From Nitrospirota bacterium (GTDB taxonomy: Bacteria; Nitrospirota; Nitrospiria; JACQBZ01), in NCBI GenBank assembly GCA_016200255.1, contig JACQFA010000095.1:112-64111 (forward strand): a DNA stretch of 64,000 bases. The letters are read 5' to 3'. The position numbers and the translations under genes are program-made. A model generated the notes under the pieces. It was not told where the DNA came from, did no database searches, and saw only the letters and a list, made by a program, of their open reading frames with translations. Shown here in pieces: positions 1 to 64,000 of the stretch. Every line of letters starts with the position of its first letter. Within the stretch, counting starts at the first letter, position 1.

Positions 1-569
1 ATCTCGCCCAGCATCAAGGCCGTCATGGGCGTCTTGGGCGCCGGTTTCAGTATGATCGGATTACCTGATGCAATAGCCGGCGCGATTTTGTGGCCGACAA
101 GGTTCAACGGAAAATTAAACGGGGAAATCCCAAGAACCGGACCGATCGGGAAGCGGCGTATGATCCCGAAACGCGATTCCGAACCGGGCGCAAGATCCAA
201 CGGAATCAGATCGCCGCCGAGTCGCTTGGTTTCCTCGACCGCGGTCTGAAAATTCAGCATCGCGCGGCTCACCTCGGCCCGTGCATCCGTGATCGGCTTG
301 CCGGCCTCCAGGCAGATCATACGGGCCAGATCCTCACGCCGCGTTTTGACTCCGTCCGTGATCTTCTGGAGCGCTTCGGCCCGTCGATAAAGCGGCATCC
401 GACGCAGTTCCGGAAAAACGGTCTGGGCCGCGCGGATCGCCATCTCGATCTCCTCCGGCCCCGCCTGATGAACCTTTCCAATCTTCTCCCCGAGATACGG
501 GTTTGAAATCTCGACCGTACTTTGGGTTGCTTTCCAACTTCCAGCGAGAAAGACTTTATATTCGATCAT
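1..569 (-). CDS. Aldehyde dehydrogenase family protein (N-terminal part; runs off the window start)
   Basis: Not in the ORF track. Manual translation from ATG at 569 gives MIEYKVFLAGSWK...LEAGKPITDARAEV...GPVLGISPFNFPLNLVGHKIAPAIASGNPIILKPAPKTP, containing the ALDH PFNFP and LKP motifs. Confidence 0.93.
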   Translation of the reverse strand, partial: MIEYKVFLAGSWKATQSTVEISNPYLGEKIGKVHQAGPEEIEMAIRAAQTVFPELRRMPLYRRAEALQKITDGVKTRREDLARMICLEAGKPITDARAEVSRAMLNFQTAVEETKRLGGDLIPLDLAPGSESRFGIIRRFPIGPVLGISPFNFPLNLVGHKIAPAIASGNPIILKPAPKTPMTALMLGE

Positions 570-587
570 GATATCGCACCCCGAAAA

Positions 588-2222
588 TCATAACGGACAG
601 ACAAATCGATCCATCTGTTCCATGAAACGAAAATTTTCACGATAATCGACCGGTACCTCGATCACGGCCGGGACCTTCTGGGCAAATGCCTCTCGAAGCG
701 TGGGGATCAACTCGCTGGCCGCGCCGATACGGTAGCCCTTGGCCCCGTAGGATACGGCCAGCTGTTTGAAGTCCGGATTCCCAAGGCTCGTGGCGAACTC
801 CCGACCGAACTTTTTCTGCTGCTTCCATTTGATCAGACCGTAACCGTTGTCGTTGAAGATCAGCACGACGAACGCGAGACCGAGACGCCGGGCTGTCTCG
901 AGCTCCGCGCAGGCCATGAGAAAACCGCCGTCGCCGCAGACCGCCAGTACTTTCCGGTCGGGATTCACCAGTTTGGCCGCGATCGCACCGGGCAGCGCGA
1001 TCCCCATTGCGGCGAAACCGTTCGAGATGATCACCGTATTCGGAACCGAGGCGCGGAACATCCGCGCAATCCAGATCTTGTGTGCGCCCACATCGCTGAT
1101 CAGTATATCCTCTTTGCCCAGGACCTGACGGACGTCGTGGATAATCCGCTGAGGCTTCAACGGGAAACCCTCGTCCGTCGCGCCCTCTCCAAGCTCTTTG
1201 AGGATCGAAGCCCGAAGGCTTTTCGGATAACTCACATCCTTCTTTCCATGAACCTCCAAGGTCAGAAGTTCCAGTGTCTCACGAACATCCGCCACGATCT
1301 CGACCGAGGGCTGATAGTAGGCGTCCACCTCGCTCGGCGTGAAGTCGATATGGATGATCGGCTTCTTCCCGTCGGGATTCCAGTGCCGCGGCGAATATTC
1401 AACCAGGTCATACCCCACCGCGATCACCAGGTCGGCCCGCTCAAAACCGCACGTGACATAGTCCCGGGACTGAAGACCGATCGAAAGCAGCGCCAGATCG
1501 TAATCCCACGGAACGATCCCCTTGCCCATGAAGGTGTTCGCCACCGGAATCCCGGTTTTCTGTGAAAAAGCCAAAAGTTCCTTGGCCGCCTTTCCGCGCA
1601 CCGCGCCGTTCCCGGCCAGGATCAACGGCTGCCGGGATTTCTCGATGAGCTCGGCGGCCGTCTTCAAGGACTGATGATCGGGCGAGGGCCGCCGGGCACG
1701 TACGGTCGAAAGCGGCTCCTGACCGATCTCGATCGTCATCACGTCTTCCGGAAGCTCGATGTGGCAGGCGCCCGGTTTCTCGGCCTGGGCCGTCTTAAAT
1801 GCCTTTCGCACGACTTCGGGAATGATCGAGGCCCGCTCGACGCGTGAATTCCATTTTGTGAGCGGCTCGAAACAATGCAGTATGTCGACGTACTGGTGCG
1901 ACTCTTTGTGAACCCGTTCAAGTCCGGCCTGGGCCGTGATCGCGACCAGCGGCGCATGGTCCAGGTTGGCATCCGCGATCCCGGTCGCAAGGTTCGTCGC
2001 GCCGGGTCCGAGCGTCGAAAGGCAGACGCCGGCCCGGCCGGTCAGCCGGCCGTAGACGTCCGCCATGAAGGCCGCGGCCTGCTCATGGCGCGTCGAGATA
2101 AAGGTGATCGAAGAGGATTGAAGAGAGTTGAGAAGGTCGAGGTTCTCCTCGCCGGGAAGGCCGAAGATATATTTCACCCCTTCCTGTTCAAGGCATTTTA
2201 CAAAAAGGTCGGAGGCTTTCAT
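588..2222 (-). CDS. ThDP-dependent acetolactate synthase-like enzyme (candidate 2-oxoglutarate decarboxylase)
   Basis: GLPGEENL, RHEQAAAFMA, TLGPGATN and GDGGF...NDNGYG ThDP motifs. No ilvN/ilvH small subunit adjacent. Confidence 0.9.
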   Translation of the reverse strand: MKASDLFVKCLEQEGVKYIFGLPGEENLDLLNSLQSSSITFISTRHEQAAAFMADVYGRLTGRAGVCLSTLGPGATNLATGIADANLDHAPLVAITAQAGLERVHKESHQYVDILHCFEPLTKWNSRVERASIIPEVVRKAFKTAQAEKPGACHIELPEDVMTIEIGQEPLSTVRARRPSPDHQSLKTAAELIEKSRQPLILAGNGAVRGKAAKELLAFSQKTGIPVANTFMGKGIVPWDYDLALLSIGLQSRDYVTCGFERADLVIAVGYDLVEYSPRHWNPDGKKPIIHIDFTPSEVDAYYQPSVEIVADVRETLELLTLEVHGKKDVSYPKSLRASILKELGEGATDEGFPLKPQRIIHDVRQVLGKEDILISDVGAHKIWIARMFRASVPNTVIISNGFAAMGIALPGAIAAKLVNPDRKVLAVCGDGGFLMACAELETARRLGLAFVVLIFNDNGYGLIKWKQQKKFGREFATSLGNPDFKQLAVSYGAKGYRIGAASELIPTLREAFAQKVPAVIEVPVDYRENFRFMEQMDRFVCPL

Positions 2223-2232
2223 GGCGGCCTTC

Positions 2233-3651
2233 CTATTTAGACTTTTTCTTCTTCGACCCGGCGTGGGGCTCGGTCATGCTCCAGGGATCCAGCAGCTCGG
2301 ACAACCGTTGCTCCGGTAGAACCTTCCGGGCCCTCGCGACGTCGCGTACGGTTTTCCCGGTCTTGAAGGCCTCTTTGGCGATTTTGGCCGCGGCGTCGTA
2401 TCCGATCTCGGGCGCAAGCGCGGTGCACATCGCGAGGCTCTGCTCGATCATCGCCTGATTGCGGGCCTCATCGGCCTGGATGCCCTGGATGCAGCGGGTC
2501 GTGAAGTTTTCGGCCGACCGCGCCAGAAGTTCTATGGACTGGAGAAGATTGTAGGCCATCACTGGCATCATGACGTTGAGTTCAAAATTTCCGGCCTGGC
2601 CGCCTATCGTAACGGCAAGATCGTTCCCGATCACTTGGGCCGCGACCATCAAAACCGACTCGGCGATCACCGGATTGACTTTTCCCGGCATGATGGACGA
2701 ACCAGGCTGCGTATCCGGCAGCATGATCTCGGCGATGCCGCATCGCGGGCCCGAGCCGAGCCAGCGTATGTCGTTCGCAATTTTCGTCAAACTCACCGCG
2801 ACGGTCTTGAGCGCGCCGCTCGTCTCGACCACGGCGTCCTTCGCGGCCTGGGCTTCGAAATGGTTCTCGGCCTCGTGGAACGCACAGCCCGTTTCGCGGC
2901 TCAAGATCTTGATCACCTGTTTTGCAAACTCCGGATGGGTATTGATCCCCGTCCCGACTGCCGTTCCACCCAGCGCCAGTTCGGAGAGGTTCTCACGAAC
3001 AGATTGGACCCGTCGCACCGCAAGCGCGATCTGTCGCGCATAGCCCGAGAATTCCTGGCCCAGCCGTATCGGCGTGGCATCGGCCAGATGCGTACGGCCG
3101 ATCTTGACGATGGGATCGAACTCGTTCGCCTTGGCCGCAAGCGCTTTTTGTAATTTAGTCAGAGCCGGGATGAGATCCTTCTCGATCAATTCGAGCGCCG
3201 CGACATGGATCACGGTCGGGATCGCATCGTTGGAGGACTGGCCGAGATTGATGTGGTCGTTGGGATGGATCAACTTACCTCCAAGAGGCTCACCGAGAAG
3301 CTCCGCCGCGCGGTTGGCAATCACTTCGTTCGCATTCATGTTGGTCGAGGTTCCGGAGCCGGTCTGGAAGATGTCCACCACGAATTCGCGGTCAAATTTT
3401 CCGTCCACCACCTCGCGCGCCGCCTGGACGATCGCCTTGGACTTATTCTTATCCAGCAGACCCAGCTCTTCGTTCACCTGCGCCGCGGCCCACTTGATCA
3501 GGCCGAGGGCGCGGATGAAGGACCGGGAAAATCGAAGGTCGCTGATCGGAAAGTTTTCAACCGCTCGGAGCGTCTGGATGCCGTAATAAGCCTCGGCCGG
3601 GACGTCCTTCTCGCCCATCGTGTCGCGTTCAAGTCTCATCTTCGGTTTCAC
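2233..3651 (-). CDS. fumC: Class II fumarate hydratase
   Basis: GSGTSTNMNANEV, GRTHLADATP and the signature GSSIMPGKVNP. Probable GTG start at 3651 behind an AAGGAG RBS (ORF track starts at 3720). Confidence 0.95.
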   Translation of the reverse strand: MKPKMRLERDTMGEKDVPAEAYYGIQTLRAVENFPISDLRFSRSFIRALGLIKWAAAQVNEELGLLDKNKSKAIVQAAREVVDGKFDREFVVDIFQTGSGTSTNMNANEVIANRAAELLGEPLGGKLIHPNDHINLGQSSNDAIPTVIHVAALELIEKDLIPALTKLQKALAAKANEFDPIVKIGRTHLADATPIRLGQEFSGYARQIALAVRRVQSVRENLSELALGGTAVGTGINTHPEFAKQVIKILSRETGCAFHEAENHFEAQAAKDAVVETSGALKTVAVSLTKIANDIRWLGSGPRCGIAEIMLPDTQPGSSIMPGKVNPVIAESVLMVAAQVIGNDLAVTIGGQAGNFELNVMMPVMAYNLLQSIELLARSAENFTTRCIQGIQADEARNQAMIEQSLAMCTALAPEIGYDAAAKIAKEAFKTGKTVRDVARARKVLPEQRLSELLDPWSMTEPHAGSKKKKSK

Positions 3652-3724
3652 GAGGCTCTCCTTGATCGGGTTTATATTAAAGGTGGGATGATTGTACTTC
3701 AAGAAGTGGTTGGAACTCAACTCA

Positions 3725-3766
3725 GAAATAAAAACCCCCGATGCAGGTTTGGCTGCACCGGGGGTC
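3725..3766 (-). terminator. Rho-independent terminator
   Basis: Minus strand reads ACCCCCGGTGCAG-ccaaac-CTGCATCGGGGGT followed by TTTTATTTCT, just downstream of the small gene at 3791-3997. Confidence 0.75.
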
Positions 3767-3790
3767 TTAATGCCGAGTTAAGGCCGTGTA

Positions 3791-3997
3791 TTAGACGTTG
3801 ACCGTGACGGTCTTGATCGCCGACTTGACTTTGGCCGCCATGTCCGGGGGCATGGAGGTCATCTTGTGCACGATCTTCCCGTGCTCGCCCGCGATTCGCA
3901 TGACTTCGGCTTCCGTTTCAGCCCTCACCTCAAAAGCGCAGCCCATCTTCGGTTCAACATCCATGCAGCCTAACTTCTTGTACTATTTACTTGGCAT
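3791..3997 (-). pseudogene. DUF1059-like small metal-binding protein with an in-frame TAG at codon 5
   Basis: GGAGG RBS, then ATG CCA AGT AAA TAG TAC... giving MPSK*YKKLGCMDVEPKMGCAFEVRAETEAEVMRIAGEHGKIVHKMTSMPPDMAAKVKSAIKTVTVNV. The C-x-D...C-x-F...H-x4-H pattern matches DUF1059. Confidence 0.7.
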
Positions 3998-4032
3998 GGC
4001 ATCCTCCATTTGGTTAGATTATTTAATGCAGA

Positions 4033-4632
4033 TTACTTCATCTTGTTCGGATTCTGATAGATCATCAAATGGGCGTACGGCGTGCCCTCGAACATGATAT
4101 AGGTGCCCATTTTGTTCGGCATGGATGCCATTCCAATCGTCTTTGAGTCAAAAGGCCAGAAAACCATCCAGTGCGGCGGTTCTTTCACGGCCTTGGCACC
4201 CGGCTCGCTCTTCATTAAAATTTTCCCGTCTTTTTCAAAATGCCATCCGCCCTGGGCCATGTAAGAGATCCCGGGAACGGTATTGGTCGGTTTGGGCGCG
4301 CTGCTCATCAGATCACCCACCCATTGCATGGAAGCCGCATCGGCACAGATCGGATCCGGCTTGGCCTGCCCGTCGATATCCGGAATACAGGTGAAACCGT
4401 TCGTGCCCTTTTTGGCTTCCATTAACTTGCCGTCCGGCCCTGGAACCATGATCGTCGCGTCTTTTGCGATATCGGCCGGACCGCCGCTCTCGGCCAGCTT
4501 GACCAAGTCGTCCTTCGACATGCTCTTGATCGGGCTTCCGCCCTTCATCTTTTGCTTCTCTGCCGCCATCGACAGGGACGTAATCGTTATCGTCAACACA
4601 ATGGCAAAAAGAAAATGTAAAATCTGTTTCAT
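4033..4632 (-). CDS. Exported hypothetical protein
   Basis: Signal peptide MKQILHFLFAIVLTITITSLSMA behind a GGGGAGG RBS. Conserved-looking GTNGFTC..DPICAD, PPHWM and PYAHLMI segments; Met/His-rich. Confidence 0.75.
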   Translation of the reverse strand: MKQILHFLFAIVLTITITSLSMAAEKQKMKGGSPIKSMSKDDLVKLAESGGPADIAKDATIMVPGPDGKLMEAKKGTNGFTCIPDIDGQAKPDPICADAASMQWVGDLMSSAPKPTNTVPGISYMAQGGWHFEKDGKILMKSEPGAKAVKEPPHWMVFWPFDSKTIGMASMPNKMGTYIMFEGTPYAHLMIYQNPNKMK

Positions 4633-4802
4633 CGGCGCCTCCCCCATGTTGTTGGATTGTGATATAAGAACCGGACGAAATCCGGAGTTTCTACATATAA
4701 TCTTCTTAAATGGGTTTGTCAAGTGCCCCAAATTCCTTTGACAGTCTCGATGACAAATGGTATATCAGATTGAACTATCGATACGAAAGGAACGAACCGG
4801 CC

Positions 4803-5543
4803 GTGAAAGCAAGACCGCTCATCATCGCCCACCGCGGCGCGTCCGGCCATGCGCCCGAAAATACGATGGCTGCGTTTCGTCTGGCGGTCGAGATGGGCGC
4901 GGACTGGATCGAGCTGGACATTCATCAAACCGCCGACGGCCATCTGGTCGTCCTCCATGATTTCACATTGGAGCGAACGGCGGGCGATCGCCGTCCAATC
5001 CAAACCCTTACTCTAAAACAGATCAAAAAATTCGATGTCGGACTGTGGTGGGACAAAGCCTATCGGGGCGCGCGTGTGCCCACATTGGATGACGTGCTGA
5101 CGTTTGCCCGGAATCGCATCCGGGTCCAGATCGAACTCAAGCGCGGCTCGTCACTTTACCCCGGAATCGAAGTTCGGCTGATCGAGACGATCACACGTCA
5201 CGAAGCCGAACGCTGGACGGCCGTCTCATCGTTTGAGATCGAGGGCTTGAAAACTCTCCGTCGTTTGGATGATAAAATGTCACTCGGTCTCCTGACCCGT
5301 AAGACAAGACCCCGGGAGGTATTGGAAGAAGCCGTATCGTTAAAAGTCCAGTCCATCCATATTTCAACTCGGCGGCTCTCGAAAACCCTCCTGACGCAGG
5401 CCCATTCAGTCGGCCTTCCGGTCTATGCTTATACCGTCAACCGGCCGTCTTTGATGAGCCGTTATCTTACCATGGGAGCGGACGGCCTCTTCACCAACTA
5501 TCCCGATCGGCTCCATCATCTCATGAACAGGCATCCCTCATAA
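4803..5543 (+). CDS. Glycerophosphodiester phosphodiesterase (GDPD family)
   Basis: IIAHRGAS..APENT, IELDI, HDFTL, ELK and YTVN..FTNYP motifs. Probable GTG start at 4803. Confidence 0.92.
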   Translation: MKARPLIIAHRGASGHAPENTMAAFRLAVEMGADWIELDIHQTADGHLVVLHDFTLERTAGDRRPIQTLTLKQIKKFDVGLWWDKAYRGARVPTLDDVLTFARNRIRVQIELKRGSSLYPGIEVRLIETITRHEAERWTAVSSFEIEGLKTLRRLDDKMSLGLLTRKTRPREVLEEAVSLKVQSIHISTRRLSKTLLTQAHSVGLPVYAYTVNRPSLMSRYLTMGADGLFTNYPDRLHHLMNRHPS

Positions 5544-5550
5544 ATACCCC

Positions 5551-5580
5551 TTGATGCTGCGATCGGCGACATGTTACTAT
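5551..5580 (+). promoter_or_regulatory. Putative sigma70 promoter
   Basis: TTGATG-N18-TACTAT with an extended -10 TG, about 50 nt upstream of the ATP-grasp gene. Confidence 0.4.
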
Positions 5581-5629
5581 TTAACCATACTGGAATCATA
5601 CTCTGGCCTGTATAAGCGAGGATGGAACA

Positions 5630-7138
5630 TTGTCGCGTCAAACGCCATCACAGTCTACCGGCCTCACGACGAACGAAACGCCCAATTTAGAAGAAATCCG
5701 AAGCCGTAGCGCTGAACTGCACAAACGGCTGATCCGGGATGGCTTCTATCAAGCGCAAAGGGCTCAACCGGACGTTCAACCCGCCGCGTCCGAAGCCGAA
5801 ACAACCACGCTTACTTGGCGGATTTCGCCCGAGCCGTTTTGGATCACGGCTGAAGAACTCCGGGCCATTGAAGAACTCGGCTCCCACCTTCTCTCTTTTT
5901 ATACGGCCTTAAACCGCCTCTATTTTGCGAGCGTCCGCGGATCGCAGCCCCCGTGGGTCAGTCGTTACCTCGATCTTGGAAAACCGGAAACCCAGGTTGA
6001 ATACGGCCGGATGAACCGGTTCAAGCAGCACCTTCCCGGAATCATCCGGCCGGATCTGATCCTCACCGACAACGGATGGATCGCGACCGAACTGGATTCC
6101 GTTCCCGGAGGAATCGGACTGACCGGAAGCCTGTCGCGCCACTACTCCGAAATGGGCCACCCCATCATCGGCGGACCGAACGGAATGATCGACGGCTTTG
6201 CGAGGATGATACGGTCCGTTTCCGGCTCGCCCAACCCAAACCTCGCGATCATCGTTTCGGAGGAATCCAAGGACTATCGTCCCGAGATGCGGTGGCTGGG
6301 GCAACAACTCAACGCAATGGGTCTCAAGACCTTCATGATCAAGCCGGAGGAAACCCGATTCACGGAAGACGGACTGACCGTCATGGACCGGACCACCGCC
6401 GTTCCGATCGACACGGTCTATCGTTTCTTTGAACTTTTTGATCTTAAGAACATCCCCAAGTCGGAATTGATCCTCTACAGCGCCAGGAAGGAAAAGGTCA
6501 AGATCACCCCGCCCGCGAAAACCTACCTTGAAGAGAAGATGGCCTTCGCACTGTTTCATCACCCGGCGCTTCGAGCCTTCTGGCTGGAAGCCCTGGGCGA
6601 AAAAACCGATGCGGCGCTGATGCGGATCCTTCCCAAAACCTGGGTGCTGGATCCCCGGGACGTCCCGCCGCATGCCGTCATTCCCGGCCTCATGATACGT
6701 GAACGGCCCGTGAGCCGGTGGCAGGAGTTGACCTCCCTCACACAAAAAGAACGACGGTTTGTGATCAAGCCTTCCGGTTTTTCGGAACAGGCCTGGGGCA
6801 GCCGCGGCGTCGTTGTAGGGCATGACCTCCCCGAAAAGGAATGGGCGCAGGCGCTGAACGACGCGCAGGGCCGATTCGCCCGGTCCCCATCCATATTGCA
6901 GGAGTTTCACGGCGGGAGAAAAGTTTCGGTCTGGTATGACGATCCGGCCGAGCCGCAGCCGAAGCTCATGTCCGGCCGCGTCCGTCTGTCGCCCTATTAT
7001 TTCACGGCCGACGGCAAAGCCGAACTGGGCGGCATCCTGGCCACGATCTGCCCTCTGGACAAGAAATTGATCCACGGCATGACCGATGCCGTGATGGCAC
7101 CTTGTGCCGTAAAAAATAATCAAAGGAGCAAGAACTAA
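5630..7138 (+). CDS. Circularly permuted ATP-grasp / glutathionylspermidine synthase-like amide ligase
   Basis: RPDLIL...TELDSVPGG, VIKPSG..WGSRGV, LQEF and RLSPYYF motifs. Its stop overlaps the kamA ATG (TAATG). Confidence 0.7.
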   Translation: MSRQTPSQSTGLTTNETPNLEEIRSRSAELHKRLIRDGFYQAQRAQPDVQPAASEAETTTLTWRISPEPFWITAEELRAIEELGSHLLSFYTALNRLYFASVRGSQPPWVSRYLDLGKPETQVEYGRMNRFKQHLPGIIRPDLILTDNGWIATELDSVPGGIGLTGSLSRHYSEMGHPIIGGPNGMIDGFARMIRSVSGSPNPNLAIIVSEESKDYRPEMRWLGQQLNAMGLKTFMIKPEETRFTEDGLTVMDRTTAVPIDTVYRFFELFDLKNIPKSELILYSARKEKVKITPPAKTYLEEKMAFALFHHPALRAFWLEALGEKTDAALMRILPKTWVLDPRDVPPHAVIPGLMIRERPVSRWQELTSLTQKERRFVIKPSGFSEQAWGSRGVVVGHDLPEKEWAQALNDAQGRFARSPSILQEFHGGRKVSVWYDDPAEPQPKLMSGRVRLSPYYFTADGKAELGGILATICPLDKKLIHGMTDAVMAPCAVKNNQRSKN

Positions 7139-8253
7139 TGGAAAAGTGGCAACGAGAGCTGCAGGCCAGCATCACGAAACCGGAGGATCTGGCCCGTGAA
7201 CTCGGAATCGATCCGGAGGCGGTCCGGTCGGTGATGAAGGACTACCGCGTTCGAATCACCCCCCAGATGCTCAAACTGATCCAGGAAAAAGGGGATGCGA
7301 TCTGGAAACAGGTCGTCCCGGAAGCGGTCGAGGGGGATGATCTTCTGGCCGCGGCCGATCCGCTGAATGAAGACGGCGACAGCCCTGTTCCGCATCTGGT
7401 CCACCGTTACCCGGACCGCGTTCTTCTGATGGTCACAAACCAATGTCCGATCTACTGCCGGTTCTGCACGCGCAAGCGGCTCGTCGGCAAGCCGGGCTTC
7501 ATCTCGAAGGGCGACCTCGATCTGGCGGTGGACTACATCAAAAACCATCCCGAGATCCGGGACGTCATTCTTTCCGGGGGCGATCCGCTTCTGTTGACGG
7601 ATGATCACCTCGAAGGGGTGCTGAAAGCGCTCCGGGCCATTCCCCACCTTGAAATCATCCGCATCGGAAGCCGCGTTCCGGGCAGTCTCCCGTCCCGGAT
7701 CACCGAATCCCTCTGCGCCATGGTAAAAAAATATCATCCGGTCTATATGAACCTGCATTTCAACCACCCGGATGAGATCACGCCCGAGGTCAAAGCGGCC
7801 TGCGAACGGCTGGCGGATGCCGGCATCCCGCTCGGCAGCCAGACGGTATTGTTGAAAGGTGTGAACGACGATCCCGAAGTCATGAAGCGGTTGATGCAGA
7901 AACTTCTGACCTGCCGCGTGAAACCCTACTATCTTTATCAGGCCGATCTCACGCAGGGCACAAATCATTTCCGGACAACAGTAGAAGAGGGACTCGCGAT
8001 CATCAAGGCGATCCAGGGCCACACCTCCGGGATGGCCGTGCCGCATTACGTCATTGACGCGCCGGGGGGCGGCGGCAAGATTCCGCTTCTTCCGGCCGAT
8101 TATCTGGTCGATCTGAATTCCCGTGAGGCGGTTTTGAAAAATTATGAAAACCGGATCTTCCGCTACCCGCAGGCCGAGCCGGAAAAGGTTTCAACCACCG
8201 GACAGAGTTCGAGCGGACCGTTCAAGATACTCAACAACGGCCGCGATCAGTGA
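7138..8253 (+). CDS. kamA: KamA-family radical SAM lysine 2,3-aminomutase
   Basis: HRYPDRVL, CPIYCRFC, LSGGDPL, HFNHP and YVIDAPGGGGKIP (PLP lysine). Confidence 0.92.
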   Translation: MEKWQRELQASITKPEDLARELGIDPEAVRSVMKDYRVRITPQMLKLIQEKGDAIWKQVVPEAVEGDDLLAAADPLNEDGDSPVPHLVHRYPDRVLLMVTNQCPIYCRFCTRKRLVGKPGFISKGDLDLAVDYIKNHPEIRDVILSGGDPLLLTDDHLEGVLKALRAIPHLEIIRIGSRVPGSLPSRITESLCAMVKKYHPVYMNLHFNHPDEITPEVKAACERLADAGIPLGSQTVLLKGVNDDPEVMKRLMQKLLTCRVKPYYLYQADLTQGTNHFRTTVEEGLAIIKAIQGHTSGMAVPHYVIDAPGGGGKIPLLPADYLVDLNSREAVLKNYENRIFRYPQAEPEKVSTTGQSSSGPFKILNNGRDQ

Positions 8254-8283
8254 CGAAAAGGAACGACGCCGGAAACGGGCGGC

Positions 8284-8871
8284 CTAACCGCCCGATTTAA
8301 AAACCTGCTCATAGAGCAGCCGGGCCAGCAGGCGATAGCCTTCCGTCGTCAGGTGCAGCCCGTCGTTAGAGTATTCCTCGGCCAATCGAAGCGTCTCCGG
8401 TTCGGCCGTGGCCGTAAATAGATCCACGAAGGGCTGGGGTAAGGTTTTGCAGTAGTCAAGGATCAGCCGGCCTAATACCCGACGCGGCGGGATCAGGCTG
8501 TCGGCCCCCCGAATCGAGGGAATCGTGACGGCGACGGGTTGGATGCCCGCGGCCCGTGCGCGCTCGTACATTGCGATCAGGTTCGTCATGATTTCCTGCG
8601 GCTGGGCTCCCCATCCCACGTCATTGGCCCCTCCTAAGATGACGATATAATCCGGCCGCAGCGAGATCCCATCTCTTCCCATGCGCATCACCATCTCACA
8701 GGTCAATTCACCATTGACGCCGCGGACCAGAACTTCGGCCGAATCCCCCAATAATTCTTGGAGAAACCGGCCGTACGGCGTGGACGCCCCGCGAGGGTTC
8801 TCCACCGTCGGCGATTGAAACCCGACCGTCAAACTGTCACCGAATGTGATGATGCGAAGCGGTTTGGCCAT
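8284..8871 (-). CDS. SGNH/GDSL hydrolase
   Basis: FGDSLT, GVNG, GGAND and DGLH blocks. Confidence 0.9.
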   Translation of the reverse strand: MAKPLRIITFGDSLTVGFQSPTVENPRGASTPYGRFLQELLGDSAEVLVRGVNGELTCEMVMRMGRDGISLRPDYIVILGGANDVGWGAQPQEIMTNLIAMYERARAAGIQPVAVTIPSIRGADSLIPPRRVLGRLILDYCKTLPQPFVDLFTATAEPETLRLAEEYSNDGLHLTTEGYRLLARLLYEQVFKSGG

Positions 8872-8949
8872 GGTTGCATTCCACGTATCTGATGCGTTAA
8901 ACTGACGGCATTATAAACGTTCTCATGTCCGGCAACAAGGAGTCTTCCC

Positions 8950-9402
8950 ATGATGATTAAAGCTCTCGATCTCACCCGTCAGTTTCCACGAAGCCCCAGG
9001 GAAAAGTTCGGCGGGTATGTTCATCTCGCCCGCATGCTTGACAAGGCCCGGGCGAAGGCCGCAGGCACCGTGGGAGAATACATCTATCCCTGCCCGCTCG
9101 ATCAGGCGCTTCTTGAATTCACAAACATCGGCCCGGACGCCTTCTACAAGGAAGCGCAGGCAAGAGACGACAGGGAATTTCTTGCATGGTTTGAAAAAAA
9201 CGCGAAACCCAAAAGCTCGACGGATATCGAGGACTGGAATAAAACGTTTTTGAACCGGAAGCCCCGAAATGAAGACAGCCTGCGACGTTTCATCGATATC
9301 CGCACCCGCCTGGCCCCCCACCGAACCGATATCACGTGCTGGCCGGATCTGCTGGATCTGGAGGAAGGCCGCGAGGTGCCAGTACGGACGATAGGCGGAT
9401 AA
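8950..9402 (+). CDS. DUF5069-like protein
   Basis: DL..QFPRSPRE..GGYVHLARMLDKARA..AGTVGEYIY.CPLD and C-terminal DLLDLEEGR pattern. Confidence 0.75.
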   Translation: MMIKALDLTRQFPRSPREKFGGYVHLARMLDKARAKAAGTVGEYIYPCPLDQALLEFTNIGPDAFYKEAQARDDREFLAWFEKNAKPKSSTDIEDWNKTFLNRKPRNEDSLRRFIDIRTRLAPHRTDITCWPDLLDLEEGREVPVRTIGG

Positions 9403-9470
9403 AATTATTTTCCCGCTGCAACGATTGCAAAACCAAAATGGACCAACACTAAAAACAGGAGGGTGAGGCA

Positions 9471-9899
9471 ATGAGTAAGAAAGTGTTGAAAGGATCGAAG
9501 ACCTGGGCCAATCTGAAGGAGGGATTTGCTGGAGAATCGCAGGCAAACCGCCGGTATCTTTATTTCGCCCGTCGCGCCGATATCGAGGGACAGCCGGATA
9601 CGGCCGGCGTGTTTCGCGATACGGCCGAGGGAGAAACCGGTCATGCCTTTGGACATTTTGATTTCTTGGCCGAAGTGGGCGACCCGGTCACGAACGTTCC
9701 GGTCGGCGACACGACGGCCAATCTCAAATCGGCGATCGAAGGCGAGACTTACGAATACACCCAGATGTATCCCGGATTCGCAAAGACCGCACGGGAAGAA
9801 GGCTTCGAAGAAATATCGGAATGGTTTGAGACGCTGGCCAAGGCCGAAAAGTCCCATGCGGGACGTTTCACCAAGGCATTGGACAGTCTTAAAAAATAG
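9471..9899 (+). CDS. rbr: Rubrerythrin (short form without rubredoxin domain)
   Basis: [33 protein letters not shown] and AEKSHA diiron motifs; GGAGG RBS. Confidence 0.93.
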
Positions 9900-9964
9900 C
9901 ATCAAGACACGCTTCACGGTCAAAACGGCCGGGGTCCGCACTGTAACGGCCCCGGCCATAAACC

Positions 9965-11326
9965 GTGCTTAATGGAAATAGGATGATCGCTTTCAACTCG
10001 CCCAAGTTCAAAGATCCGGCAGCCTTCCAGTCCGAAACGTCGCGGGTCTATGAGATTTGCAACGGATGCCGGAGATGTTTTAACCTTTGTCCATCCTTCG
10101 ATGTTCTGTTCCGCGGCATTGATGACAAAGATGGCGAGGTGAACGCACTGGAGGCCCCGGTTTTAAATCAGGTGGTGGACCTCTGTTATTACTGCAAGCT
10201 CTGTTTTAATCATTGTCCTTATTGTCCGCCGCACAAGTACGATCTGGATTTTCCACGGCTGATGCTTTGGGGAAAACATTTGAAGTTTGGCCAGCAGCCG
10301 GCCGGACTGCGCGACCGGCTGCTGGCCGACGTGGATTTCATGGGTCGGTTGGGCGGAGTGATCGCGCCGCTGACCAATTGGGCTCTACGCCGGCCATCGG
10401 TGCGTTGGGTATTGGAAAAAGTAATGGGCATTCACCGGGGACGGCTTTTCCCCGACTTCCATTGGCAATCGTTTTCATCCTGGTTCCAACGAACACGGAA
10501 ACCGGTCGGGGCCGCAGCGCGCCGTTCCCCTGTAGACACCCAGCGAGCGGAAGCGAGCGAGAGGGAGAGGCTCCATCCGGCTTCGCCGGTGGAGGGGGCG
10601 ACGCGAGCCCCTATGAAGGTGGCGCTGTTTTATACCTGTTACGTTAATCGTCATGATCCCGAGATCGGCAAGGCCGCGCTCCAGGTCCTTGAGAAAAACG
10701 GTGTCGAGGCGATCTGCCCGGAGCAGGAATGCTGCGGGATGCCGTATTTCGACATCGGAGATCTTGAAACCGTTCGCCGGATGGCTCAATCGAATTTAAA
10801 AACCTTGTCGGCCGCCGTGGATGCGGGCTATAAAATCGTCTCCCCGATGCCGACCTGCAGCCTGATGTTGAAGAAGGAATACCCGGACCTTGTTCCGACC
10901 GAAGAAGCACGGAAGGTCGCGGCCAACACCTACGACCTTTGCGAGTATCTCATGAAACTGGACGGCCAGGGGAAACTCGCGAAGGATTTCATCTCCAGTC
11001 CCGGAAAGGTCGCCTACCAGGTGCCCTGCCATCTACGGGACCAGAACATCGGGCTGAAATCACGCGACCTGATGAAGCTGATTCCCGGGACGACGGTCGA
11101 AGTGATCGAAAAATGTTCCGGGCATGACGGCACGTTCGGAGTCAAAGAGGAATACTACGATCTTTCAATCAAGGTCGGGCGGAAGGCCTTTGCGGCCGTC
11201 GAGGAGGCCGAACCGGACGTGGCGGCCTCGGATTGTCCCCTCTCCGGCTTGGCGCTCACGCAAAGCACCGGAAAGAAATCGGTTCATCCGATTCAGATCA
11301 TTCAAAAAGCGTATGGCTTGAAATAA
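9965..11326 (+). CDS. Rubrerythrin-associated Fe-S oxidoreductase (GlpC/HdrD-like, CCG domains)
   Basis: CNGCRRCFNLC and CYYCKLCFNHCP ferredoxin motifs plus CCG and CSG domains. Lies between rbr and DUF3501. Confidence 0.9.
   Translation: MLNGNRMIAFNSPKFKDPAAFQSETSRVYEICNGCRRCFNLCPSFDVLFRGIDDKDGEVNALEAPVLNQVVDLCYYCKLCFNHCPYCPPHKYDLDFPRLMLWGKHLKFGQQPAGLRDRLLADVDFMGRLGGVIAPLTNWALRRPSVRWVLEKVMGIHRGRLFPDFHWQSFSSWFQRTRKPVGAAARRSPVDTQRAEASERERLHPASPVEGATRAPMKVALFYTCYVNRHDPEIGKAALQVLEKNGVEAICPEQECCGMPYFDIGDLETVRRMAQSNLKTLSAAVDAGYKIVSPMPTCSLMLKKEYPDLVPTEEARKVAANTYDLCEYLMKLDGQGKLAKDFISSPGKVAYQVPCHLRDQNIGLKSRDLMKLIPGTTVEVIEKCSGHDGTFGVKEEYYDLSIKVGRKAFAAVEEAEPDVAASDCPLSGLALTQSTGKKSVHPIQIIQKAYGLK
10508..10611. 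repeat. Palindromic element apparently inserted in frame in the Fe-S oxidoreductase
   Basis: Imperfect terminal inverted repeat GGGGCCGCAGCGCGCC / GGCGACGCGAGCCCC, internal hairpin CTCCATCCGGC-TTC-GCCGGTGGAG and GCGAGCG repeats. Encodes a non-conserved-looking linker just before MKVALFYTC. Confidence 0.55.
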
Positions 11327-11908
11327 ATGGACGCACTACAGTTAAAAGATATTAAACCGCTTTCAGAATACGAACCAATCCGCAAAGCGTTTCGGGAACG
11401 GATTATCGCCTTGAAGAAGTTACGGCGCGTTCCGCTCGGCGATCGTATCACGATGGTCTTCGAGAACCGGGACACCCTTCTATTCCAGATTCAGGAGATG
11501 ATGCGGGTGGAGCATATTTACGATCCGAAAAAAATCCAGGACGAACTGGACACGTACAACCCCCTGATCGCCGGCCCGGGCGAGCTGTCGGCCACACTGT
11601 TCATCGAGATCACCGAACCGGATCGGATCAAGGAAATGCTGGACGGCCTCCAGGGAATCGACGACGGCCGAAGCATCTATCTCGAACTCGGCACGGATCG
11701 GATCCACGGACAGTTTGAATCGGGCCACAGCAAGGAGGACAAGCTCAGTGCGGTTCATTACGTCCGCTTTCGACTGTCCACGGAACAGCAAGCCTCCTTT
11801 CGCAATGCTGCAACTCCCGGTGCGCTGGTCGTAAAACACCCAAACTATTCCGAGCGGACGGTTCTGGATCGTGCAACACGCGAAGCCCTTTCGAAAGATA
11901 TCGCCTGA
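11327..11908 (+). CDS. DUF3501 family protein
   Basis: KKLRRV.LG..ITMVFENRDT..FQIQEMMRVE, YNPLI, SATLFIE and SAVHYVRF; known partner of short rubrerythrins. Confidence 0.9.
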   Translation: MDALQLKDIKPLSEYEPIRKAFRERIIALKKLRRVPLGDRITMVFENRDTLLFQIQEMMRVEHIYDPKKIQDELDTYNPLIAGPGELSATLFIEITEPDRIKEMLDGLQGIDDGRSIYLELGTDRIHGQFESGHSKEDKLSAVHYVRFRLSTEQQASFRNAATPGALVVKHPNYSERTVLDRATREALSKDIA

Positions 11909-11932
11909 TCGACTCAGCGCGAATCAAACCGC

Positions 11933-11962
11933 TTGACGTACGAATCTGGCTGCCCGTAGAAT
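11933..11962 (+). promoter_or_regulatory. Putative sigma70 promoter for mrp
   Basis: TTGACG-N18-TAGAAT upstream of the AAGGAG RBS and ATG at 12001. Confidence 0.5.
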
Positions 11963-12000
11963 AGAACCCTCGCTCGTAGAAATCACAAAGGAGAAGATTG

Positions 12001-13071
12001 ATGCCCGTAACGGAAAAAGAGATCCTGGCCGCGCTCAGCAAGATACAGGATCCGGACCTCCATAAAGATATCGTGACGCTGGGATTCGTACAGAACATCA
12101 AGATAAAAAATTCCGAGGTCGGCTTTGATATCGTACTGACCACTCCCGCCTGTCCAGTCAAAGACCAGATGCGCGACGAGGCCCGAAAGCTGGTCGGAGG
12201 CCTGCCGGGCGTTTCCAAGGTGAATATCAACATGACTTCAAACGTCACGAAAGGGCTCAGCGGCGTCAAGGAAGATTACATTCCGCTGGTGAAAAACGCG
12301 ATCGCGATCAGCAGCGGAAAGGGCGGCGTCGGAAAATCGACCGTCAGCGCGACACTCGCGGTCGCTCTCGCCGAGACTGGCGCCAAGGTCGGCCTGATGG
12401 ATGCCGATGTTTACGGGCCGAACATCCCGATGATGATGGGGGTCGGAAAACCGCCGAGCCAGTCCGGAAACAAACTCATCCCGGCCGAAAGTCACGGCGT
12501 CAAGATCATGTCGATGGGTTACCTCGTCCCGGAAGACCAGCCGATCGTCTGGCGCGGCCCGATGATCCACGGGGCGATACAGCAGTTTCTGCGCGACGTG
12601 GAGTGGGGCGAACTGGACTATCTTATCGTCGACCTCCCGCCCGGAACCGGCGACGCGCAGCTCTCGATCTCGCAGCTTGTTCCACTGACCGGCGCCGTGA
12701 TCGTCACCACGCCTCAGAACGTCGCGCTGCATGATTCCAAGAAGGGGCTGGGCATGTTCCAGAAGGTCAACGTCCCCGTCCTCGGCATCGTCGAGAACAT
12801 GAGCTACTTCGTCTGCTCGCACTGCAATGAACGGACCGAGATCTTCAGCCACGGCGGAGGAAAACTCGCGGCCGAGAAACTGGGCGTGCCGTTTTTGGGC
12901 GAGATCCCGATCGACCCGGAGATCCGGGTCGGCGGCGACGGGGGACAACCGCTGATCATCTCTCACCCGGACTCCCCCACGGCCGAGGCCTTCCGCAAGA
13001 TCGCGAAGGCGATCGCGGCCCAGATCAGCATCCAAAACGCCAAGCGCCAGACGCTCAAGATCATCGGGTAA
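12001..13071 (+). CDS. mrp: Mrp/NBP35 iron-sulfur cluster carrier ApbC
   Basis: N-terminal FeS-assembly-P domain (LTTPACP), SGKGGVGKST, WRGPM, DLPPGTGD and ENMSYFVCSHC. Confidence 0.95.
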   Translation: MPVTEKEILAALSKIQDPDLHKDIVTLGFVQNIKIKNSEVGFDIVLTTPACPVKDQMRDEARKLVGGLPGVSKVNINMTSNVTKGLSGVKEDYIPLVKNAIAISSGKGGVGKSTVSATLAVALAETGAKVGLMDADVYGPNIPMMMGVGKPPSQSGNKLIPAESHGVKIMSMGYLVPEDQPIVWRGPMIHGAIQQFLRDVEWGELDYLIVDLPPGTGDAQLSISQLVPLTGAVIVTTPQNVALHDSKKGLGMFQKVNVPVLGIVENMSYFVCSHCNERTEIFSHGGGKLAAEKLGVPFLGEIPIDPEIRVGGDGGQPLIISHPDSPTAEAFRKIAKAIAAQISIQNAKRQTLKIIG

Positions 13072-13097
13072 ATTCAATCGACGACTGAAAGCCTCCG

Positions 13098-13127
13098 TTG
13101 ACACACCGTCGGACTCTGTGCTACCCT
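13098..13127 (+). promoter_or_regulatory. Putative sigma70 promoter
   Basis: TTGACA-N18-TACCCT with an extended -10 TG, upstream of the GGAG RBS and ATG at 13154. Confidence 0.45.
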
Positions 13128-13153
13128 GTGCCTGCTTTCGGGAGAGTCCCTTT

Positions 13154-13479
13154 ATGGATGTAAAGTTATTATCGGTCGAGCGGCTGATCGGACTCACCAT
13201 GATCATCATGGGCTTTCTGAACATCTTGCTCTCCTTGCAAGATGATCTGGGCATCGCGCCGGTGGCGATGTTTCTCTTCGGCGTCATCCTGTTCGTCCAT
13301 AGCAGCATGGAAACCTGGCATAAATGGGGCGTGATCGCCCTTGTCATCGCGGCCGGCATTGTATTCAAGCACTTCGAGGTTGATCCACTGATCACGTACT
13401 GGTACAAGCAGATCCTGTTCAACGGAACGATTCTGGCCGTCATCATCTTCATGCTCACCCACCGGATCAAATCCAACCC

Positions 13480-13483
<4 letters not shown>
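13154..13483 (+). CDS. Small integral membrane hypothetical protein (about 4 TM)
   Basis: Four hydrophobic segments; ATGA overlap with the next gene. Confidence 0.7.
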
Positions 13484-14310
<827 letters not shown>

Positions 14311-14316
14311 CCGGTC

Positions 14317-17300
14317 ATGCCGGATCCGATCCAGCCGATCTTTCTCCCCCCTTCCCTGACCGAGTTCTGCGCGCAACAGATGGACCGTCCGTCGCAACAA
14401 ACCCTCTTGGATCGAATCGCCGCCCTCGCCCCGTCCGACCGAAGCATGCTGCTGGAACTTCTGGAGGAATTGATCTCGACCGCTCCGAAGGCGGCCGCCG
14501 TGGGTGTTCGGTCCCTCGCTCATGTTCTCCAAACCCTGTCGCCGGCCCAGGCCCTGTCCTGGCTGGATCTGGGCACATCCATGTCGTCCCAGTCGTCCAC
14601 GGCGTCGCAGAAATATTTTTTGGAGAGCCCCGACCTCTTGGCCGCGACCGATCCCGCGCGGCGGCTGCCGATCTTGACGCTCGGACTGGAATTGAGCGAC
14701 GGTCATCACGCCGTCGTGCTGGACTTTATCCGGGCCGGCTCCCAATTGCCGGAGGGGATAGTGACGGCCGATCTCACCTCGTGGATGGAGGAGGGCCTTC
14801 GTCTGGCGGAAGAGGACTTGGTGCTAGCGGTCGAGTATTTCCGGATCAGCCCCGAGGTCCTGCGCCAAATTCCGGTTGCCGACCTCCCGCTCTGGGTTCA
14901 ACCGGGCCGGCATCTCGTCCAGCCGAACGCGCTTGGAAAACCCGATTACCTGAAGGTGATCGAATATTTCCGGCTCAGTTCCGAAACCTTATCCGCCCTC
15001 GAACCGGCCGATTTGAGACGGCCGTTCCTGGAGCTGGGACTCGTTCTGTCCCGGCGATCGGCTGTCATCGGGATGGACTATCTCCGTTCCTCTCCGTCCA
15101 TACTACGGGAGTTCGATTCCCCGACTCATCGCCGATTGTTCCTGTCCCAGGCCCGGCAGCTGGCCGATGCCGTTTTATCGGCGGGCCGGGAACCGTCCGT
15201 CGTTCTGGACTATCTGCGAGAGGGCCCAAAAATGTTTCGGGCGCTTGAAAATAATCCGACCGATTTCATCACCTGGGTTGACGCCGGGCTTTCCCTGCTG
15301 TCGCAGAATCCCGAACGTGCCAAGGTCTATTTCAGCGGCCGGTCGAAAACCGGGCAGGATACCACTGAACGACTGATCGGCGGAATCTCGCTCAAGACAA
15401 TCGTCCGGACGCTGGCCCTCTATGCCGAGGGACTGTCCGGACGGGCCGTCACGATCCGGCCGACCACGGACCTGCCGGCGAAACTTCGCGAGACGATTGG
15501 CGACTCCCCCACCACCGATGGACGGACGATTTACCTGCCGGACCGAATCCGCTTGTTTCCGAACGACGATGATAATTTCAGGCTGTACAAGATGACCACG
15601 CTGCACGAGGCGGGACACCTTGAATTCGGCACGTATGAACCGGACCTGGACAAGATGCAGGACGTGATTGAATTCGTTGCGGCGGAGTACGGGCGACGGT
15701 CCGCGCCCGACCCATCTCTCAAAACGGCCGCGGACTATTTTCGTCTCTTCCCGAACCCCTCCTGGGCGCGATCGCTCTGGACGATTCTGGAAGACGCGCG
15801 GGTTGACTTTCATCTTCGGGCCGAATATCCCGGCGTTCGCCGCGACATGGATCAGATCGTGGCCCTGGATCTTCAGTCGCGTCCCCTGCTGGAAGGCCTC
15901 CCTCCGCGGGCCGCCGTTCATGAAGCACTGCTCCAGCTTTCGATCACGGACACCACGGAAGCTCCGCTGGAGCTGGCCGAGACGATCTCGGGGGCGTACG
16001 ATCTTCTGCTGGAGCTAAAGAAAACATCGGCCACCGCCACCGATTCGCTTCGCGTTCTGGCCCGGCTGTACCGTTTTTTGGAAGAACAGCTCCTGCGTTT
16101 CCCAAGCGTCCGGGGCGAAGCCGATCCGCTGGGCATGCAGGAAAAATCCCCGGACGATCTAACCGAGCAGGCCTCCTCCCCGGACCAACGAGGAACCGCT
16201 CCGTCTCCCTCGACACTGTCCTACCGTGGCGTCATGCATCCCGACTGGGTTCGGTCCCGTCCGGAGGATGAAACGATTCCGATTGATCCGTCCCGCCTGG
16301 ATTCCGGTCCGCCTCCGTCGGCGCCGCGGGGAGGGTCACGAGATACTATTCTTCAGCAGGGTCGAACCGAAACAGAGACGAAGGAAAATGTTCCGGTCCC
16401 GGGTTCCAAAACCGGGGCCACGCGTCCGATGGAGCTTGAATCGTCCGAGACTCCCGTCTACTTTTATGACGAATGGGACGAGGGGGCGCAGGAGTACCGC
16501 CCCCGGTGGTGCCGCCTCTACGAACACCGCATACAGCCCGAATCCAGTTTGATCGTCCAACAGACGTTGTCTTCGTACGGGCCCGTTTTGCGTCTGCTCC
16601 GACGCCATTTTCAAAGCCTGCGGCCGGAGGTCTTTCGAAAAGTTAAGCGGCAGACGGTTGGTGAAGATCTGGACCTGGACGCGGTGATCGAGGCCCGCAC
16701 CGAACTCCGCAGCGGACGGACACCCCAAGACACTCTATACATCAAGAACGAAAAGCGGCTCAGGGACGTGTTGGTCGCCTTCCTGATCGATATGAGCGGC
16801 TCGACCAGCCGGCAGATCCCGTCCGCGCGGCGACGGGTGATCGAGGTGGAACAGGAGGCGCTGATCCTGATGTCCGAGGCCCTCCAGGCCGTGGGCGATA
16901 CGTTCGCAATCTACGGATTCTCCGGAGATTCCAAAGACCGCGTGGATTTTTATATCATCAAAGATTTTTCGGACGCGTTGAACACCCGCATTCATGAACG
17001 GATCGGCGCGATGCGGTCGCTGAACCAGAATCGTGACGGCGCGGCCATCCGCCATGCGCTGACCAAGCTGGAGCAGCAACCGGCCAAAACACGGCTGCTC
17101 ATTTTATTGAGCGATGGGAAACCCCTCGATACGGGCTATGCCGGCGCCCATTCGCTCCAGGACACCAAGATGGCGCTCAAGGAAGCCCGGAGGCGGGGCA
17201 TCCATCCCTACTGCATTACGATTGACAAGGAGGCCAGCCGGTATGTCACCGAGATGTACGGCGAGGTCAGTCACACGATCATCGACCAAGTCGCCACGCT

Positions 17301-17343
17301 GCCGGACAAGTTGCCCCGGATCTACCGGCGGTTGACGACCTGA
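14317..17343 (+). CDS. NorD/CbbO-like VWA-domain activase partner with long N-terminal helical extension
   Basis: TDGRTIYLP, HEAGH, YDEWD..YRPRWC, GEDLDLDA, MIDAS motif DMSGST, RDGAAIRHA and LSDGKP. Confidence 0.9.
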   Translation: MPDPIQPIFLPPSLTEFCAQQMDRPSQQTLLDRIAALAPSDRSMLLELLEELISTAPKAAAVGVRSLAHVLQTLSPAQALSWLDLGTSMSSQSSTASQKYFLESPDLLAATDPARRLPILTLGLELSDGHHAVVLDFIRAGSQLPEGIVTADLTSWMEEGLRLAEEDLVLAVEYFRISPEVLRQIPVADLPLWVQPGRHLVQPNALGKPDYLKVIEYFRLSSETLSALEPADLRRPFLELGLVLSRRSAVIGMDYLRSSPSILREFDSPTHRRLFLSQARQLADAVLSAGREPSVVLDYLREGPKMFRALENNPTDFITWVDAGLSLLSQNPERAKVYFSGRSKTGQDTTERLIGGISLKTIVRTLALYAEGLSGRAVTIRPTTDLPAKLRETIGDSPTTDGRTIYLPDRIRLFPNDDDNFRLYKMTTLHEAGHLEFGTYEPDLDKMQDVIEFVAAEYGRRSAPDPSLKTAADYFRLFPNPSWARSLWTILEDARVDFHLRAEYPGVRRDMDQIVALDLQSRPLLEGLPPRAAVHEALLQLSITDTTEAPLELAETISGAYDLLLELKKTSATATDSLRVLARLYRFLEEQLLRFPSVRGEADPLGMQEKSPDDLTEQASSPDQRGTAPSPSTLSYRGVMHPDWVRSRPEDETIPIDPSRLDSGPPPSAPRGGSRDTILQQGRTETETKENVPVPGSKTGATRPMELESSETPVYFYDEWDEGAQEYRPRWCRLYEHRIQPESSLIVQQTLSSYGPVLRLLRRHFQSLRPEVFRKVKRQTVGEDLDLDAVIEARTELRSGRTPQDTLYIKNEKRLRDVLVAFLIDMSGSTSRQIPSARRRVIEVEQEALILMSEALQAVGDTFAIYGFSGDSKDRVDFYIIKDFSDALNTRIHERIGAMRSLNQNRDGAAIRHALTKLEQQPAKTRLLILLSDGKPLDTGYAGAHSLQDTKMALKEARRRGIHPYCITIDKEASRYVTEMYGEVSHTIIDQVATLPDKLPRIYRRLTT

Positions 17344-17362
17344 CAACGGAGGTTGAGAAGAG

Positions 17363-17770
17363 ATGACATCCCCGGAGTACAATATTCATCACGATTGGAT
17401 GTGGGACATGTTCCAGGAATACGTCCGCAAGATCACGAGGACGGCCTCCACCGGCGCCATGCCGCTGGAAGAAATGCAGTCCCGTTATCAACGGATGCAT
17501 CGGGATTTCGATATCAAGATCATGATCAGCGACAAGGTCGGGATGATCATCCAGTTTCTGGACCTCGACATGTACCGCTACCCTGATTTCGAACCGCTGC
17601 TCGAGCCGGCGGCCTTCTTAAATTTCCTGTCTGAAAAATACGGCGGAGGGAAATTCAAAGTCAATCTCTATCACGACGGGACGTTCATCGCCACGAAGAA
17701 TTTCAAGATCGAGGAAGGCCCCGAGAAATGGCGGGAGTTATTAAAACGGAGGGGAGGACAGAATCCGTAA
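17363..17770 (+). CDS. Hypothetical protein
   Basis: 135-aa ORF continuing the operon, with plausible codon usage. No family recognised. Confidence 0.65.
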   Translation: MTSPEYNIHHDWMWDMFQEYVRKITRTASTGAMPLEEMQSRYQRMHRDFDIKIMISDKVGMIIQFLDLDMYRYPDFEPLLEPAAFLNFLSEKYGGGKFKVNLYHDGTFIATKNFKIEEGPEKWRELLKRRGGQNP

Positions 17771-17780
17771 CAAACCTTGG

Positions 17781-19172
17781 CTAACGGGACCCACGGCCCA
17801 GCAAAACTACCTTGATCGTTTCAAAGATGATGGCCAGGTCCAGCCAGAGGGAAAGATGCTTGATATAGAAAAGATCGTATTGGAGTTTCTCCAACGCATC
17901 CTCCTTGGTCGCCCCATAGCTGTATTTGATCTGGGCCCAGCCGGTGATTCCCGGTTTGACTTCATGCCGGAGGGAATAATAAGGAATTTCCTTGTGCAAT
18001 TGCTCGACGAAGAACGGCCGTTCGGGGCGAGGGCCCACAAAACTCATATCGCCCTTGAGAACATTGATGAGCTGGGGCAATTCATCCATCCGTGACTTTC
18101 GAAGAAACCGGCCGACCGCTGTTGTGCGATCGTCTTGATGCTGGGCCCAGACGGGTCCGGTTTCGGCTTCCGCATCCACTCGCATGGACCGAAATTTGAT
18201 CAATGTGAAGACCCTTCCGTCCTCCCCCACTCGTTCCTGTCGGAAAAAGACGGGACCGTGAGAATTCCACCGGATCAGCGGGGCGATGACCAGAAACAAT
18301 GGAACACTCATCAGCAGCGCCAGTGACGCGATGACGACATCCAAAAGACGTTTAGTAATGCGGGTCAATCGGAACTGATTAAAACCGGACGAAAAGATGA
18401 ACCAGCTCGGCTTCAGGTTTTCCACAATGATCTTCCCGACCAGGCGCTCATAGAAGTTGACACCGTCATGAATCATCGTCCCCTGAAATTTGCACTGCAG
18501 CAGTGAATCCACGGGCAGTTTGCCCCGCCGGTCCGGCAACGCCACAATGACCCGGTTGATATTGCGCCGGGAGACGATCCCGGAGAGCGCCGCATAATCC
18601 CCGATGATTTTGGGATTCACCACGCTCTCCCCAACCTTATTCGGGTCCTCGTCGATGAAACCGATGACATCGTAACTGGCCCGGTGATTTTTAAGAATCT
18701 CCGATCCGATCTTCCGGGCCAGCTGACCGGAACCGATGATCAGCACCCGATCCCTCAGCGGCCCCATCCGGCTGAGCCGGTCATAGGACAACCGCCATCC
18801 GATCACGGCCAGGGGCAGCAAGGCCAGCGTGATAAGAAAGATCCCGCGCCCGATGATCATCGACGGGAAAAGATAATAAACCACCGCCAGGAGAATCGCG
18901 GCCGTGGCAAGCGATTGGATAAACTTGATCGACCATTCACGAGGCTGGTTCACAAGCCGGATGGCATAAAGGTCGTTGTAATAGAAGCTGACCTGAAAAA
19001 TCGCGGCGATGATGAATGCCTTGTAGTAGAGCAAGTTGTAAGCGAAGGGATCGATACCTTGGAAAAAGAAACGGCCGGCCACGGCGATGAGAACACACAG
19101 GAAGATCAGCAGATTCTCAACAAAAAAGAAACTCAGTCGCCGGATGGTTTTTCCCTGATTTGAGAACAACAT
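17781..19172 (-). CDS. Priming sugar transferase (undecaprenyl-phosphate glycosylphosphotransferase, PEP-CTERM/XrtA EPS type)
   Basis: N-terminal TM helices, CoA-binding-like domain (VLIIGSG), C-terminal KFRSM..DAE, DELPQL.NVLKGDMSFVGPRPER and KPGITGWAQ. Confidence 0.93.
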   Translation of the reverse strand: MLFSNQGKTIRRLSFFFVENLLIFLCVLIAVAGRFFFQGIDPFAYNLLYYKAFIIAAIFQVSFYYNDLYAIRLVNQPREWSIKFIQSLATAAILLAVVYYLFPSMIIGRGIFLITLALLPLAVIGWRLSYDRLSRMGPLRDRVLIIGSGQLARKIGSEILKNHRASYDVIGFIDEDPNKVGESVVNPKIIGDYAALSGIVSRRNINRVIVALPDRRGKLPVDSLLQCKFQGTMIHDGVNFYERLVGKIIVENLKPSWFIFSSGFNQFRLTRITKRLLDVVIASLALLMSVPLFLVIAPLIRWNSHGPVFFRQERVGEDGRVFTLIKFRSMRVDAEAETGPVWAQHQDDRTTAVGRFLRKSRMDELPQLINVLKGDMSFVGPRPERPFFVEQLHKEIPYYSLRHEVKPGITGWAQIKYSYGATKEDALEKLQYDLFYIKHLSLWLDLAIIFETIKVVLLGRGSR

Positions 19173-19204
19173 GGTTCCTAACCGTTTTTGGTTTTAAGTC
19201 GGCT

Positions 19205-20365
19205 TCAAGACCATTTCGCCCGGAGGGTGAAACTGTATTGGTTCCGGCTCAGATCGGCTTGAAAGTTTCCCGACGTTTCCTGGCGGTAATAATGGTACTC
19301 GAAATCGCTCAGCAGCCAGGTGGTGAATTGATAGCGCACCCCGATGCCGGCTCCCTGCGAATGGATATCGATCGGTCTTCCGGTAACCCTCTCCTTGCCA
19401 ATGGAGTAGTTCCGCGCCACATTCAAGTCGGTATCCGCGCTAAGGGCGGCAGTAAACTGCTTGTTCAGCGAGAGCGCTGCCTTGTCCGTAATGAGCGGCA
19501 CACTGGCAATCCCGCTGCTGGCATCGATATTACGGCTCCCCCGGATACTCATCTGGATCCGGTCTTTAAATCGCCTGGATGCGGACAGGCTGCCGTAGAG
19601 CGAATACTGTGGATTTAGGTCCGGAAGCACCGCCGCGATCACTCCCAATCCGGCATCGCCCGTCAAGATCGGAGAGAAATCATGGCGATCTCCCAGCGAC
19701 AGGGTATGGATATGGCTGATCTCGCCGCCGTACGGATTGAACCGGCGATAGGAATAGCCGGTCGTGGCCGTATCGGTCCGGCTCAAATCCCGGCTGTAAG
19801 ACATTCTGGCCTCGTTCGTCTGACTGTCGACAAGCGCCGGATCCTGGTACTGCGTGTAGCTGTTTTTATATCCGAATCCGATTTTTGAAATGGTCGAGAG
19901 AGGCATAGACTCGTCAATATCAAAAATGTTTCTGAGCGTATTGGTCCTCGGGGTGCGCACCCCGCCGGTCGTCACATCCGGAGAAGGATTGACCAATGAT
20001 TCAAAATCGGGAAGGATCGGTGTATAAACCAGCGTTTCACTGACATGCACCGTGGATCCCTTGGGCAATACCGTGCTTAACATCCGGCTGAAATCGGTTT
20101 CAACGGAAAAATCCTGCCGCACGCGATTCAGGTTCTGATGGGTGGCGAACAGTTCCGCATTCACGCGATAACTGGCGTTGATCGCCATCTCTGCATCCTC
20201 GTATTTCATTCCGATCTGAGGTCCGATGAGGGTGACCATATCCGACCGCCCGTTCGCCGTAAGGTCTATATTAGTGTCGTAGCGAGTCGTCAACGTTAAT
20301 TCCGAAACCAGTTGCCATCGCCCTTGAGCGGTGCTTGGGGCAATGGCAACCAAAAGGATCAACAC
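19205..20365 (-). CDS. Outer-membrane beta-barrel protein of EPS export locus
   Basis: Signal peptide, YDTNI motif, alternating beta-strand pattern and aromatic C-terminus (FTLRAKWS). Directly downstream of wza. Confidence 0.75.
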   Translation of the reverse strand: MLILLVAIAPSTAQGRWQLVSELTLTTRYDTNIDLTANGRSDMVTLIGPQIGMKYEDAEMAINASYRVNAELFATHQNLNRVRQDFSVETDFSRMLSTVLPKGSTVHVSETLVYTPILPDFESLVNPSPDVTTGGVRTPRTNTLRNIFDIDESMPLSTISKIGFGYKNSYTQYQDPALVDSQTNEARMSYSRDLSRTDTATTGYSYRRFNPYGGEISHIHTLSLGDRHDFSPILTGDAGLGVIAAVLPDLNPQYSLYGSLSASRRFKDRIQMSIRGSRNIDASSGIASVPLITDKAALSLNKQFTAALSADTDLNVARNYSIGKERVTGRPIDIHSQGAGIGVRYQFTTWLLSDFEYHYYRQETSGNFQADLSRNQYSFTLRAKWS

Positions 20366-20422
20366 CGGAACTGCTCTGAGAAAATGGCTCCCGCTCAGAT
20401 TTTCCTCTGCCTGCTTTCCTAT

Positions 20423-21373
20423 TTACGGGATTACAATCGTGTCTCCCGATTGGATCACAAGATTTTTCTTGGGATCTTCGCTTGAAATAATATCATCGTA
20501 GCGGATTCGGAACTTGGTTTCGGTGGAGGTCGCTGGATCTTTTCGAAAAACCGCGATCCCGTTTTTAGAAGCAAACGGCGTAAATCCTCCGGCCATGGAA
20601 ACGGCTTGCAAGACCGTGATCCGTTCCTTTAAGGGGTACTTTCCAGGCTTAACGACTTCTCCCAGAATGTAATAAAAATAACTGTTGATGCTGGATACCA
20701 GAACCGAGACCTCCGGCGTGGAGATATAATCTTTCATTCGTTGGGTAATGAGATTTTTCAATTCCCCCGTGGAAATACCGCTGGCCTGGATATCCCCAAT
20801 GAGCGGCAGTGAAACTTTCCCATCCGGCCTCACCGTAACCGTCCGTGAAAGATCGGCATTTTTCCAGACCATGATCTCCAGCACATCCTCCGGACCGATT
20901 CGATATTCATCCACCACCCGTTCACCATCGTTATTCGATCGGGGAAAATCAATCAACAAGGTATTGTTTTGGGTTCGGACATCCGGCTTGATGGACTGAT
21001 TGAGAGAGATCTCCAACTTAATCGCCAGGTGAGGATTTCGACCTTCCTGTAGAGCGATCTCCCGAACAATACCTTTATCCACCTTGATCAAGCGACCGTA
21101 CGAACCGCGGGTCATGGAGAGAAGATTGATGACCACTCGCGGCGGGTTCTCCAATAACACGTACGTATACGTGATCGGTTTCTCGCCCTGAATCACGATC
21201 TCCGTCTTGTCCGAAAGATCCATCACTCGAAGATCGGTGAGGGTCTGTTCGCCTTGCGAGGACGATGCCACCGAAGCCGGCATCGAACTGCAGGCCGAGA
21301 TCAACAGGCCAAGCATGCCGATGACGGCCGTTGCATAATTATATCGTCTTCCCATATTCACCGCACTGCTCAC
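20423..21373 (-). CDS. wza: Polysaccharide export lipoprotein (Wza/OPX) with AMIN domain
   Basis: Lipobox LISAC, AMIN-like LENPPRVVINL, Poly_export YRIGPEDVLEI..VRPDGKVSLPLIG and SLBB GEVVKPG. Short, lacking a C-terminal OM helix. Confidence 0.9.
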   Translation of the reverse strand: MSSAVNMGRRYNYATAVIGMLGLLISACSSMPASVASSSQGEQTLTDLRVMDLSDKTEIVIQGEKPITYTYVLLENPPRVVINLLSMTRGSYGRLIKVDKGIVREIALQEGRNPHLAIKLEISLNQSIKPDVRTQNNTLLIDFPRSNNDGERVVDEYRIGPEDVLEIMVWKNADLSRTVTVRPDGKVSLPLIGDIQASGISTGELKNLITQRMKDYISTPEVSVLVSSINSYFYYILGEVVKPGKYPLKERITVLQAVSMAGGFTPFASKNGIAVFRKDPATSTETKFRIRYDDIISSEDPKKNLVIQSGDTIVIP

Positions 21374-21885
21374 TGATCCGCCACAAAGACATGATTTCCA
21401 CCCTGACCCTGGGCCTTCGCCAGGAGTCCTTCCGCTTTCTGGATCAACCCCGTCACATCATTGGCATTGGTCGGAAAGCAGGATACCCCAATGCTGATGG
21501 TACGGTGGTCTTTTCCCGGTCCGGTTTCAAATGTGTAATGCTCCACCCGTTCACGGATCCGCCGCCCGACGTTCACGGCATTCTCTAAATCCGTGTAGTG
21601 AAGGACGATAAAAAAGCTGTTGTCCAACCGCTCTCCCAAGAGATCCGTCACCCGAATCTCATCCCGCATGAGATAGCCCAACCTCCGGTGCACGGCCTCC
21701 TCCGTAGCGGCATCCACATGGGTCTTTATCCCGTCGAGTTGAATGACCAGCACCGAAAAATAATAGAGATACCGTGTGGCCTTTCGAACTTCAAGCTCCA
21801 ACAGGTACTCAAAAAGATTTCGGTCCAACGGTTGGGTCCAACGGTTGTCAACCATCTTTTCCGGATTCAATGAATTTTGCGTCAT
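21370..21885 (-). CDS. Stand-alone degenerate GGDEF-domain protein (intact RxxD I-site, LDNSF in place of GGDEF)
   Basis: GGDEF fold features FSVLVIQLD, RVTD-LLGER-LDNSF, TISIGVS and KAQGQGGN. Confidence 0.85.
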   Translation of the reverse strand: MTQNSLNPEKMVDNRWTQPLDRNLFEYLLELEVRKATRYLYYFSVLVIQLDGIKTHVDAATEEAVHRRLGYLMRDEIRVTDLLGERLDNSFFIVLHYTDLENAVNVGRRIRERVEHYTFETGPGKDHRTISIGVSCFPTNANDVTGLIQKAEGLLAKAQGQGGNHVFVADQ

Positions 21886-21946
21886 GCCCTATGTCTCCTG
21901 GGTTGATCATGCCTTCGGACCATCGGCATGAGAGGTCGTTACTTTC

Positions 21947-23422
21947 TTAGGAAACCGGTCCCGATGGATCCGGTTCACCATCCAAATTGCATTGTCGGAT
22001 CTTGTATAAAAGCGCCTTGTAACTGATCTGCAGAAGTCGGGCCGCCGCCTTGCGGTTCCATCGGGTCTGCTCCAGAGCCTTCAAAATCGCTTCACCCTCG
22101 GCTTTTTTCATGGCTTCACGAGCCACGTGTTTGAGGGAGGTTAACGGTGAACGGCTGATCAACTCGCGTGGCTTCTCCGGCGCGGGGGGATGGAACTCAA
22201 CGGGAGCCGACGCAACCGGAACGGTTTTCGGCCTGATCTTCTTACGGCTGTCACTCACGTATTGTTGGACGACCATGTCTTCGCGCCCCATAATCACAAC
22301 CCGCTTGATCAGGTTCTCCATCTCCCGCACGTTCCCCGGCCAGTCATAATCCATCAAACTTTGTAACGTGGCGGGGCTCAGCCGATAGCACTCTTTATTA
22401 TACTGTTGGTTGTACTTCTGCAAAAAGCACTCAACCAACAACGGGATATCCTCTCTGCGCTCCCGAAGAGGGGGCAGAAAAATGCTCACCACATTCAACC
22501 GATAATAGAGATCTTCTCGAAAGGTCCCATCCGCAACGGCCTTTTCAAGGTCCTTATTGGTCGCGGCTAGAATCCGGACATCCACCTTCAACTCATTTCC
22601 GCCGATAAGGGAAAATTCTCCCCGTTGTAGAACATGCAGGAGCTTGGACTGAAGTTCAAAAGGAATATCGCCGATTTCATCGAGAAAGATCGTCCCATGA
22701 TTGGCAATCTCGAACTTTCCGGGACGCCGGCGGAACGCTCCTGTGAAAGAACCCTTTTCATAACCAAACAGTTCACTTTCGAGAAGTCCTTCCGGAATCG
22801 CAGGGCACAGGACCGTAACAAACGGTTTCCCCGCACGATTTGAGCATTCAGAAAGACTGCGTGCCACCAACTCCTTACCGGTACCGCTCTCTCCACGGAT
22901 GAGAATCGTGACGTCCGTATTGGCCACATGGTCGATGACCGCCCTTACTTCCTGCATCCGCGGACTGGTTTCCAGAAGCAACTGGGGATGGTAGCCTCTT
23001 TTTCCATTCACGGTGGTTTGTGCAATAATCTCGGCCGGGGTCAAAACAACCCCCCGCAATTTTCCAAAAGCTTCCAAAACACTGGTTTTTAACTCCTGGG
23101 GGAGAAACGGCTTGGTTAAAATCCTCCATGAAGCCGGGCGTGTTAGATCCTGCAATAGAGGAAGCTGCATCTGACCGGAGAGTAAAATAACCTGTGACGA
23201 TTGTCCAAGTCGTGTCAGGAATTGCAGTTGCTGTAAAGTTTCCGGATTAATCCTCAAAATATCATAAACCACTACGGATGGCTTAATCGATTCCAACTCT
23301 TCTAGAAAATTCTCCGGGTTAGAGGGCATGTATACCTGTTGATCAAAACGAGAAATAAAGCTCTTTAAATAATTTCTCATTATTTGATCAGTACTTATGA
23401 GAAATATCCGACCGTTTTCCAT
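21947..23422 (-). CDS. Sigma54-dependent enhancer-binding protein (atypical REC, AAA+, HTH_8)
   Basis: GESGTGKE, ESELFGYEKGSFTGA, FLDEIGD, FREDLYYRLNV, WPGNVRE and a C-terminal HTH. Probable start MENGRIF at 23422. Confidence 0.93.
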   Translation of the reverse strand: MENGRIFLISTDQIMRNYLKSFISRFDQQVYMPSNPENFLEELESIKPSVVVYDILRINPETLQQLQFLTRLGQSSQVILLSGQMQLPLLQDLTRPASWRILTKPFLPQELKTSVLEAFGKLRGVVLTPAEIIAQTTVNGKRGYHPQLLLETSPRMQEVRAVIDHVANTDVTILIRGESGTGKELVARSLSECSNRAGKPFVTVLCPAIPEGLLESELFGYEKGSFTGAFRRRPGKFEIANHGTIFLDEIGDIPFELQSKLLHVLQRGEFSLIGGNELKVDVRILAATNKDLEKAVADGTFREDLYYRLNVVSIFLPPLRERREDIPLLVECFLQKYNQQYNKECYRLSPATLQSLMDYDWPGNVREMENLIKRVVIMGREDMVVQQYVSDSRKKIRPKTVPVASAPVEFHPPAPEKPRELISRSPLTSLKHVAREAMKKAEGEAILKALEQTRWNRKAAARLLQISYKALLYKIRQCNLDGEPDPSGPVS

Positions 23423-23804
23423 AGGAATATCACCAAACAGAACAGCAGGTACCCTAAAGCTGTAATTCCATTGATTCGGAATATTGTGGTAAAACTTTTC
23501 CATATTATAGCATCTTTAAAGCTAAATTGTCATTTAAATGCATGGGCATTATCAAGGTAATCTGGAATATGTTTAGGGTAGATTGTATTAAGTGGCTTTT
23601 TTACGCACTAGATTTGTCAACAAAGTGAGACCAGTTCCGATCGCAAACAATGCCACAACTTCACTTGTTTTAATGATTTCCGTTGAAAGGTTAAATATAA
23701 CCCCAAATAACAAGAGGGTAAGCCCTGAGATAAAAAGACAGACCTGGCCGTATCGCTTCCGCATAATCTAACCCTCCTAGTTGAACACTACCCCAATCTA
23801 TTTA

Positions 23805-23820
23805 TGCAACTCTTGGACCA
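23805..23820 (-). promoter_or_regulatory. Possible sigma54 (-24/-12) promoter for the activator-GGDEF-wza operon
   Basis: Minus strand TGGTCC-AAGAG-TTGCA has correct GG-N10-GC spacing. It overlaps the inverted repeat AACTCTT-ggacca-AAGAGTT. Confidence 0.4.
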
Positions 23821-23854
23821 AAGAGTTAGGCGGATGCTATTTTATTCTTGGCCT

Positions 23855-25456
23855 TTAAAATTCTGTGCTTAACCCAAGCAGTACACTGTTCAAATCATCC
23901 GTCGTTTTTGCATTCGTTATCCCCCCTCCCTTGGTACCCGTGCCTGAAAAGTTAATAATATAATCCCTGAAAAGATATCGGATAGATATCCAGAGATTCG
24001 ATTTGAGACGATAACGCCCTTCCGCGTGGAATCGAATCGCATGAGAGGACGCATCGTCCCCATTGTTCACCGGATGTTCATTTACCTTTAAGATCGGCAA
24101 ATAATCAACTCCGATGCCGGTCGCCAAATTGGATGTAAGAAGCAGGCGTCCCTCAAAGCCAATACTGGGTCCGTAATATCGCGTGTTGGTAAAGAACTGG
24201 GAATCCGTTGAGGAAACCGGATAGGTGTACCAGGCATATCCAATCCGACCAATCAGTTCCAAATCGGTCCTACCAGGCCAAAGAATGTACCGATACTGCA
24301 AATGGATGGCATACCAATAGGGCCGGGCGTGGACATTAATCGAGCCGCTGTTGCTCAGACGATCGAGTTTAACAAACCCGATTTGATAATCGGCATCCAG
24401 ACCCAGAGATGGGACGACCCAGTATTCACCGGAAACACCCGCCAGTGGAAAGGTTGAGATTTTACGGTCGAGCGCCAATTGGTCCGAAGTTAGAGAAAAC
24501 TTTGCCCAGCCCAACCCGGTACTCAGTTCAAGTTTTCCCCTTGAGACTTTGTGTTCTAAAGACCGCTTTTCCTTGACCTCTCTTTCTTTGGCCTGTTTCT
24601 CTCTCTGAGACGCTTGCTCCATGGCCATCCAGTCGCGCTCTTGCTGTGCCAACAGTTCATCCCTTCTCGAAGTCAACTCGGATAAAACTTTGGGAGATGG
24701 CTTAAAGTGCACATACTGACCCTTCTCAACGGTTTGTCCTTTTAACAAACGAGACGGCTTGATTATGGAAAACCTCTCATCGGCGCGGACCACGGTCAGG
24801 TCACCCACGTTTACTTTTTCCACCCCGATCATTTCTCGTGTAAAGGGATGGCGATTCACCTTGACGATACGAAATATCTGCAGCTTCATTCCATCCCCCA
24901 GTCCCTGCAACCGACCTGCATTGATCGTGATCGTCTTGCCTTTGTCCTTCACTTCGGTCACAACTGCTTGGTATGGAAGCCGGCCGATCAGCTTGTCCAT
25001 GATAGTCCGAACCCCTTTTTCAACAGCCTCAGGGCTTTTCCAGTCCTTCATGACAATAAATTCTCGGGCAAAGGGGTCGCCCGTCTCGCCTTCAAAAAGC
25101 GTGAGAACGATCTTGAGATCCTTGCCTTTAATTTCCACAATTCCCGTGATGATACCGTCTAATTCAAATTTCTTTCCCATGTCGCTCAAGTCCGGCGCGG
25201 ACAAGGGAAGTTCTTTGGAAGGATTTTGCTGTGGAATAACTTCAAATCGGAATGTGGCTGCAAGCTCCCGCCTCATCTCTTTTCCGATGTTCTTTGCAAG
25301 TCCCTGGTGAGTCCGATCTTCAAGACCCAAAAACCCGATCCTTTTAAAAACAACGACGCCTTTATCGGACTGGGCTTGCAGGACACTCGACGAACTCAGA
25401 AGGATTACCAAGCAAAGAATGATCGATGGAATGATTCGATGGCCGTTCTTGAGCAA
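23855..25456 (-). CDS. Outer-membrane protein: CsgG/TolB-N-like and FlgT_C-like periplasmic domains plus C-terminal beta-barrel
   Basis: TTG start at 25456 behind GGAGG; signal peptide ending LQA; ITINAG..G...G...HPFT segment; charged coiled linker; barrel ending in Phe (LGLSTEF). Confidence 0.65.
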   Translation of the reverse strand: MLKNGHRIIPSIILCLVILLSSSSVLQAQSDKGVVVFKRIGFLGLEDRTHQGLAKNIGKEMRRELAATFRFEVIPQQNPSKELPLSAPDLSDMGKKFELDGIITGIVEIKGKDLKIVLTLFEGETGDPFAREFIVMKDWKSPEAVEKGVRTIMDKLIGRLPYQAVVTEVKDKGKTITINAGRLQGLGDGMKLQIFRIVKVNRHPFTREMIGVEKVNVGDLTVVRADERFSIIKPSRLLKGQTVEKGQYVHFKPSPKVLSELTSRRDELLAQQERDWMAMEQASQREKQAKEREVKEKRSLEHKVSRGKLELSTGLGWAKFSLTSDQLALDRKISTFPLAGVSGEYWVVPSLGLDADYQIGFVKLDRLSNSGSINVHARPYWYAIHLQYRYILWPGRTDLELIGRIGYAWYTYPVSSTDSQFFTNTRYYGPSIGFEGRLLLTSNLATGIGVDYLPILKVNEHPVNNGDDASSHAIRFHAEGRYRLKSNLWISIRYLFRDYIINFSGTGTKGGGITNAKTTDDLNSVLLGLSTEF

Positions 25457-25701
25457 TTGACCTCCTGCGGCATCATACTCAAATTTTGTTGGATGAAGAA
25501 CCACTCAAATGGCTTGCCATTCTAACACGAAGCATTGAAGGATTCAAAACATTAAACAACTGCATCAGAACCATTTTTTTCATTCACCACTATGTACTAT
25601 TGCGTACAAGTCATGACAAAAATTGTTCGTTTTGGATGCATTTTATCGAAACTTGAAAACCGACCGATAGAAAGATCAAGCGGTTATGGGACCAACACGA
25701 A

Positions 25702-25717
25702 TGGCATAAATGTTGCT
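25702..25717 (+). promoter_or_regulatory. Sigma54 (-24/-12) promoter
   Basis: TGGCAT-AAATG-TTGCT matches TGGCAC-N5-TTGCW with exact GG-N10-GC spacing, about 40 nt before riboswitch 1. Confidence 0.75.
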
Positions 25718-25758
25718 CCATTAGCGATCAGGTTACCGTTCTAGTAAGTACAACTTTT

Positions 25759-25847
25759 CCTTTGCTCAGAGCAAACCAGGGGAAACTCTGGGACGCAGAG
25801 CAACGGGGCTACCGCCGATGAGGCCATGCCCGCCGAGCCGCCAAAGG
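25759..25847 (+). ncRNA. GEMM-I (c-di-GMP-I class) riboswitch, A20 variant (candidate c-AMP-GMP sensor), copy 1
   Basis: P1 CCTTTG/CAAAGG; GCAAACCAGGG-GAAA-CTCTGGGACGC P2 with GAAA tetraloop; P3 followed by GCC. Position equivalent to Vc2 G20 is A (25770). Confidence 0.9.
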
Positions 25848-25872
25848 TTCTCTCTTTGGCGGCTATTTTTAT
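25836..25872 (+). terminator. Intrinsic terminator (expression platform of riboswitch 1)
   Basis: AGCCGCCAAAG-gttctct-CTTTGGCGGCT followed by ATTTTTAT. The 5' arm overlaps the aptamer P1 3' strand. Confidence 0.8.
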
Positions 25873-25993
25873 GCGCGGAGGCCCACAGAGAATAGACCAC
25901 ATTACTGGACTGGGCAATTTTGACCAGACCGCGTTATGTTCTTACGGGTATGTATAGTGTGACTAAGACAAAAGATTAAGGATTCTGATTTTA

Positions 25994-26081
25994 CCTTTGC
26001 TCAGAGCAAACCAGGGGAAACCCTGGGACGCAGAGTAACGGGGCTAACGCCTGATGGCCATGCCCGCCGAGCCGCCAAAGG
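25994..26081 (+). ncRNA. GEMM-I riboswitch, A20 variant, copy 2
   Basis: Near-identical copy 235 nt downstream: CCTTTGCTCAGAGCAAACCAGGGGAAACCCTGGGACGCAGAG...GCCGAGCCGCCAAAGG; A20 at 26005. Confidence 0.9.
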
Positions 26082-26103
26082 ATCTCTTTTGGCGGTTGTT
26101 TTA
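26070..26103 (+). terminator. Intrinsic terminator (expression platform of riboswitch 2)
   Basis: GCCGCCAAAG-gatctc-TTTTGGCGGT followed by TGTTTT, then GGAGG RBS and ATG at 26126. Confidence 0.75.
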
Positions 26104-26125
26104 TGTGCGGGGAGGTTAAATCATC

Positions 26126-28513
26126 ATGCGGCACAGCATTAAAAAACTCGGGTTGTTCCTGACCTTAAATATTCTCGTTCTTTTTTCCCTTTCCTACGGG
26201 ACCGCCGCTCTTGCGGGAGATGCCATCCTAACATGGAACCCCAACACGGAACCGGACCTAGCCGGATATAAAATTTATTATGGAACAGCCTCCGGCAGTT
26301 ATGGAGCCCCCATTGACGCCGGGAATCAAACAACCTATACCATAACAGGCTTGGGATACGGAACTTACTACTTTGCGGTCAAGGCCTATGATACAACTGG
26401 AAATTTGAGCGGCTCCTCGAACGAGGTAAACAAAACACTTTCGGATACGACACCACCCGTGATCTCGGCCATCAGCGCCGGCGGAATCACCAGCACCGGC
26501 GCCACAATTTCCTGGACCACGGATGAACCTGCAACTTCTCTGGTTGAATACGGCACCACTACGGCCTACGGATCTTCAACTCCGTTCGATTCAACTTTGG
26601 TCATCGGCCACAACAAAACCCTCGGCGGGCTTCAAGCCTCCATGATCTATCACTACCGCATCCGAAGCGCTGATGCCACCGGCAACCTCGCCATATCGGG
26701 CGACAACACATTTGTCACTGCCGCCGCGCCGGACACCACCCCCCCGGTGATCTCCGGCATTACAGCCGGCAGCGTGACCAGCACCAGCGCCACGATCTCG
26801 TGGACCACCGATGAGCCTTCGGATACCCAGGTCCAGTACGGAACAACGATGTCCTACGGAGCTTCGACCATCCTAAACTCATCTTTGGTGACCTCGCACA
26901 GTCAATCGTTGACCGTCCTTCAGCCCTCCACGCTGTATAATTTCAGAGTGCTAAGCCGGGATGCCGCCGGAAATCTGGCCACATCGGGAAACAATACATT
27001 CACAACGTCCGCGCCCCCCGATACCACCCCGCCCGTGATATCCGGAATCACGGCAAGCAACATAACCAATACGGGTGCGGTCATCACCTGGACCACCAAC
27101 GAAACTGCTAACTCTCAGGTTGAATACGGCACCACTACCGCCTATGGTTCATTGACAACGCTGGATTCCGCTCTGGTCACAAACCACAGTGCCACCTTAA
27201 ACGGTTTGACCGCCTCCATAACCTATCACTACCACGTCAAGAGCGCCGACGCCGCCGGAAACCTCGCCGTCTCAAACGACAATACCTTTATCACGTCGGC
27301 GCCGCCGGATACCACGCCGCCCCTTCTTTCCGGAATCACGGTAAGCAGCGTAACCAACACCGGTGCGGTCGTCACCTGGACTACCAACGAAGCGTCCACC
27401 TCCCAGGTGGAATATGGTCCAACCGTGACATATGGCTCTTCGTCGAACCTGAGTTCTACCCTGGTCACCGGCCACAGCATCACCTTAACCGGTCTGACCG
27501 CCTCTACTCTCTATCATTACTACGTGAAAAGCGCCGATGCCGCCGGAAACCTCGCGGTCTCGGATGACAATACATTCACCGCATCCGCTCCCCCCGATAC
27601 GACGGGTCCGGTTCTCTCTCTGATTACGGCAAGTAACATCACGGCGGCCGACGCCACCATTACCTGGGGTACGGACGAACCGGCCTCGTCCCAAGTGGAG
27701 TACGGATTGACGGCCTTTTATGGCAACAGCACAACGGTCAACGCCACACTTCTCAACAGCCATAGTCAGATACTCACCGGTCTTCAAGCATCGACGCTGT
27801 ACCATTACCGGGTGAAGAGCGCCGACAGCGCAGGCAACCTGTCCGTTTCAGGCGACCTTGTCCTTACCACCGGCAGCGCTGCGGATACGACACCGCCAGG
27901 AAACATCCAGAACTTTTCAGCCAAAGAGACAGGTCATCAAATCTCCCTGAGCTGGCTCAATCCGCCTGACCTGGATTTTATCGGTGTTCGAATCCGCTAC
28001 CGGACGGATCATTATCCAACCGATACCAACGACGGAGTTTTGCTGGGCGACTTCACCGGTCTTCCGAATCAGGCCATGAGCACGATCCAAACCCCGATTG
28101 TGAAACACGTCACTTACTACTATGCCGCTTCAACGTATGACAGCTCCGGAAATTATCAACATACCGCCTACGCTTCGGTGACAACCTCTCTTACTTCAGA
28201 CGGCTCAGGCAGCCCCGACAATGTCACCATGAGCGGCGGATGCGGCATGGTTCGTCCTGGCTCCGGCAAGCCTCCGGGCCCCGGTCAGTCGGCGGACATG
28301 ATCTTCCTTCTGGTCGTGCTTCTGATTGCGATCCTGAAACGGGAAATACAAAAAAAGAAAAGTTTTGACAGAGTCCGGATCATTTCGGGTATAATATTAA
28401 GTTCGTTGTTTTATCATGGGGCGTTTAAACCGGAAGAGATTTCGGAGTTATATTTTGAACAATTCAATCGCACCGTTTTTGACAATAAAACGCTTTTGTA
28501 TTCAGGCGGTTAA
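26126..28513 (+). CDS. Secreted FN3-repeat surface protein with GGC-TM C-terminal anchor
   Basis: Signal peptide (AALA|GD), N-terminal FN3 (WNPNTEPDLAGYKIYYG), five 96-aa FN3-like repeats, a further FN3, then SGGCGMVRPG..KPPGPGQ, a hydrophobic helix and KR. Confidence 0.88.
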   Translation: MRHSIKKLGLFLTLNILVLFSLSYGTAALAGDAILTWNPNTEPDLAGYKIYYGTASGSYGAPIDAGNQTTYTITGLGYGTYYFAVKAYDTTGNLSGSSNEVNKTLSDTTPPVISAISAGGITSTGATISWTTDEPATSLVEYGTTTAYGSSTPFDSTLVIGHNKTLGGLQASMIYHYRIRSADATGNLAISGDNTFVTAAAPDTTPPVISGITAGSVTSTSATISWTTDEPSDTQVQYGTTMSYGASTILNSSLVTSHSQSLTVLQPSTLYNFRVLSRDAAGNLATSGNNTFTTSAPPDTTPPVISGITASNITNTGAVITWTTNETANSQVEYGTTTAYGSLTTLDSALVTNHSATLNGLTASITYHYHVKSADAAGNLAVSNDNTFITSAPPDTTPPLLSGITVSSVTNTGAVVTWTTNEASTSQVEYGPTVTYGSSSNLSSTLVTGHSITLTGLTASTLYHYYVKSADAAGNLAVSDDNTFTASAPPDTTGPVLSLITASNITAADATITWGTDEPASSQVEYGLTAFYGNSTTVNATLLNSHSQILTGLQASTLYHYRVKSADSAGNLSVSGDLVLTTGSAADTTPPGNIQNFSAKETGHQISLSWLNPPDLDFIGVRIRYRTDHYPTDTNDGVLLGDFTGLPNQAMSTIQTPIVKHVTYYYAASTYDSSGNYQHTAYASVTTSLTSDGSGSPDNVTMSGGCGMVRPGSGKPPGPGQSADMIFLLVVLLIAILKREIQKKKSFDRVRIISGIILSSLFYHGAFKPEEISELYFEQFNRTVFDNKTLLYSGG
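26444..27883 (+). repeat. Five tandem coding repeats with exact 288-bp period (FN3-like domains)
   Basis: DTTPP/DTTGP codons start at 26444, 26732, 27020, 27308, 27596 and 27884. Confidence 0.92.
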
Positions 28514-30794
28514 TGCCATCATGATGATGCTCATCTGCACCAACAGTTTTGTTTTTGCGGCCGATGCCGTCCTGTCATGGGATCCAAACACCGAACCGGA
28601 TCTGGCGGGATACAAGGTCTATTATGGAACGGTATCCGGAGCACACACCCAAGTGATCTCGGTGGGACTGACAAGCACCCCCACAGCGCCGCAGTATACG
28701 GTCAGCAATCTGAACAGCGGCACGACTTATTATTTCTCGGTCACAAGCTTCGACAGCTCATCAAACGAGAGCGGGTTTTCGAATGAAGTGTCCAAAACAT
28801 TTCCGGCCGAGGCGACCACGCCAATGGATATCACCGATTTTATAGTGGTCCCGGGAAAGGGACAGATCAGCCTAAGCTGGAACGATCCGTCCGATCCCAA
28901 CTATGCCGGGGTTCGTATCCGGGTTCGCACGGATGGAACATATCCGACCGATCCGAACAACGATGGCGATCTTGTAGGAGACTTTCCGGGAGAACCTCTG
29001 CAGAGCAAAAGCTATGTGCATTCCGATCTTAAGGCCGGGACCGCCTATTATTATTCCGCATTCAGCCAGGATTCCAGCGGTAATTTCACGCCCGCCGTCC
29101 ATGCCACGGCCACCCCGCTTGCCTCGGATCAACCCAATCGAGGCCTTTCCTCGCAGAATATCAGCGGCGGTTGCGGGATGGTTCGTCCCGGCAACGGCAA
29201 ACCTCCAGGCCCCGGTCAGGCGGCCGACATCATGGCCCTCCTTGTTCTGATCCTGGTTACATTGGTAAGAAAGTGGACACGACCCAAAAATTTCATTCAA
29301 TGGGTGGCGGCCTCGTTTCTTAATCCCGTCTTGAAATTCCATGGAATATATTTTCTAGGTGCTTTTCTTTTTACAACAGCGTTTCTGTCTCTCTATCCGA
29401 ATGGCGCCGAAGCACAGACCGCGAATATCACGGTCGATGCGGCAGCCGGCCAGGGGACCTTGGTCCAGCACTCGCTGAATATCAATCAGGATCCAACCGT
29501 GGCGCGCGAACAACAGCGAGTCGCTGACGTCGGAATGCGGATGATTCGAAATCACACCCAGACGGATATTACGAACCTTGAGTATGTTTCGACCGCGGAA
29601 GGCCAATATGACTGGACTTCCCTTGACGCCAGCATGGACAGCGTCATCGCGTCAGGGGCCAAACCCTATTTCCGGCTGGGTTATATGCCCGACTGGCTGG
29701 CGGACAAATCTTACGGCATTACCAATTCAAGTGATCCCAATCATCTCTACAAATTCAATCCCCCCTCTGACTTCGCCAAATGGCAGCAGCTCGTCTACGA
29801 TGTGGTCTACCATCTAAACGTCGTGAAGAAGTACGGCATCACATTCTTCACGGTCTGGAACGAACCGGACTGCTGCGGTTCCTTGTATCTGACCGGGCAG
29901 AGCGGGTACTTTCAGCTTTATAAATACGCCGCGCAAGGCGTGAAGTCGGCCGACCCTTCCGCAAAGGTGGGAGGGCCTGTCGCTTCGTGGCTGACATCGG
30001 GATTCACCCAGGGACTGATCACATACTGCGCCGCCAACAGCGTTCCTCTGGATTTCATCGATTTTCATTGGTATGACCCGTCGCCCGGAACGTTGGCCCC
30101 GCTGCTTTCGACCGCGCGTACCTGGCTTAACGGTGCCGGGTTTTCCACGGCTCCCATTTTCGTCTCGGAATGGAACGGATCGTATACCTGGACTGATTCC
30201 GGGGCGGTCACCCGCCAAGCAGGGCATATCGCCCCGGTCGCCTACTATCTGACCGAAGCCGGCGCGGACGGCTTCTTCTGGCGGTTGTTGCGCCCCAGCC
30301 CCAGCACCTCCGGGATCATTCAAAACGGCGGGGATCCTGTCTATCCTCAATATAATACTTATAAAATGATCAGCATGCTGGCAAGCACCCGGGTGAGTAC
30401 AACCGGCCTGCAAATGGACTCGAATGGTTTAGGCGTCGGAGCGATCTCTTCGATGGATGCCGGCAAAGTCACCGTTTTGATCTGGAATTACCAAAATACC
30501 GGTACCAGTGCTTTCACGGTTAATGTAACGGTCAACAATTTGCCATCGAGTTTCTCCGGCAAATCGATCCAGCTGGCCAGGTACTTGATGGATGCAACGC
30601 ACAGCAATTACACCTACAGCACCAGCAACTATGAATTAGAGCAAGTTGAGAATTTGACTCTCTCACCCGCAAGTTCTCTGACGAAAAGCGTCGGCCTTCC
30701 GGCGAGCGCAGTATCGCTCATCGCCCTGACTCCCGGCGGCACGGCTTCTGACACGACGCCGCCCGCTCCGCCGACCGGTTTAACCGTAAAATGA
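28416..30794 (+). CDS. FN3-FN3-GGC-TM module fused through a second signal peptide to a GH39-like glycoside hydrolase
   Basis: N-terminal part paralogous to 26126..28513. Internal FLGAFLFTTAFLSLYPNGAEA|Q. GH-A/GH39 motifs WNEPD, DFIDFHWY and FVSEWN. Ends SDTTPPAPPTGLTVK. Start codon uncertain. Confidence 0.82.
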   Translation: MGRLNRKRFRSYILNNSIAPFLTIKRFCIQAVNAIMMMLICTNSFVFAADAVLSWDPNTEPDLAGYKVYYGTVSGAHTQVISVGLTSTPTAPQYTVSNLNSGTTYYFSVTSFDSSSNESGFSNEVSKTFPAEATTPMDITDFIVVPGKGQISLSWNDPSDPNYAGVRIRVRTDGTYPTDPNNDGDLVGDFPGEPLQSKSYVHSDLKAGTAYYYSAFSQDSSGNFTPAVHATATPLASDQPNRGLSSQNISGGCGMVRPGNGKPPGPGQAADIMALLVLILVTLVRKWTRPKNFIQWVAASFLNPVLKFHGIYFLGAFLFTTAFLSLYPNGAEAQTANITVDAAAGQGTLVQHSLNINQDPTVAREQQRVADVGMRMIRNHTQTDITNLEYVSTAEGQYDWTSLDASMDSVIASGAKPYFRLGYMPDWLADKSYGITNSSDPNHLYKFNPPSDFAKWQQLVYDVVYHLNVVKKYGITFFTVWNEPDCCGSLYLTGQSGYFQLYKYAAQGVKSADPSAKVGGPVASWLTSGFTQGLITYCAANSVPLDFIDFHWYDPSPGTLAPLLSTARTWLNGAGFSTAPIFVSEWNGSYTWTDSGAVTRQAGHIAPVAYYLTEAGADGFFWRLLRPSPSTSGIIQNGGDPVYPQYNTYKMISMLASTRVSTTGLQMDSNGLGVGAISSMDAGKVTVLIWNYQNTGTSAFTVNVTVNNLPSSFSGKSIQLARYLMDATHSNYTYSTSNYELEQVENLTLSPASSLTKSVGLPASAVSLIALTPGGTASDTTPPAPPTGLTVK

Positions 30795-30804
30795 GGTAAC
30801 CGAC

Positions 30805-33717
30805 ATGGAATCATTGACTGCGAATGAAACCACGAGAGTTTTTGACCGCATGATGGTCCGTCCTCCCATGCAGACGAAAATCAAACTCCACAGTGCAATC
30901 TCACCTAAGATCCAAACGCGGCTCGCTCTGTTGATGGGCGCCCTCTTGCTGTTCGGCTCAAATCCAGCCTGGGCCGCCAGCCCGATCAGCGTCAAACTGA
31001 CGGTGACAGAGCCGGCCGGTATCAGCCGCACCCAGGAACCCGTCACGCTCGGTATCCCGATCGGCCAGAGCTATAACGTGATGGATGTCGCATCGCTGAG
31101 GATCACGGCTGCGGACGGGACGACCTCCCTTCCGGCCCAGTTCACCGTTCTATCCCGATGGGGAGGCCTGGCGACGGATACCACCAAACCAATCAACTGG
31201 GTCCAGACCGATTTCGAAGCGGATGTTCCGGCCAGCACAAGCGCGACCTTCTACTTGAAGAACGACGGCAGCTACGCTCCAACCGGGATGGCGGCCACAA
31301 CGTCCTCCGCCTTTACCGTGAACACCGGCGCCGCCACCTTCACCATCAGCCGAACCGCCTTTAATCTTTTTGATCAAGTGAATCTCGGCGGAGGGATGAT
31401 CATCAGCAGCCCCGCCAATGACGGATTCGTCTATACCGATAAGAACGGGACCTCGTTCTACGCATCCAAAGGCAGCGTGCTGGATTCCTCGGTCGAGATG
31501 GATGGACCGATCCAGACCATCGTAATGGTCCACGGCAAACTATCGAGCGGCTCGGCGAATCTCAAAGGCGGCGATGCGTCGACCTATCTGGGGGGTAGCG
31601 ACACAGCCCAAAACTATGATCTGGAATACCGGGTCCGATTTCACTTTTATAAGAGCAAAAGCTATGTGATCGCGGAAAATACACTGATCAACGACGGAAA
31701 CGGCTTCATCGGGACCTGGAGCAGCACCTGTCCAAACTGCAACAACAGCCTGTATGCCCAATCGATGACGTTGAACACGACACTCAGCATCGGATCGAGC
31801 CATCAAATCACATTTCAAGGATACGGGGACACGACAACCAGCTCCACGGACAGCTATCAGTTCCTGCAGGCCCACAGCGTGGCGAGCCTGACGAGCGAGA
31901 CCCCGAACTTCAGCTATAGCTCGACCAAGAACGGCGGAGCGGGCGGGACGGGCGGGACCCGAGCGGTCGGCTATGCCGATCTCGGAGACGGGTCAAACGG
32001 CGTAACGGTCGCGGTCAAATATTTCTGGCAGCTCTACCCAAAGGGGTTTCGGATCAACAACACGACGCTTTCGGCCGATCTCCTTCCGCAAACCGGCTCC
32101 AACCATTTTGTTCGCGGCGGTTGGCACGTGACCAATGAGCTTCTATACAACTTCCACACCGGGAGCTTTTCATCCTCCGGCGCGGCCGCCACCGTGAGCG
32201 CCTATCAATCGCCTGTCGACGCGCGTTTCGATCCGAACTGGTTCGCCGATACACAGGCCTGGGGACTGGATGCACCGGCCGGATTGACCATGCCGACGCC
32301 GGACCTGGTCAATGCCTTGAACCGCTGGGAGCAGCTGCAGCGGGCCAAAGTCGATGCCACTCAGTCATCGAATGGGGCATCGATCACGACCTTCCGGGAA
32401 AACCGGATGCTGCTCGGGAGCGCCAACACCTGGGACCATGCCTGGTACGGATGGGACGCCTTCGGCGATCGACGGTGGAAATTCTTCAGTTCGGCCTGCA
32501 GCGGAGCGGGTTGCAACCTCACAAACACGCCTTATTTGTCCGGGGTTCAGTACGACTGGCCCTTCAGCCTTCTCCTCCATTATTTGAGGACGGGAAACCG
32601 CGGCTTCTACGACATGTGGATGGATATGTCAAATCATAACGTTGGTTTTGCCGTCCAGTACGGGGGGCATCTCTCCGGTGAAGCCGGCTGGTTTCCAAAT
32701 CAGGTCTACTGGGAGGATGGGGGACCGTTCTCGACCACGTCGACCTATACCGGTTTGATGGAGCAGAACCAGGGTTTCTGTCTGAGTTATTTGTATACGG
32801 GCAACAAGCGATTTTTGGATGCCTGCAAGGCGATGGCCGATGAAGGATGGACCTATTGGACTTCTTATGAGAGCACGGCCCCAAATTATATCAAGTCTGA
32901 ACTCCGCATCGCCGGATGGAATATATTCAGGCAACTTAATTACTACAAAGTGAGCGGGGATGCGACCTACCTGAACCAAGCCCTGACGATCTTCACGAAC
33001 GGGCTTTTGGCGACGGAGCAATCCGCGGCCCCTCCGACCGGGATCGGAAGCAACGGCCAGGGCTATGTGTATGACGATCTTGCCGTCAGAGACTGCACGA
33101 CGCAGGATGCGACCACCGGGGTGATTACCTACCAGGTGCGCGTTCTCATGCTCGGTTATATAACGGACCCGCTCACCGAACTCCACCGCCTCAGCGGATC
33201 CCAGGCGGTGCTGGACTTTTTGACCCGAATGCTGAACTTTGTACAGACAACCCCGTATGTGGGCGGAGTAACCGACTCCAGCGGTAATTATCTTCCCAAC
33301 CAAACACCGTACTGCTACAACCCGGCCACCGGATCCCGCCAATTCCGGGACATCCAGGTCATCTACAATTACTTCTTCGCCGGCGGGTATTCCTACCTCT
33401 ACGCAACGACCCGTAATTCAACCCATCTTAATTTCGCCCGCAGCCTCTTCAAGGATTCGGTCTTTTACTGGGAAGCCGTTTCGAATACCTATGTTAACCC
33501 AACCTCCCTCACCCCGGTCTATCTCGGATACGAACCGCAGACGAGCAAACAGCAGGGCTGGACCGGGCGATTCCATCAAGGTTATCTGTCAATGGAATAC
33601 CAGATGCAGAAAAACGGCGGCGTCCTTCCGAGTTGGTATCCCGGCACGCCTCCGGTGCCCGTTTCTTCCGGCGATACCACACCGCCGGCCCCGCCGACGG
33701 GGTTGAAAGTGCAATAA
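30805..33717 (+). CDS. Secreted PcRGLX/YetA-like (exo-rhamnogalacturonan lyase-like, RIFT barrel plus alpha/alpha barrel) protein
   Basis: Signal peptide ending AWA; EPAGISRTQEPVTLGIP, LPAQF.VLSRW and WYGWDAFGD; YD...LLHYLRTG. Ends GDTTPPAPPTGLKVQ. Confidence 0.7.
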   Translation: MESLTANETTRVFDRMMVRPPMQTKIKLHSAISPKIQTRLALLMGALLLFGSNPAWAASPISVKLTVTEPAGISRTQEPVTLGIPIGQSYNVMDVASLRITAADGTTSLPAQFTVLSRWGGLATDTTKPINWVQTDFEADVPASTSATFYLKNDGSYAPTGMAATTSSAFTVNTGAATFTISRTAFNLFDQVNLGGGMIISSPANDGFVYTDKNGTSFYASKGSVLDSSVEMDGPIQTIVMVHGKLSSGSANLKGGDASTYLGGSDTAQNYDLEYRVRFHFYKSKSYVIAENTLINDGNGFIGTWSSTCPNCNNSLYAQSMTLNTTLSIGSSHQITFQGYGDTTTSSTDSYQFLQAHSVASLTSETPNFSYSSTKNGGAGGTGGTRAVGYADLGDGSNGVTVAVKYFWQLYPKGFRINNTTLSADLLPQTGSNHFVRGGWHVTNELLYNFHTGSFSSSGAAATVSAYQSPVDARFDPNWFADTQAWGLDAPAGLTMPTPDLVNALNRWEQLQRAKVDATQSSNGASITTFRENRMLLGSANTWDHAWYGWDAFGDRRWKFFSSACSGAGCNLTNTPYLSGVQYDWPFSLLLHYLRTGNRGFYDMWMDMSNHNVGFAVQYGGHLSGEAGWFPNQVYWEDGGPFSTTSTYTGLMEQNQGFCLSYLYTGNKRFLDACKAMADEGWTYWTSYESTAPNYIKSELRIAGWNIFRQLNYYKVSGDATYLNQALTIFTNGLLATEQSAAPPTGIGSNGQGYVYDDLAVRDCTTQDATTGVITYQVRVLMLGYITDPLTELHRLSGSQAVLDFLTRMLNFVQTTPYVGGVTDSSGNYLPNQTPYCYNPATGSRQFRDIQVIYNYFFAGGYSYLYATTRNSTHLNFARSLFKDSVFYWEAVSNTYVNPTSLTPVYLGYEPQTSKQQGWTGRFHQGYLSMEYQMQKNGGVLPSWYPGTPPVPVSSGDTTPPAPPTGLKVQ

Positions 33718-33741
33718 AATGATCCGGGGGTTGGGGAAAAA

Positions 33742-34833
33742 TCAGATCGGGCCGGTCAGTCCGGAGATCAAGCGGTAATCCCGATAAGCCCCGGGATCGC
33801 CATCGCGGCCGTCCTCGGCCGCCTTGATGATGTTGTACAGTTCGCGCGCCGAGACGTAGTGGAGCCGATAGTTTTGCCCGTCGTTGTACCGGTCTTCCAG
33901 ATGCGACAAGATCTGTTCGAACCGAGGGCCGAGAAAGAAATCCATGTTGGCCTCGACCGTTCCATGGGTATGCACCTTCACCGCGACCCATTCCGGCCGT
34001 CCCCGCACATGAACTGCCTCCTCCACCCATAACCGGACCCGCTCCGGCGTCGGCGGATTGTGATACTCGATCTCGCCGTTTTCGATTTTTCTCCGACGCC
34101 AATCGAGCGTGAGCGGTCCCTGAATGATCATCAGATCGCCCGACTCCCGCCCGCCGACCCGGACATCCGTCCCGGTATTGTGGGAATTCGGACGTCGGGG
34201 ATCATCCGTCGCATAGTAGATGCTGTTGATCTTTTTCGTCTGGGCCTCGCCCGGGCTGGAGGGCAGCGTGAAATCGGCATAACAACCGGTCTCTTTCAGA
34301 ATGGTGATCTCATCGTTGACCCCGCACCATCGTCCTTCGGGATGCGAGTTGTCCAGCGCCCAATTGCCGTGGATGAAACCGTAGCGGTGCTCTCCGGTCG
34401 TTCGGTCCTTTGAAAGATGCCCATGTTGGATCAAGCGCGCCTTAAAGTCCTTCAGATTCTTCCGAAGAACCGGTCCGGTATCATTGTCATGATGGAGATG
34501 AATCTCGACCTCCCCAAACCCCCGCCGACACAGTCCGGCCAGAGCTTCCAGATGTTCGGGGCGGTACTCCTCTTCGGGGTAGAAGAAGGTGTGGCGGGGA
34601 GGAACACCGTCATGATCCCGATGGCCCCGCGTGATCATCGGATAGCGTTCGACCCAGGCCGAAACCCGGGCCGTCTCGGCCGCCCGGTCCGCCCCTCCCC
34701 ACATCGGCTCGTAATGATCCACGACGCAGAACAGGACATGGATCGGCCAACGCTGTTTCCAGAAAGTTTTCCGTATGCGTCGGACCACATAAGATGGAAG
34801 CCAGATATGGAGATTTTTGTCAAAGAACATCAT
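33742..34833 (-). CDS. Conserved hypothetical EPS-locus protein, polysaccharide deacetylase-like metalloprotein
   Basis: VDHYEP, HTFFYP, EIHLHH, FIHGNWALDNS and KVHTHG His-rich motifs; YRLHYVSARE C-terminus. ATGA-coupled start at 34833. Confidence 0.65.
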   Translation of the reverse strand: MMFFDKNLHIWLPSYVVRRIRKTFWKQRWPIHVLFCVVDHYEPMWGGADRAAETARVSAWVERYPMITRGHRDHDGVPPRHTFFYPEEEYRPEHLEALAGLCRRGFGEVEIHLHHDNDTGPVLRKNLKDFKARLIQHGHLSKDRTTGEHRYGFIHGNWALDNSHPEGRWCGVNDEITILKETGCYADFTLPSSPGEAQTKKINSIYYATDDPRRPNSHNTGTDVRVGGRESGDLMIIQGPLTLDWRRRKIENGEIEYHNPPTPERVRLWVEEAVHVRGRPEWVAVKVHTHGTVEANMDFFLGPRFEQILSHLEDRYNDGQNYRLHYVSARELYNIIKAAEDGRDGDPGAYRDYRLISGLTGPI

Positions 34834-36074
34834 CCCCTCGCAGAATCCATGGAGCCCTTCGTGCCACGGGCCTGAACCGCGTGCTCGTAGGCCTCGAGGA
34901 GCTGTCGCCCGGCCACCTGCCAATCGAAACTTTCCACCACCCGGCGGCGGGCCGCCTGGCCGATTTGGGCCGCCTTGGCCCGATCCAAAAGAAGCGCGAC
35001 CGTCCGCTCGGCAAACTTGAACGGATTATCGGCGATACAGATCTCCCGGCCGTCCTCCAGATCAAGGCCCTCGGCGCCGATGCGGGTCGAAACGACCGCC
35101 TTGCCCATCGCCATCGCCTCCAGTATCTTAAGCCGTGTTCCCCCGCCGCTTCGCAGCGGAACAACCACGACCGAGGCCCCGGCCAGCCACGGCCGCACGT
35201 CCGGAACATCTCCGGTCACGTCCGTGTCCGGATCTCCATTCGCGGCCCGGCGAAGCTTCGCGACCGGATCACGACCGACCACGTTAAAACGCACCCCGGG
35301 TACCGCCTTCCGAATGAGCGGGAGTATCTCCTTGAGGAAGAAGATCACGCCCTCCACGTTCGGCATCCAGTTCATCAGTCCGGTAAAGACCATGCTCGGC
35401 GGACCGGTCGGGGCCTCGGTCGGCTGGAAATAGCCGGTATCAACCCCGTTGATGACGATCGAGGATACCGTGCCGGGCGCCAGGTGAGCCAGCCGGTCCC
35501 GATCCATCGCCGAGACCGTCAGCACGCGCTCGCTCGCCGCGCAGACCGTTCGTTCATACCGTTCCATCTTCCGCTGTTGTCCTTGATAAAACCGGCGCAT
35601 GACGGGGTTGCGCTGGACGTCGGCCACGCGCTGAAGAAGCGACGACTCGATGTTGTGTTCGTTGAGAACAACCGGCAGACGCGTTCGGCCGATGAGATAC
35701 GGGGCCATGTGGATCTGATCACAATGAATCAGATCATAACCGCCCTGCGCGATCAGTATTTCAATCCGATTTTGCATCGCTTTTACGTCGTACTTAACCA
35801 CGGTGTAGGGACGGGTTGACAGAAGTCGTCCGGCCATTGACCCTACCCGGGCGATCCGGGACCAGGAGTCTGGATGGTCTACCGTCTCGATACGGGCAGT
35901 CGGAACCAGTGACTGAGCGGTCTTGACCCAACGGCGGTCCGACTTCGAATGGAGAAAGGTCATGAGCGTGACATCGTGACGGCCGGCGGCGTGGGAAAAC
36001 AGCTTCCAGGTCCGGATCTTGGCACCCGTGTCCAACGGATAGGGAAGCCGTGTGGTCAGGAAAAGGATCTTCAT
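34830..36074 (-). CDS. GT4 glycosyltransferase
   Basis: MKILFLTTRLPYPLDTGAKIR, FTGLMNWMPN and GGGTRLKILEAMAMGK. Confidence 0.92.
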   Translation of the reverse strand: MKILFLTTRLPYPLDTGAKIRTWKLFSHAAGRHDVTLMTFLHSKSDRRWVKTAQSLVPTARIETVDHPDSWSRIARVGSMAGRLLSTRPYTVVKYDVKAMQNRIEILIAQGGYDLIHCDQIHMAPYLIGRTRLPVVLNEHNIESSLLQRVADVQRNPVMRRFYQGQQRKMERYERTVCAASERVLTVSAMDRDRLAHLAPGTVSSIVINGVDTGYFQPTEAPTGPPSMVFTGLMNWMPNVEGVIFFLKEILPLIRKAVPGVRFNVVGRDPVAKLRRAANGDPDTDVTGDVPDVRPWLAGASVVVVPLRSGGGTRLKILEAMAMGKAVVSTRIGAEGLDLEDGREICIADNPFKFAERTVALLLDRAKAAQIGQAARRRVVESFDWQVAGRQLLEAYEHAVQARGTKGSMDSARG

Positions 36075-37948
36075 GATCGATCCAGAAACTCCTCGATCCA
36101 TTGGGCCAGCACGGTCAGGTTCCACAACGTGGCATGATGGTCCCGCAGCCCGGAACGGTGCTCATCAAACAGACGGCGGACCTGCTCCAGATCAAAAATT
36201 CGCCGCCGCTTGAAAACCCCATGGAGAACCTTCTGTTCGGCAAACTCTTTTAAGTCACGGTTGAACCACCGCATCAGCGGGATGGAAAAACCCATCTTCT
36301 CCCGTTTCAGAAAACCGTCCGGAAAACCGTCCTTCATCGCCTCCTTCGCCAGGCGCTTTCCGATCCCATGGGAGAGACGGTGCTCCGGTGGCAGCCTCAA
36401 GAGAAACTCGATCAATTCGTGATCCAAAAACGGAGCGCGGCATTCCAGTGCGTGGGTCATCGAAGTCCGGTCCACCTTGACCAGGATATCCTCCGGAAGA
36501 TAGGTCATCAGATCCGTCATCTGCATTCGCGTCAGATCGTCGTTGGCACGACAGAGTTCATACGCATGGCGGATATACCCATCCCGGCTCTCCGAAAGCC
36601 GCGCGCGAAATTCCGGATGGTACAACGCCTGTCGAACCGGCCCGCGCAGTCCCGTGCGAAGGGACTCGTACCGCGTCGCCTCATCAGACGAAAACAATTC
36701 AAAGACTCGATCCATTCGTTGAAAAACCGCCGGAAGATTGAACCTTCCAAGCATCTTGTGTCCTGCCGATGCCATAAACCTGGGAACATAGCGCGCCGCC
36801 CGGTTGATCTCCTGAATGGCGGGATACCACGGATATCCCGCAAGGGCCTCGTCCCCGCCGTCGCCGCTCAAGGCCACGGTAACATGCCGGCGCGTCACCT
36901 CGGATAGATACCAGGTCGGCAGCGCCGATGAATCGCCGAACGGCTCCCCGAAATGACGGACGAGCCGCGGCAGAATCTCAATCGCGTGCGGCTCGATGAT
37001 CTCCTCGTGATGATCGGTTCGATAACGCGCCGCGACCTCCCGCGCAAACGGCAGTTCATTGAAGTCCTCCTCCTTGAATCCAATCGAGAAGGTCTTGACC
37101 GGCTGCGAGGACAGCCGGCTCATCATCGCGACCACGATGCTCGAATCGACCCCGCCGCTCAAGAACGCTCCCAACGGCACGTCGCTGATCATCCGGAGGC
37201 GCACAGCCTCCTCCAAACGTCGGACAAATTCATGCTCGGCTTCTTCGAAGGAAAGATCCAGTCGGGGCCCGGCCTGCGGCAGCCAGTAACGTGAAACCGT
37301 AACCCGATGGCCCCGCGCGAGAAGGTAATGGGCCGGCGGCAGTTTCCTGATCTGCCGGAAGATCGTCCGCGGACTCGGAATGCAGGAATGGGCCATAAAC
37401 AGATCGATCGCCGTCTCGTCCAGTTCACGGTCGAAACCGGGTCGGTCGTACAACGCCTGAATCTCGGAGGCGAACCAGAACCGGCCGGCGGCCTCGAGAT
37501 AATAGAGCGGCTTTTTGCCCATCCGGTCGCGGGCGATAAAGAACGTGCCGTCCCGCTCATCCCAGATCGCAAAGGCGAACATCCCACGGAGCCGCGTCAC
37601 ACAGTCCGGCCCGAACTCTTCATAGAGGTGGACCAGCACCTCGGTATCGGTCTCGGTTGCAAACCGGTGGCCTTTGGCGACCAGCTCTTTCCGCAGCGAC
37701 TGAAAATTGTAGATCTCGCCGTTAAAGACGACCGCCAACTCGCCCGTCTCATTGAAGATCGGTTGATGCCCGGTTTTCAGATCAATGATGCTCAGTCGGC
37801 GATGGGCCAGGGCCGCCCGGCCGGTCGGGGAACGATAGAATCCCTCATCGTCCGGCCCGCGATGCCGGATCGCATCCGCCATGGGCTGAACATCCGCCTT
37901 CTCGATCGACCTGCCGCCCAGGCTCATACCGCCCGCTATGCCGCACAC
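36071..37948 (-). CDS. asnB: Asparagine synthase (glutamine-hydrolysing)-like amidotransferase
   Basis: N-terminal (M)CGIAG, HRGPD, FNGEIYN, RDRMGKKPLYY, LSGGVDSS, SGDGGDE and KVDRTSM. Confidence 0.95.
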   Translation of the reverse strand: MCGIAGGMSLGGRSIEKADVQPMADAIRHRGPDDEGFYRSPTGRAALAHRRLSIIDLKTGHQPIFNETGELAVVFNGEIYNFQSLRKELVAKGHRFATETDTEVLVHLYEEFGPDCVTRLRGMFAFAIWDERDGTFFIARDRMGKKPLYYLEAAGRFWFASEIQALYDRPGFDRELDETAIDLFMAHSCIPSPRTIFRQIRKLPPAHYLLARGHRVTVSRYWLPQAGPRLDLSFEEAEHEFVRRLEEAVRLRMISDVPLGAFLSGGVDSSIVVAMMSRLSSQPVKTFSIGFKEEDFNELPFAREVAARYRTDHHEEIIEPHAIEILPRLVRHFGEPFGDSSALPTWYLSEVTRRHVTVALSGDGGDEALAGYPWYPAIQEINRAARYVPRFMASAGHKMLGRFNLPAVFQRMDRVFELFSSDEATRYESLRTGLRGPVRQALYHPEFRARLSESRDGYIRHAYELCRANDDLTRMQMTDLMTYLPEDILVKVDRTSMTHALECRAPFLDHELIEFLLRLPPEHRLSHGIGKRLAKEAMKDGFPDGFLKREKMGFSIPLMRWFNRDLKEFAEQKVLHGVFKRRRIFDLEQVRRLFDEHRSGLRDHHATLWNLTVLAQWIEEFLDRS

Positions 37949-39072
37949 GACCGCCTCCTCCCGTCCGTCGCCCGACGGTAGAGCGACTCATACCTGTTGA
38001 TCATCTCCGAGAGCGAGAAGCGGCTCTCAACATGCTGTTTTCCGGCCTCGCCGTATCGCGCGCGGGCCGATTCATCCGAAAGCAGTTTCAAAATCGCATC
38101 GGCCAGGTTTTCCGGAGCGCGCGGCGGAACCACCAGTCCGCGTTCGCCGTTTGAGACCAGCTCAGGAATGCAGCCCACGGCGGTCGCCACGACCGGCCGG
38201 CCGGCCGCCATCGCCTCCAGCAACGAGATCGGAAGCCCCTCTTCATGCGAGGATAAAACAAACAGATCGAAGGCCGGAAGCAGTCGCTGGACATCCGATC
38301 GGAAGCCGACGAACCGGACCGATTCGCCCAGACCCAGATTAGCCGCAAACCCGACCAGCCGATCACGTAGCTCCCCGTCACCGACCATCACCAGCCGTGC
38401 GGCGGGAAGGGATTGATGAACTCGCGCAAACGCGCGCAGCAGCGTTTCCTGATCCTTGGCGGCCGTCAGCCGCGCGACATGCCCGATCACCGGCCCGCCG
38501 GACGAATCCAGTCCCAGCTCGGTCCGGATCGCGGTAAGATCGACCAAGTCGTTTCGCGCCATAACGATGCCCTGATGAATCACTTCCAGCCTTTCCGGAG
38601 CGATCCCGACCCGATCCACGAAAAACCGCCCCACATCGTCTCCGACCACGACGGTCTTCCAGACCAGCGGCAGCACCCATCGCGCGATCCATTGGTTCCG
38701 GCTCCGTTGAAGAAAGGTGTAGTATTCATGTTCCGTATGGATCACCGGAATCCCCAGAAGACGGGCCGGGCCGATCGTATAGAGGAGCTGACCCAGATGA
38801 TGCGTCTGGACCGCGTCCACGCGCTCGTCCCGTAATATTCGGTAGAGCTGCATCGGCATCGACCAATCCTTTCCGTCGCGACGGTTCAGAACAAACCAGG
38901 GGATATCGTCTTTTTGCAGCAAGTCCGACAACGGCCCGTCGCCGTTTATGCCGCAGACCATCGGCCGGAAGCGCGAGCGGTCGAGCCCTGAAGCGATGGT
39001 GGAGGCCATCCGCTCGGACCCACCCATTTTGAAGGAATAGATCACCTGCAGTATTGTCAGACGCTTATCCAT
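37936..39072 (-). CDS. GT4 glycosyltransferase
   Basis: GGSER, HTEH, VARLTAAKDQ and EGLPISLLEAMAAG. Confidence 0.92.
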   Translation of the reverse strand: MDKRLTILQVIYSFKMGGSERMASTIASGLDRSRFRPMVCGINGDGPLSDLLQKDDIPWFVLNRRDGKDWSMPMQLYRILRDERVDAVQTHHLGQLLYTIGPARLLGIPVIHTEHEYYTFLQRSRNQWIARWVLPLVWKTVVVGDDVGRFFVDRVGIAPERLEVIHQGIVMARNDLVDLTAIRTELGLDSSGGPVIGHVARLTAAKDQETLLRAFARVHQSLPAARLVMVGDGELRDRLVGFAANLGLGESVRFVGFRSDVQRLLPAFDLFVLSSHEEGLPISLLEAMAAGRPVVATAVGCIPELVSNGERGLVVPPRAPENLADAILKLLSDESARARYGEAGKQHVESRFSLSEMINRYESLYRRATDGRRRSCAA

Positions 39073-40210
39073 GAAGCACCGGAGGCGCCATCAATCGTTC
39101 GTAAAGAGCTTTTACCCGCTTCATGCGCTCGGCCAGCGAATACCGGGCCGCAGCCGCGGCCCGGCCGGCCTCGCCGATCTTGCTTCTCTCCTCGGGATGA
39201 TCGATCATAAACCGGATCGCGCGCGCGAGCGCATCGGCATCCCCGGGAGGGACCAGGAGGCCGCTTTTCCGATCGGTCACCATCTCCGGAATCCCGCCCA
39301 CGGCCGTCGCGATCAGGGGGATTCCACGGCCCATCGCCTCCAACGCGACGTTCGGGATGCCTTCGCTTAAGGACGGAATCACGGCGAGATCCATGCCGGC
39401 GTAAATCGCCGTCATATCGTTCCGGTATCCCAGGAAGCAGACGCGGCCGTTCAGCCCAAGCACTGCGACCTGCTGTTTTAAGCCCTGCTCATCCGGGCCC
39501 TCGCCGATCAGGAGCGCCATAACGGCTCGATCGTTGAGACGGGTCAGGGCCTCGATCAGGACTCCCTGGCCTTTTTCGCGACTGAGCCGGCCCACCGCCC
39601 CGATCACGATCGCATCGTCGGAGGCCCCCAAATCCCGCCGGGCCTGCTGCCGTGTCCGGGGATCGGGAGCGGCTTCCGGAAGCCATGCATTTGGAATAAC
39701 TTCCAGATGCGATCGGGAACGGCCGAGGCGGGCCGCAACGACGCGGCCGATCGCCTCCGATACCGGTACGATTCCATCAGCATGCCGGACGGCCCAAAGC
39801 TCCAGGGCATAATACAGACGGATCTTCAGGTTCTCGTTGGTCGTGCCGTGCAGATACCCGCACCAGCGCATCCCCGCTTGCCGCATCCGGGACGAAAGCA
39901 GCGCACCGACGACGTTGGCCTTGTAACTGTGGGTCTGGAGAAGATCGATCCGGTTCTTGAGCATATCCGACCGGACCAACGACGGCAGCCGGGGGTCAAA
40001 AGGAAAGCGTTCCTCAAAAATCCACACGGGAAGCCCCTCGGCGCGGCAGGCCTCGATGAAGGGGGAGGTTTTGAGCGGACGACGGAGGAAGGCGGCCAAC
40101 CGGACCGTCAGTCCGTATCCCGGCGCGGCCTTGCAAAAGGCGATCAATTGCTTGCCCGGTCCTCCGACGCGGAATGTATCGATCAATGCCAAGACGCGGA
40201 TCCCCGTCAC
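39065..40210 (-). CDS. GT4 glycosyltransferase
   Basis: GGPGKQ, VGRLSREKG and EGIPNVALEAMG. Confidence 0.92.
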   Translation of the reverse strand: MTGIRVLALIDTFRVGGPGKQLIAFCKAAPGYGLTVRLAAFLRRPLKTSPFIEACRAEGLPVWIFEERFPFDPRLPSLVRSDMLKNRIDLLQTHSYKANVVGALLSSRMRQAGMRWCGYLHGTTNENLKIRLYYALELWAVRHADGIVPVSEAIGRVVAARLGRSRSHLEVIPNAWLPEAAPDPRTRQQARRDLGASDDAIVIGAVGRLSREKGQGVLIEALTRLNDRAVMALLIGEGPDEQGLKQQVAVLGLNGRVCFLGYRNDMTAIYAGMDLAVIPSLSEGIPNVALEAMGRGIPLIATAVGGIPEMVTDRKSGLLVPPGDADALARAIRFMIDHPEERSKIGEAGRAAAAARYSLAERMKRVKALYERLMAPPVLHG

Positions 40211-40902
40211 AGCCGTTTCACCACCCGGGCCGGATTGCCGCAGGCGACCGCTCCGGACGGCAGATCCGACGTCACAACACTCCCGGCCCCCACCACCGTG
40301 CCCCGGCCGATCCGGACGCCCTTTAGAATAATGGACCGGCTGCCAATCCAGACATCGTCCTCGATCACGACCGGACGGATGCGATCCGGCGAAACCGGCT
40401 CCCTCCGGCGACGCGCGTCGGCATCCAGCGGATGGCCGTCATGATCGGAAATGATGACCCGGTCCGCAATGTAGCAGTACCGTCCGATCGTCACTTCCCG
40501 TCCCACGCTGATCGTCAGTTCGTAGCCGAGATAAGTGTTGTCCCCAACGGTCAACACGGGGGCGTCATGGACACGGTTGGCCTCGAAACTGGACTTGCCG
40601 TGCACCGTCACATTTTCCCCGAGATGGATGACGAGCCGTCCGTAAATATAGGGAACGCCCCCGATCAGGGACAGTCCCCGGCCGACCGAGGCACAGCAGG
40701 AACGGAAAAGCGGATCGGACCAAAAAATACGGTAGATCACGGCGGCCGACGCCAAGGTCAGTTCACGGAGATAATAGAGCGCGCCAAAGACCGGACGCGG
40801 GGCCGGCAGACGCAGCGTGCGAAGCGCCTTCCCCGTCCGGTACAGCAACGCGTAGAACCCGTTTTCCTGCCGTCGGACTTTGAGGAGAAAGTCTTCAATC
40901 AC
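40207..40902 (-). CDS. Hexapeptide-repeat O-acyltransferase
   Basis: DHDGHP, VVIEDDVWIG..ILKGVRIG..VVGAGSVVT..GNPAR. Probable GTG start at 40902. Confidence 0.9.
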   Translation of the reverse strand: MIEDFLLKVRRQENGFYALLYRTGKALRTLRLPAPRPVFGALYYLRELTLASAAVIYRIFWSDPLFRSCCASVGRGLSLIGGVPYIYGRLVIHLGENVTVHGKSSFEANRVHDAPVLTVGDNTYLGYELTISVGREVTIGRYCYIADRVIISDHDGHPLDADARRRREPVSPDRIRPVVIEDDVWIGSRSIILKGVRIGRGTVVGAGSVVTSDLPSGAVACGNPARVVKRL

Positions 40903-42292
40903 CGGGATTTCTCCTCCAAGGGGCCCCGGCCTTTGCGGGAAAATCCGGACCGGACACCGGCGAGGGATCTCCCGCAAACCGGGTCCCGACCGCCCGGGCC
41001 GGCTCCGGCAATCGCCCCTCCGTCATTCGGAACGAGGCCGTGATCATCGCAAGGAGGATGATCAGGATCCAGTCGTAGGCCTTGGACAAAAAAAGTGAGC
41101 TCACGAGGAACCCGACGAACGAGACCGACAATGCGGAGTTCAACTCAAGCGCCTCAAGAATAACGGAATCCCGAGCGGCCGATGCGAGCCGCTGGCGGGC
41201 CTTCTTCAGGATTGAAAAACCCGATATCACAAGCCCGATCCAGACGAGTAGTCCGGCCAACCCCAGTTCGGCCATCACCTGGATCAGTGTGTTGTGGGCC
41301 GTCCACCATGTATTATAGGGAAATTCCGGATCACGATAATCCTCGCCGTACGCGATCGAAAACACGCCCGTGCCGACCCCCAGAATCGGATGATCGGCGA
41401 ACATGTGCAATCCCGCCCGCCACATCGCCAGCCGGATCTGGGCGTTTTCCTCACCCTGGTAGTTTGCGATTGTGCTGAACCGGTCAAAGGCGCCTTGCGG
41501 ACTCACCAAGACAACCACGATGCCGAGTGCCGCCGCGAGAAAGAACACCGCCACTTTCCGACGGGAACGCATCAGGATCAAGCCCGCCACCGCCACCAAG
41601 CCCAGAAACCCGCCGCGGGACTGAGTCGCGATAACACCGCCCACCGCCAGCATCATCGCCCCGATCAGAAGAAAACGCTCTTTGGGCGCGGGATGCGATT
41701 GCAGCCTCCAGTAAATCAAGGGCAACACCATTACAAAACAAACGGCAAGGTCGTTGGGATCGTTGAACAGCCCGCCAAGCCCCTCGATCCGGCCCCGGTG
41801 CAGTAGATTTCCGGTCAGGTAGTCTTTCACGGCCATCAACGCCAGAACCACGTTACAGAAAATGATCATGCGAGTCAATCGGGCCAACGCGGACAGGGAG
41901 GCCGCAATGTTGACGACCAGGATAAAGACCGCCACCTCCTTCATGAACTCGGTGGCATTGGTAAAACTCCCGCCCGGCCAGTACGAAAACGGGATCGACA
42001 GGAGCATAACGCCTAAAAAGGAGACAAGGTATTGCCCGGTGGAATAGGGCATGAGGAGAATCCGCTGCCCGCGCCCTCGGTTCATGATGAACAACAACAC
42101 CGTCAGAACCAGGATGACCAGCACCGGCCGAAGGGGGGTGAGAACCGGAAAAAGATCGGCCGGCCTGAGAAATAAAAATACCAGAAAGACCGACAACCCC
42201 AGAAGCGGCAGGCGCTCATTGGCACGGGGAAACCGGACGAGTTGGATCGGCGACGCATCGGACGGCTTGAAGACGGAGGCCCCTTCTCTCAT
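40895..42292 (-). CDS. O-antigen ligase / Wzy-C family membrane protein (polymerase or O-oligosaccharyltransferase)
   Basis: Multiple TM helices; DPNDLA, TQSRGGFLGL, RLAMW...HPILGVG and AHNTLIQVMAELG. Confidence 0.88.
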   Translation of the reverse strand: MREGASVFKPSDASPIQLVRFPRANERLPLLGLSVFLVFLFLRPADLFPVLTPLRPVLVILVLTVLLFIMNRGRGQRILLMPYSTGQYLVSFLGVMLLSIPFSYWPGGSFTNATEFMKEVAVFILVVNIAASLSALARLTRMIIFCNVVLALMAVKDYLTGNLLHRGRIEGLGGLFNDPNDLAVCFVMVLPLIYWRLQSHPAPKERFLLIGAMMLAVGGVIATQSRGGFLGLVAVAGLILMRSRRKVAVFFLAAALGIVVVLVSPQGAFDRFSTIANYQGEENAQIRLAMWRAGLHMFADHPILGVGTGVFSIAYGEDYRDPEFPYNTWWTAHNTLIQVMAELGLAGLLVWIGLVISGFSILKKARQRLASAARDSVILEALELNSALSVSFVGFLVSSLFLSKAYDWILIILLAMITASFRMTEGRLPEPARAVGTRFAGDPSPVSGPDFPAKAGAPWRRNPGD

Positions 42293-42295
42293 GCG

Positions 42296-43435
42296 TCAGC
42301 CTCTCACCCAGAGATCTTTTTTGCCGCGCAGAAAACGGACGATTCCGACCACGGCGGCGGCGTTCAGGACCAGAAAAGCCGCCGGAACCGAGGCCATCTT
42401 CCGGAACAGCCCGCCGCCCGTCCAAGCCGTCCCCAGCAAACCAAAAAGGTACCAGACGACCTGCCCGCACAGCGTCACGGTGTAGATTCCGTCTCTAAGA
42501 AACAGATTTGAAACCAGCATCAACATCAGCGCAAACGGCACAGCCAGTCTCAGCAGTTTGTGCGAGACGAACTGAAAGGCGACCGGATTGCGCCAGGGCA
42601 GGGTCAGCTCCGGCATCAGATAGACGATCTGTAGATTGCCGGCCAGGGTCCTGACCTTCCGCCGGAACTCCTGGGGCGCCTCCTTCGAGACCGAATCAAA
42701 GGCCTGGGCCCGTGGTTCAAAAACCACCCGGTAACCCTTCAGAACGATCCGCATCGGCACCCAGACATCATCCAATAATGTCCCTTCCGGAATCGGCTCA
42801 AACAGTTCTTTCCGGATCGCATAGATGCAGCCCGTCGCCCCGACCATCGAGCCGATATCGCTCTCGGCCTTGCGGATCCATTTCTCATACGACCAATAGG
42901 CCGACACCCCTTCCCCGATCTGGCTCGGTTCGCGGTTCAAGACCAGCTCTCCGCTCACGGCCCCCACCTTCGGATCATCAAATCGGGCCAGAAGCCTCCG
43001 GACGGCCTCCCGGTTGAAGCTTTGGCGCGCATCGGCAAAGACCACGACTTCCCCGGAAGCCGCCTGCAGACCGGCATTCAACGCGACCGCCTTTCCGGCC
43101 GGCCGTGGCAATGCGACGAACCGGATGCGGCCGTCGAACCGCATATGCTCTTTGACCACGCGCTCCGTCCCGTCCGTTGAACCATCCGAGGCCACCACGA
43201 TCTCGATATGATCTTCGGGATAGTCCTGCGTCCGAAGGTTGTCGATCCGCCTGCCGATCACGGCCTCTTCATCCCGAACCGCCACGACGACCGACACCCG
43301 GGGCGGATCATCGCGCCGCAGCGTCCCCGCGTCGCGTCGGGCCGGCAGCGACCGAAGCAGGACCGGATAGCCTATGTAGGTATAGAGGACCAAGGCGGCT
43401 GAAAACCAGAACAGGGTCAATGCAACCGAAGTCAT
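42296..43435 (-). CDS. GT2 glycosyltransferase (CESA-like)
   Basis: SDGSTD, GKAVALN, FADARQ, LDD and RRKVRTLAG; flanking TM helices. Confidence 0.92.
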   Translation of the reverse strand: MTSVALTLFWFSAALVLYTYIGYPVLLRSLPARRDAGTLRRDDPPRVSVVVAVRDEEAVIGRRIDNLRTQDYPEDHIEIVVASDGSTDGTERVVKEHMRFDGRIRFVALPRPAGKAVALNAGLQAASGEVVVFADARQSFNREAVRRLLARFDDPKVGAVSGELVLNREPSQIGEGVSAYWSYEKWIRKAESDIGSMVGATGCIYAIRKELFEPIPEGTLLDDVWVPMRIVLKGYRVVFEPRAQAFDSVSKEAPQEFRRKVRTLAGNLQIVYLMPELTLPWRNPVAFQFVSHKLLRLAVPFALMLMLVSNLFLRDGIYTVTLCGQVVWYLFGLLGTAWTGGGLFRKMASVPAAFLVLNAAAVVGIVRFLRGKKDLWVRG

Positions 43436-44496
43436 GGTCTCACCATTTTATCATGCGCGGCCCGGAAACGGTCCCACTGCGACACCAGCCGGCCGAACCG
43501 CCGCCGCCAGGACCGGTCCGATTCACGAATTTTTCCGTACCGCCGGGGCCCGACCATCGCGTTCTCGACAAAGACCATCGGAACGGCCAGCGCCCTCGCC
43601 TCGCCGGACAAGAATTCGGCCGCGATGCAGCGCGAAAGCCAGCGGCCCAGCAAATGGCTGAGCCAGTTGTCATCGATATAAGCCCGGTCGAACGCCTCCT
43701 CGACCGAGGGCCGGGGGCCGCGGCCCGAGATCGGGTAGAAGGTGGATGCAAAAGCGTAGAGATCGGTCCAGGGAAGACGCGCCTCCTCGCCAAACGCCCA
43801 GTCGATCACGCCGATCCGTTTATCATTGACGATCACATTCAGATTGCAAAGATCGCCGTGCTGCGCTCCGAGGGCACGACCCGTTGCAGCCTGCGACGTT
43901 CCGTGCGTGCGGTAATGGTCGAGAAATCGACGCTCGTCCGGTTCCAGTTCAAAGGCCTTCACGAATTCATCGATTAACTTGGCGTCGGAGCGATCGGGCC
44001 GGCTCTCACCGGCCGCAGGGATCTCGGCTTCCACCGAAGGCGCGGTGGCGCGACGAAACACGATCCACCACTCCGCCAGCCGGTCCAGCACCGCTTCCAT
44101 TTCGGACCGCTCGCGTGATGAGGCCGAGGCCGGCCAATCTTCCTCCAGATGGCGGCCCGGAAGACAGGACTGGAGGAAAACCAGACGGCCCTCGATCCGC
44201 TCCAGGCCCAACGGGTTTGGAACCGACGACTTCCATTCTTCCGGAAGGGCCGTGCGGACCCGCTTTAAAAACCGGTATTCATGCGTCACCAGAGGTTCGG
44301 CTTGGGGGAAGCGGGCCACTTTCGCCACGGCGTGAGGCCGGTCGGCCTTGTCCTTAAAAATAAAAAAGAGCATCTCCTTTTCGGGCGCATCATCGAACGG
44401 ACCGACGATCAGAGACCGAAACGATTTGGGAGCCGGATCGTTCGGAAACCAATCGGCCCAACAATTCCGCGCCCGATTCTCGACGGACCGGATCAT
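43432..44496 (-). CDS. Aminoglycoside-phosphotransferase-like kinase
   Basis: AVAKV, HGDLCNLNV and VIDWA catalytic motifs. Confidence 0.8.
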   Translation of the reverse strand: MIRSVENRARNCWADWFPNDPAPKSFRSLIVGPFDDAPEKEMLFFIFKDKADRPHAVAKVARFPQAEPLVTHEYRFLKRVRTALPEEWKSSVPNPLGLERIEGRLVFLQSCLPGRHLEEDWPASASSRERSEMEAVLDRLAEWWIVFRRATAPSVEAEIPAAGESRPDRSDAKLIDEFVKAFELEPDERRFLDHYRTHGTSQAATGRALGAQHGDLCNLNVIVNDKRIGVIDWAFGEEARLPWTDLYAFASTFYPISGRGPRPSVEEAFDRAYIDDNWLSHLLGRWLSRCIAAEFLSGEARALAVPMVFVENAMVGPRRYGKIRESDRSWRRRFGRLVSQWDRFRAAHDKMVRP

Positions 44497-45164
44497 GATC
44501 GCTCCTCGCGCGCAGGCATCTCATCCTTCCGGACAAGCACGGCATATCCGGGCGCCAGATACGGGGCGATTCCAAGACGTCCGGCCAGCCGGTTGACCCG
44601 CCGGATGAGAGACCCGGTTCGTATATCGAGGTTCAGGAAGGCCGAGACAAAATAGTCCATCGGCCCCCTCCCGTCAAGATCCATGACATACTTCGGCTGC
44701 CTCCCATCGGGAAAACAGGCCCACCAACGCGACGGCCCGATTCCGGCCCGCTCGATGTTTTTTCGAAATCCCGAAAGGGTCAGCCCGGACGACCGTGTCC
44801 GGAGCCGGTTGTCGGCCGTCATATACAGATAAGCGCCCGCCGCCAGCACCCGTCGGCATTCACGGAGGGTCATTCCCAGATCGCCACCCCGGCCCCCGGC
44901 CCGTCCATAATCGGTCAGGATCACAAGATCGAACCGGCCGTCCTCGAACGGAAAGGGAGCGGTTCTCCCGAAATCGAGAGCGAGGGTGGAGACATGAGCG
45001 GCCCCGTTCACCGCATCCGGCTTGTCCGGACCCAGGTTATTTTCTAGAACCAGCACCTCTTTCAGAGCGGATGAGGGTACCAGATATCGCCAGATTGGGT
45101 GGGAATGGCCGGATCGAACTGTCTCCTTCCCTTGAATGCCCGTCATGAATCCCATCCGTTCCAA
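44493..45164 (-). CDS. Class I SAM methyltransferase-like protein (motif I degenerate)
   Basis: FPFEDGRFDLVIL and LRECRRVLAAGAYLY. VLVLENNLG replaces the usual GxGxG. Confidence 0.65.
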   Translation of the reverse strand: MERMGFMTGIQGKETVRSGHSHPIWRYLVPSSALKEVLVLENNLGPDKPDAVNGAAHVSTLALDFGRTAPFPFEDGRFDLVILTDYGRAGGRGGDLGMTLRECRRVLAAGAYLYMTADNRLRTRSSGLTLSGFRKNIERAGIGPSRWWACFPDGRQPKYVMDLDGRGPMDYFVSAFLNLDIRTGSLIRRVNRLAGRLGIAPYLAPGYAVLVRKDEMPAREERS

Positions 45165-46663
45165 GACAGATCTTTGGATGCGACTGTCTCCAATTGAAAT
45201 AGATACAGGATCAGCGGCGCCACCCAGGCCGTCGTCTCGGCATACCGGCGACTGATAAGGCTGTAAGCCATGCGGGGCAGTACGTAACGGCCGCGGATCA
45301 AACCCCGCGGTTGACGGATGCGGCCCAGCATGCAGCGTGCAAGATCCCGGATGAATTGAGCATCATGGGCGCGGGCGTCCACCAGCGCGGCCTTTTTGTC
45401 TTCAAACGGCAGGTCGGCATAGTTCGGATAGGACCGACGGATCGTCCCGGAATGAAACTCCCCATCCTCCAACGGTTCCGGTGTCAAAGAATAAAAAAAA
45501 TCGAACAGATCATGGTCCAGGTACGGGCTGAAGACCCGGGGAATATCTTTCATCAATCCGTAAGGCGACAGTGCGATCTCCCGTCGCGTCCGGTTCCAGA
45601 AATAAAAACTGGCCACCGGATTCGGGGCCTCGAGATGTTTTTTCAACTCCCGCGCCATATGCGCCACGGCGCGTTCCCGATTGAGGCTTTTTCGGAGGCC
45701 GTCGGCAAGCACACACTCCAGCGCCACCTCGTTTTCGGAAAGCATGATCCCGGCCAATTCACTCAATCGTTCCGCGCGGAAGAGATCCAGCTTGCGAAAA
45801 GAGAAAAAGACCGGCTCGGAGAAGACATCCCCCGCGATCCCGTCATAGACTGCGGCCGTTTTGTCCTGCATGAGGTGGTCCGTCATCCGCAGGTACCAGG
45901 CATGTTCATCGGAGCATAAGCCCGTCATTAGATTCTTTCGCCACTCCGCCCGGAAACGGGGCTCCGTCTGATCGAGCACAACATGCCGAACCCCCAGGGC
46001 CTTTGTGACCAAGGCCGCAATCCGCATGTCTTCGTTCGATCGCGGCGGATAATGTCCAAGAGTGATGCAGTAGTTAGGACGATACCCTTGCTCGTCCAGT
46101 TCCAGAAGGATATGACGCGAATCCCTTCCGCCGCTCAACGGCACGACAAAATTTCCATCGGGTGGAAGTCTTCGACCGATCGCCTGACGGAAGAGATTGT
46201 GGAAAACCTCCTCCAGTTGCAGTCGCGAATAACGATGCGCCCGGCCTTGAACATATTTCCCGACCGATGAAAGCCGGCCGTCTGTCCATTCCCATCGAGC
46301 ATCCGGGGGCACGGCTCGAATCGAATCAAAGGGCGTATCCTCAGCGATGAAGAAACCGACCCGCAGGAAAACCGACAGCGCATCGTGATCCAGATCGGGC
46401 GGCGCGCCCTCCATCAATAAACGGATGATGGAAGGCGACACACCGATCGTATTTCCCTTTTGAAAGTAATAGAGCGGATAGAAACCGTAACGGTCGTTGC
46501 GGACGACCAATCGCTCCCCATCCCAATCCCATTCGGCAAAAATTCCATCCGAGTCAAGGCCATCGCTCCCTAAAATACGATGACCCAAACGGCAGGACGG
46601 AATCCCATGGGTGACCGTACGGTCCCCTTCGATTGAGGCGAAAAAAAAGGGGGGCTCGCTCAC
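45143..46663 (-). CDS. Asparagine-synthase-related protein (ATP-dependent amide ligase domain, no catalytic N-terminal Cys)
   Basis: RNDRYGFYPLYY, PLSGGRDSR, DGIAGD and SPYLD. Probable GTG start at 46663. Confidence 0.8.
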   Translation of the reverse strand: MSEPPFFFASIEGDRTVTHGIPSCRLGHRILGSDGLDSDGIFAEWDWDGERLVVRNDRYGFYPLYYFQKGNTIGVSPSIIRLLMEGAPPDLDHDALSVFLRVGFFIAEDTPFDSIRAVPPDARWEWTDGRLSSVGKYVQGRAHRYSRLQLEEVFHNLFRQAIGRRLPPDGNFVVPLSGGRDSRHILLELDEQGYRPNYCITLGHYPPRSNEDMRIAALVTKALGVRHVVLDQTEPRFRAEWRKNLMTGLCSDEHAWYLRMTDHLMQDKTAAVYDGIAGDVFSEPVFFSFRKLDLFRAERLSELAGIMLSENEVALECVLADGLRKSLNRERAVAHMARELKKHLEAPNPVASFYFWNRTRREIALSPYGLMKDIPRVFSPYLDHDLFDFFYSLTPEPLEDGEFHSGTIRRSYPNYADLPFEDKKAALVDARAHDAQFIRDLARCMLGRIRQPRGLIRGRYVLPRMAYSLISRRYAETTAWVAPLILYLFQLETVASKDLSWNGWDS

Positions 46664-48834
46664 GCCAGCACCTCCGAATAGACCGTCTCGATCCCGCGGA
46701 CGAACCGGTCCAGCGTAAACCGCTCCTCCACCTGGCACCGGCCGGCCTCTCCCAGACGTCGCCGAAGATCCGGATCGCGGGCAAGACGGATGACCGCCCC
46801 GGCCAGCGCGACGGCGTCCTGCGGCGGAACGAGCAGCCCGGTCATGCCCTCCTCGACCAGTTCTGGAACCCCTCCCACCGCCGTCGCCACAACCGGGCGG
46901 CCCAACGCCATTGCCTCGATCAGGTTGCGCGGCATCGCCTCTTCGGTCGAGGCCGAAACCAAAATGTCCAGGGAACGAATCACGTCGAGATTGTCCTTGC
47001 GAAATCCGGTAAACCAGACCCGTCCGGAAAGCCCGAGCTCTGAAACCAGCCCATGTAATTTTTTCAGATAGGGCTCACCGGGAAGCGGATCGGACCCGAT
47101 GATAAAAAAACGGGCTTCGATGCCCGCGTCCAGAACACGGCGTGACATTTGCAGAAAAAAATCCTGTCCCTTGATCGGCTTGAGCGTGCCCACAATCCCG
47201 ACCAGAAGAAGATCCGGGCGCGGACCGTATTCCGAGCGCAACCGGTCTTTCGCCTCGGCGATCTTTTCCAGACTGATCCCGTTGTAGACGACCCGGATTT
47301 TCGGCACAAAGCGGTGGCGGTGCGCGAACCGGTCGGCCGCCTCGCGCGAGCAGGCGACGATGCGGGTAACACGCGGCAGAAAATACGGCTCGTCGATCTC
47401 GATCTCCGGCCAGAGCGTATGGACATGCTGGATCACGGGAATCCCGAGCAGACGGGCCGCAAGGATGACCCCGCTCCGCCATAGCGGCGAGTTGATATGG
47501 ATCAGATCGATCCGTTCCCGCAGCATCCACAAAACAAGATTCACGCTGCTTGCGATAAAGACCGGGACCGAACGTACCGATAGCGGAACCAGACGGCTGA
47601 TATGGTAAGGCAGACCCATTCCCTCCAGCGCATGTGTGAACTCGCCGGCCTCGCCGCAAAGCAGTGACGGACAGTAACGGGAGCGGTCCAGACGCGCCAG
47701 AAGATCCAGCAGCACCTGAGGGCTGCCGGTCTTGATCTGGGCCTGATCCTGCACGAACAGAACACGTGCCGGTTGATTGTGCAGGGACGGTCGTGTCTGA
47801 CGCAACCGATGCCTCATTACCTTCTTCATACCCTGAAAAATTTTTAACAGATTCTCGCCGAGCAGTGATTTGAAGAGCAAAAGATAGGTGCGGCCCTGGA
47901 ACGGATGATAGGGAAGCGCCTTCAGAAAATAGCGTCGCGCGGGTCCCATACGATACTGTTCAAAATACCATTCGCCGGTGCTGAACAGGAGGCGATGAAG
48001 GGTCGCCTTACGTGTCTGGCAATGGTCCCCCGAGAGGCCGGGATGCGCATGCATCCGTTCGATCACCCGAAGCTCGTTTTGAAGTTTGAACTCGATCTTC
48101 GTGAAGTCGTTCTGCAAGTTGCCTTCATGGACCAGTCGCAGTACCAGCGGTTCATCGATAAAATCGAACGGAGCCTCCATCGCCAGTCGGAAGTAGAGAT
48201 CCCAGTCCTCCCCGATGATCAGGTCCTCTTCAAAGAGACCGACACGATCCAGGACGTCCCGGCGGACCACGACCGAGGAGAGAATGATTCCGGACCAGGA
48301 GAGCAGCCGCTCTGCCATTCGGCCCCTAAACGACGGGTCGTATCGTCGCTCCTCCATTGTCGTTCCATGACGGTTGATGAACCGGACGGACGAAAAAACA
48401 AGCCCGACGTCCGGCCTCATCCGGAACAGACCGATCTGCTGCTCCAGCTTTCGGGGCGTCCATCGGTCGTCCGAATCGAGAAACGCGATATACTGTCCGG
48501 AGGCGGACTTGATGCCGGCATTCCGCGCTGCAGCCGGCCCGCGATTCGACTGCCGAAGATATCCTACCTGGGGATACCGGCTTTGGACCATCGTCTCAGT
48601 ACCGTCCGTGGACCCGTCATCCACAACAATGATCTCGACCGGTTGATAGGACTGCTCCAGGACCGAATCGATGGCCAATGGCAGGTCCTTCACCCGCTTG
48701 TAGGTCGGAATCACGACCGAAACCAGCGCTTTTTCATCCCGCGTGCTCACGCGCGCTTCCCCCTCGTCCATCTGTCTTTCACAAATCCGTAAAAGCGCCA
48801 GAGGCGGGTCTCGTGATAGAATGCCTCCCGGCAA
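46660..48834 (-). CDS. Bifunctional GT2 + GT4 glycosyltransferase
   Basis: N-terminal VSVVIPTY..DDGSTD..FLDSDD; C-terminal GTLKPIKG..EAMPRNLIEAMALG. True start probably near 48750-48771. Confidence 0.9.
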   Translation of the reverse strand: MPGGILSRDPPLALLRICERQMDEGEARVSTRDEKALVSVVIPTYKRVKDLPLAIDSVLEQSYQPVEIIVVDDGSTDGTETMVQSRYPQVGYLRQSNRGPAAARNAGIKSASGQYIAFLDSDDRWTPRKLEQQIGLFRMRPDVGLVFSSVRFINRHGTTMEERRYDPSFRGRMAERLLSWSGIILSSVVVRRDVLDRVGLFEEDLIIGEDWDLYFRLAMEAPFDFIDEPLVLRLVHEGNLQNDFTKIEFKLQNELRVIERMHAHPGLSGDHCQTRKATLHRLLFSTGEWYFEQYRMGPARRYFLKALPYHPFQGRTYLLLFKSLLGENLLKIFQGMKKVMRHRLRQTRPSLHNQPARVLFVQDQAQIKTGSPQVLLDLLARLDRSRYCPSLLCGEAGEFTHALEGMGLPYHISRLVPLSVRSVPVFIASSVNLVLWMLRERIDLIHINSPLWRSGVILAARLLGIPVIQHVHTLWPEIEIDEPYFLPRVTRIVACSREAADRFAHRHRFVPKIRVVYNGISLEKIAEAKDRLRSEYGPRPDLLLVGIVGTLKPIKGQDFFLQMSRRVLDAGIEARFFIIGSDPLPGEPYLKKLHGLVSELGLSGRVWFTGFRKDNLDVIRSLDILVSASTEEAMPRNLIEAMALGRPVVATAVGGVPELVEEGMTGLLVPPQDAVALAGAVIRLARDPDLRRRLGEAGRCQVEERFTLDRFVRGIETVYSEVLA

Positions 48835-49694
48835 CGCGGGTTAATCACAAATCGTGCGACCATGCGGACTAGGTCATCCAGGGCGCGGCGATACATCCAC
48901 CGCGGCACGCCCAGGATTTTTGGAACGCCTGGATCTTCGTCCAGACGCATCCGCGAATTCGCCATGCCCTGCGTCATCCACCATTGGCGGACATACCTTC
49001 GCGTCAGCCGGTCCGGTTGAACGATGTGGTAGACCACGATGTCCGGGGCATATAGAACGCGTCCCCCATCCTTTAAAATCCGCCGGAACAGTTCATAATC
49101 CTCCGATCGGTGCAGCGTGCCGTCGCTCAGATCTTCCCGAAACATGCCGTATTTTCGGAAAACGTCGGCGCGGGCCGCCATGTTGGCGCCGCAGGGAAGT
49201 GTATGACGGTCGAGTTCAAGAAAGATAGGTTCCGTGTAGGGATAGTAGTACGCCACCACACCGCGGTACTCCGGATGAAACCAGTCGGGCCATTGGCCGT
49301 TCCAGTCAGGAACCACACGTCCGCCGATCAAATCGGGCCGGTACATTTCAAAGCGCTGAAGGATCCGCTCCAGCCAGTCCGGGGCCAAGCGCACATCGTC
49401 ATCCGTAAACGCCAGATATTCTCCTTTGGCTTCCCGGATGGCCCGGTTCAAGGCGTAGGATTTTCCCTGTCGCTCTTCGAACAGATACCGAACAGCCGGC
49501 TTCGCCGTCTCGGCCTTCTGCCGCACCGTCTCCGGCGTCCCATCGTTGGAATTGTTGTCCACCACCAGCACTTCAAACTGGTCCGATGGAAAGCTCTGGG
49601 AAAGAATCGAATCCAGGGCACACACCAGCAGCGGCTCGCGATTATAGGTGCAGATGATCGCCGAGATTTTGATCTTTTTGTTTATGTCCGCCAT
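48747..49694 (-). CDS. GT2 glycosyltransferase
   Basis: IICTYNR, VDNNS, FTDDD, GANMA and ED motifs. Confidence 0.92.
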   Translation of the reverse strand: MADINKKIKISAIICTYNREPLLVCALDSILSQSFPSDQFEVLVVDNNSNDGTPETVRQKAETAKPAVRYLFEERQGKSYALNRAIREAKGEYLAFTDDDVRLAPDWLERILQRFEMYRPDLIGGRVVPDWNGQWPDWFHPEYRGVVAYYYPYTEPIFLELDRHTLPCGANMAARADVFRKYGMFREDLSDGTLHRSEDYELFRRILKDGGRVLYAPDIVVYHIVQPDRLTRRYVRQWWMTQGMANSRMRLDEDPGVPKILGVPRWMYRRALDDLVRMVARFVINPRCREAFYHETRLWRFYGFVKDRWTRGKRA

Positions 49695-49698
49695 CGCT

Positions 49699-51000
49699 TC
49701 AGACTACACAGATCCCGGTTTCCTGCAACAGCCGAATCAAGGCCTCGATTCGAACCGGCCAGCCGTTTTCAGCGGCAATCGACTTGCGGCTGTCCCGCTG
49801 AGCCTGATCCTCCTTGGTGGCCTGTTCGACCATCCGGACAAAATCGTCGGGATCGGCCGCGATCCGGATCATCTTCTCCACCCGTTCGATTCCCGCAGTC
49901 CGCGTCGCGACGACCGGTTTGCCGAAAGCGAAATAGTCATAGATCTTGATCGGGTCGTTGCCTTTCGTATGATCATTAATTAAAAATGGCAGGATGCAGA
50001 CATCAAATCGTTCAAGATAGACCGGCAGCTCCAGGTACGGCACCGGCGGAATACAATGGACATTAGGCCGTGCGAAGATCTCACGGGCCCGATGGTTCTC
50101 CGGACGAAACATCAGAGGGCCGATGAAAACAAACAACCAGTCGACCAGCCGCTGGGTCAAGGCATCCAGAATGTCGAGATCAATCCGTTGCTCATTAATC
50201 CAGCCCATGTATCCCACCACTGGCCGCTGAGTCTTTGGCCAGTCCAGAGGCCGCCGGGGTTCGGTTCCTTGAGGGAGTTGGTCAATGACAGGGAAATTAG
50301 TCGCATTCGTCAGAACATGGCTGTTCGGATTCAGAACGAGGGCCCGGGCGGCGAGCGATTCGTTCACCGCAAGCACCAGATCCGCCCTCTGGATATATTT
50401 CTCGCAGAGCCGGTTAACCTCCGCCCTCTTGCCGGCTTCTCTAAAGAACTCTACAAAGTCGTCCGACCAGTCGAAGACAACGGCAGAAGCGTCTTTTATG
50501 ATACGATTAATGATTGGTTCCATCTCGCTGTCAATGTTTCCCACCACCGCCACGTAATTATCCGCGCCGATCGATCGCCGCATCCGGGCTGAAATCTCAA
50601 CGACGTCGAGCCTGGAAAAGATCCGTGACGATCGGGAGAATGGGATCCAATGGATCGGGGTCACGACCCGAAGTTTCTCTCCGATTCGTTGTGTTGCAAC
50701 GGCCTCCCAGGTCAGCGGAACAAGACCGAACCGGGACCGCCCCCGGCCTAAGAGGAGACTCGTGAACCACACCCCGGCGTTCATGACGATGACCCGATCG
50801 ATTTCCGGTCGGAGCGACAGGTGATACATCATGCTCTGTTGCCGCTTCCACAGGACACTCCAGGGCTCTTCGCCGAATCCGACCACCGTCAACCCCGGCC
50901 TCCGGTGGTCACCCTGGCCTTTTGAATGACTTAGGGAATCCATCCTCTTCACGGGTGATTTGTTCGGAACTACCGTTTGGATATCCGGGAGGGGTGACAT
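49699..51000 (-). CDS. GT-B glycosyltransferase (TuaH-like)
   Basis: WKRQQ, FDWSDD, GYMGWI and DPIKIYDYFAFGKPVV. Confidence 0.85.
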   Translation of the reverse strand: MSPLPDIQTVVPNKSPVKRMDSLSHSKGQGDHRRPGLTVVGFGEEPWSVLWKRQQSMMYHLSLRPEIDRVIVMNAGVWFTSLLLGRGRSRFGLVPLTWEAVATQRIGEKLRVVTPIHWIPFSRSSRIFSRLDVVEISARMRRSIGADNYVAVVGNIDSEMEPIINRIIKDASAVVFDWSDDFVEFFREAGKRAEVNRLCEKYIQRADLVLAVNESLAARALVLNPNSHVLTNATNFPVIDQLPQGTEPRRPLDWPKTQRPVVGYMGWINEQRIDLDILDALTQRLVDWLFVFIGPLMFRPENHRAREIFARPNVHCIPPVPYLELPVYLERFDVCILPFLINDHTKGNDPIKIYDYFAFGKPVVATRTAGIERVEKMIRIAADPDDFVRMVEQATKEDQAQRDSRKSIAAENGWPVRIEALIRLLQETGICVV

Positions 51001-51015
51001 CGTTTATGGCTCCGA

Positions 51016-52740
51016 TCAACCCGCATACCGACGGGCCTCACCCTGTTCCGTCTGAAATTGGTTTAACCTTTTGGGGTCTGGCTTCGACAACCAGTTTCGA
51101 CGTTGGGGGCGCCCGAAACGGAGTAACTCAGGCACGCTTACAAAACGGAAACGACCGCCGAAGCGTTCCAGAAGCATTTCTACCGCCTGAAGCGTCGGTT
51201 CGCGGGTGATGAATTTTTGGTCGCTGAATGCATGCAATGCGTCATGAAGTAGGATAATGTTGCCGGGCCGCATCTGGTCTGCCAGCCGCTGGACGATCAA
51301 GTCGGCATCGTGACCGAGCCAATCTTCCGCCGACACGCTCCAAGCGATCACCCGATTGCCCAACCACAGCGCATCGAGTCGCGACGACAGGCTCTGATGG
51401 CCGTAGGGAGGCCGGAATAACTTCTGGCCGTACGGAGCCAGCGCGCGCGCGCAGGCGCGGATTTGCTCCCGTCGTTCACGACCGCTCAGAAGAGGAAACG
51501 AGGCGTGGTCCCAGGAATGGTTGCCGATCACATGTCCGGCCTCCGCCACGCGCTTCACGAGATTGGGATATTTTTTGGCTCTTTCACCCACCATAAAAAA
51601 AGTGGCCCGAGCCCCGTGCCGTTTCAGGATATCGAGCAGCCGCGGCGTAAACTCCGGATGCGGTCCATCATCAAAGGTCAGGGCCACTACCGGCTCCTGA
51701 CTCTCCACATGGGTGATGGTTCCCATCACACGGCAGACCACGGTCTCGAAGGGTCGGCGCAGAATCCAAGCGCCTCTGCCGTTTCCAATGAAGGGGATGC
51801 GAAGGGTCTCGTAGATCTGACCAAGAAACCAACAGGTCTCAAGCCAGTAAAAAAGCGCCTTCTTATATTGTCCAGTCGCGATGGCCACCACACCCCACCC
51901 CACCCGGGGCAGGAGCATTCTGACAAGGTAGCGCGGCACGCCCAGATAACGGACCGCGTCTTCAGGAAAATCGTCTCGGCGGCCGATGGACCGGCCGATA
52001 TTGAAATAAGAGACCGTAAAGTAATGCCGCGTCATTTTATCCCGGTCGACAATATGATAAATAACCGCATCGGGAATGTAGATGAACTTCTCTCCTGCAC
52101 GCAGCAACCGGCCGAAGAAATCGGAGTCCTCTCCAAAGAAGGCCTTCTTTCCGCTTTTGCCCAGGTCCGTCCGAAAAAGACCGCAGCGTTCGAACACCTT
52201 CCGCCGGAACCACATGTTGCCTCCGATCGGAAAATACATGCCCTCTCGGTATTCAATCGGACTGTCCCCCAGATCATGGCCGGCCACCACCCCGCTCTTG
52301 AGCATATGAAACATTCCGGTCCCGACAAACCACCACGGGGGGGTAAAGCGCCATTCCGGAAGAACACGCCCCCCGAACCCAGAGTAGTCAGGATAGGCGA
52401 CCGAGGCAAGAGCCATGGCGGATAACCATCCCGGATCCACGACGACATCGTCATCCGTAAAAGCGATGATCTCTCCATGGGCTTCCTGGATTCCTCTGTT
52501 TCGTGCCCAAGACAACCCCTGCCGCGTCTCAAAAATATACCGAATCAGGCCGGGATGGGCAGTCATCGCGGCCTCGGTCACCTTCCGGGTTTCATCGTTG
52601 GAATTATTATCCACGACCAAGATTTCGTACGACAGTCCGGCCGCGGTCTCGAGTTTGGCCAATGCGTCGAGAGTCGTTGCAAGTTGCGGGGCGCGGTTGT
52701 ACGTGCAAAGCACGATGCTGATGTCGGTTTTCGTCTTCAT
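51016..52740 (-). CDS. GT2 glycosyltransferase fused to NodB/CE4 polysaccharide deacetylase
   Basis: N-terminal LCTYNR..FTDDD; C-terminal TFDDGP, GNHSWDH, FRPPYG and ILLHD. Confidence 0.92.
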   Translation of the reverse strand: MKTKTDISIVLCTYNRAPQLATTLDALAKLETAAGLSYEILVVDNNSNDETRKVTEAAMTAHPGLIRYIFETRQGLSWARNRGIQEAHGEIIAFTDDDVVVDPGWLSAMALASVAYPDYSGFGGRVLPEWRFTPPWWFVGTGMFHMLKSGVVAGHDLGDSPIEYREGMYFPIGGNMWFRRKVFERCGLFRTDLGKSGKKAFFGEDSDFFGRLLRAGEKFIYIPDAVIYHIVDRDKMTRHYFTVSYFNIGRSIGRRDDFPEDAVRYLGVPRYLVRMLLPRVGWGVVAIATGQYKKALFYWLETCWFLGQIYETLRIPFIGNGRGAWILRRPFETVVCRVMGTITHVESQEPVVALTFDDGPHPEFTPRLLDILKRHGARATFFMVGERAKKYPNLVKRVAEAGHVIGNHSWDHASFPLLSGRERREQIRACARALAPYGQKLFRPPYGHQSLSSRLDALWLGNRVIAWSVSAEDWLGHDADLIVQRLADQMRPGNIILLHDALHAFSDQKFITREPTLQAVEMLLERFGGRFRFVSVPELLRFGRPQRRNWLSKPDPKRLNQFQTEQGEARRYAG

Positions 52741-54276
52741 CTAAGCCACCGCGCGGGAAACAAAACCCATGACCGTCCGATATTTTCCCTGAACGAATTG
52801 CGGCAGGCGGTCGCCGATCCGTATTAAAACATCCACGTCACCGGACGAAACTGCCCGGAACAACACCACCATGACCAGATAGATCACAGCCCCGATCGCC
52901 ACAAGCGCCAGCAACCCGCCGGTCCCGGGGAAAAATCCCTTCAGCAGCCAGACAACGGCCCCCATCATCAGGGCACTGGCCGCGGCTCGCAGAAAAGCCG
53001 CGATGGGGAAAGAGAATCGGAAAAAATAATAGATGATAAACGGCCCTGTGAAAACCCCCAGCAGTTGCGTGGTACTGTTCGCGATCACGGCCCCCATCAC
53101 GCCGTGGTTCGGAATCAAAAGCAGATCGAGTGTGATGTTCAGAACGGTCCAAATCAATGCGGTGTAGATCTTGATATGCACCAGGTTGGCGCTGTACATC
53201 ACACTGGCAAGCCCGGCCCCGATCCGTGCGCCCGCGGAGGACAGAAACAGAATCGCCATGGCTGAGGCGGCCGGCAGATATTGCGCGCCGTACATCATGA
53301 GAACGATCCGGTCGGCGAGCACCGCGCCGCCGATCGCCAGCGGCAGCGAGACCAGTGAAAGATACTGGATGGACTTTTGATAGATCCTCCCCATCCCGTC
53401 GTGGTCTTTGGTGCCAAATGCCTGGGAATGGATCGGGATCAATACATTGCTGATCGAACTGGCGAAAAACGAAACGGCCGTGGTCGTAAAACCGAACGCG
53501 AGCGAATAAAAACCGACCTCCTGCAACGACCGGAACTTGCCCAGAAAAAACACCTCGGAGCGCTGCCAGACAATGGCATCGAGGAAATTCATCGCTGTCA
53601 CACCCAAGTTGAACTTCGTGATCTCGGATCGCACCTTCGGGGCCAGTCGCGCCGACCGGTCCAGCAGGCCTTCGCGCCGGGCGGCCCAGTAATTGGCGAA
53701 AAACCCGATCGTGGATGTGAACGTGACCACAAGCAACAGCCCGATCACGCCGTAGCCGGCCAGCAGGACCGCCAGCGACAGGCCGAATTCTAGCGGCGTC
53801 ATGACTAGATTGATCCACATCGAGTATTGATACTTTTGAATGCCGGTCAGGCTTGCACCGAAGATCTGTCCAACCGCCGAAGGCAGGATTGAGATCGCGG
53901 CCCAGATGAAATACCGCTGTGCATCGGGCAGATTGAAAAAGCACGCAATCGGCCCGGAGAAAATAATCAGCACGGCCGTCACCGCCAAGGCGGCGATGAT
54001 CCGGATGTTGAGCATGAAGTTGATCACCCCGGAGATGGAACGCCGGTCGTTCTGTCCTTCATACTCGGCCACGTGCTTCTTCAGACTCATCACGATACCG
54101 AGGTTGACGAACAACAAAGCGATGCTCACGGTCCAGGTCACCAGGGAAAACGCACCCAGATTCTGGGGACCCAGAAGCCGGGCAATGATGACCGAGAGCA
54201 CCACGCCGTTCAGAAGGGTCAACAGGTTGTTGACGAAACTGAACAGGATATTTTTGATCGCGGTTAGGGATCGCAT
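52741..54276 (-). CDS. wzx: Wzx flippase
   Basis: 12-14 TM helices; ARLLGP..G, VGFYSLAF and LLIP..G..GA.IA MOP-family pattern. Confidence 0.9.
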   Translation of the reverse strand: MRSLTAIKNILFSFVNNLLTLLNGVVLSVIIARLLGPQNLGAFSLVTWTVSIALLFVNLGIVMSLKKHVAEYEGQNDRRSISGVINFMLNIRIIAALAVTAVLIIFSGPIACFFNLPDAQRYFIWAAISILPSAVGQIFGASLTGIQKYQYSMWINLVMTPLEFGLSLAVLLAGYGVIGLLLVVTFTSTIGFFANYWAARREGLLDRSARLAPKVRSEITKFNLGVTAMNFLDAIVWQRSEVFFLGKFRSLQEVGFYSLAFGFTTTAVSFFASSISNVLIPIHSQAFGTKDHDGMGRIYQKSIQYLSLVSLPLAIGGAVLADRIVLMMYGAQYLPAASAMAILFLSSAGARIGAGLASVMYSANLVHIKIYTALIWTVLNITLDLLLIPNHGVMGAVIANSTTQLLGVFTGPFIIYYFFRFSFPIAAFLRAAASALMMGAVVWLLKGFFPGTGGLLALVAIGAVIYLVMVVLFRAVSSGDVDVLIRIGDRLPQFVQGKYRTVMGFVSRAVA

Positions 54277-54300
54277 CGTTCTCGGCTCAGCGCGGGCTGA

Positions 54301-55431
54301 TCAAACCCTCCATTGCCGTACGCGGTAGACGCAGTCCTTGCAGACCGGGTGCGGATCATCCGAAACCAGTCGTCGTCGGAAGTCCTTGTAGAGCGGTCCG
54401 TTCCAGATTTCATCATACGATTTCTCAAAGAAATTTCCGAAATTCACCAGACGGGGATCCGTTCCCTGAATCGGACAGGGGATGGCGTAACCATCCGCCG
54501 TGACATAAATATCGACCCACGGCACATGACAGACGGTATGATCGGACCCCTCCCATTCGAAGAACGGCCGGATCAATTGGACGCCAAGCTCGGCCGCCTT
54601 TTCGTTCGCCGTTCTCCGGATCTCGGCCATCTCGTCCTTGGGCACGTTGTCGAACAGGTTTTGTTTTCCGTAAATTTCGTCCTTGATATTGATCCCGTTG
54701 ACCTTGACCAGCGTAGTCTCATCTTTCCCCCAGAAATGCATGTACTGGGGCTGGACCGCCGTCACGCCCAGCTCTTTCGCCAGTTCGATTAACTTGAGAA
54801 ATTCCCGGATGTTGTCCTTCATGCAGACCATCGAGAAATAGATCCACGGCGTCTTGGAATTCATCTCTTTCTTGAGCTCGAGGATGCGCTTGATGTTCCG
54901 GATCAGCCGGTCGAAGTTCCCGCGCACCCGGATCTTCTCATAGGTCTCCTTCGTCGCGCCGTCCACCGAGATGGCCAGGACCTGCAGCCCGTTGGCGATC
55001 AGCTTTCTTGCATTCGGTTCGTCGATCGGGATCCCGTTGCTGCTCATGATCGTTTTGAGATTTCGTTCCTTCGAGGCATACTCGATCATACGGTAGATAT
55101 CCTTGTTGAGCAGCGGCTCGCCCATCCCATGCATGATCACGCGGTTCAAGTCCGGCATCTGATCGATGATATGCCGGAAACCTTCGTAGGTCAGGTCGGG
55201 ACACATCCGGTCCCAATAGGTCACGTCGCAATGGACGCATTTGAGATTACAGCGCACCGTCGGCTCGATATGCACCACGCGGGGCTTGACAAAAACATGG
55301 GTCAGGTTGGTGTTCTGGGCCAGTTCCTCGCCGATCCTGCGGGCGGCATGCTGCGCGTAACCTCGCAGACCCATTTTCGCCAAGACTCGCGGCGCGTTGA
55401 TAATTCTCTTCGTCCAAACTGCGGCACTCAT
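54301..55431 (-). CDS. Radical SAM protein with SPASM/twitch domain
   Basis: CNLKCVHC and GMGEPLL; C-terminal CHVPW..PCP..FGN..IWNG..CKDC. Start MSAAVW behind GGAGG. Confidence 0.9.
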   Translation of the reverse strand: MSAAVWTKRIINAPRVLAKMGLRGYAQHAARRIGEELAQNTNLTHVFVKPRVVHIEPTVRCNLKCVHCDVTYWDRMCPDLTYEGFRHIIDQMPDLNRVIMHGMGEPLLNKDIYRMIEYASKERNLKTIMSSNGIPIDEPNARKLIANGLQVLAISVDGATKETYEKIRVRGNFDRLIRNIKRILELKKEMNSKTPWIYFSMVCMKDNIREFLKLIELAKELGVTAVQPQYMHFWGKDETTLVKVNGINIKDEIYGKQNLFDNVPKDEMAEIRRTANEKAAELGVQLIRPFFEWEGSDHTVCHVPWVDIYVTADGYAIPCPIQGTDPRLVNFGNFFEKSYDEIWNGPLYKDFRRRLVSDDPHPVCKDCVYRVRQWRV

Positions 55432-55484
55432 AACAACCTCCGTTTTCTTTCTCAAGTCTTTCTGTTTCCGTCCCTGCGAATTTA

Positions 55485-55823
55485 CTACCTCGATGGGGGA
55501 ATGGCCTGATCCGCCAGCGGCTTGACCGGCGGCGGAATCGTAACGGTCACGTCCCCTTTCACTCTCGTCTGGCAAGCCAGCCGGTAATCTCCATCCAATT
55601 GCTCCCGATCCAGAACTTCCTTTTCATCCACATCCATCTCCGAAAGCGCCGGGGCTCCACCGGAGCCGATCCGGACACGGCAGGTGCTGCAGGAAGCGAC
55701 GCCGCCGCATTCGTGATTTAATTCCACGCCGAGCCGCCCGGCCGCCTCAAGTACGGTTTCGCCTTCCGATATCTCGCCACTTTTATTCTCGGGGAAAAAC
55801 GTGATTTTGAACGTGCCAGCCAT
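55485..55823 (-). CDS. 2Fe-2S ferredoxin
   Basis: HECGGVASCSTC...RLACQ. Confidence 0.92.
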   Translation of the reverse strand: MAGTFKITFFPENKSGEISEGETVLEAAGRLGVELNHECGGVASCSTCRVRIGSGGAPALSEMDVDEKEVLDREQLDGDYRLACQTRVKGDVTVTIPPPVKPLADQAIPPSR

Positions 55824-55983
55824 CTTCAACTTCCTTTCCGATTCTATTCGCATCCTCGTTTATGAATCTTTTATTATATACCGCCTCCGACCGCATACGC
55901 CACTGATTCTGCGTCTTTCCACGATCGAAAATGGGGAAAGACGTTCTCCGTTCCATTTCCCGGACGAAAGCATCCTACACCCT

Positions 55984-56823
55984 TCAACTCACGACCTTGG
56001 GCTTAAGAAACATCTCCAGCGCCGTTTTCCATGGGCGCATGGTAAATCCGGCCTTATTGAGTTCCGTATTTTTTAACACCGAATAGGCCGGGCGTCGGGC
56101 CGGACGATGCAGTTCGTCAAACGTGATCGGCTCTATTTCTTTTTGAAGCCCTACAATTTTCAGGATCTCACGCCCATACTCAACCCAATTGCATTCTCCC
56201 TCGCCTGAAACATGAACTATTTTATTCGAGAGACCTGTCCCAACTAAATGCCGAATCGCCTGTGCCAGATCCAGGGCACGGGTCGGGCTTCCCACCTTGT
56301 CTTTCACAAGACGGAGCACAGGTTGCGTCCTGGCCCATTCCTGAACACTGGCCACAAAGTTTTTCCGGCCCTCGCCATAAACCCAGGAGGTGCGGACGAT
56401 CAACCAGCGACCCGCCCCCTCTTGCGCGACCTTCTCTCCGGCCAGCTTGGATTGTCCGTAGACGTTGATGGGATTCGTAGTGTCTGTTTCAAGATACGGC
56501 GTACCCCGGGTGCCGTCAAACACATAATCGGTGGAGATGTAAACCATGAGCGCGCCGGATCGCTTCGCCCCCTCCGCGACATGACGAGTGCCCTGCTCAT
56601 TCACGAGGAAGGCCCGATCCGGCTCAAGCTCGCAGGCATCCACATCCGTCAGAGCCGCGGCATGAATCACCACGTCCGGCTTGAATTGAAGGATGGTCTG
56701 AGCAATGGCCGGCCGGGTGATGTCGTCCGTCTCACGGCTTCCGAGATGGAGATCACTGTCCCGGCAGACCTCGGCGACGGCCCGACCGAGCTGCCCGTTC
56801 CCCCCTGTAACAAAAATTCTCAT
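55984..56823 (-). CDS. rfbD: dTDP-4-dehydrorhamnose reductase
   Basis: GGNGQLG, STDYVFDG, YGQSK and RTSWVYG. Confidence 0.95.
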   Translation of the reverse strand: MRIFVTGGNGQLGRAVAEVCRDSDLHLGSRETDDITRPAIAQTILQFKPDVVIHAAALTDVDACELEPDRAFLVNEQGTRHVAEGAKRSGALMVYISTDYVFDGTRGTPYLETDTTNPINVYGQSKLAGEKVAQEGAGRWLIVRTSWVYGEGRKNFVASVQEWARTQPVLRLVKDKVGSPTRALDLAQAIRHLVGTGLSNKIVHVSGEGECNWVEYGREILKIVGLQKEIEPITFDELHRPARRPAYSVLKNTELNKAGFTMRPWKTALEMFLKPKVVS

Positions 56824-57827
56824 CCGTTTTCCCGTTTCGCATACATCCGGTCGTAGTATTTCTGAAACTCACCCGACTTAATCTTCTGCCACCAGGGCGC
56901 GTGTTCCTGATACCACCGGATGGTCTCTAGCAAATCGTCTTCAAAGACATGCCGGGCTTTGAAGCCCAATGCAGCGACTTTTCCACAATCGAGTGCATAC
57001 CGACGATCGTGGCCGGAGCGGTCCTTGACATATTGAATCAGTCCGACCGGCTTGCCCAATTCGTTTAAGATAAACCGGGTCAGCCCGATGTTCGTTCTTT
57101 CGCTCCCCCCTCCGATGTTATAAACCTCGCCCGGCCGGCCCCGGTGAAGAACGAGATCAATCGCGGCGCAGTTGTCGATTACGTAAATCCAGTCCCGGAT
57201 ATTCTGTCCGTCTCCATAAAGAGGCAGCGGCTTGTCCTCAAGGGCATTGGTGATGAACAACGGAATCACCTTCTCCGGATACTGGTACGGCCCGAAATTG
57301 TTCGAGCTGCGGGTGATGATCGCAGGAAACCCATAGGTCCGGACGTAGGACTGGACCAGCAGATCACCGGCCGCCTTCGATGCCGCATAGGGACTGTTCG
57401 GATGGAGGGGCGACGCCTCCGTAAAGGCCCCGCGGTCTATGCTTCCATACACCTCATCCGTGCTGATCTGAATGTACCGTTCATGGTTGTTTCGTTTGGC
57501 CGCTTCCAAAAGCACATAGGTTCCGAAGACATCCGTCTGGATAAAACCGCCCGGCTCCAGGATCGAACGATCTACGTGCGTCTCGGCCGCAAAATTAAGG
57601 ATCAGATCAGCCGCCTTGGCCAGAGGCTCCACCGCAGCCGGATCGCAAATATCGCCCTGAACGAACCGGTAGTTTGGATGGCTTTCGATATCCCGCAGGT
57701 TGTCGGGGTTCCCAGCATAGGTGAGCTTGTCCAGATTGATGATCTGATAATCCGGGTGCTCTCGGATCATATACCGGATGAAGTTGCTGCCGATAAAGCC
57801 GGCGCCGCCGGTGACGAGTAATTTCAT
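56820..57827 (-). CDS. rfbB: dTDP-glucose 4,6-dehydratase
   Basis: GGAGFIG, DKLTYAG, ETHVDRSI, STDEVYG, YAASK and GHDRRY. Confidence 0.96.
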   Translation of the reverse strand: MKLLVTGGAGFIGSNFIRYMIREHPDYQIINLDKLTYAGNPDNLRDIESHPNYRFVQGDICDPAAVEPLAKAADLILNFAAETHVDRSILEPGGFIQTDVFGTYVLLEAAKRNNHERYIQISTDEVYGSIDRGAFTEASPLHPNSPYAASKAAGDLLVQSYVRTYGFPAIITRSSNNFGPYQYPEKVIPLFITNALEDKPLPLYGDGQNIRDWIYVIDNCAAIDLVLHRGRPGEVYNIGGGSERTNIGLTRFILNELGKPVGLIQYVKDRSGHDRRYALDCGKVAALGFKARHVFEDDLLETIRWYQEHAPWWQKIKSGEFQKYYDRMYAKRENG

Positions 57828-58390
57828 AACCTCTCCTTAAAAATAAAACCGGTATCGGATTCTTTCAGGCGCGGATGGGCCGCGTCCTTTGCTGAGATGA
57901 TCGGGTTTCGGATCGGCCAAGTGATCGCGATGTCCGGATCGTTCCAAACGATCCCGGCGTCCTGTTTCGCGGAGTATTCTTCGGTCACTTTGTAAAACAG
58001 GTCCGCCGTTTCGCTGAGGACGCAGAAACCGTGAGCAAAACCGGGCGGCACATAGAGCATCAGTCGATTGTCGGCCGAAAGCACCGCACTCACCCACCGG
58101 CCGTAGGTCGGAGATCCGCGTCGGACGTCGACCGCGACATCAAAAACTTCCCCGCCCACGGCCCGGACAAGTTTTCCCTGGGCCATGGGATCCTTTTGGT
58201 AATGCAGCCCTCTCAAAACAGCATGGGTCGATCGGGAGTAATTGTCCTGGACAAATCGCTCTTTTATACCGAATGCAGCGAATTCGGAAAACTTATAGAC
58301 CTCCACGAAAAATCCGCGTTCATCTTGATGAACTTTAGGCTCAATCAAGATCACTGCCGGAATTAAAAGCCGCTCAAATTGAAAAGGCAT
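57824..58390 (-). CDS. rfbC: dTDP-4-dehydrorhamnose 3,5-epimerase
   Basis: DERGFF, VLRGLHYQ, QGKLV and GFAHGF. Confidence 0.96.
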   Translation of the reverse strand: MPFQFERLLIPAVILIEPKVHQDERGFFVEVYKFSEFAAFGIKERFVQDNYSRSTHAVLRGLHYQKDPMAQGKLVRAVGGEVFDVAVDVRRGSPTYGRWVSAVLSADNRLMLYVPPGFAHGFCVLSETADLFYKVTEEYSAKQDAGIVWNDPDIAITWPIRNPIISAKDAAHPRLKESDTGFIFKERL

Positions 58391-58398
58391 ACGCCTCC

Positions 58399-59133
58399 TT
58401 ATAGGTTGTTGGCCCCTGTCTTGGCCACCAGTTGATTCGCCAGGAGAAGCGATTCAAAGGTTCCCGCATCGGTCCACCAACCTTCCAGTCCTTCCCAGGT
58501 CATCTCCCCGCGTTTGATATAGGCATTGTTCACGTCCGTGATCTCAAGCTCTCCACGCCCGGAAGGTTTTAGCGTCCTAATGATATCAAACACCGTGCTA
58601 TCGTACATGTAAATCCCCGTCACGGCATATGGGGACTTGGGCCGTTTGGGTTTTTCCTGAATTTTCACGATCCTTTTTCCCTTGAATATCGGCACACCGA
58701 ACCGTTCCGGGTCGGGCACCTCCTTGACCATGATCTTGGCTCCTCGGGGCTGCGTCTCGAAATCCTTCACGGCTTTGATGATATTCTTCTCGATGATGTT
58801 ATCACCCAGGATGACGCAGAGTTTGTCGTTATCGCATAAAAATTCGGCCAGGCTCAATGCCTCAGCGATCCCCCCTTCCCCGTGCTGATAGGTATAGTTC
58901 AGATGTTTCAGACCGAATTCCTTCCCATTTCCCAGGAGCTTCAGAAAATCACCGGCGCTGTTTCCCCCCGTCACGATCAATATGTCCCGAATGCCGGCTT
59001 TGATTAAAGCTTCAAGCGGATAATAGATCATCGGCTTATTATAAATCGGCAGAAGATGCTTGTTCGTTACTTTTGTTAACGGCGACAAACGGCTCCCCAG
59101 CCCCCCCGCTAGAATCACTCCTTTCATATACAT
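58399..59133 (-). CDS. rfbA: Glucose-1-phosphate thymidylyltransferase (short form)
   Basis: LAGGLGSRLSPLT..NKHLLP, LGDNI, PSGRGELEITD and WTDAGT. Confidence 0.92.
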   Translation of the reverse strand: MYMKGVILAGGLGSRLSPLTKVTNKHLLPIYNKPMIYYPLEALIKAGIRDILIVTGGNSAGDFLKLLGNGKEFGLKHLNYTYQHGEGGIAEALSLAEFLCDNDKLCVILGDNIIEKNIIKAVKDFETQPRGAKIMVKEVPDPERFGVPIFKGKRIVKIQEKPKRPKSPYAVTGIYMYDSTVFDIIRTLKPSGRGELEITDVNNAYIKRGEMTWEGLEGWWTDAGTFESLLLANQLVAKTGANNL

Positions 59134-59166
59134 CTCCCCATCATCTAATGAACCCTCGACTTGATG

Positions 59167-60864
59167 CTACTGGTCGATTCTATAGATCACAAACGGCGTC
59201 GGTATTTTCGCACTTTCATAGACGCGGTGCCAGCCCTCCATCGTCTTCTTTTCGACCAATCCATCACGATCGGTATACTCAAAGTACTCCTTTAGTATCG
59301 GAGGGCTTGCGTAGTCTTCTTTGTGCAGCACGATCAGGCTGATTTTTCTTTTTTTGAGAAGGCCTCTGAATTCCGAAACATCCATTTCCGGAAGAGGGTC
59401 GTGCCGTGAAATCATCGCAACCTTGCCTTTAAAATCGGCGTGCCACAACGCTCCCCAGTAATGGACAGTCGGACGGAAAATAACGACGTCGTCTTCCTTC
59501 ACGTTGTCTCTAAACCAATCCATCAGTTCATGTTCATCGTCCGGAAGATCGACCGAATGAATCAGCGGTGTTACATTTTTGGTCGCGGCCGCGTACGCGG
59601 CGACCGGCATTAAAAATAATGTTAATGCCATCGGGACAACCCGAGACACCCTGAAACGTAAATACCCGGATGGGACGCGGCGATCGATCTCTTTAAGGAA
59701 TTCACTACCCCCGAATGCGCCGTAGGCCACGATGAGGGGCAGCAACGGCGTCAGATACCTCATCCCGGCATAGACCTTGAAAAACCACGAAAACGGAATA
59801 AAAAATATCGTGATGCCCGTCAGGGTGTAAACGACCCTCCTCTTATCCGGATCCCTCACGATCCCAAATGTGAAAAGAACCGCCAGGAGGAGACTGACGA
59901 ATTGACTCCACAAAGGAGATCGTATCATGAATAGGTTCAGACTGTTTAACAGCAATCCGGCTTCGCCGATCAGACCGTTTATGGCCCTTCGTGCGATTTC
60001 AGAGTACGAATGGGTTTGAATATAAGAAAGCAGGGTCGGCATTTTTGTCGTCGAGAACGTGTGTTGATGCCAATTCAAGGTAAGTGCATATTTGTCTGAG
60101 AGCTCCCGAAGGCTGTTGATCCAGAAAATATTGGAGTTGTAATCATCATAAAGAAGGGCGTGGTAAACCACGATGTTCCGAATGAACAGCGGAGAAACCA
60201 ACGCCAGGAATCCAAGAAAGAAATACCAGAAATATTTATTCTTCAGGATTTGGAATCGAAAGACAAACAGGCCGGATAGAAAAAAAACGGGGATCAGGAG
60301 AATTTCGGGTCCTTTGGTCATATAGGCAAGTCCGGACGACACCCCGGCCCATATCCAATACCGGTTATCACTCAGCCCCCTGATCATGAAGTACCATGCC
60401 GACAAAAAGAAAATCATCAGGAGGGTCTCGCAATCAACATGGGTGGATCGCTCCAAGTATGCGGCGTTAAAAACCATTAAGACCGAACCGAACTTGGCCG
60501 CCGCATCTCCGAACAGATCACGGATGACGAAGAACGAAATCAAAACGACGACCCATCCGACAATCAGTGTTGCCAATTTTGCCTCTGGAAAAAAGGAGAG
60601 GTCCCTCGATGCGAAAGGGGATAGAAATAATAAATAGAGAGGATGTTGCAGGGCAATCTTATATTCACCGGTCAAACAGAGCTTGATAAAGTTTAAAGCC
60701 CCGCCGTGCTCTTTAATGAACAGGGCGCCTTCCAAGTAAGACCCCGTATCATCAAATGAAGGATCAACCTCCTCATTCATTTTATAAGATCCGATCAATA
60801 AGAAGGTGACGCTTAACAAAACCACGAAGACGATGGTGTGCAAACGATCCGATGGCATCATCAT
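59167..60864 (-). CDS. GT-C membrane glycosyltransferase (PMT/ArnT-like)
   Basis: DD in the first loop, HPLY, multiple TM helices, RYLTPLLP and a C-terminal periplasmic domain. Confidence 0.82.
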   Translation of the reverse strand: MMMPSDRLHTIVFVVLLSVTFLLIGSYKMNEEVDPSFDDTGSYLEGALFIKEHGGALNFIKLCLTGEYKIALQHPLYLLFLSPFASRDLSFFPEAKLATLIVGWVVVLISFFVIRDLFGDAAAKFGSVLMVFNAAYLERSTHVDCETLLMIFFLSAWYFMIRGLSDNRYWIWAGVSSGLAYMTKGPEILLIPVFFLSGLFVFRFQILKNKYFWYFFLGFLALVSPLFIRNIVVYHALLYDDYNSNIFWINSLRELSDKYALTLNWHQHTFSTTKMPTLLSYIQTHSYSEIARRAINGLIGEAGLLLNSLNLFMIRSPLWSQFVSLLLAVLFTFGIVRDPDKRRVVYTLTGITIFFIPFSWFFKVYAGMRYLTPLLPLIVAYGAFGGSEFLKEIDRRVPSGYLRFRVSRVVPMALTLFLMPVAAYAAATKNVTPLIHSVDLPDDEHELMDWFRDNVKEDDVVIFRPTVHYWGALWHADFKGKVAMISRHDPLPEMDVSEFRGLLKKRKISLIVLHKEDYASPPILKEYFEYTDRDGLVEKKTMEGWHRVYESAKIPTPFVIYRIDQ

Positions 60865-61625
60865 TTGACCCCGGTTTGCTCATTCGGAAACAGCCTTGAA
60901 CTCACCAGCCCCATCTTCGCCAGACGAAATTGGAGACCTGTCTTTAGACAACCCAGACCGTACTGGATGCTGCGGCTCAAGTTGATGGATGAGGCCTCCG
61001 GAAAATATTTCGTTGGACAGCTCACTTCGGCGATGGTATGGCCGAACCACAGGATCTGAGCCAGCATCTGGTTATCAAACACAAAATCATCCGAATTGTA
61101 ATCGATCGGCAGCTGTTTCAGAAGCGGGCGCGAAAAAGCCCTGTATCCTGTGTGATATTCGGAAAGCTTGGCCCCCGTTAGAATATTTTCGACTAAAGTC
61201 AGGAAGCGGTTGGGAATGTACTTCCAGAGTGGCATGCCCCCTTTCAGCGCATATCCCCCTAAAATTCTCGATCCCAAGACGCAAGGATAAAGACCATTTC
61301 CAATCATCGACACCATGGCCGGAATCAGCCTGGGTGTATATTGATAATCCGGATGGACCATGACGATAATGTCACCCTGTTCCTCTAAAGCAAGCTTGTA
61401 GCATGTTTTCTGATTTCCGCCGTAGCCTTTGTTGGTGGTATGGGTAATGACTCTTACATTCTTGAGACTCTTTGCAATCTCCGTGGTCTTGTCCTGACTG
61501 CCGTCGTCGACAAGGATCACAAGATCGACGAGGTTCTCCTCCATCACCTCCTCATACGTCTTGCGCAACGTCTTTTCCGCATTGTACGCCGGCATCACCA
61601 CAATTACTTTTTTTTCCTTAAACAT
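60861..61625 (-). CDS. GT2 polyprenyl-phosphate glycosyltransferase (DPM1-like)
   Basis: MPAYNAE, DDGSQD, NKGYGGNQKT, HPDYQY and EYHTGYRAF. Confidence 0.9.
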   Translation of the reverse strand: MFKEKKVIVVMPAYNAEKTLRKTYEEVMEENLVDLVILVDDGSQDKTTEIAKSLKNVRVITHTTNKGYGGNQKTCYKLALEEQGDIIVMVHPDYQYTPRLIPAMVSMIGNGLYPCVLGSRILGGYALKGGMPLWKYIPNRFLTLVENILTGAKLSEYHTGYRAFSRPLLKQLPIDYNSDDFVFDNQMLAQILWFGHTIAEVSCPTKYFPEASSINLSRSIQYGLGCLKTGLQFRLAKMGLVSSRLFPNEQTGVK

Positions 61626-61651
61626 GTCCCTCCCCGATCGGTTGCGGTGTT

Positions 61652-62890
61652 TCAGACACGTTGGACATGGGTCCCTCCTAAAAGTTCGGCGTAGACCTCC
61701 ACCGACTCACGGGCCATTCGCTCGAGACTCAGTTCTTCCAAAGCTTTCTTCCGATTGGCGTGTCCATAGCGCTCTCGCAATCGGGGGTCTGCTAAAAGAT
61801 CGGATAGGGCGTCGGCCAGAGATTGCGGATCACCCGGCGGAACCACGAGGCCGTTTGTTCCGTGAATCACCACCTCCGGCGACCCTCCGCCCGATGTGGT
61901 GACGATCGGCAGCCCCGCCGCCATCCCTTCGAGAAGCACATTGGCCAGATTTTCATACAGCGACGGGACCACGAGGACATCCCCCAACCCGTAAATCCGG
62001 GCGACATCGTGATGCTTGATGTTGCCGATGAAGCGGAACGATTCCCGAATCCCGTTCCGGTCGGCGATCTGCTCCATATACGCCTGCATCGAACCGCCCC
62101 CGGGCGCCGACTCGGAGTCCGCCCCGGCAAAAACGAACCTTGTATTTGGAAATCGACGGACGACCCCGACCGCGGCCTCGGCCAGAATGTGAACGCCCTT
62201 TCGGAACTCGAGCCGCCCGACATACAGCACCGTGGACGATCCTTCAACTCCGTATTCGCGTCGAAGTTCCAGATCGGCCCCGGGCTTGAACTGGTCAGCA
62301 TTCACCCCGGGATAGATCACACGGCAAAGTCCATGGACGCCGACACGCCGACCCATCAGGTTCATAATATCTCGGCTTGGGAAGATAAACGCGCGGCACC
62401 GGCGCACGGGCGTATTCTCGACCCACCAGTCAATCGCACGGTTAATCCGCATCCGGGGGCCGTTCCGGCAGGCCGGGCCGCAATTCAATTCGTCCACCAG
62501 CCATCGCGGCATCGAGAACCGAACGACATACGGCGTCCGCCCCAGAAAGCTGTACGCCAGCCCCTCGCCGCGGTAATCCGGAAACTGGATTACCTCGATC
62601 CCCTGCTCGTGAATCAACCGACCAAGAAGCCGATTCACCCGAATACTGTAGAAAATATTATTGACGGAGCGTCCAAGTCCGGCCAGATCATAACGCGGCC
62701 TCGGCACGCGATAAACTGTCACCGGGCCGTCGGCATGAGGCCCGATGGTTTTCCCATGCGAAGTGCTGGAGACGACTGTAACCCGGTGACCGAGCACCGA
62801 CAGGGCGTGGGCCAGCTTATAGACGTAGCTCCCCAGCCCGCCGAAATCCGTTTCCGGGGGATATTCGGCCGAAATTAATGCGATTTTCAT
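61652..62890 (-). CDS. GT4 glycosyltransferase
   Basis: EYPPE..GGLGSY, VGRLEFRKG and ENLANVLLEGMAAG. Start MKIALIS at 62890. Confidence 0.92.
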   Translation of the reverse strand: MKIALISAEYPPETDFGGLGSYVYKLAHALSVLGHRVTVVSSTSHGKTIGPHADGPVTVYRVPRPRYDLAGLGRSVNNIFYSIRVNRLLGRLIHEQGIEVIQFPDYRGEGLAYSFLGRTPYVVRFSMPRWLVDELNCGPACRNGPRMRINRAIDWWVENTPVRRCRAFIFPSRDIMNLMGRRVGVHGLCRVIYPGVNADQFKPGADLELRREYGVEGSSTVLYVGRLEFRKGVHILAEAAVGVVRRFPNTRFVFAGADSESAPGGGSMQAYMEQIADRNGIRESFRFIGNIKHHDVARIYGLGDVLVVPSLYENLANVLLEGMAAGLPIVTTSGGGSPEVVIHGTNGLVVPPGDPQSLADALSDLLADPRLRERYGHANRKKALEELSLERMARESVEVYAELLGGTHVQRV

Positions 62891-62945
62891 ATCATGCTTA
62901 CCGTATATCTTTCTAAACGTGGAGCTGGATAGACGCACCGACTTA

Positions 62946-63509
62946 CTATTTATTTGAGTAGGTGCCACCAAACCAAGTAAGGGAAGGCTGACGATCGCAA
63001 CTGGTAACGGATGACGAACTGCAGAGAGCTTGATTTTGAAATACGGTTGCGCTGTTGCCTGCCGCTTTGGCCTGAAAATGCAAGGTCACAACGGTACCGG
63101 TGCCAGTGACGCCCGACGTCTGTCCCGAAACGCCCGCGATCAACCGGTCGCTCCGCGCCGCAACGGCGTATGTCACGTTCCCGGACTTTTCGAAGAAATC
63201 TCCGGCGGTATAGCTGACATAGGTTAAAACGGCGGGGTCGAAGGTCAGATCAAACGCGGCGCCGAAGATCGAGTCCGTCACACCGTTGGCATTTACGATC
63301 AGATCGAGATTGCCGCCGCTAACGTTGCCGCTGAGACCGATCGTATTTGCACCTGGACTGGCCGAGTCGGGCGTGAAGGTTGCCGACGCAGAAGGCGTTT
63401 TGGAACCCCCGCCGCCTCCGCCGCACCCGGCCAGCCCAAGCCCCATGCCGAATATCAAGACGAGCAGCAGCGACGCCAACCGGGATATTTTGAAAGGCTC
63501 CGTCATCAC
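62946..63509 (-). CDS. Cohesin-domain lipoprotein
   Basis: Lipobox LAGC plus Gly linker; GAAFDLTFDPAVLTYVS...GTGTVVTLHFQAKAAG cohesin pattern. Confidence 0.78.
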   Translation of the reverse strand: MMTEPFKISRLASLLLVLIFGMGLGLAGCGGGGGGSKTPSASATFTPDSASPGANTIGLSGNVSGGNLDLIVNANGVTDSIFGAAFDLTFDPAVLTYVSYTAGDFFEKSGNVTYAVAARSDRLIAGVSGQTSGVTGTGTVVTLHFQAKAAGNSATVFQNQALCSSSSVTSCDRQPSLTWFGGTYSNK

Positions 63510-64000
63510 AGACTCTTTCCAAAGTTGTCCATGAACAGTGAGAGATCAACCGAATCGATCGTTCCGCTGCCGTCCAGATCACAGGCGGCGCACCAGTTCG
63601 ACGCGCCCACACTGGAACCCATCGCCAGACTAAAGGTCACCAGGTCATAGCCGTCCAGGCGATTAATCGACGGCGCGGTCGTGTCGGCATCCCCCGTCGC
63701 CATCCTGACCAGCACCACATAATTGGTATTATCAGGATAGGCCGGACCGGCGTAGCCCGAAGCGAGGGGACCTCCCAACGTCACGGAACCGGCATTGAAG
63801 GGACGGGAATAAAGCTTGAGCGAACCGCTGCCGCCGTTCACGCTCACGCCGATATTGCGGCCGGTATCGGTCCATTGCTGCGCCGGTCCGAGCCAGTCCG
63901 GCACCTGGGTCGCGTTCGGATCGAACGCCACGTACACCGCCGCCGGCTGTCCCAACCCCAATTGGATGTAGCTGTCGTTTGCGTTTGCTTTGTCATCGTT
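63506..64000 (-). CDS. Secreted protein with C-terminal dockerin domain (3' end only; frame open to the window edge)
   Basis: Duplicated Ca-binding repeats GDAD...RLDGYDL..F..MG and DLDGSGTIDSVDL..F..NFG. ATGA-coupled to the cohesin gene. Confidence 0.75.
   Translation of the reverse strand, partial: NDDKANANDSYIQLGLGQPAAVYVAFDPNATQVPDWLGPAQQWTDTGRNIGVSVNGGSGSLKLYSRPFNAGSVTLGGPLASGYAGPAYPDNTNYVVLVRMATGDADTTAPSINRLDGYDLVTFSLAMGSSVGASNWCAACDLDGSGTIDSVDLSLFMDNFGKSL

What the first reader, a model, noticed from the sequence alone, without database searches (positions are those of the whole stretch)
25702..33717. Candidate new system: cyclic-dinucleotide-gated surface scaffold plus dockable glycan-processing enzymes inserted in an EPS locus
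Seen, in order: sigma54 promoter, two riboswitch-terminator units, a long anchored FN3 stalk, a short anchored FN3 stalk fused to GH39, and a lyase-like enzyme. The cassette lies on the opposite strand inside a roughly 46-kb EPS locus that also encodes an I-site GGDEF protein and a cohesin/dockerin pair. Known: EPS loci often carry matrix-processing hydrolases (PslG is GH39), and GEMM-I riboswitches control surface functions. Inference: a biofilm-matrix remodelling or dispersal apparatus, displayed on stalks of two lengths and switched on only at high second-messenger level, possibly cGAMP rather than c-di-GMP. I do not recognise this combination as a described system.
Basis: partly seen in the sequence, partly recalled or inferred. 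Interest (0 to 1): 0.88.

Follow-up and report, generated by a model that had tools for sequence, protein, structure and literature searches.

The report
Riboswitch-gated FN3 stalks with tailed glycanases
A small operon inside a sugar-polymer (EPS) gene cluster is switched by two cyclic-dinucleotide riboswitches and encodes membrane-anchored stalk proteins plus two sugar-cleaving enzymes whose short conserved tails look like the piece missing from the tip of the stalks, which hints at a new way of docking enzymes onto a scaffold.

Summary
Window 25702-33717 (+) holds a sigma54-type promoter and two complete GEMM-I riboswitch-terminator units. Three genes follow: a 7-domain FN3 stalk with a C-terminal GGCGM..PPGPGQ+TM anchor, a 2-domain stalk fused through the same anchor to a GH39 hydrolase, and a PL26-like lyase-fold enzyme. 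The cassette lies antisense in a rhamnose/XrtA-type EPS locus.

New here:
- Both aptamers carry A at the G20 position, the cGAMP/bispecific signature. The genome has two Ser-type (Hypr-like) GGDEFs.
- Promoter, riboswitch and stalk recur together in Nitrospirota MAGs.
- Both enzymes end in PPxPPTGLxV[KQ]. This reads as linker plus FN3 strand A, the part the stalks' mature N-terminal FN3 lacks.
- Other enzyme families beside stalks carry this tail, and stalk-enzyme fusion arose at least twice.

Docking has only weak computational support (ipSAE 0.54, best control 0.01). The A-less FN3 type is far commoner than the tail. Ligand, location and substrate are inferred. GEMM-regulated FN3 genes are prior art in Geobacter.

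The parts
25702..25717 (+). sigma54-type -24/-12 promoter (TGGCAT-N5-TTGCT)
   Evidence: Single exact consensus match in the window, expected 0.08. GGCA[CT]N5TTG[CA] lies 41-57 nt upstream of the first aptamer in 9 of 10 loci compared.
25760..25845 (+). GEMM-I aptamer 1, A at the Vc2-G20 position
   Evidence: RF01051 59.8 bits, gathering score 35. The A is read at model position 11.
25836..25872 (+). intrinsic terminator 1; its 5' arm overlaps the aptamer's 3' strand
   Evidence: 12-bp stem plus U run. -23.8 kcal/mol, z -3.26.
25995..26079 (+). GEMM-I aptamer 2, A at the Vc2-G20 position
   Evidence: RF01051 60.6 bits; sequence.
26070..26104 (+). intrinsic terminator 2, followed by GGGGAGG and the ATG at 26126
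26126..28513 (+). long FN3 stalk (795 aa): signal peptide, N-terminal FN3 without strand A, 5 FN3 repeats, DUF4959-like FN3, anchor, cytoplasmic tail
26216..26473 (+). mature N-terminal FN3 that starts at strand B (GDAILTW...)
   Evidence: Alignment A4, 20 sequences, 54-71% identity to the first. It starts at the column of about residue 19 of the internal repeats.
28232..28348 (+). C-terminal anchor SGGCGMVRPGSGKPPGPGQSAD + TM + KRE
   Evidence: Invariant GGCGM..P..G.PPGPGQ.AD in A3. No NCBIfam model matched at E<=10.
28521..30794 (+). short stalk fused to GH39 (757 aa from Met36)
   Evidence: The fusion is conserved in P0017-P0019 at 77-87% overall identity.
29163..29390 (+). internal anchor + TM1, short loop, TM2 (former signal peptide of the GH39)
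   Evidence: AF2 helices at 231-252 and 270-290 of P0016.
29418..30749 (+). GH39 catalytic module with WNEP and SEWN glutamates
   Evidence: PF01229 103 bits. PDB 4m29 7.7e-24. Foldseek GH39 hits, E down to 2.6e-30.
30750..30791 (+). C-terminal tail DTTPPAPPTGLTVK
30805..33717 (+). PL26-like (PcRGLX-fold) enzyme, 970 aa from the first ATG; the signal peptide is at about residues 38-57
   Evidence: PF21345 39.1 bits. AF2 pLDDT 86. 5xq3_A E 1.1e-26, TM 0.60/0.64.
33673..33714 (+). C-terminal tail DTTPPAPPTGLKVQ
   Evidence: Conserved in 6 of 7 orthologues. Disordered in the monomer model.
21947..23503 (-). sigma54-dependent response regulator (candidate activator of the promoter)
   Evidence: Sigma54_activat 220.6 bits. 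TIGR02915 319.7 bits, below its cut-off of 502.6.
21370..21885 (-). degenerate GGDEF with an intact RxxD I-site (candidate c-di-GMP receptor)
   Evidence: PF00990 48.7 bits; motifs read.

Best explanation
This is a cyclic-dinucleotide-gated operon that equips an EPS locus of a Nitrospirota-type genome with tethered glycan-cleaving enzymes.

Regulation. Transcription starts at a sigma54 promoter. It must then read through two successive ON riboswitches. In each, ligand binding stabilises P1 (5' CUUUG pairing with 3' CAAAG), which removes the 5' arm of a 12-bp terminator. The A at the G20 position predicts that the ligand is 3'3'-cGAMP, or both cGAMP and c-di-GMP.

Products. There are two type-I membrane 'stalks' of 7 and 2 FN3 domains, held by a conserved GGCGM..PGPGQ-TM anchor. 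There are also two Sec-exported enzymes, a GH39 hydrolase and a PL26-fold enzyme.

Docking (inferred, odds about 0.4-0.45). Each enzyme's C-terminal PPxPPTGLxV tail supplies the missing strand A to the strand-A-less FN3 at the tip of a stalk. This would tether the enzymes at two fixed distances from the membrane.

Substrate (inferred). The enzymes trim or release the rhamnose-containing EPS made by the surrounding locus.

Shown: sequence elements, folds, conservation, co-occurrence. Inferred: ON logic, ligand, docking, substrate, compartment.
For: Regulation:
- Aptamers, terminators and promoter are present.
- 12 of 12 A-type aptamers in the loci compared share 5' CUUUG...CAG-A-GCAAAC. Most also keep the 3' GCCGCCAAAGG and a downstream CUUUGGCGG arm.
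- The ligand-free minimum-energy fold forms the terminator.
- A Geobacter GSU1761 cGAMP riboswitch activates a reporter (PMC8835794 passage).
- A in place of G20 marks cGAMP-binding or bispecific GEMM-Ib (PMC6140456 passages).
- 2 of 18 GGDEF-type hits carry Ser with GGDEF, the Hypr signature (PMC6456294 passages).

Enzymes: GH39. PL26-like fold over the full length. rmlABCD lies in the locus.

Module conservation:
- L009 has riboswitch, stalk and lyase. L010 has two stalks and the lyase.
- 9 of 16 Nitrospirota stalk loci have GEMM-I upstream on the same strand.
- 9 of 10 loci have the sigma54 motif.

Docking:
- fn3 profile matches to the N-terminal domains begin at profile position 16.
- The tail aligns with the linker plus strand A that opens a true FN3 in P0021.
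- The tail is kept in 6 of 7 lyase orthologues and in GH39 relatives P0017-P0021.
- In this genome the N-terminal domain, the anchor and the tail each occur twice, and only in this operon.
- Tailed ORFs beside stalks include a pectate-lyase-like beta-helix above cut-off, weak PL matches below cut-off, and a metallophosphatase.
- The strict tail regex hits 4 of 287 ORFs in 18 stalk loci and 0 of 1842 in 132 other loci.
- There are two independent stalk-anchor-enzyme-tail fusions: GH39 here and Metallophos in L092.
- Predicted complex of the N-terminal FN3 (A4) with P0003 residues 931-970: ipSAE 0.54 (runs 0.55, 0.54, 0.54), best of 3 controls 0.01. The tool's verdict is 'weak support'. The mark was reached by 58 of 80 solved complexes and 2 of 110 mismatched pairs. 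At 0.60 or under it was reached by only 7 of those 80 and by both mismatches that passed. Runs agree in at least 93% of contacts; partner pLDDT is at least 55. My own alignments were used, so the counts hold only roughly.
- In AF2 the tail is disordered in P0003 alone (pLDDT below 50). In the natural fusion, which also contains the A-less FN3, it scores pLDDT about 85 with a beta bridge.
Against: - The A-less FN3 type is common: 203 of 401 genomes of the phylum at E<=1e-12, with up to 13 copies. The strict tail+stop pattern occurs in only 3 of 401 (the reversed control pattern gave 2 hits). Most such domains therefore have no tailed partner and presumably fold without one.
- In one family the same domain sits at protein C-termini after Ser/Thr linkers, again without strand A.
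- The complex score lies in the band the tool calls more often wrong than right unless the guess was likely beforehand. No interface was given.
- No coordinates were available, so the strand that the tail pairs with in the fusion model is unknown.
- 10 of the 16 Nitrospirota stalk loci show no convincing tailed ORF within the DNA held; several are cut by contig ends.
- No close homologue of the lyase was found in 7 same-family genomes.
- A at G20 alone does not fix selectivity: the Vc2 G20A mutant binds both ligands.
- No uronic-acid pathway gene was seen in the window to match a lyase. This was not searched for specifically.
Confidence: 0.55

Rival explanations
1. There is no docking. The stalks are riboswitch-controlled adhesin or matrix-binding FN3 proteins, as proposed for Geobacter. 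The enzymes are ordinary free or membrane-tethered periplasmic EPS-processing enzymes of the PslG/AlgL kind. The tail is a leftover of FN3-linker domain shuffling, or a tag for something else.
For: GEMM-regulated FN3 genes without any described partner exist in Geobacter (PMC2996986 passages). The A-less FN3 is widespread (203 of 401 genomes) while the tail is rare (3 of 401). The domain also occurs at C-termini without strand A. The complex prediction is only 'weak support'. P0021 shows that the same sequence is simply the start of a normal FN3.
Against: The stop codon is kept at the same point of strand A in orthologues down to 53% identity and in unrelated enzyme families. The tail is enriched next to stalks. 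There are two independent fusions. The tail becomes ordered only in the model that contains the A-less FN3.
Confidence: 0.35
2. The GGCGM..PGPGQ-TM segment is a cleavable sorting signal of the PEP-CTERM, GlyGly-CTERM or MYXO-CTERM kind. An unrecognised sortase removes the TM helix and passes the stalk to a lipid or to the EPS, giving true cell-surface display. The same site inside the fusion would then release stalk and enzyme as two products.
For: The layout is the same as known signals: conserved motif, about 15 residues, a hydrophobic helix, then basic residues, with an invariant Cys. It sits at the extreme C-terminus in stand-alone stalks. The locus is of XrtA/PEP-CTERM type (TIGR03013 499 bits, cut-off 393). 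Some stalks of about 1320 aa seem too long for a periplasm; this is my own estimate.
Against: No exosortase was found in a 96.8%-complete genome (PF09721). No rhombosortase scored above cut-off (24.8 bits against 84); there is only one generic rhomboid. No NCBIfam sorting-signal model matches. Only two proteins in the genome carry the motif. ORF1 continues about 55 residues beyond the helix, and this stretch is conserved in L010.
Confidence: 0.25
3. The riboswitches sense c-di-GMP, not cGAMP, as canonical GEMM-I does.
For: They match RF01051. The Vc2 G20A mutant binds c-di-GMP at 53 nM and cGAMP at 120 nM, and some natural GEMM-Ib are bispecific (PMC6140456 passages). 14 of 18 GGDEF-type hits have the canonical Asp. 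The locus encodes an I-site GGDEF receptor.
Against: All 12 copies of this subtype keep A, whereas the genome's third GEMM-I and the four RF03167-type copies keep G. Two Ser/GGDEF enzymes are present.
Confidence: 0.35
4. This is a foraging device: a cellulosome-like display of a xylosidase-type GH39 and a rhamnogalacturonan-lyase-type enzyme for exogenous plant polysaccharides.
For: The closest solved relatives are beta-xylosidases and a fungal exo-rhamnogalacturonan lyase.
Against: No transporter or sugar-catabolism genes lie in or beside the cassette. The position inside EPS loci is conserved in L009. Control is by a second messenger. Identity to the characterised enzymes is 13-22%.
Confidence: 0.08

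Closest known systems
Geobacter GEMM-Ib (3'3'-cGAMP) riboswitch regulon, including GEMM-regulated fibronectin type III surface-protein genes (Gbem_1796/1798/1799)
   Same: A GEMM-I aptamer with A at the G20 position, a terminator-based ON platform, a downstream secreted FN3 protein, and Ser-type GGDEF enzymes in the genome.
   Different: The setting is Nitrospirota rather than Geobacteraceae. There is a sigma54 promoter, two complete units in tandem, a distinct anchor, and tailed glycanases in the same operon. Homology of the FN3 proteins to the Geobacter ones was not tested.
EPS-locus-encoded processing enzymes (PslG, a GH39; AlgL; PelA; BcsZ). Their roles are recalled from memory.
   Same: A glycoside hydrolase or lyase is encoded within the biosynthetic locus. 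The GH39 is held at the membrane by a hydrophobic helix. PslG (5bx9) is a structural match (E 1.4e-17, rank 49).
   Different: The closest GH39 structures are xylosidases and a glucosidase, not PslG. The enzymes lie on the opposite strand under their own riboswitch control. They carry tails and come with FN3 stalks.
Cohesin-dockerin scaffolds (cellulosome)
   Same: The idea of enzymes with a short C-terminal docking module binding an anchored, repeat-built scaffold. A true cohesin lipoprotein lies in the same window. The A-less FN3 occurs fused to dockerins elsewhere.
   Different: The cassette has no cohesin or dockerin domain. The proposed tag is about 10 residues that complete a fold, not a folded Ca-binding module.
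Donor-strand complementation in chaperone-usher and type V pili, and engineered split domains such as SpyTag/SpyCatcher (recalled from memory)
   Same: An Ig-like beta-sandwich lacking one edge strand is completed by a strand from another polypeptide.
   Different: Here the fold is FN3 and the missing strand is N-terminal strand A. The partner is an enzyme's C-terminus. No chaperone, usher or isopeptide chemistry is evident. The mechanism is unproven.
PEP-CTERM/exosortase, GlyGly-CTERM/rhombosortase and MYXO-CTERM sorting signals
   Same: The architecture of motif, TM helix and basic cluster at the C-terminus, a Gly-Gly-Cys core, and an XrtA-type EPS locus.
   Different: There is no PEP motif, no model match, and no exosortase or rhombosortase was found. 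The segment is used internally in fusions.
PcRGLX, the PL26 exo-rhamnogalacturonan lyase of Penicillium chrysogenum (PDB 5xq3)
   Same: Full-length fold match (E 1.1e-26, TM 0.60/0.64) and a Pfam central-domain hit. The locus makes dTDP-rhamnose.
   Different: Identity is 13%. Catalytic residues were not compared. It belongs to a large uncharacterised bacterial family (3741 representatives at E<=1e-3).

Membership tests
GEMM-I / c-di-GMP-I riboswitch (RF01051) | Covariance-model score at or above the gathering score | tested here: met
   60.6 and 59.8 bits against 35, full-length 1-87.
GEMM-Ib (cGAMP-responsive subclass) | Adenine at the position of Vc2 G20 (A14 of Gs1761) | tested here: met
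   A at model position 11, directly 5' of the paired GC, in both copies. The rule comes from PMC6140456 passages. Mapping model position 11 to G20 is my own reasoning.
GEMM-Ib (cGAMP-responsive subclass) | Selective binding of 3'3'-cGAMP over c-di-GMP | not testable with these tools
   Needs in-line probing or ITC. G20A alone gives bispecificity.
sigma54-dependent promoter | GG-N10-GC (-24/-12) consensus, with RpoN and an enhancer-binding protein available | tested here: met
   Transcription start not tested.
Glycoside hydrolase family 39 | Pfam PF01229 above cut-off, (beta/alpha)8 fold, NEP acid/base and nucleophile Glu | tested here: met
   103.4 bits against 26. WNEP and SEWN align with solved xylosidases. 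N447, E448 and E550 are invariant in A2. Foldseek GH39 hits.
Polysaccharide lyase family 26 (PcRGLX) | Overall three-domain fold | tested here: met
   5xq3_A E 1.1e-26, TM 0.60/0.64. PF21345 39.1 bits against 23.5.
Polysaccharide lyase family 26 (PcRGLX) | Catalytic residues and lyase activity on Rha-GalA | not tested
   Residues were not compared. Sequence match to PDB covers only about 50 aa (E 3e-5).
Cohesin-dockerin system | Cohesin on the scaffold and dockerin on the enzymes | tested here: not met
   Neither domain occurs in ORF1-3. The only cohesin is at 63000-63326(-). No Dockerin_1 in the genome at E<=0.1.
PEP-CTERM / exosortase sorting | PEP motif signal and an exosortase gene | tested here: not met
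   The signal reads PGPGQ. No NCBIfam hit. PF09721 was not found in the 96.8%-complete genome.
GlyGly-CTERM / rhombosortase | Rhombosortase (TIGR03902) above cut-off | tested here: not met
   24.8 bits against 84, on the single generic rhomboid.
Hypr GGDEF (cGAMP synthase), elsewhere in the genome | Ser in place of Asp at GacA position 348, together with GGDEF (not GGEEF) | tested here: met
   C17:16061-17170 and C56:1166-2167. The rule comes from PMC6456294 passages. Activity not testable.
Strand-complementation docking (proposed) | Acceptor domain lacks a strand that the partner's tail can supply | tested here: inconclusive
   The profile and alignment logic is met. The predicted complex gives weak support (0.54 against 0.01). 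The acceptor domain type is widespread without tails.

The most novel reading that the evidence does not exclude
This would be a natural 'split-FN3' docking system. Secreted glycan-cleaving enzymes of several unrelated families carry a C-terminal tag of about 10 residues (PPxPPTGLxV). The tag is strand A of an FN3 domain and completes a strand-A-less FN3 at the tip of membrane-anchored stalks of set lengths. The same acceptor domain also occurs fused to dockerins. The result would be a non-cohesin scaffold for EPS-processing enzymes, produced only when a cGAMP-type signal opens two riboswitches in series.
Probability: 0.4. Interest if true: 0.9.

Novelty: new variant of a known kind. Interest (0 to 1): 0.74.

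Why it matters
Three points would matter if the reading holds.

1. Signalling. A-type (GEMM-Ib-like) riboswitches and Ser-type GGDEFs would extend cGAMP-type signalling into Nitrospirota. That phylum includes manganese oxidisers and nitrifier relatives. It would also give a defined output, EPS processing, behind a sigma54 plus tandem-riboswitch AND gate.

2. Docking. The tail and the A-less FN3 would be a new, very small protein-docking principle. It can be tested directly with a peptide and an 85-residue domain. It could serve as a tag/catcher pair and help explain how bacteria place matrix enzymes.

3. Anchor. The GGCGM..PGPGQ-TM segment is an undescribed, lineage-wide C-terminal signal that is also tolerated inside fusion proteins.

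Even without docking, the conserved module is a useful marker for riboswitch-controlled matrix remodelling in uncultured groundwater bacteria.

Tried and rejected
- The genome-contig scan with the lyase alignment found no relative. The lyase is absent from the 7 same-family genomes searched with this query.
- Rfam found no riboswitch in 10 more distant lyase loci. Those loci also lack stalks, anchors and tails by regex. The association therefore belongs to the stalk, not to the lyase family.
- NCBIfam gave no sorting-signal match for whole proteins or for the 60-residue anchor piece.
- Exosortase, rhombosortase and Dockerin_1 searches of the genome were negative.
- No RNA holder was listed for the stretch, so expression and co-transcription could not be examined.
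- Read laying used contigs only. Cover is patchy at low depth and no piece spans the whole stretch.
  - Two contigs bridge aptamer 1 to aptamer 2: X3 record 17, 25771-26027, and X4 record 26, 25629-26023 with 4 letters left out. They may come from the sample the window was assembled from.
  - A joint skipping 245 nt (25811 to 26057) appears in 3 runs with only 22 letters on the shorter side. It may be a repeat artefact or a one-unit variant. It was not resolved.
- The terminator scan inside the operon gave 9 sites against 7.5 expected, which is uninformative.
- Composition shows no foreign island.
- Model coordinates are not exposed, so the tail's pairing partner in the fusion model could not be read.
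- Paper searches found no paper linking these elements in Nitrospirota: 'Manganitrophus' + 'c-di-GMP' gave 0 papers, and Nitrospir/riboswitch/cyclic di-GMP/fibronectin type III gave 12 unrelated or Geobacter papers. 'Strand complementation' + FN3 + polysaccharide lyase gave none with all three terms among the 10 of 50 listed.
- Supplements were closed. Riboswitch target tables of the Geobacter papers may list FN3 genes that I could not see.
- The taxon of the window is inferred only. L093, titled a Nitrospirota MAG, appears to be the same genome as G033, a class-mate of G000.

Full report
**Observation.**
- TGGCATAAATGTTGCT (25702-25717) is the only exact match to the sigma54 consensus in the window (expected 0.08; 7 of 100 shuffles had a match). 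rpoN is in the genome. A sigma54-dependent response regulator lies two genes away on the other strand.
- Rfam finds exactly two families' worth of hits in the 64 kb, both RF01051: 25760-25845 (59.8 bits) and 25995-26079 (60.6 bits), against a gathering score of 35.
- Each aptamer runs into a 12-bp stem followed by a U tract. Stem energies are -23.8 and -22.2 kcal/mol, z -3.3 and -3.5.
- A GGGGAGG and the ATG at 26126 follow the second unit.
- Two public contigs bridge unit 1 to unit 2. They may stem from the source sample.

**Expression platform and ligand.** The 5' arm of each terminator (AGCCGCCAAAGG) contains the 3' strand of the aptamer. The aptamer's first bases (CUUUG) are complementary to CAAAG in that arm, and they are repeated in the terminator's 3' arm (CUUUGGCGG).
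- Without ligand the computed fold is the terminator.
- I therefore infer an ON switch: ligand-stabilised P1 withholds the 5' arm. A Geobacter cGAMP riboswitch that activates a reporter is a precedent (PMC8835794 passage).
- Both aptamers have A at model position 11, the unpaired base just 5' of the paired GC. By my reasoning this is Vc2 G20.
- Passages of PMC6140456 state three things. cGAMP riboswitches replace G20 by A. The Vc2 G20A mutant binds c-di-GMP (53 nM) and cGAMP (120 nM). Some natural GEMM-Ib are bispecific.
- The third GEMM-I of this genome, on contig C30, has G.
- A regex scan of the genome found 18 GGDEF-type active-site regions: 14 with Asp, 2 with Asn and 2 with Ser. Both Ser cases carry GGDEF. 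This is the Hypr signature and the 'Goldilocks' rule described in PMC6456294 passages.
- The ligand is thus probably cGAMP or both dinucleotides. This is not shown.

**Proteins.**
- ORF1 (795 aa) has a signal peptide, an N-terminal FN3, five 96-residue FN3 repeats joined by DTTPP linkers, and a DUF4959-like FN3. Then come SGGCGMVRPGSGKPPGPGQSAD, a hydrophobic helix, KRE and about 55 further residues.
- ORF2 (757 aa from Met36, as in the public gene call P0016) has the same N-terminal FN3 and DUF4959-like domain, and the same anchor in the middle of the protein. A second hydrophobic helix follows that looks like a former signal peptide, then a GH39 module.
- The GH39 assignment rests on Pfam (103 bits), on solved xylosidases (7.7e-24) with WNEP and SEWN aligned, and on Foldseek. 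PslG ranks 49.
- ORF3 folds with pLDDT 86 and pTM 0.88. It matches the PL26 exo-rhamnogalacturonan lyase PcRGLX over its full length (E 1.1e-26, TM 0.60/0.64, 13% identity). Its family is large and uncharacterised (3741 representatives at E<=1e-3).
- The surrounding minus-strand genes are an EPS locus with rmlABCD and an XrtA-type priming transferase above cut-off.

**Conservation.**
- The lyase has six close relatives (49-83% identity).
- Two metagenome contigs carry the same module. L009 has an A-type GEMM-I with terminator, a 1043-aa stalk with the anchor, the lyase, and further on a close homologue of the window's flanking gene P0015. L010 has the end of a long stalk, a stand-alone 299-aa short stalk that stops right after the anchor, and the lyase.
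- The stalk-GH39 fusion recurs in P0017-P0019 (77-87% overall). GH39 also occurs alone with the tail (P0020) or with a full FN3 and then the tail (P0021).
- A scan of species genomes with the anchor-region alignment gave 70 loci. Those matching through the anchor are all titled Nitrospirota, Manganitrophaceae or Nitrospiria. Manganitrophus is Nitrospirota.
- Of the 16 loci examined, 9 have GEMM-I upstream on the same strand. Two of these have a heterotypic tandem of RF03167 then the A-type. In two others an RF03167-type copy precedes the stalk and an A-type copy precedes the next gene.
- All 12 A-type copies share CUUUGnnCAG-A-GCAAAC.
- GGCA[CT]N5TTG[CA] lies 41-57 nt upstream of the first aptamer in 9 of 10 loci. 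The pattern occurs 23 times in 452,928 strand-bases overall.

**The tail and the stalk tip: evidence for docking.** Both enzymes end in DTTPPAPPTGL(T/K)V(K/Q).
- The tail is kept, with the stop at the same place, in 6 of 7 lyase orthologues and in the GH39 relatives.
- It reads as an FN3 linker plus strand A. In P0021 the same sequence opens a complete FN3.
- The mature stalks begin two to four residues before strand B (…AFA|ADA.LSW…). fn3 profile matches start at profile position 16. In a MAFFT alignment the N-terminal domains start where residue ~19 of the internal repeats lies. This domain is 54-71% identical across 20 stalks.
- In this genome the N-terminal domain, the anchor and the tail each occur twice, and only here.
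- In other stalk loci the neighbouring tailed ORFs are a pectate-lyase-like beta-helix (62.5 bits), three weak PL-like proteins below cut-off, a protein without family, and a metallophosphatase.
- A strict tail regex hits 4 of 287 ORFs in 18 stalk loci and 0 of 1842 in 132 other loci.
- L092 is a second, independent stalk-anchor-signal-peptide-enzyme-tail fusion.
- The same A-less FN3 is found fused to dockerins in small secreted proteins of Acidobacteria and others.
- Predicted complex of the tip (A4) with the last 40 residues of the lyase (A1): ipSAE 0.54 (runs 0.55, 0.54, 0.54), best of three controls 0.01, verdict 'weak support'. The mark was reached by 58 of 80 solved complexes and 2 of 110 mismatches. 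At 0.60 or under it was reached by only 7 of the 80 and by both passing mismatches. Contacts agree in at least 93%; partner pLDDT is at least 55. My own alignments were used.
- In AF2 the tail is disordered in the lyase alone. In the natural fusion it scores about 85 with a beta bridge. I could not see what it pairs with.

**Evidence against docking.**
- The A-less FN3 type is very common: 203 of 401 genomes of the phylum, mostly right after signal peptides. In one family it sits at C-termini after Ser/Thr linkers.
- The strict tail-plus-stop pattern occurs in only 3 of 401 genomes (the reversed control pattern gave 2 hits). The pattern misses known variants.
- In G146 two tailed ORFs sit directly beside a protein with this domain. 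In G038 the tailed 921-aa protein is on another contig than the stalk-type genes.
- The domain therefore does not generally need a partner.
- I put docking at 0.4-0.45.

**Anchor and compartment.** The anchor consensus is GGC[GAT]M..P…P.PG[QDH].A + helix + basic residues.
- No known sorting model matches.
- No exosortase or rhombosortase was found in the 96.8%-complete genome.
- The simplest reading is a type-I inner-membrane anchor, so the stalks may stand in the periplasm. A cleaved signal leading to surface display remains possible.

**Comparison and novelty.**
- Already known: GEMM-Ib riboswitches and Hypr GGDEFs; GEMM-regulated FN3 genes in Geobacter (PMC2996986 passages); tandem c-di-GMP-I riboswitches (PMC12452182 passages); GH39 in EPS loci (recalled).
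- New: the Nitrospirota-wide sigma54 + A-type riboswitch + anchored-stalk module, the anchor motif, and the strand-A tail shared by unrelated enzymes, with its possible docking role.
- Verdict: a real, conserved, riboswitch-gated EPS-processing operon, which is a new variant of a known kind. It carries a testable and possibly new docking principle.

Noticed in passing
window 62946-64000 (-): A cohesin-domain lipoprotein (lipobox LAGC; PF00963 52.2 bits) lies directly downstream of an ORF, cut by the window end, that finishes in a dockerin-like DLDGSGTIDSVDLSLF. Pfam Dockerin_1 did not match at E<=0.1.
   Followed up: partly
proteins P0321, P0327, P0330, P0343 (also P0332, P0338): Small secreted proteins (164-173 aa) consist of a signal peptide, the same strand-A-less FN3 and a dockerin. 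One is named as from an Acidobacteria MAG. They look like adaptors that would carry this FN3 onto cohesin scaffolds.
   Followed up: partly
G000:C30:18416-18517 (+) (L003 1501-1602): The genome's third GEMM-I has G at the G20 position and a terminator. It precedes a 218-aa ORF with a LuxR-type HTH at its C-terminus, judged by eye only.
   Followed up: no
G000:C17:16061-17170 (+) and G000:C56:1166-2167 (+): Two GGDEF proteins carry Ser at the Hypr specificity position together with GGDEF. By eye, one has a GAF-like and the other an FHA-like N-terminal part.
   Followed up: partly
L097 6109-6446; L101 6154-6460; L091 8042-8136 and 10773-10857; L094 8039-8133 and 10774-10855: Manganitrophaceae loci combine a c-di-GMP-I-GGC variant (RF03167, G-type) with the A-type aptamer. 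The two are either in tandem before the stalk, or split so that the G-type precedes the stalk and the A-type precedes the tailed lyase-like gene. This may be two-ligand logic.
   Followed up: partly
window 25811-26057: Contigs of three runs join 25811 to 26057, skipping 245 nt (one riboswitch unit), with only 22 letters on the shorter side. This is either a repeat artefact or a population variant with a single unit. A 4-nt deletion at 25948 appears in one run.
   Followed up: no
L197 (G146:C53) 4047-5060, 8079-8858, 8862-10688: Two ORFs without evident signal peptides end in ..TPPSPPTGIMVL and ..TPPNPPTGITVT. The second is followed 4 nt later by a 608-aa ORF that contains the A-less FN3 type internally. 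This is a different setting for the same pair.
   Followed up: partly
loci L171, L177, L178, L183, L184, L188-L190 (family f2 genomes): The same FN3 type sits at the extreme C-terminus of proteins, ending ...NES..S.EVSKSIY. Many genome matches in that family run across one stop codon (TAA, TGA or TAG). Unexplained.
   Followed up: no
L092 9179-11731: A stalk, anchor, signal-peptide-like helix, purple-acid-phosphatase-type metallophosphatase and tail are joined in one 850-aa ORF. In-frame Met codons lie just before the second helix, suggesting a lost stop between two genes.
   Followed up: yes
window 23855-25504 (-): A 549-aa secreted protein with no Pfam or NCBIfam match has a coiled-coil-like middle and a C-terminal half with beta-barrel-like alternation that ends in F. 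It is transcribed divergently from the cassette.
   Followed up: no

Follow-up and report, generated by a model that had tools for sequence, protein, structure and literature searches.

Which second messenger is read by two near-identical riboswitches in a single leader, and do they act together on the exopolysaccharide locus behind them? The question is raised by a 64,000-nucleotide (64-kb) stretch of DNA, here called the window, from an uncultured Nitrospirota bacterium with a genome of 2.26 Mb. On its + strand the c-di-GMP-I family RF01051 matches at 25760-25845 (59.8 bits) and 25995-26079 (60.6 bits), both over model positions 1-87 and above the gathering score of 35, and no Rfam variant family of the same clan scored above RF01051 at either aptamer (cmscan, Rfam 15). 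The original prediction had described two near-identical aptamers 235 nt apart and had proposed an Infernal comparison with the Rfam c-di-GMP-I and variant models; the starts do lie 235 nt apart, both copies belong to RF01051, and this family comes out on top with about 60 bits for each.

25759-25847, + strand: aptamer 1, GEMM-I fold (RF01051, 59.8 bits; sequence)
25759-25764 and 25842-25847, + strand: P1 of aptamer 1, CCTTTG with CAAAGG (sequence)
25770, 25797, 25798 and 25841, + strand: A20, A47, G48 (paired with C25839) and C92 of aptamer 1
25994-26081, + strand: aptamer 2, GEMM-I fold (RF01051, 60.6 bits)
25994-25999 and 26076-26081, + strand: P1 of aptamer 2, CCTTTG with CAAAGG (sequence)
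26005, 26032, 26033 and 26075, + strand: A20, A47, G48 (paired with C26073) and C92 of aptamer 2

We propose that these aptamers form a tandem ON gate whose physiological input is cGAMP, alone or together with c-di-GMP, an overall explanation that we consider reasonably probable. Each aptamer is wired, as far as the sequence tells, as a transcriptional ON switch with its own overlapping terminator, P1 and terminator being mutually exclusive. The elements of this wiring are the following.

25836-25864, + strand: 12-bp stem of intrinsic terminator 1, with a T-rich tail at 25865-25874 (terminator scan; hairpin alone -19.5 kcal/mol)
25877-25881, + strand: vestigial GGAGG ribosome-binding site, copied with unit 1 (unit alignment)
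26070-26097, + strand: 12-bp stem of intrinsic terminator 2, with a T-rich tail at 26098-26107 (terminator scan; hairpin alone -17.6 kcal/mol)

In both units the terminator 5' arm, AGCCGCCAAAGG, consists of the P1 3' strand and the J1/3-P3 end; the double use of the P1 3' strand and the ON wiring of both copies in tandem, each with an overlapping terminator of its own, had been predicted originally and are borne out by the layout. A ligand-bound aptamer would keep AGCCGCCAAAGG in P1 and P3, and with ligand absent the same stretch would become the 5' arm of the 12-bp intrinsic terminator, which is the structure formed in the whole-unit MFE fold of unit 1. An apo-state helix of UUGCUC (5' P1/J1/2) with GAGCAA (positions 48-53), also taken from the MFE fold, was set aside as unproven: across 56 distinct subfamily members the pairing is largely preserved, several single mismatches are uncompensated, and no compensatory change was found.

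The operon behind the leader would be reached only with both switches occupied in turn, and as both need ligand in turn a steeper response is expected. Its parts are listed here.

26110-26115, + strand: GGGAGG ribosome-binding site of gene 1, followed by its ATG at 26126-26128 (sequence, ORF list)
26126-28513, + strand: regulated gene 1, a 795-aa secreted protein (Pfam, translation)
28416-30794, + strand: regulated gene 2, FN3 and a glycoside hydrolase family 39-like domain (Pfam)
30805-33717, + strand: regulated gene 3, 970 aa, with a PcRGLX-like beta-sandwich (rhamnogalacturonan-lyase-like; Pfam)

The gene 1 product carries FN3 / Pur_ac_phosph_N repeats and a hydrophobic segment near its C-terminus, its homologues lie directly downstream of A20 riboswitches in other genomes, and the setting of the operon is an exopolysaccharide locus. 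Among the runs on record as RNA none held this stretch of the window, a result that is uninformative on expression.

Aligned to each other, the two units agree in 112 of 127 columns, and the aptamers alone in 84 of 91; the differences between the copies preserve pairing (G-U vs G-C, C-G vs U-G), and the 130-nt spacer between them is unrelated sequence. The tandem duplication is recent (88% identity), with the ribosome-binding site copied along: as had been claimed, the duplicated unit reaches a GGAGG that serves no ORF, the similarity extending through 25877-25881 with no start codon after it in the sequence or the ORF list. In related single-copy leaders the terminator is followed by GGAGG and then ATG. 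The duplication produced what the leader now contains, two complete riboswitches of the GEMM-I (c-di-GMP-I) fold, each aptamer with its own platform. The tandem is no artefact of this assembly, since it is bridged from copy 1 across the spacer into the beginning of copy 2 by contigs of two further runs in a single groundwater study, X2 record 6 (25771-26027) and X4 record 19 (25629-26023). One of these runs may itself be the source sample.

Whether both copies lie on one transcript depends on the promoter. Sigma-54 promoters follow the consensus TGGCAC-N5-TTGCW, with its GG and GC elements. Two features bear on this kind of control.

25702-25717, + strand: sigma-54-type -24/-12 motif, TGGCATAAATGTTGCT (motif search)
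21947-23503, - strand: sigma-54-dependent response regulator, Rec-AAA-HTH_8 (Pfam)

The pattern TGGCAYNNNNNTTGCW matches once in the 64-kb window, at 25702-25717, where 0.08 matches are expected and 7 of 100 shuffles gave at least one. A sigma-54 motif lies 50-73 nt upstream of the aptamer in 5 of 39 related leaders (mean 0.035 and maximum 1 in 200 shuffles). The window motif has GG and GC elements at the consensus spacing, and both rpoN and an enhancer-binding protein are encoded in the genome. On the + strand between 25505 and 25994 the promoter scan gave no sigma-70 promoter; TTGACC and TATAGT in the spacer lie 27 nt apart, too far to serve as one. Initiation is probably from the sigma-54 promoter, with a predicted transcription start near 25727-25729, about 30 nt upstream of P1, and one transcript would cover both copies. 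The response regulator, which scored under the cut-off of NCBIfam PEP_resp_reg, is a candidate activator of this promoter by its proximity. On this scheme the operon would be expressed only with an enhancer-binding activator and a cyclic dinucleotide present together.

It is conceivable that copy 2 alone regulates and that copy 1 is a decaying duplicate or gives a separate short transcript, with no two-step gate. The ribosome-binding site without an ORF and the unrelated spacer fit this view, and copy 2 may have a promoter of its own. Yet the scores of the copies are alike (59.8 bits for copy 1, 60.6 for copy 2), the substitutions in copy 1 preserve pairing, copy 1 has the stronger terminator, and the sole promoter-like motif stands upstream of it. 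Among the matches listed, doublets and triplets of the same subfamily also recur, with three copies in G009:C46 and a pair 301 nt apart in L244. We consider regulation by copy 2 alone quite improbable and keep to the tandem gate.

The layout itself is not new, and in this respect the original prediction overstated its case. Tandem GEMM-Ib is known in G. sulfurreducens (PMC6456294), and 347 doublets and 12 triplets of c-di-GMP-I riboswitches are reported, with a validated triplet in Bacillus thuringiensis (PMC9481103). The window resembles those tandems in having complete same-class units in series with their own platforms, from which a more digital response is expected (PMC9481103), and differs from the tandems reported there in that both units carry A20 and stem from a recent duplication that took in the ribosome-binding site. 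Novelty of function was likewise claimed too strongly, as polysaccharide genes are already known behind Geobacter cGAMP riboswitches (PMC6456294). A20 variants outside Geobacter, like tandem GEMM-Ib, are already published.

What ligand, then, opens the gate? Model position 11 of RF01051, equivalent to G20 of Vc2, is A in both aptamers (25770 and 26005), as was originally predicted. Both have the A47, the C92 and the GNRA-capped P2 (a GAAA loop) of GEMM-I; at position 20 they lack the G of c-di-GMP-selective GEMM-I and carry the A of GEMM-Ib. The third GEMM-I aptamer of the genome, on contig C30, has G there. The lower P2 pair is G21-C46 and not the C21 and G46 of the Gs1761 type, which we infer to be a defining GEMM-Ib feature. 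The pocket reads A20-G21-C22...G45-C46 like that of Vc2 (pairs G21-C46 and C22-G45), and the mapped ligand-contacting positions A18, A47, C92 and G91 are all Vc2-like, so that position 20 alone differs. The c-AMP-GMP-type label first given to the aptamers is accordingly right about A20 and is not established as a whole, the lower P2 being Vc2-like. The G noted at position 48 is there (25798 and 26033) but is no pocket change: by its compensated pairing it is the 5' half of the G-C pair that closes P3.

Since C92 is kept, at least one base of the ligand, a 3',3' cyclic dinucleotide, would be G, and the A at position 20 should let the aptamers accept 3',3'-cGAMP. We infer the identity of the ligand from these residues, and cGAMP responsiveness of both aptamers is likely. 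The reading is weakened by a pocket that is Vc2-like and not the flipped C21-G46 of the validated selective type, and by natural and engineered A20 aptamers in Vc2-like context that bound both ligands (PMC6140456, PMC9481103). In the validated Geobacter GEMM-Ib aptamer Gs1761, the P2 pair is C15-G40 and G40 stacks on the ligand adenine (PMC6274999), and altering lower P2 reportedly shifts selectivity (PMC9262584, citing Ren 2015). The G20A exchange in Vc2 is reported to raise affinity for cGAMP from 10 uM to 120 nM, with a KD of 53 nM for c-di-GMP; Cbe 1-2 of Clostridium beijerinckii is bispecific for cGAMP and c-di-GMP, and Vc2 G20A, like Gs1761 and Cbe 1-2, binds c-di-GMP through a protonated A20 (all PMC6140456). 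Aptamer 3 of Desulfobacca acetoxidans is described as binding both ligands (PMC9481103). Like Vc2 G20A, Cbe 1-2 and this aptamer, the window copies combine a lone G20-to-A change with a c-di-GMP-I-like pocket; those three are assayed, whereas ours are known from sequence and belong to a host with candidate Hypr-type cyclases.

Compared with Geobacter GEMM-Ib (Gs1761/pgcA, pilM, the omcAHG tandem), as described in PMC6456294, PMC9262584 and PMC6140456, the window shares the GEMM-I fold with A20, C92 and A47, transcriptional ON control by exclusive aptamer and terminator, a tandem before surface or extracellular functions, and a host with Hypr GGDEF candidates. It differs in its lower P2 pair, G21-C46 as in Vc2 in place of C-G, in J1/2 (CUCAGA against the AAUA type), in its Nitrospirota host, in the sigma-54 promoter motif upstream, and in its targets, which are FN3, GH39 and lyase-like proteins of an EPS locus and not cytochromes or pili. 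The GEMM-Ib pocket A20-C21-U22...G-G46 is still dominant in Geomonas and a Desulfuromonadaceae MAG.

A third possibility is that the A20 / G21-C46 / G48-C subfamily senses another ligand, such as another purine dinucleotide or linear pApG/pGpA. The subfamily corresponds to neither validated type, and among the matches listed it is conserved in Nitrospirota and some Desulfuromonadales. We know of no assayed member. Against this stand the mapped contacts A18, A47, C92 and G91, which are as in Vc2, the nature of G48-C as a compensated helix pair and not a pocket change, and the same-clan variant families, which do not outscore RF01051; another ligand seems to us barely credible.

A search of the genome for Hypr cyclases, suggested with the original prediction, yielded three GGDEF proteins with the Hypr Ser and GGD[ED]F: a GAF-GGDEF, an FHA-GGDEF (GHLAGS, GGDEF) and a GSU1937-like 4HB-HAMP protein (GYIRGS, GGDDF). 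The GAF-GGDEF, on contig C17, has GHLMGS, GGDEF and RTVD; its best PDB match is 6d9m, a Geobacter Hypr GGDEF fusion (170 bits, the next 122; 79 of 158 positions identical, counted from the match line), and residue-by-residue alignment to 6d9m places Ser at GacA Ser348 alongside the GGDE[F/Y] motif. At the cross-dimer Tyr position it has Phe, in agreement with the Hypr pattern of a residue other than Arg there; the residues that favour cGAMP are Tyr, Ser, Ala or Gln. All 30 orthologues examined keep Ser, GGDEF and RxxD, with F in 24, Y in 4 and L in 2 at the cross-dimer position; an in-frame TAG in three orthologues proved to be their normal stop codon. As reported for GacA (Rec-GGDEF), MxGacB (GAF-GGDEF, cAMP-activated) and GSU1937 (HAMP-GGDDF), Ser replaces the guanine-reading Asp in the host proteins, and GGD[ED]F in place of GGEEF, the RxxD I-site and the GAF and HAMP architectures are shared with them; the Rec-GGDEF form of GacA is not seen in the host, and the FHA-GGDEF with Ser is additional.

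Among nine HD-GYP domains one has RVYN, aligned to RPYK of PmGH (4mcw), and the other eight have RxxR. Rxx(Q/N), here in place of Rxx(K/R), is described as the mark of cGAMP phosphodiesterases (10.1101/600031); PmxA has RxxQ and the host candidate RxxN. The genome can thus plausibly make cGAMP through candidate Hypr-type GGDEF cyclases and plausibly degrade it through the candidate RxxN HD-GYP. No SMODS / CD-NTase was found in it. Against cGAMP as the input, Hypr enzymes are reported to make c-di-GMP as well in vitro (PMC6456294).

The same data have to be weighed for c-di-GMP as the signal in vivo. On that view A20 is retained solely for the weaker c-di-GMP binding, and hence the higher threshold, that it brings; a series of two weak sensors would set a high, sharp threshold for matrix genes, and cGAMP would be not made or irrelevant. 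The pocket is Vc2-like except for A20, Vc2 G20A still binds c-di-GMP with a reported 53 nM (PMC6140456), and the genome has about 17 canonical-Asp GGDEF domains and 6 EAL domains. Among the other genomes, G015 has the cyclase and G20 aptamers only, one of them upstream of an FN3 homologue, and position 20 flips within the subfamily at least once (G022:C7 has G). What speaks for cGAMP instead is the presence of three Ser-type GGDEF proteins, one with a catalytic domain closest to the Geobacter Hypr structure, the signature residues kept in 30/30 GAF-GGDEF orthologues, the RxxN HD-GYP, and the expectation that an A20 aptamer binds cGAMP where it is present (PMC6140456). We regard c-di-GMP as the sole input as unlikely, though by no means far-fetched; in that case the tandem would be a c-di-GMP switch of the ordinary kind. 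With cGAMP as the input, more organisms and functions would come under this messenger, and the leader would offer a short, easily assayed aptamer for separating the parts of position 20 and the lower P2 pair in selectivity.

Across 41 genomes of the class A20 is found in 62 of 126 GEMM-I aptamers, and it precedes a recurring set of secreted FN3 proteins; a small lipoprotein that also recurs behind related riboswitches gave no Pfam match over its first 60 residues. The Hypr GAF-GGDEF orthologue is present in 23 of 24 A20 genomes. This co-occurrence, although real, was rejected as specific evidence, since G20 riboswitches are equally depleted without the orthologue (present in 3 of 9 such genomes, vs 24 of 32 that have it). 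G001, a genome from the same genus at 96% completeness, encodes the cyclase and has no GEMM-I.

A wider reading, possible but held only tentatively, is that A20 / G21-C46 / G48-C aptamers are a class-wide Nitrospirota subclass within an ancestral cGAMP pathway that controls secreted FN3 and matrix-remodelling proteins, its partners being the universally conserved GAF-Hypr GGDEF, within this reading probably gated by a cyclic mononucleotide, the GSU1937-like cyclase and the RxxN HD-GYP. Nearly all that is known of Hypr-cGAMP signalling comes from work on Geobacter, Myxococcus and Bdellovibrio. Its distribution is still described as narrow (10.1101/600031), and full-text literature searches for Nitrospir* in connection with cGAMP/GGDEF or with c-di-GMP riboswitches gave incidental mentions only. 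Here a Nitrospirota lineage has all three candidate parts, namely three Hypr-Ser GGDEF writers, an RxxN HD-GYP eraser and A20 readers. Were the wider reading true, cGAMP, and not just c-di-GMP, would be a main signal of surface lifestyle in an environmentally important phylum, and some leaders would have two inputs, with sigma-54 control or a G20 aptamer as the second.

The expression platform also extends beyond this leader. GAGCCGCCAAAGG, a loop and CTTTGGCGGYTTTTT, then GGAGG and ATG, are found in 26 related leaders listed, and the same platform (GAGCCGCCAAAGG/CTTTGGCGGYTTTTT) stands at no fewer than 31 sites in public genomes, the taxon counts among the matches listed being those of a sample. 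The 18-mer scan also gave many chance hits, 51 of the 80 loci listed failing the aptamer test. Position 20 follows the leader subfamily, with A in 25 of 26 leaders of the CTTTG/ATTTG type and G in 24 of 25 of the CTTC[TC] type.

The whole window was searched with cmscan against Rfam 15, and RF01051 (c-di-GMP-I) was matched twice and nothing else once, both matches covering the full model above its gathering score of 35. The leader comprises:

25702-25717 (+), the window's only sigma-54 consensus match (TGGCAYNNNNNTTGCW), 42 nt before P1
25759-25847 (+), copy 1 aptamer (RF01051 at 25760-25845 (+), 59.8 bits)
25836-25864, 12-bp stem and T-run 3' of copy 1
25994-26081 (+), copy 2 aptamer (RF01051 at 25995-26079 (+), 60.6 bits)
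26070-26097, 12-bp stem and T-run 3' of copy 2
26126-28513 (+), first regulated gene, a secreted FN3 protein of 795 aa

The Rfam search, suggested with the original prediction, bears out in all details a tandem GEMM-I pair in which the equivalent of Vc2 G20 is A (25770, 26005); A47 and C92 are retained in both aptamers and position 48 is G (Vc2 numbering). The 5' arm of the terminators found by the terminator scan, AGCCGCCAAAGG, includes the 3' strand of P1 in both units, making aptamer and terminator mutually exclusive, so that the ligand should turn transcription ON at both units, as had been proposed. The minimum-energy fold of each whole unit is the terminator state, and the terminator hairpins folded alone have energies of -19.5 and -17.6 kcal/mol. 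The copies are identical in 112 of 127 aligned columns, GGAGG behind copy 1 included, which upholds the claim that the duplication extends to this motif, after which there is no start codon; the few differences preserve pairing. Contigs of two other runs from a single groundwater study reach from copy 1 across the spacer into copy 2.

The tandem ON riboswitch is genuine and well formed; its class is known, and the lineage that carries it is new. PMC9481103 describes tandem c-di-GMP-I arrays as the commonest tandem riboswitch, and PMC6456294 reports both tandem GEMM-Ib ON switches in G. sulfurreducens and Geobacter cGAMP riboswitches ahead of polysaccharide genes. A20 variants from outside Geobacter have also been assayed (PMC6140456 and PMC9481103, both in part). 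A full-text search, in which the main papers of 2015-2016 and every supplement were missing, found no published link between Nitrospirota and Hypr-cGAMP signalling.

For the class, the window's genome and 40 relatives (41 genomes) were sampled, 33 of which carry GEMM-I. All 129 matches were fetched and position 20 was read; among the 126 at or above the gathering score it is A in 62, G in 63 and C in 1, and one low-scoring A20 match (G011:C82) seems questionable. Of the 41 genomes, 24 carry an A20 aptamer, and the base is steady inside leader subfamilies, being A in 25 of 26 CTTTG/ATTTG-type leaders and G in 24 of 25 CTTC[TC]-type leaders. G48 is found in 30 of 62 A20 aptamers versus 1 of 63 with G20. 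As Gs1761, the validated GEMM-Ib example, has A41 alone as J2/3 and begins P3 at A42-U73 (PMC6274999), position 48 supplies the 5' base of the pair that closes P3. In the window the pairs are 25798/25839 and 26033/26073, with the C two bases ahead of C92, and G48-C takes the place of A-U (or A.C), with which P3 usually closes. The predicted G is confirmed as a base. Its partner is C in 29 of 31 G48 aptamers; next to the pocket, G48-C forms a compensated pair and does not alter a ligand contact.

An exact scan for the 18-mer CTTTGNTCAGAGCAAAYC, one genome per species, gave 80 loci among the matches listed, and the Geomonas and Desulfuromonadaceae genomes it touched served as a comparison set for the pocket. 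The dominant A20 aptamers there (...AAUA-CU-AAACC...GGGGCGG-AAAG) carry C21-G46, which fits the 'P2: C15-G40' of Gs1761, whose G40 is stacked on the ligand adenine (PMC6274999); the CTTTG...AGAGC type of the window occurs once per genome searched. In contrast, the window aptamers and all 62 class A20 aptamers retain G21-C46 of Vc2. Changes in lower P2 are said to shift cGAMP/c-di-GMP selectivity (a passage of PMC9262584 citing Ren 2015). The Vc2 G20A mutant is bispecific (KD 53 nM for c-di-GMP, 120 nM for cGAMP), as is Cbe 1-2 (PMC6140456, in part), and D. acetoxidans aptamer 3 is similar, having A20 and binding both ligands (PMC9481103, in part). As A20 in a Vc2 context is bispecific, the window aptamers should bind cGAMP, and sequence alone does not give their selectivity. 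The pocket probably reads cGAMP and may read c-di-GMP as well; we lean towards cGAMP being a physiological input and regard selectivity for cGAMP as possible but somewhat doubtful.

The window's genome (2.26 Mb in 104 contigs, 96.8% complete; window on contig C29) encodes 23 GGDEF domains. These were scored at the last position of the GHxxG[D] motif, the equivalent of GacA Ser348 and PleD Asp344. Ser stands there in three of the 23:

GAF-GGDEF protein, 369 aa: GHLMGS, GGDEF, RTVD I-site
FHA-GGDEF protein, 333 aa: GHLAGS, GGDEF
4HB-HAMP protein, 455 aa: GYIRGS, GGDDF

PMC6456294 gives the role of this residue in the cGAMP cyclase and the 'Goldilocks' rule (GGDE[F/Y], never GGEEF, in Ser/Thr enzymes), which all three proteins obey. 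Against solved GGDEFs, the GAF-GGDEF catalytic domain scored 170 bits for 6d9m, a crystallised Geobacter Hypr GGDEF fusion with whose Ser its own aligns, and 122 for the next best; it has Phe where GacA has the cross-dimer Tyr. The 4HB-HAMP protein shares its architecture and both odd motifs with GSU1937, which in G. sulfurreducens is the second cGAMP synthase (PMC8835794, in part). Among nine HD-GYP domains one has RVYN at the RPYK of PmGH (4mcw), Rxx(Q/N) being the reported mark of cGAMP-specific phosphodiesterases (10.1101/600031, in part). The genome also encodes one class III nucleotide cyclase and six EAL domains; a SMODS/CD-NTase domain was looked for in it and not found. Lack of a Hypr cyclase, named beforehand as telling against cGAMP, is therefore not the case, and the genome gives good grounds for expecting cGAMP to be available. 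The c-AMP-GMP-type label is favoured by A20 and the candidate cyclases and weakened by G21-C46 in place of the Gs1761 C-G pair.

A full-length GAF-GGDEF orthologue (at least 47% identity) is present in 32 of the 41 genomes, and Ser, GGDEF, RxxD and an F/Y/L cross-dimer residue are kept in 30 of 30 orthologue loci (G029 and G038 lie outside this count); with this query none was found in families f2 (six genomes) and f11 (two) or in G031 (82% complete). Although the orthologue accompanies A20 in 23 of the 24 genomes with such aptamers, we do not take the association as specific: G20 aptamers are likewise scarce where the orthologue is missing (3 of 9 genomes, versus 24 of 32 with it), and kinship weakens any such test.

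The riboswitch operon lies within an exopolysaccharide locus encoding a priming sugar transferase, a Wza-like exporter, three GT4 glycosyltransferases, an AsnB-like amidotransferase, a Wzy_C protein and a GT2 glycosyltransferase, together with a degenerate GGDEF. The positions of this GGDEF and of a nearby regulator are:

21370-21885 (-), degenerate stand-alone GGDEF, 171 aa, LDNSF for GGDEF, RxxD I-site intact (RVTD)
21947-23503 (-), sigma-54 response regulator, 2.2 kb from the promoter motif

The sigma-54 match compares with 0.08 expected by chance. In 5 of 39 related leaders (shuffles mean 0.035) such a motif stands 50-73 nt ahead of the aptamer, and two of these leaders precede FN3 homologues; rpoN is encoded in the genome. 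The motif and the nearby regulator suggest two steps of control, initiation that depends on an enhancer and then antitermination that depends on a dinucleotide. Besides the window's own, four related leaders have this motif ahead of them. The gene of the degenerate GGDEF has the sigma-54 regulator gene on one side and that of the Wza-like exporter on the other; its product could serve the EPS locus as a cyclic-dinucleotide receptor. The sole G20 GEMM-I of the genome (G000:C30:18416-18517; L003 1501-1602) has its own terminator and precedes a 218-aa GerE/LuxR-type regulator, with a 6S RNA gene adjoining on the opposite strand; this leader is kept in three relatives (G002, G003, G004).

Among the 18-mer matches listed, at least 29 loci (at least 31 sites) pass the rest-of-aptamer test. 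Of the 29 listed, 23 are labelled Nitrospirota, Nitrospirae, Nitrospiraceae or Manganitrophaceae, 3 Deltaproteobacteria MAGs or Desulfuromonadaceae, and 3 are unnamed or other. The same terminator platform recurs at nearly all 31 sites listed. By eye, the first ORF has a signal peptide and the FN3-type N-terminal motif of the window's gene at 7 of these sites and is a lipoprotein of about 150 aa at 9. A lipoprotein of about 150-170 aa (N-terminus ...CSPKIYGTVQL...) recurs directly 3' of A20 riboswitches of the subfamily in other Nitrospirota (L184, L189, L205, L235, L237, L242, L246, L249, L254), and its first 60 residues had no match in Pfam.

Homologues of the 795-aa protein stand directly behind A20 aptamers in G005, G006, G013 (twice) and G033, behind a G20 aptamer in G015, and in G009 behind a triple A20 array and a G20-then-A20 array; with these queries, the two same-genus genomes showed neither the gene nor A20 aptamers. 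In G009 the triple array (G009:C46:22996-23524; L100) precedes a 1159-aa FN3 protein, and in the other (G009:C48:464-1487; L057) a G20 aptamer is followed 164 nt on by A20 and then by another A20 behind a short FN3 ORF. These arrays may be two-input or multi-step gates. The C-terminus of the 795-aa protein (window 28270-28390) has a Gly/Pro-rich stretch, a hydrophobic helix and a basic cluster (...GGCG...IFLLVVLLIAILKR...), an end that resembles a sorting or anchor signal, and its ORF runs about 100 nt into the next gene.
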